The notes below the pieces were generated by a model. That model did no database searches, was not told the DNA's origin, and was given only the letters and a program-made list of their open reading frames with translations. Shown here piece after piece: positions 1-43,280 of a stretch of 43,280 nucleotides of DNA (positions are counted from its first letter, which is position 1; every line of letters starts with the position of its first letter). The stretch covers positions 1-43,280 of the forward strand of contig JAHDGP010000001.1 in NCBI GenBank assembly GCA_020627525.1. The letters are read 5' to 3'. Position numbers and translations under genes: made by a program. Origin of the DNA: Bacteroidota bacterium. Lineage in GTDB: Bacteria; Bacteroidota; Bacteroidia; Chitinophagales; UBA2359.

Positions 1-165
1 CAGATAAAAACTCCGAAGGAGTGACATTATTATCCATCCTTGTTGGATTTATAGTAATAATAGAAATGAACAAACAATATTTATTCAAAAACTTTTTGCC
101 TTAACTAAACAACATTGATTCTCGCATTTTTACTAAAGCATTAATCACATTTCATCATTAAAGCA

Positions 166-2070
166 TTAACCACCAACACGGTTTTTCGCTTTCCAAATCG
201 GCAATACTACTGCATCCCTTTTGTACACATCTTTTCTAAAAATAATTTCATCGTTTTCATTTACATAACTTGTCCAGTAAAATAGAATGATGGGAAGCGG
301 GTTTTTTAAATGCACCCTCTTTATTCTGCGTTTATTGAGTTCTGTAGTTAAATTTTCGAGCGTCCATTCAGGATCATCTTGAAAAATATATTCCGCCAAC
401 TCCATTGGTTTTTCCAAACGAATACAACCATGACTGTATGCGCGATTATAGTTTTTGAATTTGCTTTTTGATTGTGTGTCGTGTAAATAAACATTGTAAC
501 GATTGGGAAATATAAATTTAATCTGTCCTAAAGCATTTTTACGACCAGGTTTTTGCCTCAATACATATGGGAAGTTACTAGCTTTAATGCTACTCCAATC
601 TACGGAATAAGGATCAATTGAAGCGCCACCAGAAAGCAATTGGTAATCATTTCGCGCCAAATAACTCGGATCATTTTGAATCTTTGGAAGCAATTCTCTT
701 GAAGAAATACTGTAAGGAACCGTCCAGGTAGGATTCATTTCTATATACTGTAAAGTATTACTAAAAACAGGGGTTTCTGTTTTTGTCGCACCAACCATAA
801 CTTGTTTGGTCATAGTAACTTCATCATTTTCAAAAACCTCTAAATAATATCCAGCAATATTTACAATAATATATCTTCCAGATAGATCTCTCGGTATCCA
901 ACGCCAGCGATCTAAATTCATTTCAGTCTTATAGACCATCTCACTAAATGGCTCATTCAAAGTTTTTATCGTATTGGCTCCAATGACACCATCAGGACTC
1001 AAGCCGTATGCTCTTTGGAATTGTTTAACCTTTAGTAAAAGCGTACTATCGTAGTAAGTAGGATCATATACCATTCCGTCCAAAGAAACAGGATTTGGTA
1101 AAATTACTTTATCATAACTGGTAAAACTTGAATCTCTAATTACTTTATATGATTTATTATCTATATAAACGGTATCCAAACAAACAGTAAATTCTTCCAC
1201 TCTTTGTTGAATTGTATCTTTAGATGCTTGTCGGTCTTTTGGCTGTGCCTTTCGATTGGGTATTTTTTCTTCTGTTAAACCACATAAGAAATTTATACGC
1301 TTTCTGAGCAAAGTGATTTCTTCACTGAATATTCCAACTTCAAGCTTTTGTTTTTCTTTTAACTTTACTTGATCCGTATCGGCTAATGCCTTTTCTCTTA
1401 ACTCATTCAGCTTCGATTTTAATTTTAAATATGGAGCAATACTTGGCTTCAGACTTTCATAAAACGCTACTAAATTTTTATTTTGTACTGCTGCAACAAT
1501 TTCAGGAACCAAATCTACCGAGTCTCTCGTTATTTCCCACTGGATGGACAGTTCCGCAGGATCAATCACACCAAATCTCAAGTCATTTGCCAATTGCAAT
1601 GCCGCTTCTGTGCATTCAATATCTAACAAACTCAAATCGTTTAAATCAGCTTGATACAAATTCAGCCAAATATTGTCAACCTGATCATATAAATATTTTA
1701 GTTTTGAATAATAATACCTTTCAGGGTTGATACCTTCAGTAGAAATATTTTTTATAATTTTTAGTAGTTTACGAGCACTTCTTAAAAGATCTTTTTCAGA
1801 ATACCAAAGCGCTTCAAAATTTCTTTTTTCGTAAAATGTTTGAGTGGAGTACTTGAAGGTAGAGCGTGTCAAACTGTCCAGCGCCAATGGATCATTTTTA
1901 GTGTCTAACTCAACGCTTTCAATGGTACTTTGTTCTTCTACAGGTTGTTGCGATAAATTTTCTTCAATGTAAGGGCTTAAATCTTGAGAAAATAGCACAT
2001 TATTTGGATTGAAAGTGCAGAGGGAAGCTGCACAGGAAACAAATAGTATAATATTGGAAAATTTATTCAT
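166..2070 (-). CDS. L,D-transpeptidase family protein (YcbB/LdtD-like) with peptidoglycan-binding domain
   Basis: 634-aa ORF with an N-terminal signal peptide (MNKFSNIILFVSCAASLC). It has a PG_binding_1-like segment 'QFQRAYGLSPDGVIGANTIKTLN' and the YkuD catalytic signature 'YLHDT...AYSHGCIRLEKP'. Confidence 0.85.
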   Translation of the reverse strand: MNKFSNIILFVSCAASLCTFNPNNVLFSQDLSPYIEENLSQQPVEEQSTIESVELDTKNDPLALDSLTRSTFKYSTQTFYEKRNFEALWYSEKDLLRSARKLLKIIKNISTEGINPERYYYSKLKYLYDQVDNIWLNLYQADLNDLSLLDIECTEAALQLANDLRFGVIDPAELSIQWEITRDSVDLVPEIVAAVQNKNLVAFYESLKPSIAPYLKLKSKLNELREKALADTDQVKLKEKQKLEVGIFSEEITLLRKRINFLCGLTEEKIPNRKAQPKDRQASKDTIQQRVEEFTVCLDTVYIDNKSYKVIRDSSFTSYDKVILPNPVSLDGMVYDPTYYDSTLLLKVKQFQRAYGLSPDGVIGANTIKTLNEPFSEMVYKTEMNLDRWRWIPRDLSGRYIIVNIAGYYLEVFENDEVTMTKQVMVGATKTETPVFSNTLQYIEMNPTWTVPYSISSRELLPKIQNDPSYLARNDYQLLSGGASIDPYSVDWSSIKASNFPYVLRQKPGRKNALGQIKFIFPNRYNVYLHDTQSKSKFKNYNRAYSHGCIRLEKPMELAEYIFQDDPEWTLENLTTELNKRRIKRVHLKNPLPIILFYWTSYVNENDEIIFRKDVYKRDAVVLPIWKAKNRVGG

Positions 2071-2155
2071 TTGGGGTACTTTACTTAAATGATTTAAAGA
2101 GTTAACAACAAAAACAATTATATTTACAGTTGCATATCTATAATGTTGCTGAAAT

Positions 2156-3091
2156 ATGAAAAAAATATTTATTATTCTATGTCTGATATTTAGTACATCA
2201 ACTGTGATAATGTCACAGCAAGATACACATTATACAGGCTATATGTTCAATAGTTTGGTTATTAATCCTGCCTATGCCGGTAGTCGTGATGCTACAAGCT
2301 TTACAGCTTACTACAGACACCAGTGGGCGGACATATCACAAGCTCCACGAGACTTTGCTATTAGTGCGCACACACCATACCAAAAAAATGTTGGTTTGGG
2401 TTTGTATATGGAAAGCGACTGGATTGGCGTGCATAATAGATTGAGTTTGTTTGGAAGCTATTCATATAAAATAAGATTGAATAACAATGCCCAAATTTCT
2501 GCTGGACTTCAAGCAGGTATAATGAGGTATGGTTCGAATTTTTCAGAAATAACTGCTACTTTAGAAAATCCAGACGATGTAGTCTTTAATGAAGATCAAT
2601 CAAGGTATTTACCAAACTTCGGGTTTGGTTTGTTCTTTTATACCTCTCAAGGATATGTTGGGCTCTCTGTACCACATTTATTGAATAATAAAATTATTAA
2701 AGATGCACCAGTTGATCCCAGTGTTGGATTGTCTAAGCAAATAAGACATTTATTTATAAGTGGAGGAACAGTTGTGACAGTCAACGATTTGATCAAAATT
2801 AGACCAACAGCGATTTTAAAAGCCGTTCCATTTGGAAGCGCACCCGTTTCATTTGATTTGAGTTTGGCTGCTATTTACAATAATAAAATTTTAGCAGGAT
2901 TGGCACATCGCTTTACAGACTCTATTTCCTTTTTTGGAGAATATCAGATCAATAATAATATGAGGATAGGATATGCTTATGATTATCCATTGCAAGCAAT
3001 ATCACATTTTGCAGGATCACATGAAATATTCTTCGGCTATGATATGAATCCAAAAGACCAAACAAAAATCGTAACACCCAGATTTTTCTAG
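2156..3091 (+). CDS. Type IX secretion system membrane protein, PorP/SprF family
   Basis: 311-aa ORF with a signal peptide. The family-typical N-terminus is 'QQDTHYTGYMFNSLVINPAYAGSRD', followed by a beta-barrel-like alternating pattern that ends in an aromatic residue (..PRFF). Confidence 0.85.
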   Translation: MKKIFIILCLIFSTSTVIMSQQDTHYTGYMFNSLVINPAYAGSRDATSFTAYYRHQWADISQAPRDFAISAHTPYQKNVGLGLYMESDWIGVHNRLSLFGSYSYKIRLNNNAQISAGLQAGIMRYGSNFSEITATLENPDDVVFNEDQSRYLPNFGFGLFFYTSQGYVGLSVPHLLNNKIIKDAPVDPSVGLSKQIRHLFISGGTVVTVNDLIKIRPTAILKAVPFGSAPVSFDLSLAAIYNNKILAGLAHRFTDSISFFGEYQINNNMRIGYAYDYPLQAISHFAGSHEIFFGYDMNPKDQTKIVTPRFF

Positions 3092-3099
3092 TAGAGCAT

Positions 3100-3118
3100 A
3101 GCCGCAATCATTGCGGCT
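3100..3118. terminator. Putative bidirectional terminator hairpin between convergent porP/sprF and dnaA
   Basis: The sequence AGCCGCAATcATTGCGGCT has perfect 9-nt inverted arms, giving an effective 7-bp GC-rich stem and a 5-nt loop. It sits between the stop at 3089-3091 (+) and the stop at 3147-3149 (-). There is no clear U-tract. Confidence 0.5.
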
Positions 3119-3146
3119 CCAACAAACAAGGAAGCTTGCAGCCTCC

Positions 3147-4601
3147 TTACATACTCATTTTAATCTGCTTCTCAATATTATCTACCATTTGCTGAAACGA
3201 AATATCCGTATCATACAAATTGGAGACAGTCTGACAAGCGTGGATTACTGTACTATGGTCTCTACCACCAAAGGCACGACCAATAGATTTTAGAGAAGAC
3301 TCGGTGTATTGCTTAGCAAAATGCATAGCAATCTGACGAGCTTGAACAAATTCTCTTTTTCTTGATTTTCCCACCAATTGATCATAAGCAACACCGCTTG
3401 CTTCACAAACTTTCTGTTGAATCAAATCTATTGAGATGGATTTTTGAGAATTGGCTATAAAGTTTTTAAGGATCTTTTTTGTTAAAGGCAAATCAATTTC
3501 CAACTTCATCAAAGAAGCTTGAGCCAAAATAGTGATCAAAGCACCTTCCAGTTCACGGATATTGGTCGTTACTACGTATGAAATATATTCAACTACTTCA
3601 CGAGGCAACTCAATACCTTCAGCGTGCATTTTCTTTTCAAGAATCGCCAAACGCGTTTCATAGTCAGGAATCTGTAAATCTGTTGTCAATCCCCATTTGA
3701 ATCTAGAAATCAAACGCTCTTCCATACCGTGCATATCTTTCGGAGGACGATCACTTGTTAAAATGATTTGTTTTCCTGATTGATGCAAATGGTTGAAAAC
3801 GTGGAAGAATATATCTTGTGTTCTGTCTTTGTCTGCAAAAAATTGAACATCATCCACAATCAAAATATCCACCAATTGATAAAAATTGATAAAATCATTG
3901 ATAGAGCCATATTTTACAGCATCTATAAATTGATTACAGAATTTTTCAGAAGAAACATAAAGTACAGAAACGCTAGGGTAGTTTTCTTTGGCAAAATTTC
4001 CAATAGCTTGAGCCAAGTGTGTTTTACCAAGTCCCACTCCTCCGTACAATACCAATGGATTAAATGCAGTACCACCAGGATTGTTCGCAACAGCAAAACC
4101 AGCTGATCTTGCCAATTGATTGCAATCTCCCTCAACATAAGTCTCAAAAGTATAATTTTGATTCAATTGAGAGTCAAATTGCATTTTTTTCAAACCAGGA
4201 ATTACAAAAGGATTTTTTATTCCTTCTTTTGGTGCTGATTCTGGTTGATTTGGTTTTTTTAAATATCCAGGCGCATCATTTGTATGCGTCGGCTTATTTA
4301 CCGTAAAAGGTGTAGAATTATTATTTGTTGATTTGTTTTCTATAACAATGCGGTACTCCAACCTAGCATTGCTCCCAAGTTCTTGATGGATGGTTTTACT
4401 TAATAAATTAACATAATGCTCCTCTAGCCATTCATAAAAGAATTGACTTGGCACTTGAATGGTAAGTACCGAATCTTCTAATTTAACAGGTCTAATTGGC
4501 TCAAACCACGTTTTAAAACATTGTTGATTAACATGCTCTTTAATGATTTTGAGGCAATTATGCCATATATTAACTACTTCTGGTTGCACTACTGAAGGCA
4601 A
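3147..4601 (-). CDS. dnaA: Chromosomal replication initiator protein DnaA
   Basis: 484-aa ORF with AAA+ Walker A 'GGVGLGKTHL' and Walker B 'ILIVDDVQFF'. The C-terminal DNA-binding domain reads 'SRKREFVQARQIAMHFAKQYT...IGRAFGGRDHSTVIHA'. The annotated start is TTG with a GTG four codons later, so the exact start is uncertain. Confidence 0.95.
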   Translation of the reverse strand: MPSVVQPEVVNIWHNCLKIIKEHVNQQCFKTWFEPIRPVKLEDSVLTIQVPSQFFYEWLEEHYVNLLSKTIHQELGSNARLEYRIVIENKSTNNNSTPFTVNKPTHTNDAPGYLKKPNQPESAPKEGIKNPFVIPGLKKMQFDSQLNQNYTFETYVEGDCNQLARSAGFAVANNPGGTAFNPLVLYGGVGLGKTHLAQAIGNFAKENYPSVSVLYVSSEKFCNQFIDAVKYGSINDFINFYQLVDILIVDDVQFFADKDRTQDIFFHVFNHLHQSGKQIILTSDRPPKDMHGMEERLISRFKWGLTTDLQIPDYETRLAILEKKMHAEGIELPREVVEYISYVVTTNIRELEGALITILAQASLMKLEIDLPLTKKILKNFIANSQKSISIDLIQQKVCEASGVAYDQLVGKSRKREFVQARQIAMHFAKQYTESSLKSIGRAFGGRDHSTVIHACQTVSNLYDTDISFQQMVDNIEKQIKMSM

Positions 4602-4947
4602 AGCTGATGGATTTAGAGGTTCACAATAAACAAAACAAACAAAAAGACAACCTTTTACAAAATCAAAAGAGATACTACGATCTATAAGGACAAGTTAATG
4701 TCACTGTTAAATGAAACGACAATTTCTGGCTAGCTATAATATACAGCTGGAGTAAGAAAAATTATTATCGGCGCAAATATTCAGATGATTCCCCCATTAT
4801 CTTCTAATTACCAAGTTTACAAAAATATTAAAACTAGATTAAGTTATCTTAAAAAATTAAATGTTTTTTATAATTTTTTTTTCTGATCTCTAATTTCTAA
4901 TCAAAACAACTTAAGATGGGAAACCATATTGCTGTTACTTGTAAAAA

Positions 4948-5862
4948 TTATCGAACATTGGTACTTTTCGGTACCACTTTTTTTCTTTTTTTTGTTTTAG
5001 TGAAATAATAATCCAGTCTGCCGAGCCTTATGCCTGCCCAACCTACTTGATTAACAAGAACTTCTTCGCCATTTTTGTTGGCTACCGAAGTTGGTACATC
5101 TAAACACGTATGTGTATGCCCTCCAAGTATTAAATCTATTGAGTTTGAACTCTTTGCCAATTTGAGATCACTGGGTCTGTCACTTTCATATTCATAACCC
5201 AAATGTGATAAACAAATTACAAGATCACACTTGAATTCATTTTTCAAAAGGGAAGCAGTTTCATTGGCATTTTTAATGGGGTCTAGATACTCTGCATCTC
5301 CATAAAGATTTTTAGGCACCAAGCCATCTAACTTAATACCAACTCCCAAAACCCCTATTTTAACATTTTGAATATCAAATATTTTGTAATTCTTTACATT
5401 ATTTTTTAGAGGAGTATTGGAAAGGTTGTAGTTACAGTTCAGCATTTGAAAATTTGAATTATCAATATGTTCTGATAACTTTTCGATTCCCGCGTCAAAA
5501 TCATGATTGCCAATCGTAGCAGCATCATATTTCATTTTGTTCATCAACTCAAACTCTAAGCTTCCTTCGTAAAAATTGAAATAAGGAGTTCCTTGCAATA
5601 TATCGCCACAATCAAATAATAAAACGTTTTCTTCTTCTTTCCTGATTCTGTCAATCAACGTTGCTCTTTTTGCAGCACCGCCGAGTCCTTGATATTTTCC
5701 TCCGTCCAGTGGAAAGGGATCTATTCTACTATGAACATCATTAGTGTGCAGTATGGTAAGTTTAGTCGTATTATTAGAAGCAAATAATTCATTTGGAAAG
5801 CTGCCCAAACCTAATACGAGTAAACCTGAAGTTGTTCTCTGTATAAATTTTCTACGAAGCAT
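4948..5862 (-). CDS. Metallophosphoesterase, the 5'-nucleotidase/UshA N-terminal catalytic domain as a stand-alone protein, with a Tat-type signal
   Basis: 304-aa ORF with a twin-arginine-like leader 'MLRRKFIQRTTSGLLVLGLGS'. Calcineurin-like metal motifs are 'HTNDVHS', 'GDILQG', 'GNHDFD' and 'GGHTH'. Confidence 0.8.
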   Translation of the reverse strand: MLRRKFIQRTTSGLLVLGLGSFPNELFASNNTTKLTILHTNDVHSRIDPFPLDGGKYQGLGGAAKRATLIDRIRKEEENVLLFDCGDILQGTPYFNFYEGSLEFELMNKMKYDAATIGNHDFDAGIEKLSEHIDNSNFQMLNCNYNLSNTPLKNNVKNYKIFDIQNVKIGVLGVGIKLDGLVPKNLYGDAEYLDPIKNANETASLLKNEFKCDLVICLSHLGYEYESDRPSDLKLAKSSNSIDLILGGHTHTCLDVPTSVANKNGEEVLVNQVGWAGIRLGRLDYYFTKTKKRKKVVPKSTNVR

Positions 5863-5902
5863 AAGTTTTTTTGATTTACCTTTTTGATAATTTTATTTAT
5901 CC

Positions 5903-6628
5903 CTATTTGTAACTGGTTCGTTTTTCGAGGTTTACGTTGATTATTTTATTTTCTTTAACATATTCAATCAAGGCATCTCGAAACAATAAGTTTAAATCAT
6001 CCCTTTTTTTGTCTTTTAAAAAAGAACAGTTATCACCTCCGTTGGCAATATAATCAGAAACGCAAAATGTATATTTATTATTGAGTTTTAAGTCTTCTCC
6101 ATTTATTATATATTCATTTTTTTGATTCAATGTATCTAACCTTATTTCAACACCTTTAGAAATTGGCCAGCCTCCCAAACCAGTAATGTGGTCAAACAAC
6201 TGTTTAACATCAGCTCCATTCAAATGAACAATAACCAGTTTGTTGTCAAAAGGCATTAATTCAAACATATCACTCATTGTAATGTCTCCAGCCTTTATAT
6301 ATGGAACTCGCAAACCCCCATAATTGGGTAGAGAAAAATCGACCTGTTTGCTATATCTTTTTTTTGCAGATGCAAGAATGGCATCCGCCACAAAGTTTCC
6401 TAGGGTAGATTCTGGTTGGTCTTTGGTTAACTCTGTTTCCAAAGTACCAATGACTTCCCCCATTTTTTTATTCAGCTTGTCTCGATAAGGGCTGATCATT
6501 TCTTCAATTTCACTATCTGAAGTCAGCTCATTGTCTGTTAAATAAAATTGGGCATTGTTATCAGTAACCTGATAATAAGACTTACAACCCAAAAATACAA
6601 TGCATATAAGTAAGAGAATCTTTTTCAT
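5903..6628 (-). CDS. 5'-nucleotidase C-terminal (substrate-binding) domain protein, lipoprotein
   Basis: 241-aa ORF with a lipoprotein signal 'LLLICIVFLGCKS'. The segments 'LGNFVADAIL', 'GGLR' and 'ANGGDN' are typical of the UshA C-terminal domain. Confidence 0.7.
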   Translation of the reverse strand: MKKILLLICIVFLGCKSYYQVTDNNAQFYLTDNELTSDSEIEEMISPYRDKLNKKMGEVIGTLETELTKDQPESTLGNFVADAILASAKKRYSKQVDFSLPNYGGLRVPYIKAGDITMSDMFELMPFDNKLVIVHLNGADVKQLFDHITGLGGWPISKGVEIRLDTLNQKNEYIINGEDLKLNNKYTFCVSDYIANGGDNCSFLKDKKRDDLNLLFRDALIEYVKENKIINVNLEKRTSYK

Positions 6629-6672
6629 AGGATAATTAATTATTCGACTATCCTAAATTTAGATAAAATGAA

Positions 6673-7686
6673 TTACTTTGCATACCATTGTCCAATATAT
6701 GTTTCAGTTGGTTTATTTTGTGGTGTGTACCCATCATTATTTGGACCTCCAGCAACTTCATCATAAGGGCTCCAATTCCACAAAAATCCGCCTTCAAACC
6801 AATCAACTCCCCAAAAGGTTTCAAATATAGCTTGGTAGCCATTGCGCTGTGCTTGATGGTTGGCAGAACTTTTATTTTTTAAATTTTCAAACTCCCATTG
6901 CTGCCAAGTGGCGCAGTCAATACTGCGATAGCCATATTCAGTAAAAATGACAGGCTTTTTTATTTTTTTTTGATAAGATGAAATTAATTTATAAGGTTCT
7001 TTCCAAAGTGTTTTTAATTCTTCCACATCTGGTGTTGCGTTTTGAGAAAGAGGAAAATAAGCATCAATACCTATGTAATCTAATTTGTCCCAAAATTTCA
7101 CTTTATCAAAATTATCCCAATTGGCAGCATAAGTCAATTTGCCAGCATAAACAGCTCTTACATCTTTGATTAAATTTGTCCAAAACTTTGGACGCAATTC
7201 AAGCGTTTTTTTCATCTCCGTAGCAATACAAAATAATTCGACAGAATGTTTTTCAGCAAGCTCTGCCAAACAGACAATGTATTTGTTAAACTGTTGCTCC
7301 CAAATTAGCCATTCTGCTTCATTTTCTAAAAGAAAATCTCCAGGCCAGCCATAAGAGGGAAACCATACAGAGGGCTTGAGCATTACCTTTAAATTATTCT
7401 TTTTTGCATTGACGATCATTTCCTCAATGCCCTCCATCGTTTCACCCCATTTTTGGTCTTTTGTTTCATAACCAAACTCCGGATAATATTTGGTATCGTA
7501 TTTACCATATTGATATATGACCAAAGAAATCCAATTTGCGTTTATATCTAAAATAGGTTTGGTATAAGATTCGTCAACAGATTGGTAGGCTGGCATTACA
7601 TTTACACCCTCTATTTCTTGCGCAACAACATTGACAGAAAATAGCAATATGAACAAAGCAAAAAGATTTAGATTCATTTGATCCAT
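6673..7686 (-). CDS. Putative secreted glycoside hydrolase (TIM-barrel, clan GH-A-like)
   Basis: 337-aa ORF with a signal peptide (LFALFILLFSVNVVAQ). Candidate acid/base and nucleophile contexts are 'FCIATEM' and 'IFTEYGYRS', and 'IGIDAYFPL' is also present. The exact GH family is not determinable by eye, and the start may be the ATG at 7677. Confidence 0.5.
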   Translation of the reverse strand: MDQMNLNLFALFILLFSVNVVAQEIEGVNVMPAYQSVDESYTKPILDINANWISLVIYQYGKYDTKYYPEFGYETKDQKWGETMEGIEEMIVNAKKNNLKVMLKPSVWFPSYGWPGDFLLENEAEWLIWEQQFNKYIVCLAELAEKHSVELFCIATEMKKTLELRPKFWTNLIKDVRAVYAGKLTYAANWDNFDKVKFWDKLDYIGIDAYFPLSQNATPDVEELKTLWKEPYKLISSYQKKIKKPVIFTEYGYRSIDCATWQQWEFENLKNKSSANHQAQRNGYQAIFETFWGVDWFEGGFLWNWSPYDEVAGGPNNDGYTPQNKPTETYIGQWYAK

Positions 7687-7932
7687 TGTTTATAATTTTT
7701 TTTTAAAGTTGTTTAGAATTATGAATTTATTTAAATATATGAGAGGTGTTTTTAGACCAGGTGAAGCTTCTTTTTGAAGGGAGCATTGCTATTGCTTCAA
7801 AAAAAGCTGAAATATAGGCTAAAAAGACGCTTATGTTTTTAAATTCGCTAATTCTATACAACTTCTTTGCTAAATTTATTACTAGATAGTTTATTTTACT
7901 TCAACTTCTACATAAATAACTGAAAATATCTC

Positions 7933-8274
7933 GTGATTGACAAATCCATATTAAAACAGACAGCTCTTTTGATTTCTAAAGAGTTGTATCTTGAACAAGA
8001 TGAAATTGGCTTGCCAGAACACTTTGACTTGTTAAGAGAACGGGTGGTTTATGTCATCGGTTATTTAATTGACAATGATTTTGAACATTTGTTAAATTTA
8101 TTATACATAATGGATGTAGATGAGTTGAAAATTCGCGCCGTCCTCAATGATCCTTCTATTCTTGAACCTAAATACGCCATTGCAGATATTGTTATTGAAA
8201 GAGAAGTCCAAAAAGTGAAAACGAGAATTGAGTACAAGCAAAATAAAAATGAAGACGATCTAGAGTCTTGGTGA
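7933..8274 (+). CDS. Hypothetical protein (113 aa)
   Basis: The ORF has a GTG start, no recognisable motif and an acidic C-terminus. Its stop at 8272-8274 lies just upstream of the ATG of the next gene at 8280. Confidence 0.45.
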   Translation: MIDKSILKQTALLISKELYLEQDEIGLPEHFDLLRERVVYVIGYLIDNDFEHLLNLLYIMDVDELKIRAVLNDPSILEPKYAIADIVIEREVQKVKTRIEYKQNKNEDDLESW

Positions 8275-8279
8275 AAAAT

Positions 8280-9443
8280 ATGCAGTTTTCTTTAGTGAAA
8301 TATAGTTTATTAATACTTGCATTTTGTTTAGTAGCTTGCTCAGCTTATAAAAAAGTGACAGTCGATTTTTCAAAGGATTACTCCTTTAGAGAAGAGACTT
8401 ATTTAGACATTTTTTTGTATAAGGTAAATGAAACAGAAATTGATATTTTCTTGAGCTTAAATGAAAGAGCGTATTTTACCAATGAAAACTTAATGCGATT
8501 GGAACTTCGATATGTAAATGAAGAAAATCAAGCCTTTTTTATTTTGGAAAAAGAAGTTTCGTTGCAAGAATTAAGTAATGGCATAAATTTCAAAACGAAT
8601 TCCATCCCCCAGATAGGTGGCAATTTGGTTTTTAGAATTTTAGATTCAGAAGGAAATCAACTAATAAACAATCACATAAATATCAATGAATCCTTAGCAG
8701 GAATTTTATTAAAAAATTTTAAAGGAGAAGTGATTTATTCTGAGCTTTGTTCTAATGAAAAGGAGATAGCAATATTTTTTGAAGATGAAAATTGTGATTC
8801 TGTTTTTTGGCATTTCTTTCAAAATTCTTTGGTTCAATTTCCATTATCACCCTACAATGTCAAAGACAGTTTGATAGCTTTTACAGAAAAAGAGATTGTT
8901 GTTAAAAACGGACAGAAAATTTCATTGAAAGAAAACAACTGTTTTGTTTGTAAAAATCAAACGCGATCATTTTATACTACTATAAATTGTCCCGCTGATT
9001 TTAATTCATCCAAACTTGATTCGATAAAATTTCATGCTCTTAAATATATTTGTACCCAAAAAGAGTACGAGCAGCTGGAAAGTAGTCCAGATATAAAAAC
9101 AGCGATTGACGAATATTGGCTTGCAAAGGGAGGCGCATTCGAAAGAGCCGCTAAGTTAATGAATGCATTTAATGATAGAGTAGAGAATGCAATTGAAATG
9201 TTTAGCGTAAAAAATTTAGGGTATTTGTCTGACAGAGGAATGGTTTATATTGTTATGGGAAAACCCAAATTGGTGGAAAAATATCAATCAAAAGAAGTCT
9301 GGTATTATCCAAATTACGAAAGAGCTTATTTTGTTTTTGAGAGAGAGGAGTATGGAGAAATGGTTTTAATTAGGAAAGAAGCTTATGAGGCAGTATGGAA
9401 TAAAGCAGTGGGATATTGGTACAATGGTGTGCTTAAAAGATAA
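8280..9443 (+). CDS. GWxTD-domain lipoprotein (putative)
   Basis: The ORF-track start at 8268 is TTG. The ATG at 8280 gives 'MQFSLVKYSLLILAFCLVACSAYKK', which contains a lipobox. The C-terminal segment 'NLGYLSDRGMVYIVMGKPKLVEKYQSKEVWYY' resembles the GWxTD signature (GW.TD.G...I..G.P). Confidence 0.6.
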   Translation: MQFSLVKYSLLILAFCLVACSAYKKVTVDFSKDYSFREETYLDIFLYKVNETEIDIFLSLNERAYFTNENLMRLELRYVNEENQAFFILEKEVSLQELSNGINFKTNSIPQIGGNLVFRILDSEGNQLINNHININESLAGILLKNFKGEVIYSELCSNEKEIAIFFEDENCDSVFWHFFQNSLVQFPLSPYNVKDSLIAFTEKEIVVKNGQKISLKENNCFVCKNQTRSFYTTINCPADFNSSKLDSIKFHALKYICTQKEYEQLESSPDIKTAIDEYWLAKGGAFERAAKLMNAFNDRVENAIEMFSVKNLGYLSDRGMVYIVMGKPKLVEKYQSKEVWYYPNYERAYFVFEREEYGEMVLIRKEAYEAVWNKAVGYWYNGVLKR

Positions 9444-9460
9444 ATCCTTACTTTTGCCAA

Positions 9461-10210
9461 GTGAAGACCAAGAAAAAAAGAATAATATTCGGACGCCATC
9501 CAGTTATTGAGGCATTAGAAGACTTTCAACAAATAGATAAAATTTATTTAAAAAGAGATATTAGGGGAGAGTTTTCTGAAAGGCTGTATAAATTGGCAAA
9601 AGAGCAAAACATTCCAATCCAAACAGTTCCTGTTGAAAAGCTGAATCGTATAACGATGAAAAACCATCAAGGAGTGATTGCCCAAATCTCTTTGATATCT
9701 TATAGTAATGTGGAGGATGTCTTATCACTCGCATATGATTCAGGAGAATTACCGTTGTTTCTGATTTTGGATAAAGTAACAGATGTTAGAAATTTTGGAG
9801 CAATAGTAAGGTCTGCTTTATGTATGGGAGTACATTCAGTAATTATTCCAAATAAAGGAAGTGCCAGTATAAACGAGGAAGCCGTAAAATCATCCGCAGG
9901 GGCAATTCTTAAAATGCCTATTTGTAGGGTTGACAGTCTTCAAAAAACAGTAGATTATCTAAAGTCTGTTGGTTTAAGTATTGTAGGAGCTGATTTGACC
10001 GGCACAAAATATTTTCACGATGTAAATTTAAGCGTTCCCTTAGCTGTTATAATGGGTTCTGAAGGTGAAGGACTCGAATTAAATCTTATAAGAAGGGTAG
10101 ACCATTTGGTAAAATTACCAATGATGGGAAAATTTGACTCACTCAATGTCTCAGTAGCAACTGGGATGATCCTATATGAAGTTGTAAGACAAAAAATGTT
10201 GAATGTCTAA
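9461..10210 (+). CDS. rlmB: 23S rRNA (guanosine-2'-O)-methyltransferase RlmB (SpoU/TrmH family)
   Basis: 249-aa ORF with a GTG start. The N-terminal substrate-binding region is 'IFGRHPVIEALE'. SpoU motifs are 'DKVTDVRNFGAIVRSA', 'VIMGSEGEGL' and 'SLNVSVATGMILYE'. Confidence 0.8.
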   Translation: MKTKKKRIIFGRHPVIEALEDFQQIDKIYLKRDIRGEFSERLYKLAKEQNIPIQTVPVEKLNRITMKNHQGVIAQISLISYSNVEDVLSLAYDSGELPLFLILDKVTDVRNFGAIVRSALCMGVHSVIIPNKGSASINEEAVKSSAGAILKMPICRVDSLQKTVDYLKSVGLSIVGADLTGTKYFHDVNLSVPLAVIMGSEGEGLELNLIRRVDHLVKLPMMGKFDSLNVSVATGMILYEVVRQKMLNV

Positions 10211-10232
10211 AAACTTTTAACCTTAACAGAAG

Positions 10233-10257
10233 CACCCAAATTTTTACAATTTGGGTG
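10233..10257 (+). terminator. Putative intrinsic terminator downstream of rlmB
   Basis: CACCCAAATT-tttac-AATTTGGGTG forms a perfect 10-bp stem with a 5-nt loop, 23 nt after the rlmB stop. The U-tract is weak. Confidence 0.55.
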
Positions 10258-10568
10258 AAAATATGATTCATTTTTGTGTAAATTTCTGCAAAATATTTTA
10301 TTTCTAAATTTCATTTTATCAATACTTTATGATAATTTAGTTAGAAATAAAACTGATTTACAGTATTTTAAGAGAGATTTGATTGTGTAGATTATTGGAT
10401 TATAATTTGATACTTGATTTGGCAGAAATTCCAAGAAAAATTCCAAGAATTTTTCTACTGCTGGAAAAAATCAGATATTCCAAAATAGTCTGAGAAAGCA
10501 GTTTAAATATTTTACGAAGGGATTATTAAAACTCCATAACTAGGAGGAAAGTTGTAAGCATCACATAC

Positions 10569-12095
10569 ATGTCAAAAGGCACACTTTATAATTTAGTTCA
10601 CTCACTATCAAAAGGAGAGAAACGCAAATTTAAAATAGAATTGGCGAAATATAAGACTGGTAAGTCTAGTAATTTGTCTGTTCTATTTGATTTGTATAAT
10701 AAACAGGAAGTGTTTGATGAGTCTAGGTTTTTAGCTTCAATCACAGATTCTAAATTAGCCAGTAATCTTAGCTATGAAAAATTCAGGCTTCAAAAAGCTA
10801 TTATAACTTATTTGGGAAATAATGCTGATGGTTTAATGACAGCGAAGTTGATGAATACTTTTAATCAAGTTTTAATTTTAGCGTCTAAAAGGCAATTTGA
10901 ATTGGCGTTGAAGTATGCAGAGAATGGTCGGAAATTGGCAGCCAAAATTGGCAGTAATTTTTTTGTTCACTTGTTTGTTGATGAAAAAATTAATATTTAC
11001 AATGAACTACCCAATATAGATTTTGCCAATCAATTAAAATTAATAAACCTCAGTATTAAAAGTGAGAACTTGTATCATTTAAAGCACAATTATATGATGC
11101 TATATCAGAAAGCTGAGTATTTATCAACATTGATTAATCCGCTGCCTGAAAAAGATGTAATAAAAGGTATCAAAGAAATAACAGAATCTATTTATTATAA
11201 AGATGAGTCTTTGGCAATTGATTTAAATTGTAAGGAAAACCTTTATGACGCAAAAGCAACTATCTATGGCTTTCAAAAAGAATATGACAAGCAACTAGAG
11301 TATAAGAAAAAAGTTTATGATCTTAATAAAGAATATATTGGAGTAACCGAAAAGTTTTTGTTTAATTATATTGCCAGTATAATTAATTATTCTTTTTTAT
11401 TAATTCAATTAGATAAAATTGAAAAGGCTAATTCATGTATAGAAGAATTAAATAAAATATCTGTCAAATATAAAAATACTGTAGATGATCTTTCTAAAAC
11501 AATGATTGACACAAATCTTGTTTGTCTGAATTTAAAAATACTATCAAAAAAAGGTAAACATAAAGAGGTTTGTAAATATGTTTTGAATAAAAAAAATAAA
11601 ATTGATTATTTGATTAGTAATTCAATTGATGATTTAAAAAATGAATACTATAATTTAATAATTTCAAACTTGTTTGCGGAAAAATTATTTGAAGAATTAA
11701 TAAATAAACAAGCTGATTATATTGATTTATTAAATGGCAGTTATAGTAAATATTGTTATCATAATATTAAACTATATACCTTTTTAGCCAATTATGAATT
11801 GAAGAATGATAGAATGTTACGTTCAATATTTGATTCTTATTATTATTATTGTCGACACAATGGCTTGACTAAAAAGCAACATAAAGTTATTGCGAAACTT
11901 CTAAGAAAACTTTGCCAGTATCCGGAAAATAAAATTGTTTCAAAGCTGTGTTTAGAAGTGCTTGAAAGCTTTAAAGACGAAGATTTGATCGAGAATGAAC
12001 AAATCAATTATTTTATTTCTTGGCTTGAAGATAAAGTGAATTTTAGCAATAATGAAGTTCAAGCTAAAACTGTGAAAATTCAGCATAAAAAATAA
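10569..12095 (+). CDS. Uncharacterised all-alpha (TPR-like?) protein, paralog A
   Basis: 508-aa ORF with an ATG start and no signal peptide. It shares 'MSK..L..LVHSL.K.EKR.F.I', 'NLSYEK..LQ' and a C-terminal 'L.K.LRKL' with the ORF at 25249..26769. Confidence 0.75.
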   Translation: MSKGTLYNLVHSLSKGEKRKFKIELAKYKTGKSSNLSVLFDLYNKQEVFDESRFLASITDSKLASNLSYEKFRLQKAIITYLGNNADGLMTAKLMNTFNQVLILASKRQFELALKYAENGRKLAAKIGSNFFVHLFVDEKINIYNELPNIDFANQLKLINLSIKSENLYHLKHNYMMLYQKAEYLSTLINPLPEKDVIKGIKEITESIYYKDESLAIDLNCKENLYDAKATIYGFQKEYDKQLEYKKKVYDLNKEYIGVTEKFLFNYIASIINYSFLLIQLDKIEKANSCIEELNKISVKYKNTVDDLSKTMIDTNLVCLNLKILSKKGKHKEVCKYVLNKKNKIDYLISNSIDDLKNEYYNLIISNLFAEKLFEELINKQADYIDLLNGSYSKYCYHNIKLYTFLANYELKNDRMLRSIFDSYYYYCRHNGLTKKQHKVIAKLLRKLCQYPENKIVSKLCLEVLESFKDEDLIENEQINYFISWLEDKVNFSNNEVQAKTVKIQHKK

Positions 12096-12233
12096 TCAGT
12101 TTTTTCAATAGATGAGCCTACTCTCAAAAAGAGTTAATATTCACAAAATGGAATTTTTTAGATGAGATTTTCATTTTTTATCTTTTTGAAGTGGACTCAT
12201 AAATATATAATAATTGCTGTTTACCTAAGAGTA

Positions 12234-12259
12234 ACCCCTCACAAAATATTGTAAGGGGT
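12234..12259 (+). terminator. Possible terminator hairpin downstream of paralog A
   Basis: ACCCCTcACAA-aata-TTGTaAGGGGT forms an 11-bp stem with one mismatch, about 140 nt after the stop at 12095. Confidence 0.4.
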
Positions 12260-12334
12260 ATTAATAATTAAATCAAAGGCAGAAAGAGTATGGTGTTGTT
12301 CAGGTTCCATAGTTAAATTCCCAGTTCCTAATCA

Positions 12335-12368
12335 ATATTATAAATATACGTACATATATTTATAATAT
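12335..12368. promoter_or_regulatory. 34-nt near-perfect palindrome upstream of the MutS-like gene
   Basis: ATATTATAAATATA-cGTACa-TATATTTATAATAT has 14-nt perfect inverted arms around a GTAC core. It lies about 150 nt upstream of the ATG at 12521. Confidence 0.35.
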
Positions 12369-12520
12369 TAAATTAAAATTTTTGTAAAAATTTGATATTC
12401 AAATCAATAATTTAGCCTCAAATTCGACATTGCTCAATTAGAATTGTTTTCTTTGTGTCTTGAATTTGATTTTTTATTCTCTCAACTTGTTTAAAGAGAT
12501 TTTAAATATATAATTTTTTA

Positions 12521-14299
12521 ATGGAGGCTAAAACATTGTTTTACAACAAGAAAGAAAAATTTGAAGCTGAATTGGTGAAAATCACCAAACAAATTAACCT
12601 TATTTCAATGCTGAGGTTGGCTTCTGTTATATTGGTGTTTGTGTTGGTATATTTTTTTTCGCAAACAAGTAACTATTTGATATTAACAGCAATTGTAGCC
12701 CTAATAATTGTGTTTTTATTCCTTGCCAATAAGCATCAAGACCTTATTGATTACAAACTACACCTTGAAGCATTGATCAAAATTAATAAAGATGAGTTGT
12801 TGGTTTTTGAAAGTGAGTTGGAACATTTAGATAGTGGGAGAGCTTTTATTAATACCCAACATGATTATTCTTATGATTTGGATATTTTTGGAGACAATTC
12901 AATCTATCAATACATCAATAGGTCTTGTACCTATGCTGGAAAAAAGCGATTGGCGAATATGCTGGAAAGCCCTTTGAAAAGCATAAAGGAAATAGTTGAA
13001 AGGCAAAACATTGTAAAGGAATTATCTTCAAAAACAGATTTTAGACAAGAGTTCCAAGCAAGAGGTAGTTTGGTCGAAGAAAACCCTAGAGAAAATGATG
13101 CTTTGATTGAATGGATAAAAGAACCAGCTGTATTTCTCAATAATAAATTTGTAAATATTGTTCGTTTTTTATCTCCTGTTATATTGTTGGGATTATTTAT
13201 CGCCGGTGTATTTGATGGCAGGTATATGTCCTTTTTTATTATGATGGCAGTATTGAATTTAGCCATTGTAGCATTCTATACTGGCAGGGTAAATAATATC
13301 CACCAAAAAACAAGTAAGAAAAACGGAGTGTTAAATAAATACTTGAAATTGTTACAAGTTTTTTCTAAAGAATCTTTTCAGAATGAAGAGTTGGTGCAAA
13401 TGCAGTCTGAGACGAATGCTTCAATCAAAGAAATCAGTTCTATCGCAAAGATCGTAAATCGTTTTGATCAGCGGTTAAATATTTTAGTCGCTATTTTTCT
13501 AAATGCCTTTTACTTGCACGATTTACATTGTGTGGTTGCACTTGAAAAGTGGCGAGATAAAAATAGAGACAAAATAGAAGATTGGCTCGAAGTTTTATTT
13601 GAAGTCGATGCCCTGAATGGTCTGGGAAATTATGCATTTTGCAATCCGCAACATATTTACCCAAAGATAACAGAAACAGGTTTGTTTGTCGAAGCGAGCG
13701 GAGTGGGGCACCCTTTGTTGGTTCATCAAGAATGTATTGTGAATGATATTGGATTGGGCAAGTCTGAAAATATGATCATTTTGACAGGAGCCAATATGTC
13801 TGGTAAGAGTACTTTTTTGCGTTCATTGGGAACCAATACCGTTTTGGCTTTAATAGGCGCGCCCGTTTTTGCCTCAAGGTTTGAATGCCCAATTATGAAT
13901 GTCATGACCAGTATGCGTTTAACAGATTCGCTTAAAGAAAGAGCCTCGTATTTTTATGCAGAGCTTAAACGCCTGCAAATGATTGTTGAAGCCTTAGAAA
14001 GAGGAGACAAGCTTCTGATTATTTTGGATGAAATATTAAAAGGAACAAATTCCGATGATAAATTAACAGGTTCCATAGCACTGATCAAAAAGTTTGTTGG
14101 TTTCAATGCTTTAGGTATGATTGCTACACACGATCTAGAACTTGGAAAATTGTCTGAAGAGTTAAAAGGAAAAGTTAGCAATTATTGCTTTGAAAGTACC
14201 ATAGAAAATGATATATTAAGCTTTGATTATAAGTTAAATCCTGGAGTTGCCAAAAATAAAAATGCCACCTTCTTATTAAATAAAATGAAAATAGTTTAA
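12521..14299 (+). CDS. Membrane-anchored MutS-family ATPase (MutS domain III/V only; no mismatch-binding or Smr domain)
   Basis: 592-aa ORF. Two hydrophobic pairs suggest TM helices ('LRLASVILVFVLVYFF..YLILTAIVALIIVFLFLA' and 'FLSPVILLGLFIAGVF..FFIMMAVLNLAIVAFY'). The MutS ABC ATPase has Walker A 'GANMSGKSTFLRS', Walker B 'LIILDEILKGTNSDD' and 'IATHD'. Confidence 0.85.
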   Translation: MEAKTLFYNKKEKFEAELVKITKQINLISMLRLASVILVFVLVYFFSQTSNYLILTAIVALIIVFLFLANKHQDLIDYKLHLEALIKINKDELLVFESELEHLDSGRAFINTQHDYSYDLDIFGDNSIYQYINRSCTYAGKKRLANMLESPLKSIKEIVERQNIVKELSSKTDFRQEFQARGSLVEENPRENDALIEWIKEPAVFLNNKFVNIVRFLSPVILLGLFIAGVFDGRYMSFFIMMAVLNLAIVAFYTGRVNNIHQKTSKKNGVLNKYLKLLQVFSKESFQNEELVQMQSETNASIKEISSIAKIVNRFDQRLNILVAIFLNAFYLHDLHCVVALEKWRDKNRDKIEDWLEVLFEVDALNGLGNYAFCNPQHIYPKITETGLFVEASGVGHPLLVHQECIVNDIGLGKSENMIILTGANMSGKSTFLRSLGTNTVLALIGAPVFASRFECPIMNVMTSMRLTDSLKERASYFYAELKRLQMIVEALERGDKLLIILDEILKGTNSDDKLTGSIALIKKFVGFNALGMIATHDLELGKLSEELKGKVSNYCFESTIENDILSFDYKLNPGVAKNKNATFLLNKMKIV

Positions 14300-14511
14300 G
14301 GGTATATTTGTTATTCTTTTCATTTCAATCCGACTTTCTTTTATGCTTATTCCTAATATTAGATATGAAATATTTTTTATCTTTAAACTTGATTGATAAC
14401 TCTTTTGTCTAATGAGGGGAAATTTGTGACAACTTTTAATAATGTATTGAATATTAAGAGGTTTGACATTTATTTTTTTTCGTTTAATGAAAAACTAAAT
14501 ATTTTTTAAAT

Positions 14512-15087
14512 ATGAAACTAGGACAACTACTACTTACTACCTTGTTTTTGTGTTTAGGATTTTTAAATCTATATGCACAAGATGAAAATGATGATAGAAC
14601 CTATGAGATACGTTATTGGCAAAACATGAACAATACGGGGAATAACCCCATTCATGTTGATACCATGGTTTATTATGGCAAAGACAGAACTGGGTTTGAT
14701 TATTCAAGTGCAGATTGCATCTCGTACTTTTGTAAACAAGAAGATAATATGCTCTACTCTGTAATTGACAAGTTTGAAGGAAATGAAAAAGAATGGAACT
14801 TGGTAGATCATTTTGTGAGAAAAATGGATATGATAAAAGTCCCGTTTAAAGGGAAATCTAGAAAAGTCTACTGGGTTTTTGTATCTGATCTAAACAATAG
14901 AAATTCAGGTATTGGTACTTACTCTTTGGTCTCAAAAGAGTTTGGGGTAATTTGCCGTTGGAATTCAGATGGTGAATTCTTTCAGTTAAATAGAATTGAC
15001 TTGGTAAAGAGAAATAGAACTTTGGAAGAGCTAGACTTAATTCCTTTGATGGATAAATTATACCAATCAAGAGTTTTTAAGCACTAA
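14512..15087 (+). CDS. Hypothetical secreted protein (191 aa)
   Basis: Signal peptide 'MKLGQLLLTTLFLCLGFLNLYAQ'. No recognisable family motif. Confidence 0.55.
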   Translation: MKLGQLLLTTLFLCLGFLNLYAQDENDDRTYEIRYWQNMNNTGNNPIHVDTMVYYGKDRTGFDYSSADCISYFCKQEDNMLYSVIDKFEGNEKEWNLVDHFVRKMDMIKVPFKGKSRKVYWVFVSDLNNRNSGIGTYSLVSKEFGVICRWNSDGEFFQLNRIDLVKRNRTLEELDLIPLMDKLYQSRVFKH

Positions 15088-15092
15088 AAATA

Positions 15093-15881
15093 TCAGACTT
15101 CAATTGTTCCAGTAAAAGTATTTTCTGCTGGACCGATTAACCATATATTTTCAAATAAAGAAGGAGAAGATTTTGTAAGATTTACTGCAAGGTCTCCTCC
15201 TTTTGTTTTTATGGAAATGTGGTGTTCTCCATCTGCTGCATCACATTTTACTAAATAAGCAATACTTGCAGCTGTAACCCCTGTCCCACAAGACCAGGTT
15301 ACATCTTCTACGCCTCGTTCAAAGGTCGATATATCAAGTTTATTATTGTCCGCAATTTCTACAAAGTTGACATTTATCCCTTCCACTTTATAAGTTTCGT
15401 TGTTTCTAATAGCATACCCTTCTTTGAAAACATCAATACCAGATAAGCTATCTACAAACCGAACATAGTGGGGAGAGCCGGTATTTAAATCGAAATCTTC
15501 CTCTTTTTTAAAATATTTATCCACATTATTCATCAACAAATGAATCGTCTTATCAACAACTTTGCCTTTGTGTGGACCATCACAGGCAATAAAGCTTGTT
15601 TGCCCATTGATTATGCCTAATTTGTGTGCAAAAGCAATTATACATCTTCCTCCATTGCCACACATACTGCCCTCATTTCCATTTGCATTATAGTATTTCA
15701 TTTCAAAATCATAGTCCTTATGATCTCTCAATAAAATAACACCATCCGCCCCAATTCCAAGCCTTCTATTGCAAAGTTTTTCATACAATTGGGTATTTTT
15801 ATCAGGCAATAAATTAGCTCTGTCATCAATGATTATGAAATCATTTCCTGTACCCTGGTATTTATAAAATTGAATTTGCAT
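15093..15881 (-). CDS. dapF: Diaminopimelate epimerase
   Basis: 262-aa ORF with 'FYKYQGTGNDFIIID' and the catalytic Cys motifs 'SMCGNGGRC' and 'SCGTGVTA'. Confidence 0.92.
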   Translation of the reverse strand: MQIQFYKYQGTGNDFIIIDDRANLLPDKNTQLYEKLCNRRLGIGADGVILLRDHKDYDFEMKYYNANGNEGSMCGNGGRCIIAFAHKLGIINGQTSFIACDGPHKGKVVDKTIHLLMNNVDKYFKKEEDFDLNTGSPHYVRFVDSLSGIDVFKEGYAIRNNETYKVEGINVNFVEIADNNKLDISTFERGVEDVTWSCGTGVTAASIAYLVKCDAADGEHHISIKTKGGDLAVNLTKSSPSLFENIWLIGPAENTFTGTIEV

Positions 15882-16036
15882 TAAAAATGTATTAGATTTG
15901 TAGTAGACTTATATATCCGCCAAGCTCCGATATAAGTTTATCATTACTATAATATAAAGAAACAAAGCTAACTAAGAATTGCTTAAAACAATTCAAAGTT
16001 TCCCATCTTTTAATAATATGCCTAATTATATGTGTG

Positions 16037-16062
16037 TTATCAAATCATTTATGATTTGATAA
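16037..16062. promoter_or_regulatory. Perfect 12+12 inverted repeat in the dapF/htrA divergent region
   Basis: TTATCAAATCAT-tt-ATGATTTGATAA ends 40 nt upstream of the htrA-like ATG at 16103. Confidence 0.4.
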
Positions 16063-16102
16063 GATTGTTATGTACTAATTAAAAGAAAAACAACTAATTT
16101 AA

Positions 16103-17554
16103 ATGAGGAAGTATTTACCAAATGCACTCGTGGCATTTTTCAGTGCCTTTCTGGCGGTATTTATATATAATTATTGCTTTGTAACAAAAAGCAATCCTGT
16201 CATTTATGAAGTACAAAAAGGAGCAACACCGACTCAAAATGTTGCCTTTTCAAAAAGTACTGGCTCCATCATTAATTCTGATTTTACAATGGCTGCAAAT
16301 AAAGTAACCAAAACCGTTGTAAACATAAATGTGATAAAGAACACCAAAAACATAAACCTTTTACCAACCAAAGGTTCTTCTAAATTAGCCCCTAAAAAGC
16401 AATCAGGTCTTAAAGAAAGCGTTTCAGGTTCAGGAGTAATAATTTCTGAAAACGGGTACATAGTAACAAGTGCCCATGTTGTAGAAGGTGCAGAAATAAT
16501 AGAAGTTAGCTTAAATACAGGTGAAAAGTATTTTGCTGAAACGGTCGGTATAGACATCAATACTGATTTAGCTTTGATGAAAATTTCAGTTAAAAATTTA
16601 CCTTTTATAGAGTTTGCCAACTCAAATAAGATAAAAGTTGGCGAATGGGTTTTGGCTGTTGGAAATCCTTACGACTTGTCATCAACTGTAACGGCTGGAA
16701 TCATCAGCGCAAAGGGAAGAAGTTTGGACCTTTTTGATGGATATATTGAATCATTTATTCAATCAGATGCAGCGGTGAATCAAGGAAATAGTGGAGGAGC
16801 ATTGGTTAATGCACAGGGGTTTTTGGTTGGAATAAATTCTGCTATTGCAACAAGCACTGGAAACTTTGAAGGATTTTCGTTTTCTATACCTTCTAATATT
16901 GTTCAAAAAGTGGTCAACGATCTCAAAGACTTTGGCTATGTGCGCAGACCCTACTTAGGGATTGAGATGCGCGAGCTAAATCCTGTTGATGACGGTGTTG
17001 CTAAATCATATGATGGTGTTAAAATTGTCAATGTGCTTTCAAGCGCAGCCCGAAAAGCAGGGTTGAAAACAAATGACATTATTGTAAAAGTAGGAGGCTA
17101 CGAAACCAAAACGCTTCAGGAAGTAAGAGATATTTTGAGTCAAATGGAGCCTGGAAGTGAAATTAACATTACTTATCTAAGAGGTGATAAAAGAATGTAC
17201 ACAAAACTGAAACTCAAAGAGGTGGAAGACTCTTCTGTTTCATTTGAAATACAAAACTTGCTGGGAGCTAAAATAAAGCAACTTACCGCTTTCGAATTAA
17301 AAAGGTATGGACTGAATAACGGTCTGCAAATAATTGACCTTGATAAAGGTATGCTTCAGAAAAATACAGATATAAAACAAAACTTAATTATTACGGAGGT
17401 AAACAACAAACTTGTACATTCTTTAGAGCAATTACATGAAATTCTCTTTGGTATACAAGAACGAAATGCAGTTACAATCACAGGTGTTTATCCTGGCAAC
17501 AATGAATTACAGTATTTTTCTTTTGGAATGAGAAGAACTAATAATATAAAGTAA
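16103..17554 (+). CDS. Do/HtrA-family periplasmic serine endopeptidase with two PDZ domains
   Basis: 483-aa ORF with an N-terminal TM/signal anchor. The catalytic triad contexts are 'TSAHVV', 'DLALMKI' and 'GNSGGALVN', followed by two PDZ-like segments. Confidence 0.9.
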   Translation: MRKYLPNALVAFFSAFLAVFIYNYCFVTKSNPVIYEVQKGATPTQNVAFSKSTGSIINSDFTMAANKVTKTVVNINVIKNTKNINLLPTKGSSKLAPKKQSGLKESVSGSGVIISENGYIVTSAHVVEGAEIIEVSLNTGEKYFAETVGIDINTDLALMKISVKNLPFIEFANSNKIKVGEWVLAVGNPYDLSSTVTAGIISAKGRSLDLFDGYIESFIQSDAAVNQGNSGGALVNAQGFLVGINSAIATSTGNFEGFSFSIPSNIVQKVVNDLKDFGYVRRPYLGIEMRELNPVDDGVAKSYDGVKIVNVLSSAARKAGLKTNDIIVKVGGYETKTLQEVRDILSQMEPGSEINITYLRGDKRMYTKLKLKEVEDSSVSFEIQNLLGAKIKQLTAFELKRYGLNNGLQIIDLDKGMLQKNTDIKQNLIITEVNNKLVHSLEQLHEILFGIQERNAVTITGVYPGNNELQYFSFGMRRTNNIK

Positions 17555-17555
17555 T

Positions 17556-17610
17556 TAAGTGATAAGACCAATTGAATAATCATCAAATGTTAATTTGATC
17601 TTATCACTTA
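17556..17610. terminator. Nested bidirectional terminator hairpin between convergent htrA and def
   Basis: The outer 12-bp perfect stem is TAAGTGATAAGA (17556-17567) paired with TCTTATCACTTA (17599-17610). An inner stem TCAAAT-gtta-ATTTGA sits inside it. The right arm overlaps the def stop codon. Confidence 0.5.
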
Positions 17611-18168
17611 CTTTGCAGGAAATTTCATACGATATTTAATGCCTTTAACATCACCTTTGGTGATTTTATTCAACTTTCTTTTGAGCATTCTTCTTTTCAA
17701 GGGTTTGAGATATTCGGTAAACAGCTTTCCTTCAATATGGTCGTATTCGTGTTGAATTACACGAGCTGCCATTCCTGTAAACGTTTTTTCGTGTTCAACC
17801 AAGTCCTGATCAAAGTAACGAAGCGTAATTTCACTGGGACGAATCACATCTTCAGATATATTAGGAATGCTTAAACACCCTTCAGTATAAGACCACAATT
17901 CGCCTTGCTCTTCAATTTTGTGAGCATTGATAAAAGCTTGCTTTATACCTTCTTCTTCAGCATCTTCTTCTAAAATCAGACCGCTGTCAATAACAAAAAT
18001 TCTCTTCGATAATCCAATCTGTGGTGCCGCTAAACCAACGCCATTAGCATTATACATTGTTTCAAACATATTGGCAATAAGGTCCTTCAATTCGGGATCT
18101 TTTAAATCAACATCTTTGGCAACGACTTTTAAAATAGGCGTACCATAAGCCACAATTGGATATATCAT
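17608..18168 (-). CDS. def: Peptide deformylase
   Basis: Motifs are 'GVGLAAPQIG', 'EGCLSIP' and 'HEYDHIEG'. I place the start at the internal ATG at 18168 ('MIYPIVAYGTPILK'), which removes a 30-codon extension that would overlap ruvX. Confidence 0.9.
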   Translation of the reverse strand: MIYPIVAYGTPILKVVAKDVDLKDPELKDLIANMFETMYNANGVGLAAPQIGLSKRIFVIDSGLILEEDAEEEGIKQAFINAHKIEEQGELWSYTEGCLSIPNISEDVIRPSEITLRYFDQDLVEHEKTFTGMAARVIQHEYDHIEGKLFTEYLKPLKRRMLKRKLNKITKGDVKGIKYRMKFPAK

Positions 18169-18202
18169 TGAGAATACTTTTCTATTAATATTAATATACA
18201 AT

Positions 18203-18616
18203 TTATTGTCTACTTTGCATAAAGTCCTGAAGAATAATTGTAGCACTAACCTCATCAAGTAATGCTTTATTTCTTCTCTTTTTTTTCTTTACTCCAGACT
18301 TAACTAAGCTTTGCATAGCTATTTTTGAAGTATTTCTTTCATCAACTTTATGGACCTCTTTCTGAGGAAACTCTTTTTTTAACTTTTGTATCAAATTATC
18401 TACATGTTGTGTCAAATCTGTAGGAGTTTCATCCCAATTTAATGGATAGCCCACAACAAAACAACAAACATCTTCATTTTGACAATATTCCTTTAAGAAA
18501 TCGAACAAATTTTTTTGTTCCACGGTCTTCAATCCTGTCGCAATAATTTGTAAATTATCTGAAACAGCAATGCCAACACGCTTTAAACCATAATCAATCG
18601 CCAAAAATCTAGCCAT
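18203..18616 (-). CDS. ruvX: Holliday junction resolvase-like nuclease RuvX (YqgF)
   Basis: 137-aa ORF with 'FLAIDYGLKRVGIAVSD' and 'VVGYPLN'. It lies immediately upstream of def on the same strand. Confidence 0.88.
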   Translation of the reverse strand: MARFLAIDYGLKRVGIAVSDNLQIIATGLKTVEQKNLFDFLKEYCQNEDVCCFVVGYPLNWDETPTDLTQHVDNLIQKLKKEFPQKEVHKVDERNTSKIAMQSLVKSGVKKKKRRNKALLDEVSATIILQDFMQSRQ

Positions 18617-18755
18617 AATGCCGCAAAAATAATGTTTTTACGAAGAAATTTTAATTTATTCACTTTCTTGATCATTCTTTGAATGAATATTTTTTTCTAA
18701 TAATCAAAACTATGTCCTCATTTTGTTGTTAAAAAATAAATTCAACACTTGAAAT

Positions 18756-20267
18756 ATGCAAAAAGCACTTATTATTGGAAGTGGACTAGGAGGCTTAGCT
18801 ACAGCTTTGCGATTGACTACTAGAGGTTATGATGTGGAGATTGTAGAAAAGCATTATCAGGCAGGAGGTCGCTTAAATCAAATCAGTGCAGATGGCTTTA
18901 CATTTGATACAGGTCCTTCATTTTTTAGCATGAGTTATGAGTTTGATGAATTGTTTGAAGATTGCGGAATTCCAAATCCGCTTCAAATGAATGAACTTGA
19001 TCCTGTGTACACTGTCTATTTTTCTGATCGGAAAAAACCTTTTTTTATTCATAAAAATTTAAAAAAATTAGCTAAAGAATTTGAAGGAATTGAAGATGAT
19101 TTTGAAAATAAAGCAAAGGCTTACCTCAAACAAGCAGGCGAGTTGTTTCACGACACCGAACATGTAATTGTTAAAAAAAACTACGACAGTCTTATTCAAT
19201 ATGCTAAATCGCTTATTCAGGTTCCCCTAAAACACAGTCCACTATTGATTAGAAATATGTGGCAAGAATTGAATAGAAGATTTGATTCGCAAGAAGTGAA
19301 AGTTATTTTTTCTTTGGTAGCATTTTTTTTAGGAGACACGCCATTTCAAACACCTGCAGTTTATAGTTTGTTAAATTATACAGAATTGCAACATGATGGA
19401 TACTACAACATCCAAGGGGGAATGTATAAAATTGTGGAAGAAATAACCAAAATATTAATTAACAGAGGCGTGAAATTTCATTTTAATACTGAAATAGTTT
19501 CTTTAATTGAAAAGGATAATAAAATTGATGGATTTATTGATAAATCTGGAAAAAAATGGACAGCAGATTTTTATGTCTGCAACAGTGATGCCGCTTCATT
19601 TAGAGGGAAAATATTAAACAGAAAAAAATACAGTCCTGCAAAATTGGATAAAATGCATTGGACCCTCGCTCCTTTTACTATTTATTTAGGAGTGAAGGGG
19701 CGTGTTGAAAATTTGCATCATCATAATTATTTTTTAGGTGAAAATTTTGAAGAGTATGCCAGTAAAATATTCAAAACTTCGATCAGTCCTGAAAAACCGT
19801 ATTATTATGTAAATGCACTTTCGAAATCAAATGATAATTGTGCCCCTAAAGGCTGCGAAAATTTGTTTATATTGTGTCCTGTGCCTGATCTGAGATTTAA
19901 ACCAGATTGGTCTGATAAAGAAGTTTTGGCAAACAATATTCTGGAAGACCTGTCGAAAAGAGTAGATTTTGATTTAATAAAAAATACCATTACAAGGACT
20001 ATTTATGATCCAATTGACTGGCAAAATAAATTTAATTTATACCGAGGAAGTGGTTTGGGCTTGGCACACGGATTAAATCAAGTTGCGGCACTTCGACCAA
20101 AAAACAAAGATGAGGAGTATAATAATTTGTACTATGTAGGTGCTTCTACAACTCCCGGAACAGGATTGCCCATTGTGGTAATAGGTTCTAAATTAGTAAC
20201 CCAAAGAATTGAAAAAGACTATGCAACAAGCGATGCAACTTTACAACGACGTAAGCAAAAAGTGTAG
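18756..20267 (+). CDS. crtI: Phytoene desaturase
   Basis: 503-aa ORF with the FAD dinucleotide fold 'ALIIGSGLGGLATALRLTTRGYDVEIVEK...GGR' and the C-terminal 'YYVGASTTPGTGLP' motif. Confidence 0.9.
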   Translation: MQKALIIGSGLGGLATALRLTTRGYDVEIVEKHYQAGGRLNQISADGFTFDTGPSFFSMSYEFDELFEDCGIPNPLQMNELDPVYTVYFSDRKKPFFIHKNLKKLAKEFEGIEDDFENKAKAYLKQAGELFHDTEHVIVKKNYDSLIQYAKSLIQVPLKHSPLLIRNMWQELNRRFDSQEVKVIFSLVAFFLGDTPFQTPAVYSLLNYTELQHDGYYNIQGGMYKIVEEITKILINRGVKFHFNTEIVSLIEKDNKIDGFIDKSGKKWTADFYVCNSDAASFRGKILNRKKYSPAKLDKMHWTLAPFTIYLGVKGRVENLHHHNYFLGENFEEYASKIFKTSISPEKPYYYVNALSKSNDNCAPKGCENLFILCPVPDLRFKPDWSDKEVLANNILEDLSKRVDFDLIKNTITRTIYDPIDWQNKFNLYRGSGLGLAHGLNQVAALRPKNKDEEYNNLYYVGASTTPGTGLPIVVIGSKLVTQRIEKDYATSDATLQRRKQKV

Positions 20268-21066
20268 TGAAGTTATAACCAAGAATTACAGTACTTCATT
20301 TTCATTTGCAATAAAAACTTTAGATAAGCAATTCCATCAAGGCATATATTCTGTCTATGGATTTGTTAGGTTGGCAGATGAAATTGTGGATACATTTCAC
20401 GATTTTGATAAAGCTAAATTGTTAAAAAAATTTAGAGAGGATACCTATATGGCAATAGAGGAGGGGATTAGTTTGAACCCGGTTCTAAATGCTTTTCAAT
20501 GGGTCGTCAATGAATATCAAATTGATCGTGGATTGATAGATGCTTTTTTAGACAGTATGGAAATGGATTTATTTTTTGATAAATATGATCCATCTATGTA
20601 TGGAAAATATATTTATGGCTCTGCGGAAGTTGTCGGCTTAATGTGTTTAAAAGTTTTTGTGGAGGGAAATACAAAGCAGTACAATGAATTGAAAGAACCT
20701 GCAAAGTATTTAGGATCTGCTTTTCAAAAAGTTAATTTTTTGAGAGATATGAAAAGCGATTTTCAAGAGCGTGGTCGGGTATATTTTCCAGGTGTTAAAT
20801 TTAATGGTTTTTGCCAACAGGATAAAAAAGAAATAGAAAAGGATATTCAAGATGATTTCGACAAAGCCTATGAAGGAATCATTCGTTTGCCCGAAGGAGC
20901 AAAGTTTGGTGTTCATACTGCTTATGTGTATTATCAGTCTCTTTTTAATAAAATAAAAAAGGCATCGGTCGCAACAGTTTTAGAAGAAAGAATACGTATT
21001 CCAAATGACCGAAAAATATTATTACTTATTGGCAATGCCTTTAAACGTCAATTTAACATGATATGA
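20233..21066 (+). CDS. crtB: Phytoene synthase
   Basis: Squalene/phytoene synthase motifs are 'YGFVRLADEIVD' and 'YGSAEVVGLM', with 'FQKVNFLRDMKSD' also present. In-frame ATGs occur at 20209, 20221 and 20233. I prefer 20233 ('MQLYNDVSKKCS'), and every choice overlaps the crtI 3' end. Confidence 0.88.
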   Translation: MQLYNDVSKKCSEVITKNYSTSFSFAIKTLDKQFHQGIYSVYGFVRLADEIVDTFHDFDKAKLLKKFREDTYMAIEEGISLNPVLNAFQWVVNEYQIDRGLIDAFLDSMEMDLFFDKYDPSMYGKYIYGSAEVVGLMCLKVFVEGNTKQYNELKEPAKYLGSAFQKVNFLRDMKSDFQERGRVYFPGVKFNGFCQQDKKEIEKDIQDDFDKAYEGIIRLPEGAKFGVHTAYVYYQSLFNKIKKASVATVLEERIRIPNDRKILLLIGNAFKRQFNMI

Positions 21067-21743
21067 AACAATCCATCCAAATATCAAACAAAGGCGTTTG
21101 GGTGGCGATTGTTATAATCAGCCTTTGGTTTGTTAATTTGTCTGTTGCGTTTAGTCTTGATCTGTCGTTTAATAATCCATTGACTTATTTTTTATTTTTA
21201 ATTCAAATTCACTTATTTACAGGTTTGTTTATAACTGCTCACGATGCGATGCATGGAACAGTTTCTCCATCAAAGCCTGTGAATAATTTTATTGGTAAAA
21301 TATGTACTTTTTTATACGCATTTTTTCCATATAAAAATTTGTATAAAAAACACCATTTGCATCACAAACATGTAGGTACAGAACACGATCCCGATTTCAA
21401 TGAAAGTGGTTTTGTAAAATGGTATTTTAAATTCGTATTTGAATACATTACCATCTGGCAGTTTGTTGGTTATGCCATTTCTTTTAATATTTTAAAATTG
21501 TTTCTTCCAACACAAAACCTGATTTTCTTTTGGATCATCCCCGCCATTCTAAGCACATTACAATTGTTTTATTTTGGAACTTATCTCCCCCATAAAGGCG
21601 AACACGACAACAAACACAAATCAACCAGCCAGACAAAAAACCATCTTTGGGCGTTTGTAAGCTGCTACTTTTTCGGCTACCACTACGAACACCACGATAA
21701 ACCCTATGTGCCCTGGTGGCAGTTGTATAGGGTTAAGGAGTAA
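21063..21743 (+). CDS. crtW: Beta-carotene 4-ketolase (CrtW-type membrane di-iron oxygenase)
   Basis: 226-aa ORF with His boxes 'HDAMHG', 'HHLHHKH' and 'HYEHHDKPYVPWW'. These are collinear with Paracoccus/Brevundimonas CrtW as I recall it. The ATGA overlaps the crtB stop. Confidence 0.8.
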   Translation: MKQSIQISNKGVWVAIVIISLWFVNLSVAFSLDLSFNNPLTYFLFLIQIHLFTGLFITAHDAMHGTVSPSKPVNNFIGKICTFLYAFFPYKNLYKKHHLHHKHVGTEHDPDFNESGFVKWYFKFVFEYITIWQFVGYAISFNILKLFLPTQNLIFFWIIPAILSTLQLFYFGTYLPHKGEHDNKHKSTSQTKNHLWAFVSCYFFGYHYEHHDKPYVPWWQLYRVKE

Positions 21744-21969
21744 AAAAAGTTCACTCGTTCTGCAACGAGATCCCAGACATTTTTCTTCGCTTCGCTTCAG
21801 GAAATTCTGGGATGACGGGCGCTGAAGTTTGTTTTCTAACGTCATTCTGAAAATTCCCATTCGTACCCCACGTCATTCTGGAATTTTTGCAGCGCAGCAA
21901 GAAAATGTCCAGAATCCCCAAACGACGAAAGACTGAGCCTAGCGTTTCAGGCTTCCCCAAAAAAACATT
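21744..21969. repeat. Hairpin-dense, relatively GC-rich intergenic repeat element between convergent crtW and a surface-protein gene
   Basis: Stems are CTCGTT-ctgc-AACGAG (21754-21769) and CTTCAG..CTGAAG (21795-21827), plus a long imperfect stem ATTCTGGAATTTTTGC-agcgca-GCAAGAAAATGTCCAGAAT (21875-21915). The direct repeat ACGTCATTCTG(A/G)AA occurs at ~21839 and ~21870. Confidence 0.6.
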
Positions 21970-24003
21970 TTAATAAACACAAGACTCATCATCGCAATTT
22001 GCTTCAGGATTGTAGTTCGTAGCTTGTTCATCTGTGCATCCAAGTATTACATAACAAGGATCTGGACAGTTTGTAAGGCCATAATCACAATAACCAGCAT
22101 CTGTTGCATTGGGATCATAATTACAAGCAAATGGGTCCATACAACCAATATTAATATATTCACATTCAGGATATACCTGTGCAAAAGAAGTTGAACAGCC
22201 TTGTGAATCATAAACTGTAAACTGAATATCATTATCACCTTCTTCAAGTATTATTACAATATTCTCGCCATTAAATATTCCTTTTACATCTCCATCTAAA
22301 GTGTATGGTCCACTTCCTCCTGAAATACTATAGGTAAGAATAATTTCACCAGTGTTTTCATTACAATCATAATCATCAATTATATATAAATCTCCACTTT
22401 CCGAAACAGTCATAACTTCTTCGGCAGTAAACCCTGTCCCTGGACTAATATCATAGCAATCAATTTGAGGAAGAAGGTCAAATAGGTTTAGACCAACTAA
22501 ACCTTGATTTAATGTATTAGCTTCTTCTGTACTTATATTAAGGGACTGGACAATGTATCCACCTGTCGCTGTTGGAATGTTAAAGGTGCCATTGGTACTG
22601 ATTTCAATAATAGTAAAACTTAAGTCTATCAAAATAAAAAATTGAAGATAACTAGATGCCTCAGCATTGTTGCCATTTACTTCCACAGTAAACGTACCCC
22701 CCATTTCAGGGCAAACAGTTAAACTACTAAGGGGATTGGTGACTGTTCCCGCTTCTGATTCGCAATCTATTATTAAAATTACAAAAAGTGAATACAATCC
22801 TTGATCAGCATTTCCAGGGCTTGGCATACAAGCACAAACTTCACCATCTAAAATAGCTGCTTCTAATTCTTCGGCAGTTGTGTGGACATTGAAAATTAAA
22901 TTCTCTAACTCTGCTTGAGTACCTTTAAAAGATATTGGAAAAACATTGTAAAGACCTGCACTTGGTCCATAACATCCAACACCTATTCCACCACCATCAA
23001 AACTTAATGGTCCATTGTATGAAAAGTCAAAATTACCAGTTGTGTTAAAATCTAAAATGTTGTAGCCTGTTGAGTTATCATCACAATCTAAATCAGTCGT
23101 TAAAATAAAGCCAAAAATATATTCTGGGTCTGAATTGTAACCTTCAAACTCCCAACCTTGAGAGGTTTCTCCAGGTTCTAAGGTCAACAGCGGAACATTT
23201 GCTGATGGGCTACCATAATTGGCATTGCAATTTGGTTCAGTATTACAAGCTTTGTCTTCTAAATCTGGACAATCTTGAAGACAATTACTAGAATTTTCTC
23301 CTACTTCACAAATACCATTGCCGCACTCTGGATCAATACTCGCCACAGCCTCTTCTATTTTTACCCAATAGCCACTTCCATTTTTCAAAACTTTCAAACT
23401 GTTTTCATTATCCGATGCTGACGGCTGATAGCTTAAATGACCATCATCAAATCCAGTTATTACTATTGCGTTTTTACTATCTATAAGATCGGCAAAATAT
23501 TTTTCGGGAGCTTGATCTGTTTCTGGTATATAGGAAATCAGGTTCCAGCCTTTATTTAACTCTGTTCTAAATGCATCAGTGATTTTCTCCCCATCAACAG
23601 TTAAAACATCGTCCTCTTTAACTTTTACCCAATAACCATATCCTTTATCAATGGTTTTTAAAGTATTTAACCAGTCTGGATTTTCAGTATTATAAATTTT
23701 ATTGCCATTGTTAAAACCAACAACGATTTCTAAGTTATCTTCTTTTAAATTTGAAAACACCTTTTCGATGCTTGCATTTTCTAATTCAACATCCAATGAA
23801 ACCAAATTCCACCCTGCTTTTAGAATTACCTCATCTAAAACAGATTCAGTAATCTTGTTTGAAGAATGAAAGTTGTCATCATTATTTTTAGAGGGACAAA
23901 TTTGGCTGTTTAGTGAAAAACTTAGCAAGGCGAAGAGTACAGAGAAAGTTGCCAGTTGTATCAATTTAATATTGTTTCTTGTGTATTTTATTGTATCAAT
24001 CAT
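21970..24003 (-). CDS. Secreted Cys-rich surface protein with duplicated 'GWNLxS...GYWVK' domain and C-terminal 'GC.D..A.NY.P.A' motifs
   Basis: I place the start at ATG 24003, which gives the signal peptide 'MIDTIKYTRNNIKLIQLATFSVLFALLSFSLNSQ'. Two ~85-aa repeats are visible ('AGWNLVSLDV..KGYGYWVKVKE' and 'KGWNLISYIP..NGSGYWVKIEE'). An SprB-repeat-like 'SGGSGPYTLDG' is present. The C-terminus is 'GCMDPFACNYDPNATDAGYCDY..GCTDEQATNYNPEANCDDESCVY', and no T9SS CTD is visible. Confidence 0.75.
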   Translation of the reverse strand: MIDTIKYTRNNIKLIQLATFSVLFALLSFSLNSQICPSKNNDDNFHSSNKITESVLDEVILKAGWNLVSLDVELENASIEKVFSNLKEDNLEIVVGFNNGNKIYNTENPDWLNTLKTIDKGYGYWVKVKEDDVLTVDGEKITDAFRTELNKGWNLISYIPETDQAPEKYFADLIDSKNAIVITGFDDGHLSYQPSASDNENSLKVLKNGSGYWVKIEEAVASIDPECGNGICEVGENSSNCLQDCPDLEDKACNTEPNCNANYGSPSANVPLLTLEPGETSQGWEFEGYNSDPEYIFGFILTTDLDCDDNSTGYNILDFNTTGNFDFSYNGPLSFDGGGIGVGCYGPSAGLYNVFPISFKGTQAELENLIFNVHTTAEELEAAILDGEVCACMPSPGNADQGLYSLFVILIIDCESEAGTVTNPLSSLTVCPEMGGTFTVEVNGNNAEASSYLQFFILIDLSFTIIEISTNGTFNIPTATGGYIVQSLNISTEEANTLNQGLVGLNLFDLLPQIDCYDISPGTGFTAEEVMTVSESGDLYIIDDYDCNENTGEIILTYSISGGSGPYTLDGDVKGIFNGENIVIILEEGDNDIQFTVYDSQGCSTSFAQVYPECEYINIGCMDPFACNYDPNATDAGYCDYGLTNCPDPCYVILGCTDEQATNYNPEANCDDESCVY

Positions 24004-24031
24004 TTCTTTGTTTTTTAGGTGTTTTAAAGAT

Positions 24032-24787
24032 TTAGTTTTTAACAAATTTGCCAACAGTTAAGCCTTGCTCATTGCTGTAAATCTTTATAAAATAGGTGCC
24101 TGAAACAAATTGATTGAGGTCCAAACTCAGTTTGTTTTCTCCTACAATAGCTTTTGTTTTTTGTGAAATGATTGATTTGCCAGAAACATCAAATACTTCA
24201 AAGTCTACTTGCTGATATTCTTTTGAATTGAATGATATATTGATAAAATTATTGGCAGGAACAGGAGCTATATTTAGAATATTTATATCATTATTAACAT
24301 TAAAATTCAAAATGCCTGTGCCATCGTCTTGAAAGTCTAAAACTTGATTGTCAGAATATTTAAAGTTGTCCAGTGGAGCGCCGTGTAAATCTTTCCAACC
24401 TGTAAACTGAATTACTTCATCATTTTCAATATACTCAATTTCTTCATTGGAAGACTCTAAAAACAATTTTAATGAAAACAACTCCGATTCGTTCATTCCT
24501 TCGTCAGATTCTGTGGTATGAAATTCATCACCATAAATAGCCAAATTACAAAACATCTTTCCATTTTCAGCTGCTATCAAACTAGAAGCGCCTACACATT
24601 TTCCATTAGAATCAAAGGCTGCAATTAAATCTTCAGATGTTAAATTAGATTCTCCAAATTTTATTTCAGCAATAATTGAAGCTGAAGTATTATTCGGATA
24701 AAATGTAAAAGGACCGAGCGATACCTGAGAACATAAAGAGCTTGAAATTAAAGTAAATAGGAGTATAGGTGTAAGTATTTTTTTCAT
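24032..24787 (-). CDS. T9SS C-terminal-sorting-domain (Por_Secre_tail) secreted protein
   Basis: 251-aa ORF with signal peptide 'MKKILTPILLFTLISSSLCSQ'. The C-terminal ~80 aa 'ILNIAPVPANNFINISF...VFDVSGKSI...LSLDLNQFVSGTYFIKIYSNEQGLTVGKFVKN' match the type-A T9SS sorting domain pattern. Confidence 0.8.
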   Translation of the reverse strand: MKKILTPILLFTLISSSLCSQVSLGPFTFYPNNTSASIIAEIKFGESNLTSEDLIAAFDSNGKCVGASSLIAAENGKMFCNLAIYGDEFHTTESDEGMNESELFSLKLFLESSNEEIEYIENDEVIQFTGWKDLHGAPLDNFKYSDNQVLDFQDDGTGILNFNVNNDINILNIAPVPANNFINISFNSKEYQQVDFEVFDVSGKSIISQKTKAIVGENKLSLDLNQFVSGTYFIKIYSNEQGLTVGKFVKN

Positions 24788-25248
24788 TATTTTGAATTTT
24801 TATTGTCAATTTTTCAAAAAATATTTGTTCAATCCTCTATTTAACGGAGTACTTGAACTTATTTATGTCCTTCTTTTAGAAGTATTTATTAATCTACTGC
24901 TTCTTTTAACTTTCTGCAAACAATCTTTCTTATATAATAATGAAATTTTAATAAAAATGCAAGTTTGCATGTCAGCAGGGCTTGAAAAATAGCAATCTGT
25001 CTTTACAGTGTGAAATGTTAATTTTATGAATGAACCATTGAAATTGCTTGAGTATACCATAAGGTATTTGAGCTTTTATATTTTTCGAAAAAAAATATAA
25101 CATTTTGTATTTAAAAAGATGGTATCTATTTAGAATTTTATACGTCAACTTAAGAGAATCTAAATGCAACCTTATATTATGGCTTCTTATAATTTTTTAG
25201 ATTCAAATTGTTTAATATTTGTTTGTTTTTCCCCACTTTCTTTAAACT

Positions 25249-26769
25249 ATGAGTAAAGTTTTACATCAGTTGGTCCATTCTCTAGATAAGAAGGAAAAAA
25301 GAAGCTTTAGAATCAGCAACAGTCTGAAGAAAAACTCTATAAATCTTTTTAATGCGCTTGATTCAATAAAAGTTTTTGATAACAAGAAACTTAAAAAATC
25401 AATAGATAGAAATATTCAGAATAACCTTTCTTATGAGAAGCATAATTTACAACAACTCATTTTAGATTTTTTGTATGAATATCATCAGTTATCAAGCGTA
25501 AGAATAGAAGTTACTGCCTTGATTGTAAAAGTTAAAATTTTACTCCATAAGAATCAACTTGAGTTGGCGGATCGTCTTGCAGAAAAAGCAATAAAATTAG
25601 CAGAACCATTAGAATTGTATGATTTATTGTATTCTTTATATGAATACAAAGTAATATTTTTACTACTCAGGTCTGGTCCTAAGTCATTTAAAAACTGGAA
25701 GGGATATTTAGAGAAAATGAGGTTCGTTGCCGATAAGATTCAAGAAGAATCAAGATTCTACGATTTAAATGGTCGTTTTTTAATAGGACAACATTCCTAT
25801 ATAAATAGAGATCCTGAGTTTGCAAAAAAAGAAATGGAGGGTTTTATTAATGGTCCATTGATGTTGGGAGAGGTTGAAGCAACCACTTTTAATTCAAAAA
25901 GGTATTTATTAAAAGCAAAAAAAAGTTATGCAAGGTTGATTGGTGATTATGAAGGGGCAACAGAGTGTGCTGGAAAAATTTACAGCCTTTTCAAAGACAA
26001 TAGGAAGTTTATTAATATAAATTTGATCAATTATATTTATGATTGTTTTGGGTATATTCAAGATTTGAATAACACAAACAACTTTGCTTTATCGGAAAAC
26101 ATCTTTAAAGAAATAGAAAAGTGGTTTGAGAAGGCAAAGGCTGACAAACTTTTAAATGAAGGAGAAATTTTGATTTATAATTATCAACACGTTTTTTCAA
26201 AACTGCACTATTATGTTGTTGCACACAAGTATGATAAGGTTATAGATTTGCACAATGAGAAAATTGAAGAGATCGAGTCTTTTTTTGAAGAAAAATCAAT
26301 GGTTATATGGACATATAATTATGCGATAATTTTGAGTTACTTTTCGATTCAATCCTACAAAGATGCCATAACAAGATTGTCAGTTTTGGAGAAGGAAATA
26401 GATATTCACCAAAAGCCAAATTATTACTTTCCGATGAAAGCTTATGCTATAATAGCAAGTTGTAAAATTGGCGACGAAGAGTTGTTTAAAAGTAATTACA
26501 ATGCGCTGGTTTACTATTCGAGAAAAAACAAAATTATAAAGATCCCTTATTACAATTTGATCTTGAAATTCTTGCGTAAACTTGAAAATGGCATAAACAA
26601 ATCTTTGGATCGAAAATCGTTAAAAAACATTTTGCTACAACTTAAAGAGGTTGAAATAGAAAAGTATACAAGTGGCGAATTTTTAATTCAATGCATAATT
26701 TCTGAAATTGAAAATAAGAGCATCTTAGAGATTGTATCCAACCCTAAATACTTAGAAAATTATCGGTAA
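25249..26769 (+). CDS. Uncharacterised all-alpha (TPR-like?) protein, paralog B
   Basis: 506-aa ORF whose N-terminus 'MSKVLHQLVHSLDKKEKRSFRI' plus 'NLSYEKHNLQQ' matches paralog A at 10569..12095. The two proteins have the same length class. Confidence 0.75.
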   Translation: MSKVLHQLVHSLDKKEKRSFRISNSLKKNSINLFNALDSIKVFDNKKLKKSIDRNIQNNLSYEKHNLQQLILDFLYEYHQLSSVRIEVTALIVKVKILLHKNQLELADRLAEKAIKLAEPLELYDLLYSLYEYKVIFLLLRSGPKSFKNWKGYLEKMRFVADKIQEESRFYDLNGRFLIGQHSYINRDPEFAKKEMEGFINGPLMLGEVEATTFNSKRYLLKAKKSYARLIGDYEGATECAGKIYSLFKDNRKFININLINYIYDCFGYIQDLNNTNNFALSENIFKEIEKWFEKAKADKLLNEGEILIYNYQHVFSKLHYYVVAHKYDKVIDLHNEKIEEIESFFEEKSMVIWTYNYAIILSYFSIQSYKDAITRLSVLEKEIDIHQKPNYYFPMKAYAIIASCKIGDEELFKSNYNALVYYSRKNKIIKIPYYNLILKFLRKLENGINKSLDRKSLKNILLQLKEVEIEKYTSGEFLIQCIISEIENKSILEIVSNPKYLENYR

Positions 26770-26776
26770 ACTTTTT

Positions 26777-29700
26777 CTACTTTGTGTTTAATCCTTTTCC
26801 AAATAATTTACTCATTGTTCTATCTGTTAAAAAGTACATTACAGGTACAATGACAAGTGTAAGGAAGGTGGCGAAGATTAATCCAAAAATTACTGTCCAC
26901 GCCATTGGACCCCAAAACATAACATTATCACCACCAATGTAAATGGCAGGGTTGAAATCTCTCAGCAATCCTGTAAAGTCAATATTGAAACCAATAGCCA
27001 ATGGAATCAATCCAAGTACAGTGGTAATTGCAGTCAATAAAACAGGTCTTAAACGGGTTGCACCAGCTTCTACTATCGAATCAACAACCTCTTGTTTTGA
27101 AAGTCTTTTTTGATCTGATAATGCAAGTCCAGCACGTTTTCTCTGTCTGACAAGGTTGGTGTAATCTATCAATACAATTGCATTGTTTACAACAATTCCC
27201 GCTAATGAAATAATACCAATCCCCGTCATAATAACGATAAAGTCCATTTTGAAAATAGAGTATCCCAAGAAAACCCCTATAGTACTAAATACAACCGATG
27301 CAACAATAATTGCTGGCATCGCAATAGAGTTAAACTGTGATACGATGATTAAAAATATCAGTGCAACTGCAATTAAAAGAGCTGTCATTAGAAAGGCTGT
27401 AGACTCTTCTTGTTCTTCTTGCTCTCCAGTAAATTGAACCATATACCCTTCTGGCAATTGGTAATCTGCCATTAAATCTCTATAAGCAGAAACAATTTTA
27501 GTTCCGTTGAATCCTTCCAAAACATTAGAAGACAAAGAAACAACCCTTTGTAGGTCTTTTCTTTTTACTGATCCAATTGTTGACTCGTAATCGGAACTGG
27601 CTACGGCAGAAACAGGTATTTGAACTACTTGTCCATTGCTTTGATTTTTGAAAGTTATCTTTTGATTTAAAATAGTTGATAAATTATGACGATTCTCTTC
27701 ATTGAACCTCAGGTTAATTGGATATTCGTCTTCCCCTTGCTTAAAGGTTGAAACCTCTTTTCCGAAAACAGCCGTTCTTATATCGCTTGCAATCATACCT
27801 GTAGAGAGTCCGTATCTTCTCGCTTTGTCTCGGTCAATATTTACCAGCAACTCAGGCTTGTCTTTTTCTAGATTTACCTTTAATTCTTCGACTCCTTCAA
27901 CTCCAGAGTTTTCAAGATAAGTTTTTATATCTTCTGTCAATGCAATTAAGGTTTCATAGTCTTCTCCAATAACGTCTACATTTACAGGTGGTCCTGTAGG
28001 TGGTCCGTTTTGCTCTTTTTCTACAGTAATACTTACACCAGCAAAGTCTGACAAATTTTTTCTAATTTTCTCAAGAATTTCATTTGTTGATTGGTTGTTT
28101 CTTTTTTCAAATTCATAGAAAAAGATAGATACTCTTGACTTGTTTGGAGTGGCACTGGTGTTAAATCCTTCCATCGGATTACCAGCTCCTTTTCCAACAT
28201 TTGCCAAAACAGCTTCAACCATATATTCATAAGGCTCCAAGGTTTCAATTACGATGTCCTCTATTTCCTTGGTTGTTCTATTTGTTTTTTCAATATCAGT
28301 TCCTATGGGATATTCATTGTAAATAAAAATTTGATTGGGCTCACCATCTGGAAATAAAACAACATTGGGTTCACTGGATACGAATAGAGCTAAAGAACCA
28401 ATCAACATTAGGACAGTTGCAAACATAAATAAAAACGGTAAGAAACTACTCAATGCTAGACGGAGGAAACCTTTGTAAACTTTTTCAAGTACAGGCATTG
28501 CTGTTTCTAAAAATATTTTTGACAACGGTCTGAAAATGAACGTTTGAACAAGTATCAATACAGCTACAATAGCAGCTAAGCTTCCAATAATTCGCAATCC
28601 GCCACTATTGTTTTTAAATCCAAAGAAATAGGCAACGGTAGCAATAACTGCAAAGAATAAAAATGATAAGAATATTTTGGTGTAATTATTTTTTGCGTTT
28701 GGATCTTCCAAAACCATAAATCTAGAGGTTAAAACCGGATTGACAACCAATGCAACAAATAGAGATGATGCTAAAACAATTATCAATGTCATAGGTAGAA
28801 ACTTCATAAACTCACCCATAATTCCTTCCCAAAACAATAGAGGGACAAAGGCTGCTAAGGTCGTTGCTGTAGAAGCAATAATCGGCATCGCTACTTCACC
28901 TGCTCCCTCCTTCGCTGCACGGTACGGATCATACCCTTCTTGCATAAGTCGATAAATATTTTCGACAATAACAATACCATTGTCAACCAACATTCCCAAA
29001 GCCAGAATAAGGGAGAATAAAACCATCATATTTAAGGTTGCTCCCATAAATTGAAGGATCATAAACCCCATCAACATAGACAGTGGAATAGCGATTCCAA
29101 CGAATAATGCATTTCTCAATCCAAGGAAAAATAGTAAAACCAATACCACCAGAATTACCCCGGAAATGATACTGTTTTCCAGATTGCTAACCATACTCCT
29201 CGTTTGCTTAGAAGTATCATTAATCAGTTGTACTTTCAACTCATCAGGAAAGATTTCTTTTTGAGATTTGGCAATCAACTCTTTTACTTTATCTGAAGCT
29301 TTCAATAAATTAGTACCGCTACGCTTAATGATATTCAGCGTTACAACAGGTTGTTTATTTCCTCTGGAATAACTGCTGCTTTCCTCATAATCAAATTTTA
29401 CAGAAGCGATATCTTTCAGGTAAACAATGTTCCCTTTGCTGCTTTTTACGATAACATTTTGAAGTTCATTTACATCTTTGAATTCTCCGACCACTCTGAC
29501 ATTTCTCCTAATACCATCAGCCAAAACATCCCCACCCGAAATGGTGAGGTTTTCATTGGCAACTGCTCCTTCAATATCTCGCATCGTAACTTGGCGAGCT
29601 TCCAACTTATGTACATCTATATTGATGGATACTTCTTTGTCCTGAACGCCCGAAATATCTACCCTTGAAATTTCACTAAACTTTTCAATTTCGTCTTGCA

Positions 29701-30199
29701 AATATTCAGCGTAATCTTTAAGAACATCAATATCATTATAGCCTGATAATAAAATATTCATAACAGGCAAATTGCCAAAATCCAACTTTAAAGCATTGGG
29801 TTCAGCAGGCAAATCATTTGGCAGTTCAGCCTTGTCGATGGCGTCTTTTACCTCTTGCAACGCTTTGTCTGGATCGACATTTAAGTCAAACTTAACACTG
29901 ATACTAGAAAAATCCTGAATAGAGGTAGAACTAACCTCGTCAATCCCAGTAATCGTATTTATCTCTTTTTCTATAGGACGAGTAATGAGGTTTTCAATAT
30001 CCAATGGCGAATTTCCTGGATAGGCAGACCCCACATAAATTTCCGGTATTTTTATTTCTGGAAAATTTTCTTTAGGCATAGAGGTATAAGAAATCAAGCC
30101 CATTGTAATAATCAAAAATACTATCACAAATACACTCGTTCCATTGTCAATTGCCAACGTACTTAAAAAAAACTCTCTTACCGTACTTTTCTTTTCCAT
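26777..30199 (-). CDS. RND efflux transporter permease (AcrB/HAE1-like)
   Basis: 1140-aa ORF with 12-TM topology and two large periplasmic loops. The sequence is typical of the family throughout, for example 'FFLSTLAIDNGTSVFVIV' and 'GMLVDNGIVIVENI'. Confidence 0.93.
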   Translation of the reverse strand: MEKKSTVREFFLSTLAIDNGTSVFVIVFLIITMGLISYTSMPKENFPEIKIPEIYVGSAYPGNSPLDIENLITRPIEKEINTITGIDEVSSTSIQDFSSISVKFDLNVDPDKALQEVKDAIDKAELPNDLPAEPNALKLDFGNLPVMNILLSGYNDIDVLKDYAEYLQDEIEKFSEISRVDISGVQDKEVSINIDVHKLEARQVTMRDIEGAVANENLTISGGDVLADGIRRNVRVVGEFKDVNELQNVIVKSSKGNIVYLKDIASVKFDYEESSSYSRGNKQPVVTLNIIKRSGTNLLKASDKVKELIAKSQKEIFPDELKVQLINDTSKQTRSMVSNLENSIISGVILVVLVLLFFLGLRNALFVGIAIPLSMLMGFMILQFMGATLNMMVLFSLILALGMLVDNGIVIVENIYRLMQEGYDPYRAAKEGAGEVAMPIIASTATTLAAFVPLLFWEGIMGEFMKFLPMTLIIVLASSLFVALVVNPVLTSRFMVLEDPNAKNNYTKIFLSFLFFAVIATVAYFFGFKNNSGGLRIIGSLAAIVAVLILVQTFIFRPLSKIFLETAMPVLEKVYKGFLRLALSSFLPFLFMFATVLMLIGSLALFVSSEPNVVLFPDGEPNQIFIYNEYPIGTDIEKTNRTTKEIEDIVIETLEPYEYMVEAVLANVGKGAGNPMEGFNTSATPNKSRVSIFFYEFEKRNNQSTNEILEKIRKNLSDFAGVSITVEKEQNGPPTGPPVNVDVIGEDYETLIALTEDIKTYLENSGVEGVEELKVNLEKDKPELLVNIDRDKARRYGLSTGMIASDIRTAVFGKEVSTFKQGEDEYPINLRFNEENRHNLSTILNQKITFKNQSNGQVVQIPVSAVASSDYESTIGSVKRKDLQRVVSLSSNVLEGFNGTKIVSAYRDLMADYQLPEGYMVQFTGEQEEQEESTAFLMTALLIAVALIFLIIVSQFNSIAMPAIIVASVVFSTIGVFLGYSIFKMDFIVIMTGIGIISLAGIVVNNAIVLIDYTNLVRQRKRAGLALSDQKRLSKQEVVDSIVEAGATRLRPVLLTAITTVLGLIPLAIGFNIDFTGLLRDFNPAIYIGGDNVMFWGPMAWTVIFGLIFATFLTLVIVPVMYFLTDRTMSKLFGKGLNTK

Positions 30200-30249
30200 A
30201 CCCTTTTATAAATTACAATTTGTATTTCTATTTCTATTTTTTCCTTTCT

Positions 30250-30344
30250 CACCAGCTCACTGAGCTCACAAAGGTCACTGAGCGAAGCCGAAGTGAACGG
30301 AGCCGAAGTGAGCCGAAGCACGGTTGCTGAGCGGAGTCGAAGCA
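30250..30344. repeat. Degenerate GC-rich repeat block filling the mfp-rnd intercistronic spacer
   Basis: It contains GCTCACTGAG (30255-30264), GGTCACTGAGCGAAGCCGAAGTGAAC and CCGAAGTGAGC (30303-30313). These are the same cores as the array at 31555-31761. The block abuts the mfp stop at 30345-30347. Confidence 0.7.
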
Positions 30345-31502
30345 CTACCTAATCCTCAAAAGTGAACCATCCTTAACCAAATTGCCGCCTTCCGCAACCA
30401 ATTCTTCGTCGCCAGTCAAACCCGCTTCTATAAGCGTTTGTCCCTCAAAAGATTTTCCTGTTTTTATTATTTGTTTTTTTGCTCGTTTACCCGAAGGAGT
30501 TTGTTCTATAACAAAAACAAACTCTTCACCAGCATTTCTTCTTACAATATTCGTTGGGACAACAATAGCATCTTCAGCCTTAAACTGAGAAATTTTTATC
30601 ATCGTCTGCAAATTAGGTTTTAAAACCCTGTCTTTATTCGAAATATTTGCCTCAATTTTAAATGTCCTGTTATTTGGATTAATGAGCGTTCCTATTTTAG
30701 TAATTTTTGCCTCACGATCCATATTCAAAGAAGGAATGTGAACATTTATTTTTGACCCTTTTTTAATTACTGGTAAATAAGTCTCAGCAACATCAGCAAC
30801 AACTTGAACATTTGCAGTACTGATGATATTTATAATCGGAACACCAGGCGATGCAAGTTCTCCTTGACGCAAATTAACTCGTTCAACAACACCACCCGCA
30901 GGAGCATAAACATTGGCTTTTGAAATTTGAGTGCCCAAAGTTTCAATACTCTTCTCTAAAGATTCAACATTGTTTTTAGCTGTTAAAAATTCGATCTCCG
31001 ATCCTATATTTTGCTTCCATAAACGCTCACGTCTTTCAAAAACATCTCTTGCCAATTTCAATTTCAATTCTAATTCCCCTTTGCTTTTAAGCGTAGACTC
31101 ATTGTCAATTGTGGCAACCAAACTGCCTCTGCCAATAGCGTCTCCTTCTTTGTAATTCATTGAAGTTATGGTTCCTGGAATTTCTGAAGTAGCAGTATAA
31201 TTTCCTTTCGTTTCAATGTTTCCAACGATTTCAATAAATTCCTCAAAGTCTTTTTTCTCCACTTTCGTAGTAGTAATGTTCAAGGCTTTTTCTTTCTTTA
31301 CCGACGAAGGGTCGAGCTCTGCAATTTCAGCTTCCAACTTTTCAATCTCTGCTTTCAACTCAGCAACCTTGTCTTTGTTTTTTGTAAGCGCTTCACGTTT
31401 TCCTTCAAGCGTACTGGTGTCAATCTCAGTATCATTCGAACAAGACCCCAATCCTATCAAAATAAAACCGATTAATGTTAATATATAAATGCTTCTTTTC
31501 AT
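30345..31502 (-). CDS. RND efflux periplasmic adaptor (membrane fusion protein), lipoprotein
   Basis: 385-aa ORF with lipobox 'LIGLGSCS'. It has a coiled-coil hairpin ('ELKAEIEKLEAEIAEL') and HlyD/barrel-sandwich layout. Confidence 0.9.
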   Translation of the reverse strand: MKRSIYILTLIGFILIGLGSCSNDTEIDTSTLEGKREALTKNKDKVAELKAEIEKLEAEIAELDPSSVKKEKALNITTTKVEKKDFEEFIEIVGNIETKGNYTATSEIPGTITSMNYKEGDAIGRGSLVATIDNESTLKSKGELELKLKLARDVFERRERLWKQNIGSEIEFLTAKNNVESLEKSIETLGTQISKANVYAPAGGVVERVNLRQGELASPGVPIINIISTANVQVVADVAETYLPVIKKGSKINVHIPSLNMDREAKITKIGTLINPNNRTFKIEANISNKDRVLKPNLQTMIKISQFKAEDAIVVPTNIVRRNAGEEFVFVIEQTPSGKRAKKQIIKTGKSFEGQTLIEAGLTGDEELVAEGGNLVKDGSLLRIR

Positions 31503-31554
31503 CCTAATAATTTATTCCAGTATTTTATATTTTTTTTCATAACTAAAAATTCAT

Positions 31555-31761
31555 CACTCCCGCTCCCGAAGTGAGCACTCCCGCTCCCGAAGTAAGCCCT
31601 CCGCTCACTGAGGTACTCGAAGTGAGCACTCCCGCTCCCGAAGTGAGCCCTCCGCTCACTGAGGTACTCGAAGTAAGCCCTCCGCTCACTGAGGTACTCG
31701 AAGTAAGCCCTCCCGCTCACTGAGGTACTCGAAGTGAGCTCACCAAGGATCTCGAAGTGAG
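31555..31761. repeat. Mosaic tandem repeat array (8 units of 21-31 nt) filling the tolC-mfp intercistronic spacer
   Basis: Unit A is CACTCCCGCTCCCGAAGT(G/A)AG (21 nt) at 31555, 31576 and 31627. Unit B is CCCTCC(C)GCTCACTGAGGTACTCGAAGT(G/A)AG (30-31 nt) at 31597, 31648, 31678 and 31708. A terminal 23-nt variant lies at 31739. Each B unit carries the inverted pair GCTCACT/AGTGAGC. Confidence 0.9.
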
Positions 31762-31764
31762 CAC

Positions 31765-33135
31765 TCAAAACACTCCGTTTGCTTTATCCAAGTTCGTTTT
31801 TGCAATTAGCAAATTGTATAGAGCCTGGAGAAACAATCCTTGAGTTTGATACAGTTCCGATTCGGCTGCATTTACTTCAAGGCTAGATCCTAAACCTTCT
31901 TTGTATTTAATAAGCGAAGTGTTGTATATCTTTTCTGCTAGAGAAATATTTTCTCTTTGACTTTTTAACTGTTCTAGTGAACTTAAGTATTCAACTCTTG
32001 TCTTATTGAGTTCTAAGTTGAAAGATTGCTCCAAAATAGATTTGTTGTATTTTAGTTGAATGCCTTTTAATTTTTTCTGTTCAATATTTGCAGAACCTTT
32101 AAATCCACTAAAGATTGGAACCTTTAACTGAAGTCCAACCAAAAAAGTAGGGAACCAGAAATTGGTGTCAGCAATTTTGCTCAATGAATTTTGCTGCCAA
32201 TTTTGCTGATAAGAAGCAAATGCTGACAAAGATGGACGCCCTTGCCATTTTACATTTTTTATATCCAATTCATTCAATAGTTCCTGTTTTTCCAGTAATC
32301 TATATTCAACTTTTGTTCTAGGGTTAAATTTGCTAGAATCATCAATTATAACATTTTCTATAAGTGGTAAAATTTTTTCCAAACCATCTGACAAACCAAT
32401 GTCTTGTTTTTCAGTATAGCCCATTTGGAATTTCAAAGCTTCTTTTGCCATATACAATGATCTTTTAGACGTTCCAATTTGAATATTTAAATTCGACAAT
32501 GATAAATTTAAACGATCAACATCTAAAAGCTCAATAAAGCCATTCTTATATAATTGAGTCGTTTCAAATAAAACTTTCTCAACATTGCTTTTGTTTTTTT
32601 CGAGAATCTCAATTTGTGCTTTGTTAAGCAATACACCGTAATAAGCTTGTGAAACAGAAAATTTAACTTGCTCTACAGATTGGGTTATTTCTTCATTTCT
32701 CAATGTTGCATACTCTTTTGCCGCTTCTAATGCAGTTAAGTAAGAACCACTGAAAACCAATTGGCTGGCATCCAAAGAAAACCCTACTGTATTATCGGTA
32801 CCAAACTGTAATTCTATGTATTGATCTTCAGGTGCATTAGGATCTCCAAATTGAGTAGCTGGAACCAGGTTAGTGGGTAATTGAAAGAAATGGTTGAAAT
32901 CTAAATTAGCATTAATTTGAGGCAAACCTGTTGCCCTGATTTCTTTCATTTGCTGTTCAGCAATTTGCGTATCTGTTTTTTTTATTTTTATATTGATATT
33001 GTTATTGAGCGCATAAGCCTTTGCCTCCTCTAAACTGAAATATCTCAAAGAATCTTTTTCACTTTGCGCTAAACAAAAGTGTTGCATTAAAATTAAAATC
33101 AATGCATATATATATGTATTCTTATTCATGATCAT
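31765..33135 (-). CDS. TolC-family outer membrane efflux protein
   Basis: 456-aa ORF with signal peptide 'IYALILILMQHFCLAQ'. It shows the two-repeat alpha/beta architecture typical of OEP family proteins and is the first gene of the efflux operon. Confidence 0.85.
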   Translation of the reverse strand: MIMNKNTYIYALILILMQHFCLAQSEKDSLRYFSLEEAKAYALNNNINIKIKKTDTQIAEQQMKEIRATGLPQINANLDFNHFFQLPTNLVPATQFGDPNAPEDQYIELQFGTDNTVGFSLDASQLVFSGSYLTALEAAKEYATLRNEEITQSVEQVKFSVSQAYYGVLLNKAQIEILEKNKSNVEKVLFETTQLYKNGFIELLDVDRLNLSLSNLNIQIGTSKRSLYMAKEALKFQMGYTEKQDIGLSDGLEKILPLIENVIIDDSSKFNPRTKVEYRLLEKQELLNELDIKNVKWQGRPSLSAFASYQQNWQQNSLSKIADTNFWFPTFLVGLQLKVPIFSGFKGSANIEQKKLKGIQLKYNKSILEQSFNLELNKTRVEYLSSLEQLKSQRENISLAEKIYNTSLIKYKEGLGSSLEVNAAESELYQTQGLFLQALYNLLIAKTNLDKANGVF

Positions 33136-33284
33136 TACTTAGGAATGCTGATAAAATGAATTTTCAATTTTGCTTGGTTCATTTTTGTTTCTTACAGTAC
33201 AGAAAACATAGACCCACCAAGGCAAAGATGAGGTTTTCTGACAAAGCTAGAAGCAAAAAGCAACAGTTAAATTTGTAAAGTTAT

Positions 33285-33896
33285 TCAATCATCATCCTTA
33301 ATTATTTTAGTAAAATATTTAACTCCCTTTTCTGTCGAAATTCCCAAAACATGATATTTAATGAACTCAACATATACATCTGCTATATTGAATAAGTCCG
33401 GAGGGAATAACACATTATTGGTAATTTGCTCCAATTGACTCACGTACATCTTAGTAATAATATCAACATTTAAGCCACTTCTGTATAAGCCTTCAGAAAT
33501 TCCTAATTCTAGATTCTGTTTTATATATGCTGTAATGAATTCATCATGGTGATTTTCAATAATCGTCCAGCAGTTTTTGTAATACTTTTTTAAATCAAAT
33601 ACTGCTGATGGATTCATTTTTCTCAATATTGAATGATTAATTTTTGCTACCTCAACAAGCAAATCTATTGCATTAAATGATTTGTTTTCATAAATATCAT
33701 TGATTTGACTGGTTGATTTTGCAATATGGTCATTAATGGTTTGTCTTACTAAATCTTCTTTGTTTTCTACATATTGATAAATCGTTTTTTTTGACATTCC
33801 TAGTTCTTTGGATAAATCATCCATTGAAATACTCTTGATTCCATATCTAAAGAATAACTCCTTAGCAGTTGATATGATTTTATCTGATTCTTTCAT
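33285..33896 (-). CDS. TetR/AcrR-family transcriptional regulator
   Basis: 203-aa ORF with an N-terminal HTH 'GIKSISMDDLSKELGMSKKTIYQYVENKEDL'. It lies upstream of, and co-directional with, tolC-mfp-rnd. Confidence 0.9.
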   Translation of the reverse strand: MKESDKIISTAKELFFRYGIKSISMDDLSKELGMSKKTIYQYVENKEDLVRQTINDHIAKSTSQINDIYENKSFNAIDLLVEVAKINHSILRKMNPSAVFDLKKYYKNCWTIIENHHDEFITAYIKQNLELGISEGLYRSGLNVDIITKMYVSQLEQITNNVLFPPDLFNIADVYVEFIKYHVLGISTEKGVKYFTKIIKDDD

Positions 33897-33926
33897 TGCT
33901 ACAAAGATAATACATTAAAAACCCAG

Positions 33927-33952
33927 GAAACTATAAAATGGTTTACAGTTTC
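33927..33952. promoter_or_regulatory. Candidate TetR operator
   Basis: GAAACTaTAAA-atgg-TTTAcAGTTTC has 11-nt arms with one mismatch. It lies 31 nt upstream of the tetR ATG at 33896. Confidence 0.35.
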
Positions 33953-34445
33953 TATATTTTTTTTAGAAAAATGAATTTTTAGGCTAAAATCTTACGCGTT
34001 GTAATTGAGGTGGTAAGAAAAAATAGAAATAAATCAGTAACATTTAAGCTTGGACGAGTAATAATTTCATTAATTCTGCCAAAAAACAAATTGCATTGAT
34101 AATTATTGAAATCTTACCCGACTTTTATTATTTTACAGTAATTTTATCACTAAACTGCTGATTATTAGGATTGAATAGTATAACAGTATTGTGCAATATG
34201 ATAACATATTCATTTTTTTTGAGTTTGATTGACGTTAATAAAAGGTCAATGGTTGCCTTTTAAGTAGGGTGATTTTATAGATAATGATAAGGATTTGAGG
34301 AGGTAAGAAGTTGACGCCATTTTACCTGTTTTTTAGGTAAACTTCCAGTTAGCTTTGAGGTCAGAAAGCTGAAATTAGAAATTGATTTTGATTTTCTAAA
34401 GATTTTAAAACAATAAAAAAGAATATATAATTTAATTTTTATCCT

Positions 34446-37400
34446 ATGAGAAATACACAATTACGAAAATTTTGGTTCTTTGTGGGACTCTTGTTTACAC
34501 TTGCTCAAGTTGGATACGCACAATGCGGACCAGGGCAAGACAACACAAGACCTACCTTTGCAGAGCCATATTTTTCGTTAGATGTTTATGTAGAATGTGA
34601 GGAGGATGTGGTGATTACTCCCCCAACGCCAATGGATGATTGTACAACAAACCCTACCTTAACTATAGTTGAAGACATTACAACTACTGGATCTTGTCCC
34701 AATCAATTTATTAGAATAATTAATTATCAAGCGGAAGATGAAGCAGGAAATACAGCTTTATTCAGCTTGAGTATTCAAGTTTTGGATTTGGTTCCACCTG
34801 TTTTTGATCAATCTGCAAATGAATTGAATCAAACTGTAAGTTGTGAAGATGATATTGTTATAGTGGAGCCAACTGCTACAGATAACTGCAATATGCAGGA
34901 TGTTGCTATTTTCTCAACAGAAAATGAGCAAATTGGGGATTGTCCATTCAATTTTAATAGAACTGTTACATACAGAGCAATTGATGAATGTGATAACTTT
35001 TCTTTTTATTCAATTGTTTACACTGTTCAAGACAATGATGCGCCAGTCTTTGATTTAGCAGCAGGAGCTTTAGATCAAACGGTCAGTTGTGTTTCTGAAA
35101 TAGAAGCTTGGGAAATACCAACGGCAACTGATAATTGTGGAGATGCACAAGTGCAAATAGCCTCAGATGAAACTGTTGAAGGTGCTTGTGAGAATAGCTT
35201 TACCAGAACCATTGTTTATGAAGCAACAGATTTATGTGGAAATGTGGCTCAGTATCAAGCAGTAATAACTGTAAATGATGATACAGCACCAGTATTTACA
35301 ACAAATCCTGGTGAGCTTGATTTTGCATTTAATTGTTCTGATAATGTGGAAATTGACATCCCTCTTCCTGTTGCTACTGATAATTGTGAAGGAAATGTCT
35401 TAGTAAAAATTATTGGAGATGCATCTATAGACGGAGATTGTGCAGGCAGTTCGATAAGAACAATTACCTATGAAGCGGTTGATGCTTGTGGAAATCAAAG
35501 CGAACCTTTCACAGTTGAAATAACAATTGGTGATACAAGCCCTCCAGTTTGGGTAACTGAAATAAATGCTTTAAATATTGAATATGCTTGCGATGAAGTT
35601 GCGGATGTAATACCAGTTCCAGAAGCATCGGATTTATGTGGAAATGCTATAGTAGAACTTACTGGCAGTAATTCTATTGAAATGGGTTGTACCGGAAATT
35701 CGCAATTAGTATATATATATACCGCTACAGATGAATGTGGCAATGTTTCTGATGCTGAATTTATTGTAACTATTACAATTACTGATAATGAAGCACCTAC
35801 TTTTGTTGAAGAAGCTGGAGCATTGGATGTAGCACTTTCTTGTAATGAAGTAGCTGCTTTTACATTGCCAGTTCCTACTGCATCTGATAATTGTAGTGAA
35901 ACAGAAGTTACTTTAATAAATGATGAAACAACAACAAGTGCAACTTGCGCTGCAAATTATACAAGAGTTTTAACTTACCAAGTGGCAGACCTTTGTGGAA
36001 ATGAAGGGGAGACCTACGATGTCACAATTACTGTTTCTGATAATGAAGCTCCTAACTTAACTGGTTTGTTTGACGAAAATGTTTCTGCTGGTTGTGGCGA
36101 AACACCAGAGGTACCTATTGTTCAAGTAAATGACAATTGTGATTCAGATGTAGAGTTGGTCTATTCTGCTGATACGACTGAAGGAAGCTGTGCTGGTGGA
36201 TACATTATAACGAGAACTTGGTCAGCTACAGATGATTGTGGAAACACTGCTGAAAGAACGCAGGTAGTTGCTGTAGAAGATAACGTAAAGCCAGTTATTA
36301 CAGGAGTACCTGCAAGTACGAATGCAAGTTGTGACTTGATTCCAGAAGCAGGTGAACTACAGGTTTTTGATAACTGTGATGATGCTCCTGAAATAATATT
36401 TAACGAAAATATAGTAGATGGCAATTGCCCAAACAATTACACATTAAGAAGAGTTTGGCAAGTCATTGATGATTGTGATAATGAAACAATTGCAATTCAA
36501 GAAATAACAGTAAGAGATAATGAAGGTCCTGTTTTTGACAATTTCCCTGCAAATACAGAAGTGAGTTGTGGAACTGTTCCAGCAGCGGCTGAAGTAACAG
36601 CGATTGATAACTGTGGTGGTGATATTACATATGATTTTGAAGAAGCATACAATTATGATGAATGTCCTTACACATTGACAAGAACTTGGACTGCAACAGA
36701 TGCTTGTGGAAATGAAACTTCAAGATCTCAAATTATTACTTTAACTGACGAAGAAGGACCAACTTTTAACAATGTGCCTTTAGCAGCAAATGTTGACTGT
36801 AATGGAATACCTACTGCTGGTCAGCCAACTGTCTCAGACAATTGTGATGATAATGTGCAAATGCAAATGACAGAAGAAACGGAAGGAGATGGTTGCCCTT
36901 ATACAATAATTAGAACTTGGACAGCAACTGACCTTTGTGGGAATACAAACTCCGTTTCTCAAACAATTACTGTTTCAGATAATGCAGGACCAGAAATTCA
37001 AGATGTGCCTGCTGATATAACTATAAACTGTTCTGATCTAGAAGCAGCTCCAGAATTAATAGCAATAGATAATTGTGCTGGAGAATTGACGACAGAATTT
37101 GCTGAAATTACGAATGGTGAAGGTTGTGACCTTACTATAATAAGAACTTGGACAGCAACCGATCTTTGTGGAAATATTTCTACAGCTTCTCAAACAATTT
37201 CAGTTTCTGATGACGAAGACCCTACTTTCGATGTAGTTTTTGACAATCCATATGAAGTAGCTTGTGGAGGAACAATTCCTGAAATGCCAATAGTAAATGC
37301 ATTTGACAATTGTGGAGAAGTGACTGTGGAATTTGATGAGTCAAATAATTTTGGAATTTGTGAAGGAGATGAAACAATTTTCCGTAACTGGAGAGCAACA

Positions 37401-40400
37401 GATGCTTGTGGAAATGTAAATGTAATTCAACAAATAATAAAAATTGGAGATCAAAATGCTCCTGTGTTTACAGAAGGTGAAGGGGAGTTAGATGTAGCTA
37501 TTTGTGCGGGTGATATTGAAAACGTTCCAGCTCCAAATGTTACGGATGGATGTTCTGCTGTTGAATTGAATTTTAACGATGAAACATTTGACACAGATTG
37601 TGCGAGTCATCAATTAGTTGTAAGAACTTATACAGCAACAGATGCTTGTGATAATACAAGTACTTACATCCAAAACATAAATATTTACGGTGATATTACT
37701 GCTACAATATCCACAATAGATGGTAGCTGTGATGTTCAATTAAATACAGATTGTAATGGTTATTCTATCATTTGGTTTGATGATGCTGGAAATACTGGAA
37801 GTGGCAATTTATACAGTCCATTGGTTGAAACTACTGGTACAGTTACTTTTGCAGTTTCTAGAGCAAATGCACCAACAGATTGTAATGCTGAATCATTTGA
37901 ATACTCTTATGATTGTACCAATACTTGTCCACAAATAGTTTCTGCTTCAACAAGCGAGTTGCATATTTGTTCAGGTACTAGTTTTGGTCTAATTGCAGAT
38001 GTTATAAATGAAGATGGTGGTACTTTAACATGGTACGATGCTGCTGGAAATGTCATTGCTAATCCTAATGCTGTTTCTATGGAAAACAATACTTGTGAAT
38101 CAATGAAGTTGACATTTACAGCTGAGTATGTTTCTGTAAATGACAATTGTCCAACAGTGACAATGACTACAAATGTTATAACTATTTATCCAGAAATTTC
38201 TTACGAAGTTTCGAATAATGGATGTGAGATTGAAATAACAAATTTCTGTGACGGATTTTTTGTTAGTTGGGTAGATGATTATGGAAAACCTGGAAACGAA
38301 ACGAGCTATTCTGCGGAAGCAGGTGGTCAAGGAACAGTAACTTTTACTATCTTCAATACAGATGCTTCTCAAGCACCTTTACAATGTCAATTTGTGACAA
38401 TTAACGAAGATTTTGATTGTGGTGATTGTCCAACACTTTCTGATCCAACAATTAGTGAGGTGAGTATTTGTTCAGGTGACTTTATTTCTTTAGATATTAA
38501 TATAGTAAATGACAATGGTGGATCTCTTATGTGGTATGATAGCAATGATAACTTAGTACCAGATCCTTCTAAAATATTTTTAAATACAGAAAATTGTAAT
38601 GGAGAGAGTTTCGGCTTTTATGCTGCATATACTCCTTCAGGTGATTATTGTGATTTAGTGGTTTCTGACATAGCCACAGTAACCGTATATCCGCAGATTG
38701 AAGCAACCATCATTTCTGAAGGATGTACGGTTGCTTTGAACAACATTAATTTGTGTACTGGCGACTTTGAAATTTCTTGGTCAGATGATCAAGGCAATTC
38801 TGGAAATGGTCCTATTTATACAGCTGCAGGTGGTTCAACTGGCAACGTGACTTTTGTAATAACAAATACAGCAACGAATGTTCCCGACAATTGCGCAACA
38901 GCGACTTTCGTTTCGGCATATGCTTGTGCAACTTGTCCTGTAATAACTTTAGATGATGATGTAACTTCAGCTGTTTGTTATGGAGAGGCAATTCCACTTT
39001 CTGCAAGTGTTGAACCCAATGTTGGGGGGACTGTTCAATGGTACCACGAATCAGGTGTGTTGTTGAATGATTTGACTTTAGACGATTTGAATTATGATGT
39101 TTGTTCAGGTGCAGTATTGAACTACTATGCTGAATTTACTCCGACAAATACAGATTGTCCAGCGGTTCAAACAGAGATGGCTACAGTTACTATTTATCCA
39201 TCAATAGATGCAACTGCTGTTTCTAGTGGATGTCAAGTATCCTTAAATGACTACTGTGAGGACTTTACCGTAACTTGGGAAGACAGCAACGGAAATACAG
39301 GAACAGGAGATAGCTTTACTCAAACAAATGGTGAAAATGGTTCTGTAACATTTACAGTAACAAACCCTAACGGTTTAGATAACTGTAGTTCTGCTACATT
39401 TACAGCTACTTCAAACTGTAGTGCTTCTTGTCCGTATATTTATAATGTAGAGTGCAGCCCTCCTACAGTTTGTGATGGCGAACCTTTCTCATTAATAGTT
39501 GCAATTTCTAACCTTGACGGTGGAACGATTCAATGGTATGACGAAAATGATAATTTAATAATAAATACAAATGACATCGTTGTTGATGTGGATGAGTGTA
39601 ATGGTGGTTCTTTTGGATACTATGCAGTTTATACACCTGCAAATGCAAGTTGTGGAAGTGTAACTTCTGAGCTAGCTTACGTTACAGTTTTTCCAAATAT
39701 TACAGCTGAAGTTTCTGGTGAAAATTCTTGTAATATTGATTTGATAAATAATTGTGAAAACTTAAATGTCGAATGGGTTGATAATTTGGGTAATACAGGT
39801 ACAGGTAGCAGTTATACTGCAACATCTGGTTCTTCAGGTTCCGTAACATACACCGTTACGAATCCTGATCCAGATGTACCTGCATCCTGTTTAAATGAAG
39901 TGTTTGGTCCTTACGACTACGCTTGTGCAAATTGTCCACTAATATACAGTCCAACTTGTGATCCTTCTGTAATCTGTGAAGGAGAGTCATTTAGTCTAAA
40001 CGTTATTGTTACAGACCTTGATGGCGGTACAATACAATGGTATGATGAAAATGATAATTTAATTGAGGACATTAATGATATTGTTGTTGATATAAATGCT
40101 TGTGAAGGTGGTCAGTTTGGCTACTATGCAGTATATACTCCTGCAAACACAAACTGCGAAGTTGTAACAACAAATTTAGCATACGTTACAATCTATCCAA
40201 GTATTGTTGGAAATATTCAAAACAATGGATGTGAAATTTTATTAGAAGATAACTGTCCATCTTTCCCCGTAACTTGGGAAGACAGTGAAGGACATACAGG
40301 GGTAGGTACAACTTACTCGGCAGATGGTCCTGGAACTGGTTCAGTAACATTTACTATAAATAATTCAACAGCAGGCGTTCCTGATCATTGTCAAACAATG

Positions 40401-43280
40401 ACTTTCAATGCGGACTATGAATGCATTGCTTGTCCTGAAATATTTAATCCTGTTTGTGATCCTCCTGTTATTTGTGCAGGTGAAGCATTTAGCTTAAACG
40501 TTGGAATCAATAACTTAGATGGTGGTACACTTCAATGGTATGATCAAGCTGGTAATGCCATTACAAATTCACAAGATATTGTTTTAGATATTGATGCTTG
40601 TACTGGTGGTCAGTTTGGTTACTATGTGGAATATACTCCTGTAAATGCAAACTGTCCTACAGTTTCAACGGAGTTGACTTATGTTCAAGCTTATCCTCAA
40701 ATAAATGCAGAGGTTGTTGAAAACGGCTGTGCAATTGAATTGACTAATACTTGTCCAGATCACGTAATTAGTTGGACGGATGATTCAGGAAATGCTGGTA
40801 TTGGTGGAGATTATACTGGTATGCCTGGTACTGCTGGTGTTGTAACATACACTGTAACTAATCCTGTATCTGGTGTTCCAGGAGCTTGCTTGAGCAATAC
40901 TTACGAGGCAAACTACGATTGCCCTGTTTGCCCGGAAATAGCAAATGCAGCTTGTAGCCCTTCTAATATTTGTGAAGGAGAGTCATTCAGCTTGGCTGTT
41001 TCAATTTCAAACTTGGATGGTGGTACCGTTCAATGGTATACGGAAGATGGAACACCAATTTACTCGACAAATGATATTGTTTTAGATATAAATGAATGTA
41101 CAGGTGGTCAGTTTGGCTACTATGTAGAATATACGCCTGCAAATGCAGAATGTCCTGTAGCTGTTTCTGAAACGGCATATGTGACTATTTATCCATCAAT
41201 AAATGCACAAATTGTTTCTGATGGATGTAATGTTTCTTTGGATGGATATTGTGCTGATTTTGACATTGCTTGGACTGATGATTTAGGAAACGCAGGAACA
41301 GGTGATGCATTCTCAGGAGCAAATGGCGAGAGTGGTTCTGTAACATTTACAGTTACCAATCCAAATGGAATGGAAGGCTGCGAATCAAATACATTTACAA
41401 CTGATTATGCTTGTATTGATTGCCCAACAATTTTCCAACCTGCTTGTAGTCCTCCAGTGATTTGTGAAGGAGAAGCATTTAGTTTGGTTGTTGGATTTAA
41501 CAACTTAGATGGTGGAACTTTACAATGGTACGATGAATCAGGAAATCCAATTACAAATACTGCTGATATAGTATTGGATTTGGATGTTTGTGAAGGTGGT
41601 ACCTTTGGTTACTATGTGGAATATACGCCAGGAAATACTGATTGTGCGACTGTTACAACAGAATTGACATATGTTACTGTATATCCTCAAATTACTGCGG
41701 ACGTTGTTACAAGCGATTGTCAGGTAACACTTGAAAACTATTGTGAAGATTTCAATATTGCTTGGTATGATGATTCTGGAAATACTGGAAATGGAGACAC
41801 TTTCCTAGGTGACGGTGGAACAGGAACAGTTACATTTAATGTAACCAATACTGGTGCGACAGGAAATTGTTTGAGTCAAACATTTACTTCAGGTTATAGT
41901 TGTGACGGAGTTGAATGCCCACAATTGGGAACGCCTTCTATTTCTTCAACTGATATTTGTTCTGGTGAATCAGTAACATTAACAGTTGAGTTAACAAATG
42001 GAAATGGTGGAACTTTAGCTTGGTTTGATCAAGCTGGAAACGAAGTTGATCCAACAGAATTAACTTTGACAAATACTTCTTGTGATACTGAAATTCATAA
42101 TTATTACGCTGCATATATTTCTGGAAATGCAAACTGCCCTGATATAAATACTGCTACGGTTTCTGTAAATGTTTATCCAGAAATTTCTTACGATATTGAG
42201 ACGGATGGATGTAATATTACCATCACAAATTACTGTGAAAACTTCTGGGTCAACTGGGTTGATTCAAATGGTAAACCAGGTGAAGGAAATGTATTTGTAG
42301 GAAATGCTGGTGAGTCAGGATTTGTAGACTTTACTATCTATAATCCAACAACTGGTCAAATTCCACTTAACTGTCAATATAATTTCTTCTCTGTTGATTA
42401 TACTTGTGGAGATTGTCCTAGTTTGACAAATCCAACAGCAACCCCAGCTTATGCTTGCGATGGTGAGACGGTATCATTAAACATTAATGTTGCAAATGAT
42501 GACGGCGGTTCATTGGTTTGGTATGATGCAGACAACAATGTAGTTACAGACCCAAGCAGTGTAGTTGTTTCAACTGCTACTTGTGGTGACGAGGTATTTG
42601 GATATTATGCAGTGTATACTCCTGCAAGTACTTCTTGTTCAGAGTTGACATCTGCTTCAACATATGTACACGTTTATCCAACAATAACAGCAACTCCAGT
42701 TGTGGAGGAATGTGAAGTTTATTTATCAAACTTAAACAACTGTGATGCATACGAAATTACTTGGTCTGATGATTTAGGAAATACTGGATCGGGTGATACC
42801 TATTTACCAGAAGAAGGCACAGCTGGAACAGTAACATTTGTTGTAACAAACAATACAGCTGGAACACCAGATGCCTGTGCTTCTGCTACATTTACAGCAA
42901 ACTTTGATTGTACGAAAGAAGTGATTTTTGATTTAGCATTACAAAAAACTTTGGCGGCTGGTCAAAATGCAGTTGTAAATGTTGGTGATCAAGTTACTTA
43001 TACAATCACAGTTTACAACCAAGGTCAAGCAACAACTCAGAACATAGTTGTTTCTGATTATATTCCAACTGGTTTAACTTTAAACGATTCAAATTGGAGT
43101 GGTACAGCAACAACAGTTACTACAACAGTTGCAGGTCCTATCTTGCCAAACAGTTCAACAACGGTTGATATTACATTTACTGTAACAGCAAACTTTGCTG
43201 GAACTATAAGAAATTATGCTGAAATCACTTCTGCCGAAGATGAAGATGGAAATCTACAAGGTGACATAGATTCAACTCCT
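34446..43280 (+). CDS. Giant secreted cell-surface repeat protein (adhesin-like), 5' partial; the ORF runs off the window end
   Basis: I translated the frame by eye from ATG 34446. It gives 2945 sense codons to base 43280 with no stop. The signal peptide is 'MRNTQLRKFWFFVGLLFTLAQVGYAQ'. Conserved Cys-containing repeat motifs stay in this frame throughout. The ORF is absent from the supplied track, presumably because it has no stop in the window. Confidence 0.9.
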   Translation, partial: MRNTQLRKFWFFVGLLFTLAQVGYAQCGPGQDNTRPTFAEPYFSLDVYVECEEDVVITPPTPMDDCTTNPTLTIVEDITTTGSCPNQFIRIINYQAEDEAGNTALFSLSIQVLDLVPPVFDQSANELNQTVSCEDDIVIVEPTATDNCNMQDVAIFSTENEQIGDCPFNFNRTVTYRAIDECDNFSFYSIVYTVQDNDAPVFDLAAGALDQTVSCVSEIEAWEIPTATDNCGDAQVQIASDETVEGACENSFTRTIVYEATDLCGNVAQYQAVITVNDDTAPVFTTNPGELDFAFNCSDNVEIDIPLPVATDNCEGNVLVKIIGDASIDGDCAGSSIRTITYEAVDACGNQSEPFTVEITIGDTSPPVWVTEINALNIEYACDEVADVIPVPEASDLCGNAIVELTGSNSIEMGCTGNSQLVYIYTATDECGNVSDAEFIVTITITDNEAPTFVEEAGALDVALSCNEVAAFTLPVPTASDNCSETEVTLINDETTTSATCAANYTRVLTYQVADLCGNEGETYDVTITVSDNEAPNLTGLFDENVSAGCGETPEVPIVQVNDNCDSDVELVYSADTTEGSCAGGYIITRTWSATDDCGNTAERTQVVAVEDNVKPVITGVPASTNASCDLIPEAGELQVFDNCDDAPEIIFNENIVDGNCPNNYTLRRVWQVIDDCDNETIAIQEITVRDNEGPVFDNFPANTEVSCGTVPAAAEVTAIDNCGGDITYDFEEAYNYDECPYTLTRTWTATDACGNETSRSQIITLTDEEGPTFNNVPLAANVDCNGIPTAGQPTVSDNCDDNVQMQMTEETEGDGCPYTIIRTWTATDLCGNTNSVSQTITVSDNAGPEIQDVPADITINCSDLEAAPELIAIDNCAGELTTEFAEITNGEGCDLTIIRTWTATDLCGNISTASQTISVSDDEDPTFDVVFDNPYEVACGGTIPEMPIVNAFDNCGEVTVEFDESNNFGICEGDETIFRNWRATDACGNVNVIQQIIKIGDQNAPVFTEGEGELDVAICAGDIENVPAPNVTDGCSAVELNFNDETFDTDCASHQLVVRTYTATDACDNTSTYIQNINIYGDITATISTIDGSCDVQLNTDCNGYSIIWFDDAGNTGSGNLYSPLVETTGTVTFAVSRANAPTDCNAESFEYSYDCTNTCPQIVSASTSELHICSGTSFGLIADVINEDGGTLTWYDAAGNVIANPNAVSMENNTCESMKLTFTAEYVSVNDNCPTVTMTTNVITIYPEISYEVSNNGCEIEITNFCDGFFVSWVDDYGKPGNETSYSAEAGGQGTVTFTIFNTDASQAPLQCQFVTINEDFDCGDCPTLSDPTISEVSICSGDFISLDINIVNDNGGSLMWYDSNDNLVPDPSKIFLNTENCNGESFGFYAAYTPSGDYCDLVVSDIATVTVYPQIEATIISEGCTVALNNINLCTGDFEISWSDDQGNSGNGPIYTAAGGSTGNVTFVITNTATNVPDNCATATFVSAYACATCPVITLDDDVTSAVCYGEAIPLSASVEPNVGGTVQWYHESGVLLNDLTLDDLNYDVCSGAVLNYYAEFTPTNTDCPAVQTEMATVTIYPSIDATAVSSGCQVSLNDYCEDFTVTWEDSNGNTGTGDSFTQTNGENGSVTFTVTNPNGLDNCSSATFTATSNCSASCPYIYNVECSPPTVCDGEPFSLIVAISNLDGGTIQWYDENDNLIINTNDIVVDVDECNGGSFGYYAVYTPANASCGSVTSELAYVTVFPNITAEVSGENSCNIDLINNCENLNVEWVDNLGNTGTGSSYTATSGSSGSVTYTVTNPDPDVPASCLNEVFGPYDYACANCPLIYSPTCDPSVICEGESFSLNVIVTDLDGGTIQWYDENDNLIEDINDIVVDINACEGGQFGYYAVYTPANTNCEVVTTNLAYVTIYPSIVGNIQNNGCEILLEDNCPSFPVTWEDSEGHTGVGTTYSADGPGTGSVTFTINNSTAGVPDHCQTMTFNADYECIACPEIFNPVCDPPVICAGEAFSLNVGINNLDGGTLQWYDQAGNAITNSQDIVLDIDACTGGQFGYYVEYTPVNANCPTVSTELTYVQAYPQINAEVVENGCAIELTNTCPDHVISWTDDSGNAGIGGDYTGMPGTAGVVTYTVTNPVSGVPGACLSNTYEANYDCPVCPEIANAACSPSNICEGESFSLAVSISNLDGGTVQWYTEDGTPIYSTNDIVLDINECTGGQFGYYVEYTPANAECPVAVSETAYVTIYPSINAQIVSDGCNVSLDGYCADFDIAWTDDLGNAGTGDAFSGANGESGSVTFTVTNPNGMEGCESNTFTTDYACIDCPTIFQPACSPPVICEGEAFSLVVGFNNLDGGTLQWYDESGNPITNTADIVLDLDVCEGGTFGYYVEYTPGNTDCATVTTELTYVTVYPQITADVVTSDCQVTLENYCEDFNIAWYDDSGNTGNGDTFLGDGGTGTVTFNVTNTGATGNCLSQTFTSGYSCDGVECPQLGTPSISSTDICSGESVTLTVELTNGNGGTLAWFDQAGNEVDPTELTLTNTSCDTEIHNYYAAYISGNANCPDINTATVSVNVYPEISYDIETDGCNITITNYCENFWVNWVDSNGKPGEGNVFVGNAGESGFVDFTIYNPTTGQIPLNCQYNFFSVDYTCGDCPSLTNPTATPAYACDGETVSLNINVANDDGGSLVWYDADNNVVTDPSSVVVSTATCGDEVFGYYAVYTPASTSCSELTSASTYVHVYPTITATPVVEECEVYLSNLNNCDAYEITWSDDLGNTGSGDTYLPEEGTAGTVTFVVTNNTAGTPDACASATFTANFDCTKEVIFDLALQKTLAAGQNAVVNVGDQVTYTITVYNQGQATTQNIVVSDYIPTGLTLNDSNWSGTATTVTTTVAGPILPNSSTTVDITFTVTANFAGTIRNYAEITSAEDEDGNLQGDIDSTP
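34539..37694 (+). repeat. 13 tandem ~81-aa four-Cys HYR-like modules (coding repeat)
   Basis: The period is ~240-250 nt. The module pattern is D..(A/P)P.F ... C ... P.A(T/S)DNC(G/D) ... C ... (R)T(W/Y)TA.D.CGN ... I.V.D. The D.CGN/D.CDN motif occurs 13 times, from 'AEDEAGN' near 34745 to 'ATDACDN' near 37640. Confidence 0.85.
37695..42911 (+). repeat. 10.5 tandem copies of a 164-169-aa bipartite Cys-rich module (coding repeat)
   Basis: In-frame unit starts are 37695, 38196, 38697, 39204, 39699, 40203, 40701, 41199, 41691, 42183 and 42684. The last unit is an A-half only. Each unit follows 'YP(E/Q/S/N/T)'. A-half example: 'GC.V.L...C..F.V.W.DD.GN.G.G..Y....G.VTF.V.N....C...F...Y.C'. B-half example: 'CP....P....IC.GE.FSL.....DGG..QWYD.......C.GG.FGYYA.YTP.N..C......YVT.YP'. 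Confidence 0.9.
42915..43280 (+). other. DUF11 / 'conserved repeat domain'-type beta-sandwich at the window edge (within the giant CDS)
   Basis: 'VVNVGDQVTYTITVYNQGQATTQNIVVSDYIPTGLTLND...TVDITFTVTAN..G.IRNYAEITSAEDEDGNLQGDIDSTP' matches the DUF11/TIGR01451 signature (Gd.vtYtitv.N.G...a.nv.v.D.iP.Gl) as I remember it. Confidence 0.6.

Follow-up and report, generated by a model that had tools for sequence, protein, structure and literature searches.

A giant gene truncated at the edge of the window probably encodes a T9SS-exported surface protein of an uncultured Chitinophagales

The region from 34446 to 43280 of the window (the whole 43,280-nucleotide stretch of Bacteroidota DNA that was analysed) is a real, conserved gene, and it covers the first 59% of a protein which, judged by the length of its homologue P0001, would have about 5,000 residues and a mass of over 500 kDa. 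The gene very probably encodes a giant T9SS-exported surface filament of an uncultured member of the Chitinophagales, the C-terminus being deduced from relatives. Its sequence supports assignment to the giant T9SS type B surface proteins of the SprB/GhpA class, which are of an ordinary, poorly annotated kind.

Results

A single frame stays open to the end of the window

Machine translation from ATG 34446 to the last base of the window gave 2945 codons and no in-frame stop, as the original prediction had claimed, and the repeat motifs remained in this one frame along the whole stretch. By comparison, the remaining five frames of the same 8835 bases contain 208, 331, 120, 131 and 170 stops; even at the lowest stop density (about 4% per codon), the probability of a 2945-codon open run arising by chance is approximately e^-120. 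The nearest in-frame stop on the 5′ side is TAA 34428, and since there is no ATG, GTG or TTG among the five codons that separate it from ATG 34446, the latter is the only possible start. The gene occupies 20.4% of the window (8835/43280), in line with the initial estimate of about 20%. Its absence from the program-made ORF list had been ascribed to truncation at the edge, and this explanation proved right: the lister leaves out ORFs that run off the source sequence. What the list does contain across 34446-43280 is short, with only 56-91 aa ORFs, 11 of them antisense, plus 37756..37938 (+), which starts 3310 bases from 34446 and is therefore out of frame with the giant gene (3310 mod 3 = 1). 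The product is very acidic and cysteine-rich, and holds only 10 lysines in 2945 residues. An Rfam scan of the whole window at the gathering threshold returned nothing. The features of the gene and of its upstream region are collected in Table 1.

Table 1. Features of the giant gene and its upstream region, in window coordinates
Feature	Position	Strand	Detail
Candidate Bacteroidota-type -7 promoter box, TAGCTTTG, matching TAnnTTTG	34350..34357	+	89 nt upstream of the ATG
Partial CDS, 5′ part of a giant, putatively secreted cell-surface protein	34446..43280	+	2945 codons without a stop
Predicted Sec/signal peptidase I signal peptide, residues 1-25, MRNTQLRKFWFFVGLLFTLAQVGYA then QCGPG	34446..34520	+	Inspection by eye
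13 tandem HYR_4C (HYR-like, 4-Cys) domains, residues about 26-1083	34521..37694	+	Period about 80 aa
21 Ig-like domains, 11 A and 10 B in strict alternation, residues 1084-2822	37695..42911	+	Self-HMM and alignments
DUF11/CLIPPER (CnaA-like) domain, residues 2829-2943	42930..43274	+	Profile positions 1-111 of 114, nearly complete

The gene is conserved and under purifying selection

The closest homologue, P0001 (5029 aa), is 75% identical to the product over 100% of the query, and the two are collinear with only 3 gap positions. The ORF is under purifying selection: the pN/pS ratio against P0001 is 0.26, and taken region by region (signal peptide, HYR, AB, DUF11) it stays within 0.24-0.29. Two independent assemblies show a collinear order of the domains, unit by unit.

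These results bear on the reading that the region is not one functional gene but a pseudogene in decay, a frame that is open by chance or a chimera that arose in assembly from collapsed repeats. The gene is cut by the window end, repetitive genes misassemble readily, and near-identical units such as those in the second A/B array of P0001 could break assemblies. However, the frame is free of stops where the other frames hold 120-331, pN/pS is uniform along the gene, the unit-for-unit order recurs in the independent assemblies, and the in-window repeats offer nothing to collapse, since they are 27-60% identical to one another at the protein level and Tandem Repeats Finder detected no tandem repeat in the DNA. 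By the last two observations the repeats are old and diverged, and both recent amplification and in-window assembly collapse are rejected. We consider it scarcely credible that the region is anything other than one functional gene, and for the part inside the window the sequence evidence refutes that reading.

Signal peptide and HYR_4C array

The original prediction of a clean signal peptide was borne out by inspection, which found a basic n-region, a hydrophobic core of 12 residues and small residues at -3 and -1, with predicted cleavage at ..GYA|QCG. The junction A|QCG(P/S)G is kept in five homologues, P0001, P0002, P0031 and L001 among them. A Gln at position +1 fits the Q-rule of Bacteroidetes (PMC5837995), and the fact that Gln stands at -1 to the Cys argues against a lipobox.

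A profile scan of the 2945-aa product placed both HYR_4C and DUF11 above their Pfam cut-offs. HYR_4C (PF23237, cut-off 27) reaches 201.5 bits and was found in 11 stretches, while an iterated HMM built within the window resolves 13 contiguous copies at residues 51-1099, with four Cys each. The array has in common with HYR (hyalin repeat)/HYR_4C proteins the four-cysteine pattern and the '(T/Y)A(T/V)DxCGN' core, here repeated in 13 tandem copies, and more than 2,700 database proteins share the HYR_4C region. It differs from them in its company: an A/B array is present in only 4 of the 120 best HYR_4C relatives, whereas most of the others have a type A domain at the end (Por_Secre_tail) or SprB repeats.

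An alternating array of two Ig-like domain types

The AB unit that follows is about 166 aa long and has 8 invariant Cys. AlphaFold2 models one such unit as two beta-sandwiches (pLDDT 93.4), Foldseek matches it to tandem Ig modules, and the AB unit profile hits titin Ig with an E-value of 2e-5. The Pfam Ig_7 model (PF19081) matched neither the whole protein nor single modules, even at E <= 10. A proxy Ig_7 profile was built from proteins without A-type domains, the seeds of which were confirmed as true Pfam Ig_7 arrays. This profile matches 10/10 B domains (E 1e-11 to 3e-6), and in hhalign comparisons the B-type domains reached a probability of 98.2% and the A-type 4-Cys domain 26%. The B-type domains have in common with the Ig_7 ('Ig-like domain CHU_C associated') arrays of large CHU-type proteins the pattern C-x-G-x(3)-L ... 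W-Y ... Y-Y ... C, and the sequence data support the view that they are divergent relatives of this family. Unlike in Ig_7 arrays, every B domain here takes turns with a 4-Cys domain of the A type, for which no curated family gives a match. Three different repeat architectures were originally described, and this needs one correction: the third, DUF11, is present in a single copy within the window, and the middle region consists of one domain superfamily with two alternating subtypes.

Several other families were considered for these modules and rejected. The 49.6 bits of hGDE_N (PF14699) for the whole protein are a sum of weak matches among which no single stretch passes, and on a single B module the score is 20.6, under the cut-off of 22.1; we take this as a generic beta-sandwich resemblance. 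MORN_2, OmpL47, LIC_13241 and RrgB were either sub-threshold or had no stretch passing alone, and reflect generic beta-sandwich or low-complexity resemblance.

The A-type domain is present in at least 85 proteins retrieved, and the A/B unit profile matched 513 cluster representatives out of 1.84 billion. An HMM of the type B CTD made from four homologues was too narrow, finding 7 proteins, and a Pfam scan of the C-termini of the best 65 A/B-family proteins was used instead. Thirty-six of these end in CHU_C and 21 in Por_Secre_tail, so that 57/65 (88%) carry a T9SS sorting domain, which marks the A/B module as a T9SS-cargo module.

A single DUF11/CLIPPER domain at the window edge

The domain next to the window end, which stops 2 residues past it, scores 59.3 bits with Pfam PF01345 (cut-off 24.6) and 37.8 with TIGR01451 (cut-off 24). 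The DUF11/CLIPPER family has been characterised: its CLIPPER domains build the stalks of fibrillar adhesins, and some DUF11 domains are without the intramolecular isopeptide bond (Lys-Asn with a catalytic acid) (PMC12617251). The lysine of the 'DLALQK' motif, K2834, is kept in P0001, and beside this conserved residue the domain has a late Asn in 'RNYAEI', a pair read from the sequence itself. A PDB sequence search with the domain found no match, the solved CLIPPER structure included. The protein resembles the CLIPPER/DUF11 fibrillar adhesins (PMC12617251) in being a long extracellular protein that combines stalk repeats with a signal peptide and, to judge by its relatives, a sorting domain, but in place of a CLIPPER stalk it has one CLIPPER domain in the window (P0001 has one, P0002 two). 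The domains of the product belong to types seen in fibrillar extracellular proteins.

Relatives indicate the missing 3′ end

The 3′ part of the gene lies beyond the window, and its likely content was read from relatives that are 54-75% identical to the product, together with the shorter P0031 at 36%. Past the DUF11 domain, P0001 continues with a second A/B array of nearly identical units, two Big_9/cadherin-like (Cadherin_5) domains and a type B T9SS sorting domain, with its C-terminus scoring 69.4 bits for CHU_C (PF13585, cut-off 27) and 41.7 for TIGR04131 (cut-off 35). The C-terminus of L001 likewise matches CHU_C (72.5 bits), and P0002 and P0031 carry CHU_C according to precomputed Pfam matches. 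A PorP/SprF gene follows the gene of P0001; such a gene is located 580 nt downstream of the giant gene in L002 (PF11751, 232 bits; TIGR03519, 242.6), 104 nt downstream in L001 and 76 nt downstream in L004 and L005. The combination of a type B sorting domain and a downstream PorP/SprF gene was found at 4/4 related loci with a readable 3′ end. A search with the last 694 aa against genome and metagenome contigs retrieved relatives only, at 59% and 43% identity. [quoted passage not shown]

Candidate promoter and gene neighbourhood

The sequence TAGnTTTG followed by GTCAnAA is kept at the same position in 4/4 related upstream regions. Across the window TAnnTTTG is not enriched (61 found versus 72 expected), so what speaks for the candidate promoter box is its conservation. 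A scan of the upstream region for sigma-70-type promoters gave results not above chance (6 found versus 4.3 expected).

Upstream, the giant gene is flanked by a divergently transcribed TetR gene and then an RND efflux operon, and the upstream neighbours of P0001 match this arrangement (TetR / OEP / membrane-fusion protein / AcrB). The named relatives of the DnaA encoded in the window are Chitinophagales. The window also contains a PorP/SprF-family gene (2156-3091, TIGR03519), 31 kb from the giant gene, and a gene (24032-24787) for a protein with a type A CTD (Por_Secre_tail); by these two genes and the DnaA relatives, the host is a Bacteroidota bacterium with a T9SS. The PorP/SprF gene, the only one of its family in the window, was rejected as the cognate partner: its product is a paralogue with 33% identity to the P0001 partner, compared with 65% for the P0001 and P0002 partners. 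Similarly, a 506-aa ORF in the window (25249-26769) was considered as a relocated version of the 506-aa gene downstream of P0001 and turned out to be unrelated.

Discussion

In the explanation that we favour, the protein would be exported by Sec, with signal peptidase I cutting after Ala25 and exposing Gln26, and in the periplasm it would fold into about 58 beta-sandwich domains in a row, with disulfides locking them. The window accounts for 13 HYR_4C, 21 A/B Ig-like and 1 CLIPPER domain and, by analogy with the homologues, about 21 further A/B domains and 2 of the Big_9/cadherin-like kind would lie beyond it. The chain would then pass to its cognate PorP/SprF-type outer-membrane protein, the gene for which would lie immediately downstream, and this protein would keep the filament at the cell surface. 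At the N-terminus, the HYR array would be the part farthest from the cell, a distal end that is the likeliest to bind, while the A/B arrays and the CLIPPER domain would make up the stalk. Here it is surface anchoring, filament geometry and adhesion function that we infer.

The protein resembles the type B CTD cargoes that are paired with PorP/SprF proteins (SprB/SprF and Fjoh_3952/Fjoh_3951 in F. johnsoniae, PG1035/PorP in P. gingivalis) in its Sec signal peptide and its nature as a very large repetitive extracellular protein, and the homologues match these systems in their CHU_C/TIGR04131 C-terminus and in the PorP/SprF gene 76-580 nt downstream (PMC12618676, PMC9143113). The likeness may extend to movement, in which case the protein would be loaded on the gliding track in the manner of SprB and propelled along the cell, rather than forming a static fibre. 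The homologues do share the SprB design, in which a very large protein built of repeats ends in a type B CTD and its gene is directly followed by one of the PorP/SprF type; moreover, no OmpA/PorE-like gene comes after the PorP gene in L001, L002 and L005. [quoted passage not shown] However, this PorE rule is based on a handful of F. johnsoniae proteins, and the passenger differs from that of SprB-type cargo, consisting of HYR_4C, A/B Ig-like and CLIPPER domains: SprB repeats (PF13573) were found neither in the 2945 aa at E <= 0.01 nor among the precomputed Pfam matches of P0001 and P0002. The sprC-sprD-sprB-sprF operon context is also absent at the giant gene, which has no sprC/sprD-like genes upstream and the divergent TetR/efflux operon as its neighbour, and no gliding genes were seen in the window. 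A moving gliding adhesin is conceivable, if somewhat unlikely, and it is a sub-case of the surface filament that we propose, not an alternative to it.

Another arrangement would have copies of the protein bundled side by side into a rigid, disulfide-braced appendage, similar to the multimeric 'grappling hook' that GhpA forms in Aureispira for catching prey (9flp, 9fly; bioRxiv 10.1101/2024.01.29.577165). Both are giant T9SS substrates (5898 aa for GhpA versus about 5000 here, by the homologues) in which an N-terminal adhesin-like region follows the signal peptide and leads into a long stem of tens of Cys-rich, disulfide-rich Ig-like repeats, and the GhpA plan includes a T9SS domain and a downstream PorP homologue (bioRxiv 10.1101/2024.01.29.577165), as do the homologues here. 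Foldseek superposes the AB unit on the neck and base of GhpA with TM scores of 0.43-0.49, but generic tandem-Ig proteins such as JAM, titin and sidekick score equally well or better by Foldseek E-value. At the sequence level there is no detectable homology: phmmer of the whole product against the PDB gave no match at E <= 0.01, and the AB profile did not match the GhpA chains at E <= 10. In addition, an HYR_4C array stands here in place of the GhpA hook, and homologues of PorE as well as PorP are present at the GhpA locus, whereas the related loci here are without a PorE-like gene. We regard a grappling hook of this kind as very improbable. A broader possibility is that the strict A/B alternation and its 8 invariant cysteines per pair, with a dedicated PorP/SprF partner, constitutes a distinct rigid stalk module and thereby a new T9SS-anchored appendage in uncultured Chitinophagales. 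This strikes us as improbable too, if a little less so; were it true, the protein would go beyond a generic adhesin and might be, for example, a multimer that captures in the manner of GhpA or an adhesin that is carried on a track but has no relation to SprB.

The finding opens no long-standing question. It establishes that one fifth of the window is a real gene, of the giant kind that stop-to-stop ORF callers miss at contig edges, and it delimits a repeat unit that is without a curated model, so that a Pfam/NCBIfam model of the A-type domain would improve annotation. For the biology of the group, it adds a well-delimited giant cargo of the type B T9SS pathway, probably part of a conserved two-gene module of cargo and PorP/SprF partner, in a lineage known only from metagenomes.

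The open frame at the window edge and its conservation

Machine translation of positions 34446-43280 (+) bore out the original prediction that the frame beginning at ATG 34446 stays open to the last base of the window, giving 2945 codons and no in-frame stop. The nearest in-frame stop upstream is the TAA at 34428, and since the five codons that separate the two (FNFYP) hold no alternative start, ATG 34446 is the sole possible start of the gene. The remaining five frames of the same 8835 bases contain 208, 331, 120, 131 and 170 stops, so chance could not plausibly produce a frame that stays open this long. The gene takes up 20.4% of the window, in agreement with the estimate that about 20% would otherwise look non-coding. 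The ORF track lists only ORFs of 56-91 aa here, eleven antisense plus 37756..37938 (+), and the latter is indeed in a different frame; the giant gene is missing from the track because, by the lister's own statement, ORFs that run off the source sequence are left out, and the suspected edge artefact is thus confirmed.

Among database proteins, P0001 (5029 aa, locus L002) is the best match, with 75% identity at 100% query coverage, only 3 gap positions in the alignment and a nucleotide identity of 77%. Comparison of the two genes gave a pS of 0.54, a pN of 0.14 and a pN/pS of 0.26, and the near-uniformity of this ratio across regions (signal peptide 0.29, HYR 0.24, A/B 0.28, DUF11 0.28) shows that the giant ORF is under purifying selection as a protein along its entire length. 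P0002 (4856 aa, locus L004) is 54% identical to the product, and a 5187-aa ORF at L001, a locus in a Chitinophagales MAG, is 59% identical over the product's last 694 aa.

Upstream of the P0001 gene, on the opposite strand, lie a TetR regulator, an outer-membrane efflux protein (OEP), a membrane-fusion protein and an AcrB-type pump, in the order seen at window 26777-33896. As far as the other loci can be read, L004 shares with the window the TetR, OEP, fusion protein and a 1212-aa product, and L001 the TetR and OEP. Alignment of four related upstream regions revealed several conserved elements (see table). TAGnTTTG has the form of the Bacteroidota -7 box, and the palindrome GGAAACT-N14-AGTTTC is probably the operator through which TetR would act on the divergent RND efflux operon.

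Features of the giant gene, its product (residues) and its upstream region (window positions)
Feature	Position	Description	Basis or conservation
Signal peptide	residues 1-25	MRNTQLRK + FWFFVGLLFTLA + QVGYA, then QCGPG	by inspection
HYR_4C array	residues about 26-1083	11 stretches	Pfam PF23237, 201.5 bits
A/B Ig-like array	residues 1084-2822	21 domains of about 75-90 aa	iterated HMMs
DUF11/CLIPPER domain	residues 2829-2943	almost complete	59.3 bits
Inverted repeat GGAAACT-N14-AGTTTC	33926-33952	adjoins TetR start, just upstream	kept in 4/4 related loci
GTAAGAA motifs, two copies	34013-34019, 34303-34309		kept in all four giant-gene upstream regions
Small hairpin TTTACCT-N7-AGGTAAA	34321-34341		common to window and L002 only
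TAGnTTTG	34350-34357	candidate promoter box, 89 nt before the giant gene's ATG	conserved in four upstream regions

Domain architecture of the product

The predicted signal peptide was recovered at the N-terminus, and its junction A|QCG(P/S)G is kept in P0001, P0002, L001 and P0031 (a shorter relative of 2649 aa, locus L005). Gln at +1 follows the Bacteroidetes Q-rule (PMC5837995); by inspection, a Gln immediately before the cysteine is at odds with a lipobox. A Pfam search of the 2945-aa product, as the original prediction had proposed, returned HYR_4C and DUF11. A self-trained HMM divides the HYR_4C region into 13 contiguous copies; each is about 80 aa long and has four cysteines.

The A/B domains form one superfamily with two subtypes in strict alternation (11 A, 10 B; iterated HMMs). 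One AB unit spans 166 aa and carries 8 invariant cysteines (40 copies from four proteins). The units in the window are 27-60% identical among themselves and pair one-for-one with those of P0001; no tandem repeat is detectable in this array at the DNA level. An AlphaFold2 model of one AB unit comprises two all-beta domains (mean pLDDT 93.4), for which Foldseek against the PDB found tandem Ig modules (JAM, titin, sidekick) and the Ig-like neck/base of the Aureispira grappling-hook protein GhpA. By sequence, the AB profile matches titin Ig at E 2e-5.

Neither domain has a family in Pfam or NCBIfam, the sole match being a sub-threshold hGDE_N in B. We therefore used a proxy Ig_7 profile built from proteins lacking A-type domains, whose seed segment is Pfam Ig_7 (E 1.9e-10); the proteins that this seed matches are true Pfam Ig_7 arrays of 9-25 copies. 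The proxy profile matches 10/10 B domains in the product (E 1e-11 to 3e-6) and aligns with the B profile at an hhalign probability of 98.2%, so B is a diverged relative of the 'CHU_C-associated' Ig-like domain Ig_7. For the A profile the probability is only 26%, and by this comparison, as in Pfam and NCBIfam, A has no assignable family. Among 1.84 billion cluster representatives the AB profile matches 513 at E <= 1e-3 and 71 at E <= 1e-30; the kinship of the B half with Ig_7 accounts for part of the 513. A-type domains are present in 85 of the locally collected proteins. [quoted passage not shown] NCBI lists one member as 'Ig-like domain-containing protein [Chitinophagales bacterium]'.

Only two residues follow the DUF11/CLIPPER domain before the window ends. 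In fibrillar adhesins, CLIPPER domains serve as parts of the stalk, often with an isopeptide bond (PMC12617251), for which the conserved K2834 is a candidate. The part of the product in the window has a calculated pI of about 4.05 and a mass of 310 kDa, with 141 Cys, 436 Asp+Glu, 23 Arg and only 10 Lys; two of the lysines lie at, or just before, the CLIPPER start. The Bacteroidota O-glycosylation sequon is D-[ST]-[AILVMT]. It is strongly depleted in the giant product (3 sites versus 18.0 +/- 3.6 in composition shuffles, z = -4.1), where Thr is the commonest residue yet follows Asp in only 7/245 cases. Homologues and several other giant T9SS proteins are likewise depleted, and the trend is reversed in Chitinophaga P0007 (z = +9.4).

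The probable C-terminus and PorP/SprF partner

The source contig turned up in neither the species-representative genomes nor the JGI metagenome contigs, so the part of the protein past 43280 was inferred from homologues. Past DUF11, P0001 has a second A/B array, which reaches about residue 4690, then two Big_9/cadherin-like domains and a type B sorting domain (CHU_C / TIGR04131), and a PorP/SprF gene (PF11751 232 bits, TIGR03519 242.6 bits) follows 580 nt downstream. P0002, P0031 and the L001 ORF have the same ending, each with a PorP/SprF gene next (gaps of 76, 76 and 104 nt, respectively); between the P0001 and P0002 partners the identity is 65%. The window itself contains a PorP/SprF-family gene at 2156-3091 (+; TIGR03519 247 bits), and since its product is only 33% identical to the homologues' partner, it is a paralogue or an 'orphan' shuttle. 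It has no type B cargo gene alongside, its neighbour being an L,D-transpeptidase-like gene on the opposite strand.

Several AB units in the second array of P0001 (residues 3240-3903; L002 about 19718-21709) are almost identical, which indicates recent amplification there; the window holds the first array, whose units are old and have diverged. If 43280 is the contig end, such near-identical units, or a duplicated CLIPPER of the P0002 type, could have caused an assembly break near it.

Other features of the window

Named DnaA relatives are labelled Chitinophagales, except single MAG records 'Bacteroidetes' and 'Fimbriimonadaceae'; the host is an uncultured Chitinophagales bacterium. The dnaA gene (3147-4601, -; TIGR00362 527.7 bits) lies near the cumulative GC skew minimum and sign change (about 7-8 kb), and the chromosomal replication origin probably lies within the window or next to it. 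The adjacent ORFs 4948-5862 (-) and 5903-6628 (-) match the N- and C-terminal halves, respectively, of UshA-type 5'-nucleotidases and are either a split gene pair or one frameshifted gene. About 5 kb of sequence (21970-26769) separates the carotenoid-type genes (18756-21743) from the AcrB gene. This block contains 694-aa and 506-aa ORFs without a family and, overlapping the 694-aa ORF, a gene for a 251-aa protein that carries the type A T9SS domain Por_Secre_tail. In syntenic L002 the desaturase gene is directly next to AcrB, so the block is an insertion or deletion difference.

Proposed export and display

The type B sorting domain drives secretion and also steers cargo to its final location (PMC12618676), and type B proteins associate with PorP-like proteins, leading to surface anchorage (PMC9143113). 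By analogy, the giant gene's arrangement would match established type B T9SS cargo, and on this basis we propose that the protein is exported by Sec and cut at Ala25|Gln26, that its roughly 58 beta-sandwich domains would fold oxidatively, and that it would then pass the T9SS by means of its type B domain, be captured by the downstream PorP/SprF-type protein and be displayed as a filament. At about 4 nm per domain, the extended filament would measure roughly 200 nm; GhpA, of 5898 aa, makes 240-nm hooks (bioRxiv 10.1101/2024.01.29.577165). The HYR_4C array at the N-terminus would be the distal, and probably the binding, end, with the A/B arrays and the CLIPPER domain as the stalk.

The protein might be mobile, track-loaded cargo. 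No OmpA/PorE-like gene follows PorP in the three related loci examined, which by the rule suggested in PMC12618676 leans weakly that way; we consider a mobile protein rather unlikely.

An SprB orthologue is ruled out: the giant protein has neither the repeats of this gliding adhesin nor its sprC/sprD context, yet belongs to the same functional class, as it does with GhpA despite having no detectable homology to it. The finding involves no new principle; its unannotated details are the A-type domain and the strict alternation of A and B.

Follow-up and report, generated by a model that had tools for sequence, protein, structure and literature searches.

A cysteine-rich array of alternating PKD-like and Ig_7-like domains in a giant, putatively type IX-secreted protein of the Chitinophagales

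The giant open reading frame and its repeat array

The DNA analysed here (the window) is a stretch of 43,280 nucleotides from a Bacteroidota bacterium of the Chitinophagales (assembly GCA_020627525.1, contig JAHDGP010000001.1). One plus-strand frame is open from position 34431 up to the end of the window and holds, from a methionine at 34446, a giant open reading frame (34446–43280) of at least 2945 amino acids that the window cuts at its 3' end. Along it follow a signal peptide, about 13 HYR_4C domains, ten two-domain repeat units with an extra half unit, and a DUF11 domain. The putative Sec signal peptide (MRNTQLRKFWFFVGLLFTLAQVGYA, 34446–34520, plus strand) was read by eye from the sequence, where a basic n-region is followed by a hydrophobic core and a closing 'GYA', with predicted cleavage before the Gln that comes next. 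The following plus-strand segment (34539–37685) is an array of about 13 HYR-like domains with four cysteines each, matched by Pfam HYR_4C (PF23237) in 12 stretches with an E-value of 1.4e-73; by jackhmmer, the window protein and each of the two orthologues described below contain 13 copies. The DUF11 domain (42930–43274, plus strand; Pfam PF01345, E-value 1.5e-18; TIGR01451) interrupts the repeat array, further B-A units being placed downstream of it in domain maps of the orthologues. TetR and RND efflux genes lie upstream of the giant frame in conserved synteny and show no functional link to it.

Repeat units were delimited by cutting the translation after the motif [VIA][TQNHS][VIA][YF]P, which gives ten full units of 164–169 amino acids, each composed of an A-half and a B-half, and one additional A-half (37686–42914). 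This agrees with the 10.5 copies claimed in the initial annotation, whose coordinates, 37695–42911, lie within 10 bases of ours. That annotation also had eleven boundaries falling exactly after the conserved motif; ten are exact, and the start of the array follows a degenerate 'NINIYG' instead. All units are on the plus strand: unit 1 at 37686–38192 (A 37686–37922, B 37923–38192), unit 2 at 38193–38693 (A 38193–38423, B 38424–38693), unit 3 at 38694–39200 (A 38694–38930, B 38931–39200), unit 4 at 39201–39695 (A 39201–39425, B 39426–39695), unit 5 at 39696–40199 (A 39696–39929, B 39930–40199), unit 6 at 40200–40697 (A 40200–40427, B 40428–40697), unit 7 at 40698–41195 (A 40698–40925, B 40926–41195), unit 8 at 41196–41687 (A 41196–41417, B 41418–41687), unit 9 at 41688–42179 (A 41688–41912, B 41913–42179) and unit 10 at 42180–42680 (A 42180–42410, B 42411–42680), followed by the terminal extra A-half, the eleventh A domain, at 42681–42914.

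The A-halves are 74–79 and the B-halves 89–90 amino acids long. Identity to unit 1 is 27–44% across the units, and 11 columns are invariant, including the four cysteines of the A-half; the B-half has four invariant cysteines and, in units 4–8 only, a fifth, which makes the cysteine count of these units odd (nine per unit). The family has an extreme composition, with lysine and arginine together at about 0.3–0.7%, cysteine at 5% in fixed positions and the O-glycosylation sequon depleted five-fold; in the array the sequon is nearly absent. Tandem Repeats Finder, run on the window DNA, did not report the array because its DNA copies are too diverged. A profile made from the 11 A-halves scores 1329 bits, in 20 matched stretches, on a 4856-amino-acid protein from elsewhere, and the repeat is far beyond chance.

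Fold assignment of the two half-units

The B-half had been guessed to be Ig-like, and this was borne out by matches to Pfam Ig_7 (PF19081; model length 84, gathering score 27.3 bits). Six of the ten B-halves match the model over its full length, two of them above the gathering score (36.9 bits with an E-value of 4.7e-9 in unit 9, and 29.5 bits in unit 3) and the other four at 22.5–26.8 bits (units 1, 4, 5 and 6 at 25.6, 22.7, 22.5 and 26.8 bits). Ig_7 was not detected in the remaining four by single-domain search, and it is absent from the hmmscan results for the whole protein. The 'GG.FGYY..YTP.N..C' tail, which the initial annotation could not assign, lies inside the full-length matches (profile positions 3–84 of 84), so that the label 'undescribed' fails for this half; a resemblance to SprB repeats likewise found no counterpart, PF13573 being unmatched both by the whole region (E-value limit 1) and by single A- and B-halves (limit 10). 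A Pfam hGDE_N hit on the repeat region (54 bits over the whole region, cut-off 22.1) was rejected, since its score adds up weak local similarities to the C-terminal strands of B and the single-domain score is 19.4 bits.

These profile matches place the B-half in Ig_7 as a divergent member; the family ('Ig-like domain CHU_C associated') forms arrays in Bacteroidota proteins of the CHU_C/type-B T9SS kind. The B-half matches the model end to end, with 'C.G...L' at its start and '...C......V.V.P' at its end, and the orthologues of the window protein likewise end in CHU_C. Unlike the Ig_7 model, it adds a conserved cysteine pair, C2 and C58, with the fifth cysteine in some units, and unlike Ig_7 arrays it does not stand in homotypic tandem but alternates strictly with another domain type. 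Conservation among 138 instances reaches 99% at C16 and at C58, 92% at C76 and 80% at C2; in the exceptions at C76 and C2 the cysteine is displaced by one or a few residues.

The A-half, by contrast with B, is without a named sequence family, as had been proposed: against Pfam the 11 copies of the window gave only noise, and so did 81 diverse members of the family, which did no better against NCBIfam; A profiles found no match among PDB sequences. Its fold is not new. Modeled alone with AlphaFold2, A forms a complete seven-strand β-sandwich (pLDDT 90.5), and the best PDB folds for this model in a Foldseek search are PKD domains of PrtV, Epp and ColG (TM 0.55–0.62, probability about 1.0), at 19–25% identity and an E-value of about 0.03. 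Neither PKD HMM (PF00801, PF18911) is significant on the 92 A domains, the best scores being E-values of 0.02–0.05 for one of the 11 window copies and 0.069 for one of the 81 family members. Profile comparison with hhalign, using 230 A instances and the Pfam-verified PKD repeats of one protein (P0081), is weakly positive (69%, P 4.4e-5, 35 columns) and spans the W.D..G..G..Y...G.V.F.V.N core, with controls at 9.9% for A against B, 5% for B against PKD and 0.1% for A against HYR_4C. Derivation of A from the neighboring four-cysteine HYR_4C domains was rejected, as hhalign against 40 HYR repeats gave 0.1% and the A domains have no Pfam HYR_4C match.

By its predicted fold the A-half is a rare PKD-like domain absent from Pfam and NCBIfam, with weak sequence support for the assignment. 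The seven-strand sandwich predicted for A is that of known PKD structures (4l9d of PrtV, 6aem of Epp, 2y72 and 4aqo of ColG; PF00801, PF18911), and the PKD core 'W.FGDG ... G.Y.V.L.V.D' corresponds to 'W.DD.GNTG.G..Y...G.VTF.V.N' in A. The four invariant cysteines, each 99% conserved in 300 instances, lie outside the PKD signature, and the family is tiny.

That the module is bipartite was also upheld, since an AlphaFold2 model of an A-B-A segment beginning with unit 8 consists of consecutive all-β domains, with about five non-strand residues between them (pLDDT 90.5, pTM 0.64); a pTM of this size lends only moderate confidence to how the domains are placed relative to one another. Two disulfides per domain, one near each pole, are predicted from strand order and PKD/Ig topology, on which the pairing rests: C11–C62 and C19–C73 in A, C2–C58 and C16–C76 in B. 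Analysis of cysteine co-loss was uninformative on pairing because the cysteines are almost never lost. Many aromatic residues of the array are conserved, and could equally form a binding surface.

Relatives, orthologues and secretion context

An exhaustive HMM search of 1.84 billion representative sequences with the A profile found only 108 proteins, almost all of them giant. A and B nearly always alternate in these relatives, with a period of 165–175 amino acids, the alternation noted in the window being conserved. A word-prefiltered protein search returned no relatives, whether queried with the A profile or with two units; because the exhaustive search gave 108, this was treated as a failure of the prefilter on such a composition and not as true absence. 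A locus search with a three-sequence A alignment found nothing. The corresponding search with the whole protein recovered two syntenic orthologues in Chitinophagales metagenome-assembled genomes, of 5187 (L001) and 4856 (L002) amino acids, 54–56% identical to the window protein and with the same genes upstream. Units 1–10 mostly find their best match in the like-numbered unit of the orthologue; the array is therefore old and is not being homogenized.

As the window ends inside the gene, its C-terminal type-B sorting domain (CHU_C/TIGR04131) and PorP partner were inferred from the orthologues. The CHU_C domain is found in the orthologues P0001 (the L002 protein), P0002, P0018 and P0040 with E-values of 1e-13 to 1e-19 (best 5.7e-19), and a model that we seeded ad hoc on four Pfam-verified CHU_C tails recognizes 42 of the 68 strong members of the A family. 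In both syntenic loci a PorP_SprF gene (PF11751; E-values 1.9e-64 and 3.9e-66) lies directly downstream. A CHU_C domain with an adjoining PorP/SprF gene is the described arrangement of type-B T9SS cargo, which comprises known or predicted adhesins (PMC12618676). By orthology, the full product would be such a cargo, of about 4900–5200 amino acids. SprB of Flavobacterium johnsoniae, with SprF, is likewise giant and repetitive, with a type-B C-terminal domain and its cognate PorP/SprF gene directly downstream; it differs in composition, the Pfam SprB repeat going undetected here and the domains being HYR_4C, A-B, DUF11 and Big_9/Cadherin_5. The window protein is best read as a T9SS-secreted surface fiber of the SprB/GhpA kind.

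A candidate surface stalk and the alternatives

We consider it reasonably probable that a giant surface fiber or adhesin, stapled by disulfides and exported by the Sec pathway and the type IX secretion system, has its first stalk segment encoded here. Each 165-amino-acid unit consists of two small β-sandwich domains, a four-cysteine PKD-like A and a four-cysteine Ig_7 B, that follow each other head to tail with very short linkers in between; the two disulfides of each domain would staple both of its poles, and the invariant prolines at the junctions ('C..CP', 'YVTVYP') may hold the chain extended. The alternation of unrelated sequence families would keep neighbors dissimilar and thereby avoid inter-domain misfolding, dissimilarity of neighboring domains being a known way to do so in tandem arrays. 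The 21 domains would make up a stiff spacer, resistant to force and proteases and roughly 80–90 nm long, that would hold the N-terminal HYR-like region off the cell. The short linkers and the analogy to GhpA make the long rigid fiber suggested in the initial annotation plausible. In the G5-E regions of staphylococcal SasG/Aap, two different small β domains alternate head to tail to form a long rigid surface rod; the bipartite alternation is alike, whereas the SasG/Aap folds are unrelated, carry no disulfides and belong to sortase-anchored proteins of Gram-positive bacteria.

The array could instead be adhesive, its A-B units serving mainly as multivalent binding modules for a polysaccharide or for a prey or host surface, a reading that we regard as unlikely while giving it some weight. 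PKD-like domains of chitinases and collagenases act as binding modules, and the top fold matches of A include a surface glycan-binding protein (7kv7). Both halves have conserved aromatics, W26 and Y/F39 on the A side, 'QWYD' and 'FGYYA.Y' on the B side, but they lie in predicted strands and look like core residues. The adhesin character of type-B T9SS cargo (PMC12618676) also fits binding; against it, the conservation among units that are only 27–44% identical is centered on structural Cys, Gly and Pro positions, and Pfam searches of the region, of A and of B matched no carbohydrate-binding family.

Quite improbable, in our estimate, is a GhpA-like appendage in which parallel protomers assemble into the hollow, rigid stem of a 'grappling hook' for prey capture (ixotrophy), the A-B array being the stem. 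GhpA of Aureispira sp. CCB-QB1 is, as the window protein appears to be, giant and exported through Sec and T9SS, with a gene for a PorP homologue next downstream. The long run of Ig-like domains in GhpA, with inter-domain disulfides and short linkers, shows that disulfide-bearing Ig-like arrays can form straight, rigid T9SS appendages (bioRxiv 10.1101/2024.01.29.577165). The bacterial matches in a fold search with the predicted A-B-A segment include three-domain stretches of the GhpA stem, which superpose similarly (9flw, TMq 0.49, and 9fly; E-values 1e-5 to 2e-5, TMq 0.38–0.49), and the relatives of the window protein come from Chitinophagales metagenome-assembled genomes. However, these fold alignments are 17–18% identical and human Ig/FN3 arrays score alike; the repeat domains have no detectable sequence homology, A and B profiles finding no GhpA (9fl*) chain at E-values up to 10; and no PorE-like gene was recognized past the PorP gene in L001. 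Probable glycan densities are reported for every Ig-like domain of GhpA (bioRxiv 10.1101/2024.01.29.577165), which thus appears heavily glycosylated, whereas the sequon is so scarce in our array. The heptamer, hook module and PorE partner are features of GhpA, and the array is known here from sequence and monomer models.

A chance or compositional periodicity, or a decaying pseudogene, for which the negative repeat detection at the DNA level is the sole favorable point, is refuted by 2950 codons without a stop, full-length orthologues whose units correspond position by position, profile scores on independent proteins that run from hundreds of bits to over 1300, and confident structure models.

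With the disulfide-stapled stalk as the preferred reading, a bolder version, which we hold to be rather unlikely, would make the array a distinct class of T9SS appendage in uncultured Chitinophagales: a disulfide-locked, protease-proof 'bare' rod that has evolved to be nearly free of Lys/Arg and of sequons, perhaps assembled laterally as in GhpA, that contacts prey or surfaces.

Bacteroidota genomes commonly encode giant T9SS surface proteins, which are mostly unannotated along their length; to our knowledge, GhpA is the only one with a high-resolution structure. The present case leaves the general picture unchanged. It modestly extends the known set of bacterial Ig-like repeat adhesins, a well-known architecture in which the four-cysteine PKD-like A domain would be a new variant. 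The A family is small and well delimited and could be added to Pfam and NCBIfam, and its extreme composition may tell something of how such fibers survive outside the cell.

Anatomy of the giant reading frame

A frame on the forward strand remains open from 34431 up to the window's last base. It has a Met at 34446, and its N-terminus, MRNTQLRKFWFFVGLLFTLAQVGYA|QC, looks like a putative Sec signal peptide. Residues up to ~1080 are occupied by HYR_4C domains (Pfam PF23237; 12 stretches, E 1.4e-73, compared with 13 copies by jackhmmer), and these are followed, on the same strand, by ten units of 164–169 aa beginning at 37686, each closing with a 'V-T-V-Y-P'-like motif, by an extra A-half, delimited by splitting at the motif, that ends at 42914, and by DUF11 (PF01345, E 1.5e-18), after which the window ends. 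Motif splitting of the frame bears out, to within a few codons, the initial annotation of a bipartite Cys-rich repeat at 37695–42911, except that the exact motif is found at ten of the eleven boundaries claimed. The units are 27–44% identical to unit 1 and share 11 invariant columns. In the window copies, the A-half (74–79 aa) and the B-half (89–90 aa) contain four invariant Cys each. No DNA-level tandem repeat of the array was detected by Tandem Repeats Finder, and the duplications are old. A fifth Cys at B column 10 ('P.C.PP.IC.GE'), present only in units 4–8 (B-halves within 39426–41687), gives these units an odd count of nine Cys each; it occurs in only 17% of the B domains of the family.

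Families and folds of the two halves

In single-domain Pfam scans, six of the ten B-halves match Ig_7 (PF19081, 'Ig-like domain CHU_C associated') along almost the entire model. Two of them exceed the curated cut-off of 27.3 bits (36.9 and 29.5) and four fall just short of it; judged by these matches, the B-half is the known family Ig_7. Since the matches span essentially the whole model, the tail 'GG.FGYY..YTP.N..C', previously not recognised from any named family, corresponds to the final strands of the Ig_7 domain. Of the resemblance to SprB repeats and Ig-like domains noted earlier for the B-half, the Ig-like part stands, whereas the SprB repeat is matched in none of the Pfam scans of the whole region, single B-halves or single A-halves. 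Ig_7 is not listed by scans of the whole region or the whole protein, which report instead a summed match to hGDE_N (PF14699, 54 bits, cut-off 22.1). We reject this identity as spurious, as it covers the C-terminal part of B only and reaches 19.4 bits, against 22.1, in one tabulated single domain. Automatic annotation of such proteins, reporting hGDE_N and missing Ig_7, is likely to be misleading, an outcome that single-domain scans reverse.

The A-half, in contrast to B, has no match among known families, as initially proposed: Pfam gave only noise with the 11 copies from the window and with 81 diverse members of the family, NCBIfam likewise with those 81, and no PDB sequence was found with A profiles of 11 or 81 sequences. 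In AlphaFold2 models, for which the alignment consisted of paralogous copies only, A alone adopts a seven-strand sandwich (mean pLDDT 90.5), and A-B-A forms three consecutive all-beta domains (pLDDT 90.5, pTM 0.64), with A and B as separate beta-sandwiches and about five non-strand residues between domains. The Foldseek neighbours of the A model are PKD domains (PrtV 4l9d, Epp 6aem, ColG 4jrw/4aqo/2y72), with TM-scores of 0.55–0.62 and 19–25% identity. The A profile also weakly detects canonical PKD arrays such as that of P0081, a protein confirmed by Pfam as PKD_4 (E 1e-61). An hhalign comparison of 230 A instances with the PKD repeats of P0081 gave a probability of 69% (P 4.4e-5), the aligned core being 'W.D..G..G..Y...G.V.F.V.N', as against 9.9% for A versus B, 5% for B versus PKD and 0.1% for A versus HYR_4C. 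In our reading, A is a cysteine-stapled branch of the PKD/Ig-like superfamily that has diverged very far. It forms a sequence family in its own right, 4-Cys and PKD-like, which is rare and has no model in Pfam or NCBIfam, but its fold is not new.

Distribution, orthologues and secretion context

An exhaustive HMM search of 1.84 billion representative proteins recovered 108 A relatives at E <= 1e-3, 68 of them at E <= 1e-10, nearly all 1000–6300 aa long, whereas a word-indexed protein search with the A profile or a two-unit query found none, its prefilter probably being swamped by low-complexity-like T/N/G/S-rich words. The family's clusters are tiny and mostly metagenomic, and the sole name bearing an organism is 'Ig-like domain-containing protein [Chitinophagales bacterium]'. 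Most relatives keep strict A/B alternation (BABABA...), and the module is a real, conserved two-domain unit. A spacing is 165–175 aa even where the narrow B model finds no match, the intervening ~90 aa being a diverged Cys-containing domain. The four A Cys are each 99% conserved among 300 A instances; among 138 B instances, C16 and C58 reach 99%, C76 92% and C2 80%, and where C76 or C2 is missing a Cys is displaced by one or a few residues.

Two Chitinophagales MAG loci encode orthologues (54–56% identity; 5187 and 4856 aa) with the order 12 A + 11 B, DUF11 domains, 7–9 more B-A units, Big_9/Cadherin_5 and CHU_C, a type-B T9SS sorting domain. In the window, DUF11 is preceded by 11 A + 10 B, one unit less. 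The best match of window units 1–10 is mostly the same-numbered orthologue unit, indicating that the array predates the split and has escaped homogenisation by concerted evolution. A PorP/SprF-family gene lies directly downstream of both orthologues (E 1e-64 to 1e-66). This gene pairing has been documented as the hallmark of type-B T9SS cargo, whose members are adhesins, either known or predicted (PMC12618676). By orthology, the window protein is a predicted T9SS type-B cargo. An ad hoc CTD model picks up 42 of the 68 strong A-family members. By domain match, the window also encodes a 251-aa Por_Secre_tail protein (24032–24787, minus strand), whose T9SS sorting domain is of type A, so the organism has a T9SS.

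Directly downstream of the latter gene, with a 23-base overlap, lies a 694-aa minus-strand ORF (within 21970–24787) of unusual composition (Cys 3.6%, Lys+Arg 4.2%) and without a Pfam match. Upstream of the giant gene, TetR/OEP/HlyD/AcrB efflux genes (26777–33896, minus strand) are syntenic in both orthologous loci, with no functional link evident. A tandem DNA repeat (31555–31739; periods 21, 30 and 51 bp, 86–95% matches) separates OEP from HlyD in this RND operon and falls within an 89-codon minus-strand ORF reading as repeated 'AYFEYLSERR / AHFGSGS'.

A proposed disulfide-stapled stalk

Each unit carries eight Cys at fixed positions. Very short linkers separate its two domains, and each junction has an invariant Pro: B starts with 'CP' and finishes with 'YP'. 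In the A model, C11 and C19 lie on either side of predicted strand 12–16, and C62 and C73 on either side of strand 64–72; as each pair flanks a single strand, no C11–C19 or C62–C73 bond is expected. In the PKD/Ig topology strands A' and G are parallel, which would give C11–C62 and C19–C73 in A. The same reasoning would give C16–C76, the usual Cys pair of typical Ig_7 sequences, and C2–C58 in B, one bond per pole. Clamped in this way close to either terminus, the domains would be protected against unfolding when under load. Dissimilarity of neighbours is an established principle in tandem-domain proteins, and alternating unrelated families would keep adjacent domains dissimilar. At ~4 nm each, the 21 domains would span roughly 80–90 nm. 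We consider the array to be, probably, a stalk stapled by disulfides and belonging to a T9SS surface fibre or adhesin; that it serves instead as a multivalent binding array is unlikely.

By analogy, the best structural precedent for such a stalk is GhpA, the grappling-hook protein of Aureispira. This T9SS substrate of 5898 aa comprises 52 Ig-like repeats, has disulfides joining neighbouring domains and a PorP homologue downstream, carries probable glycans on every Ig-like domain and forms a straight 240-nm stem (bioRxiv 10.1101/2024.01.29.577165). A GhpA-like multimeric stem is nevertheless quite doubtful, and less likely than the binding array. The best fold matches of the A-B-A model do include GhpA fragments (9flw, TMq 0.49), but this likeness does not go beyond that of one tandem Ig-like array to another: Ig/FN3 arrays of eukaryotes score equally, and no sequence relation to GhpA was detectable with A or B profiles in PDB sequence searches.

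The array (37686–42914) contains 6 Lys+Arg in 1744 residues (0.34%), compared with 4–15% in the other 24 window ORFs and 0.6–0.7% family-wide (300 A, 138 B instances). The Bacteroidota O-glycosylation sequon is D-(S/T)-(A/I/L/V/M/T). It is absent from the array (0 versus 10.1 +/- 3.0 expected from shuffles) and depleted family-wide (A, 25 versus 130 +/- 11; B, 12 versus 63 +/- 7), with 22 versus 21.8 expected in the other window ORFs. In this respect the array contrasts with the GhpA stem, which is apparently glycosylated. Both scarcities may represent candidate avoidance of trypsin-like proteases and glycosylation.

Overall, the A-B module adds a fresh variant to a very familiar class, the stalks of Ig-like repeats found in giant bacterial adhesins; it merits definition as a family, while being unsurprising to a specialist.
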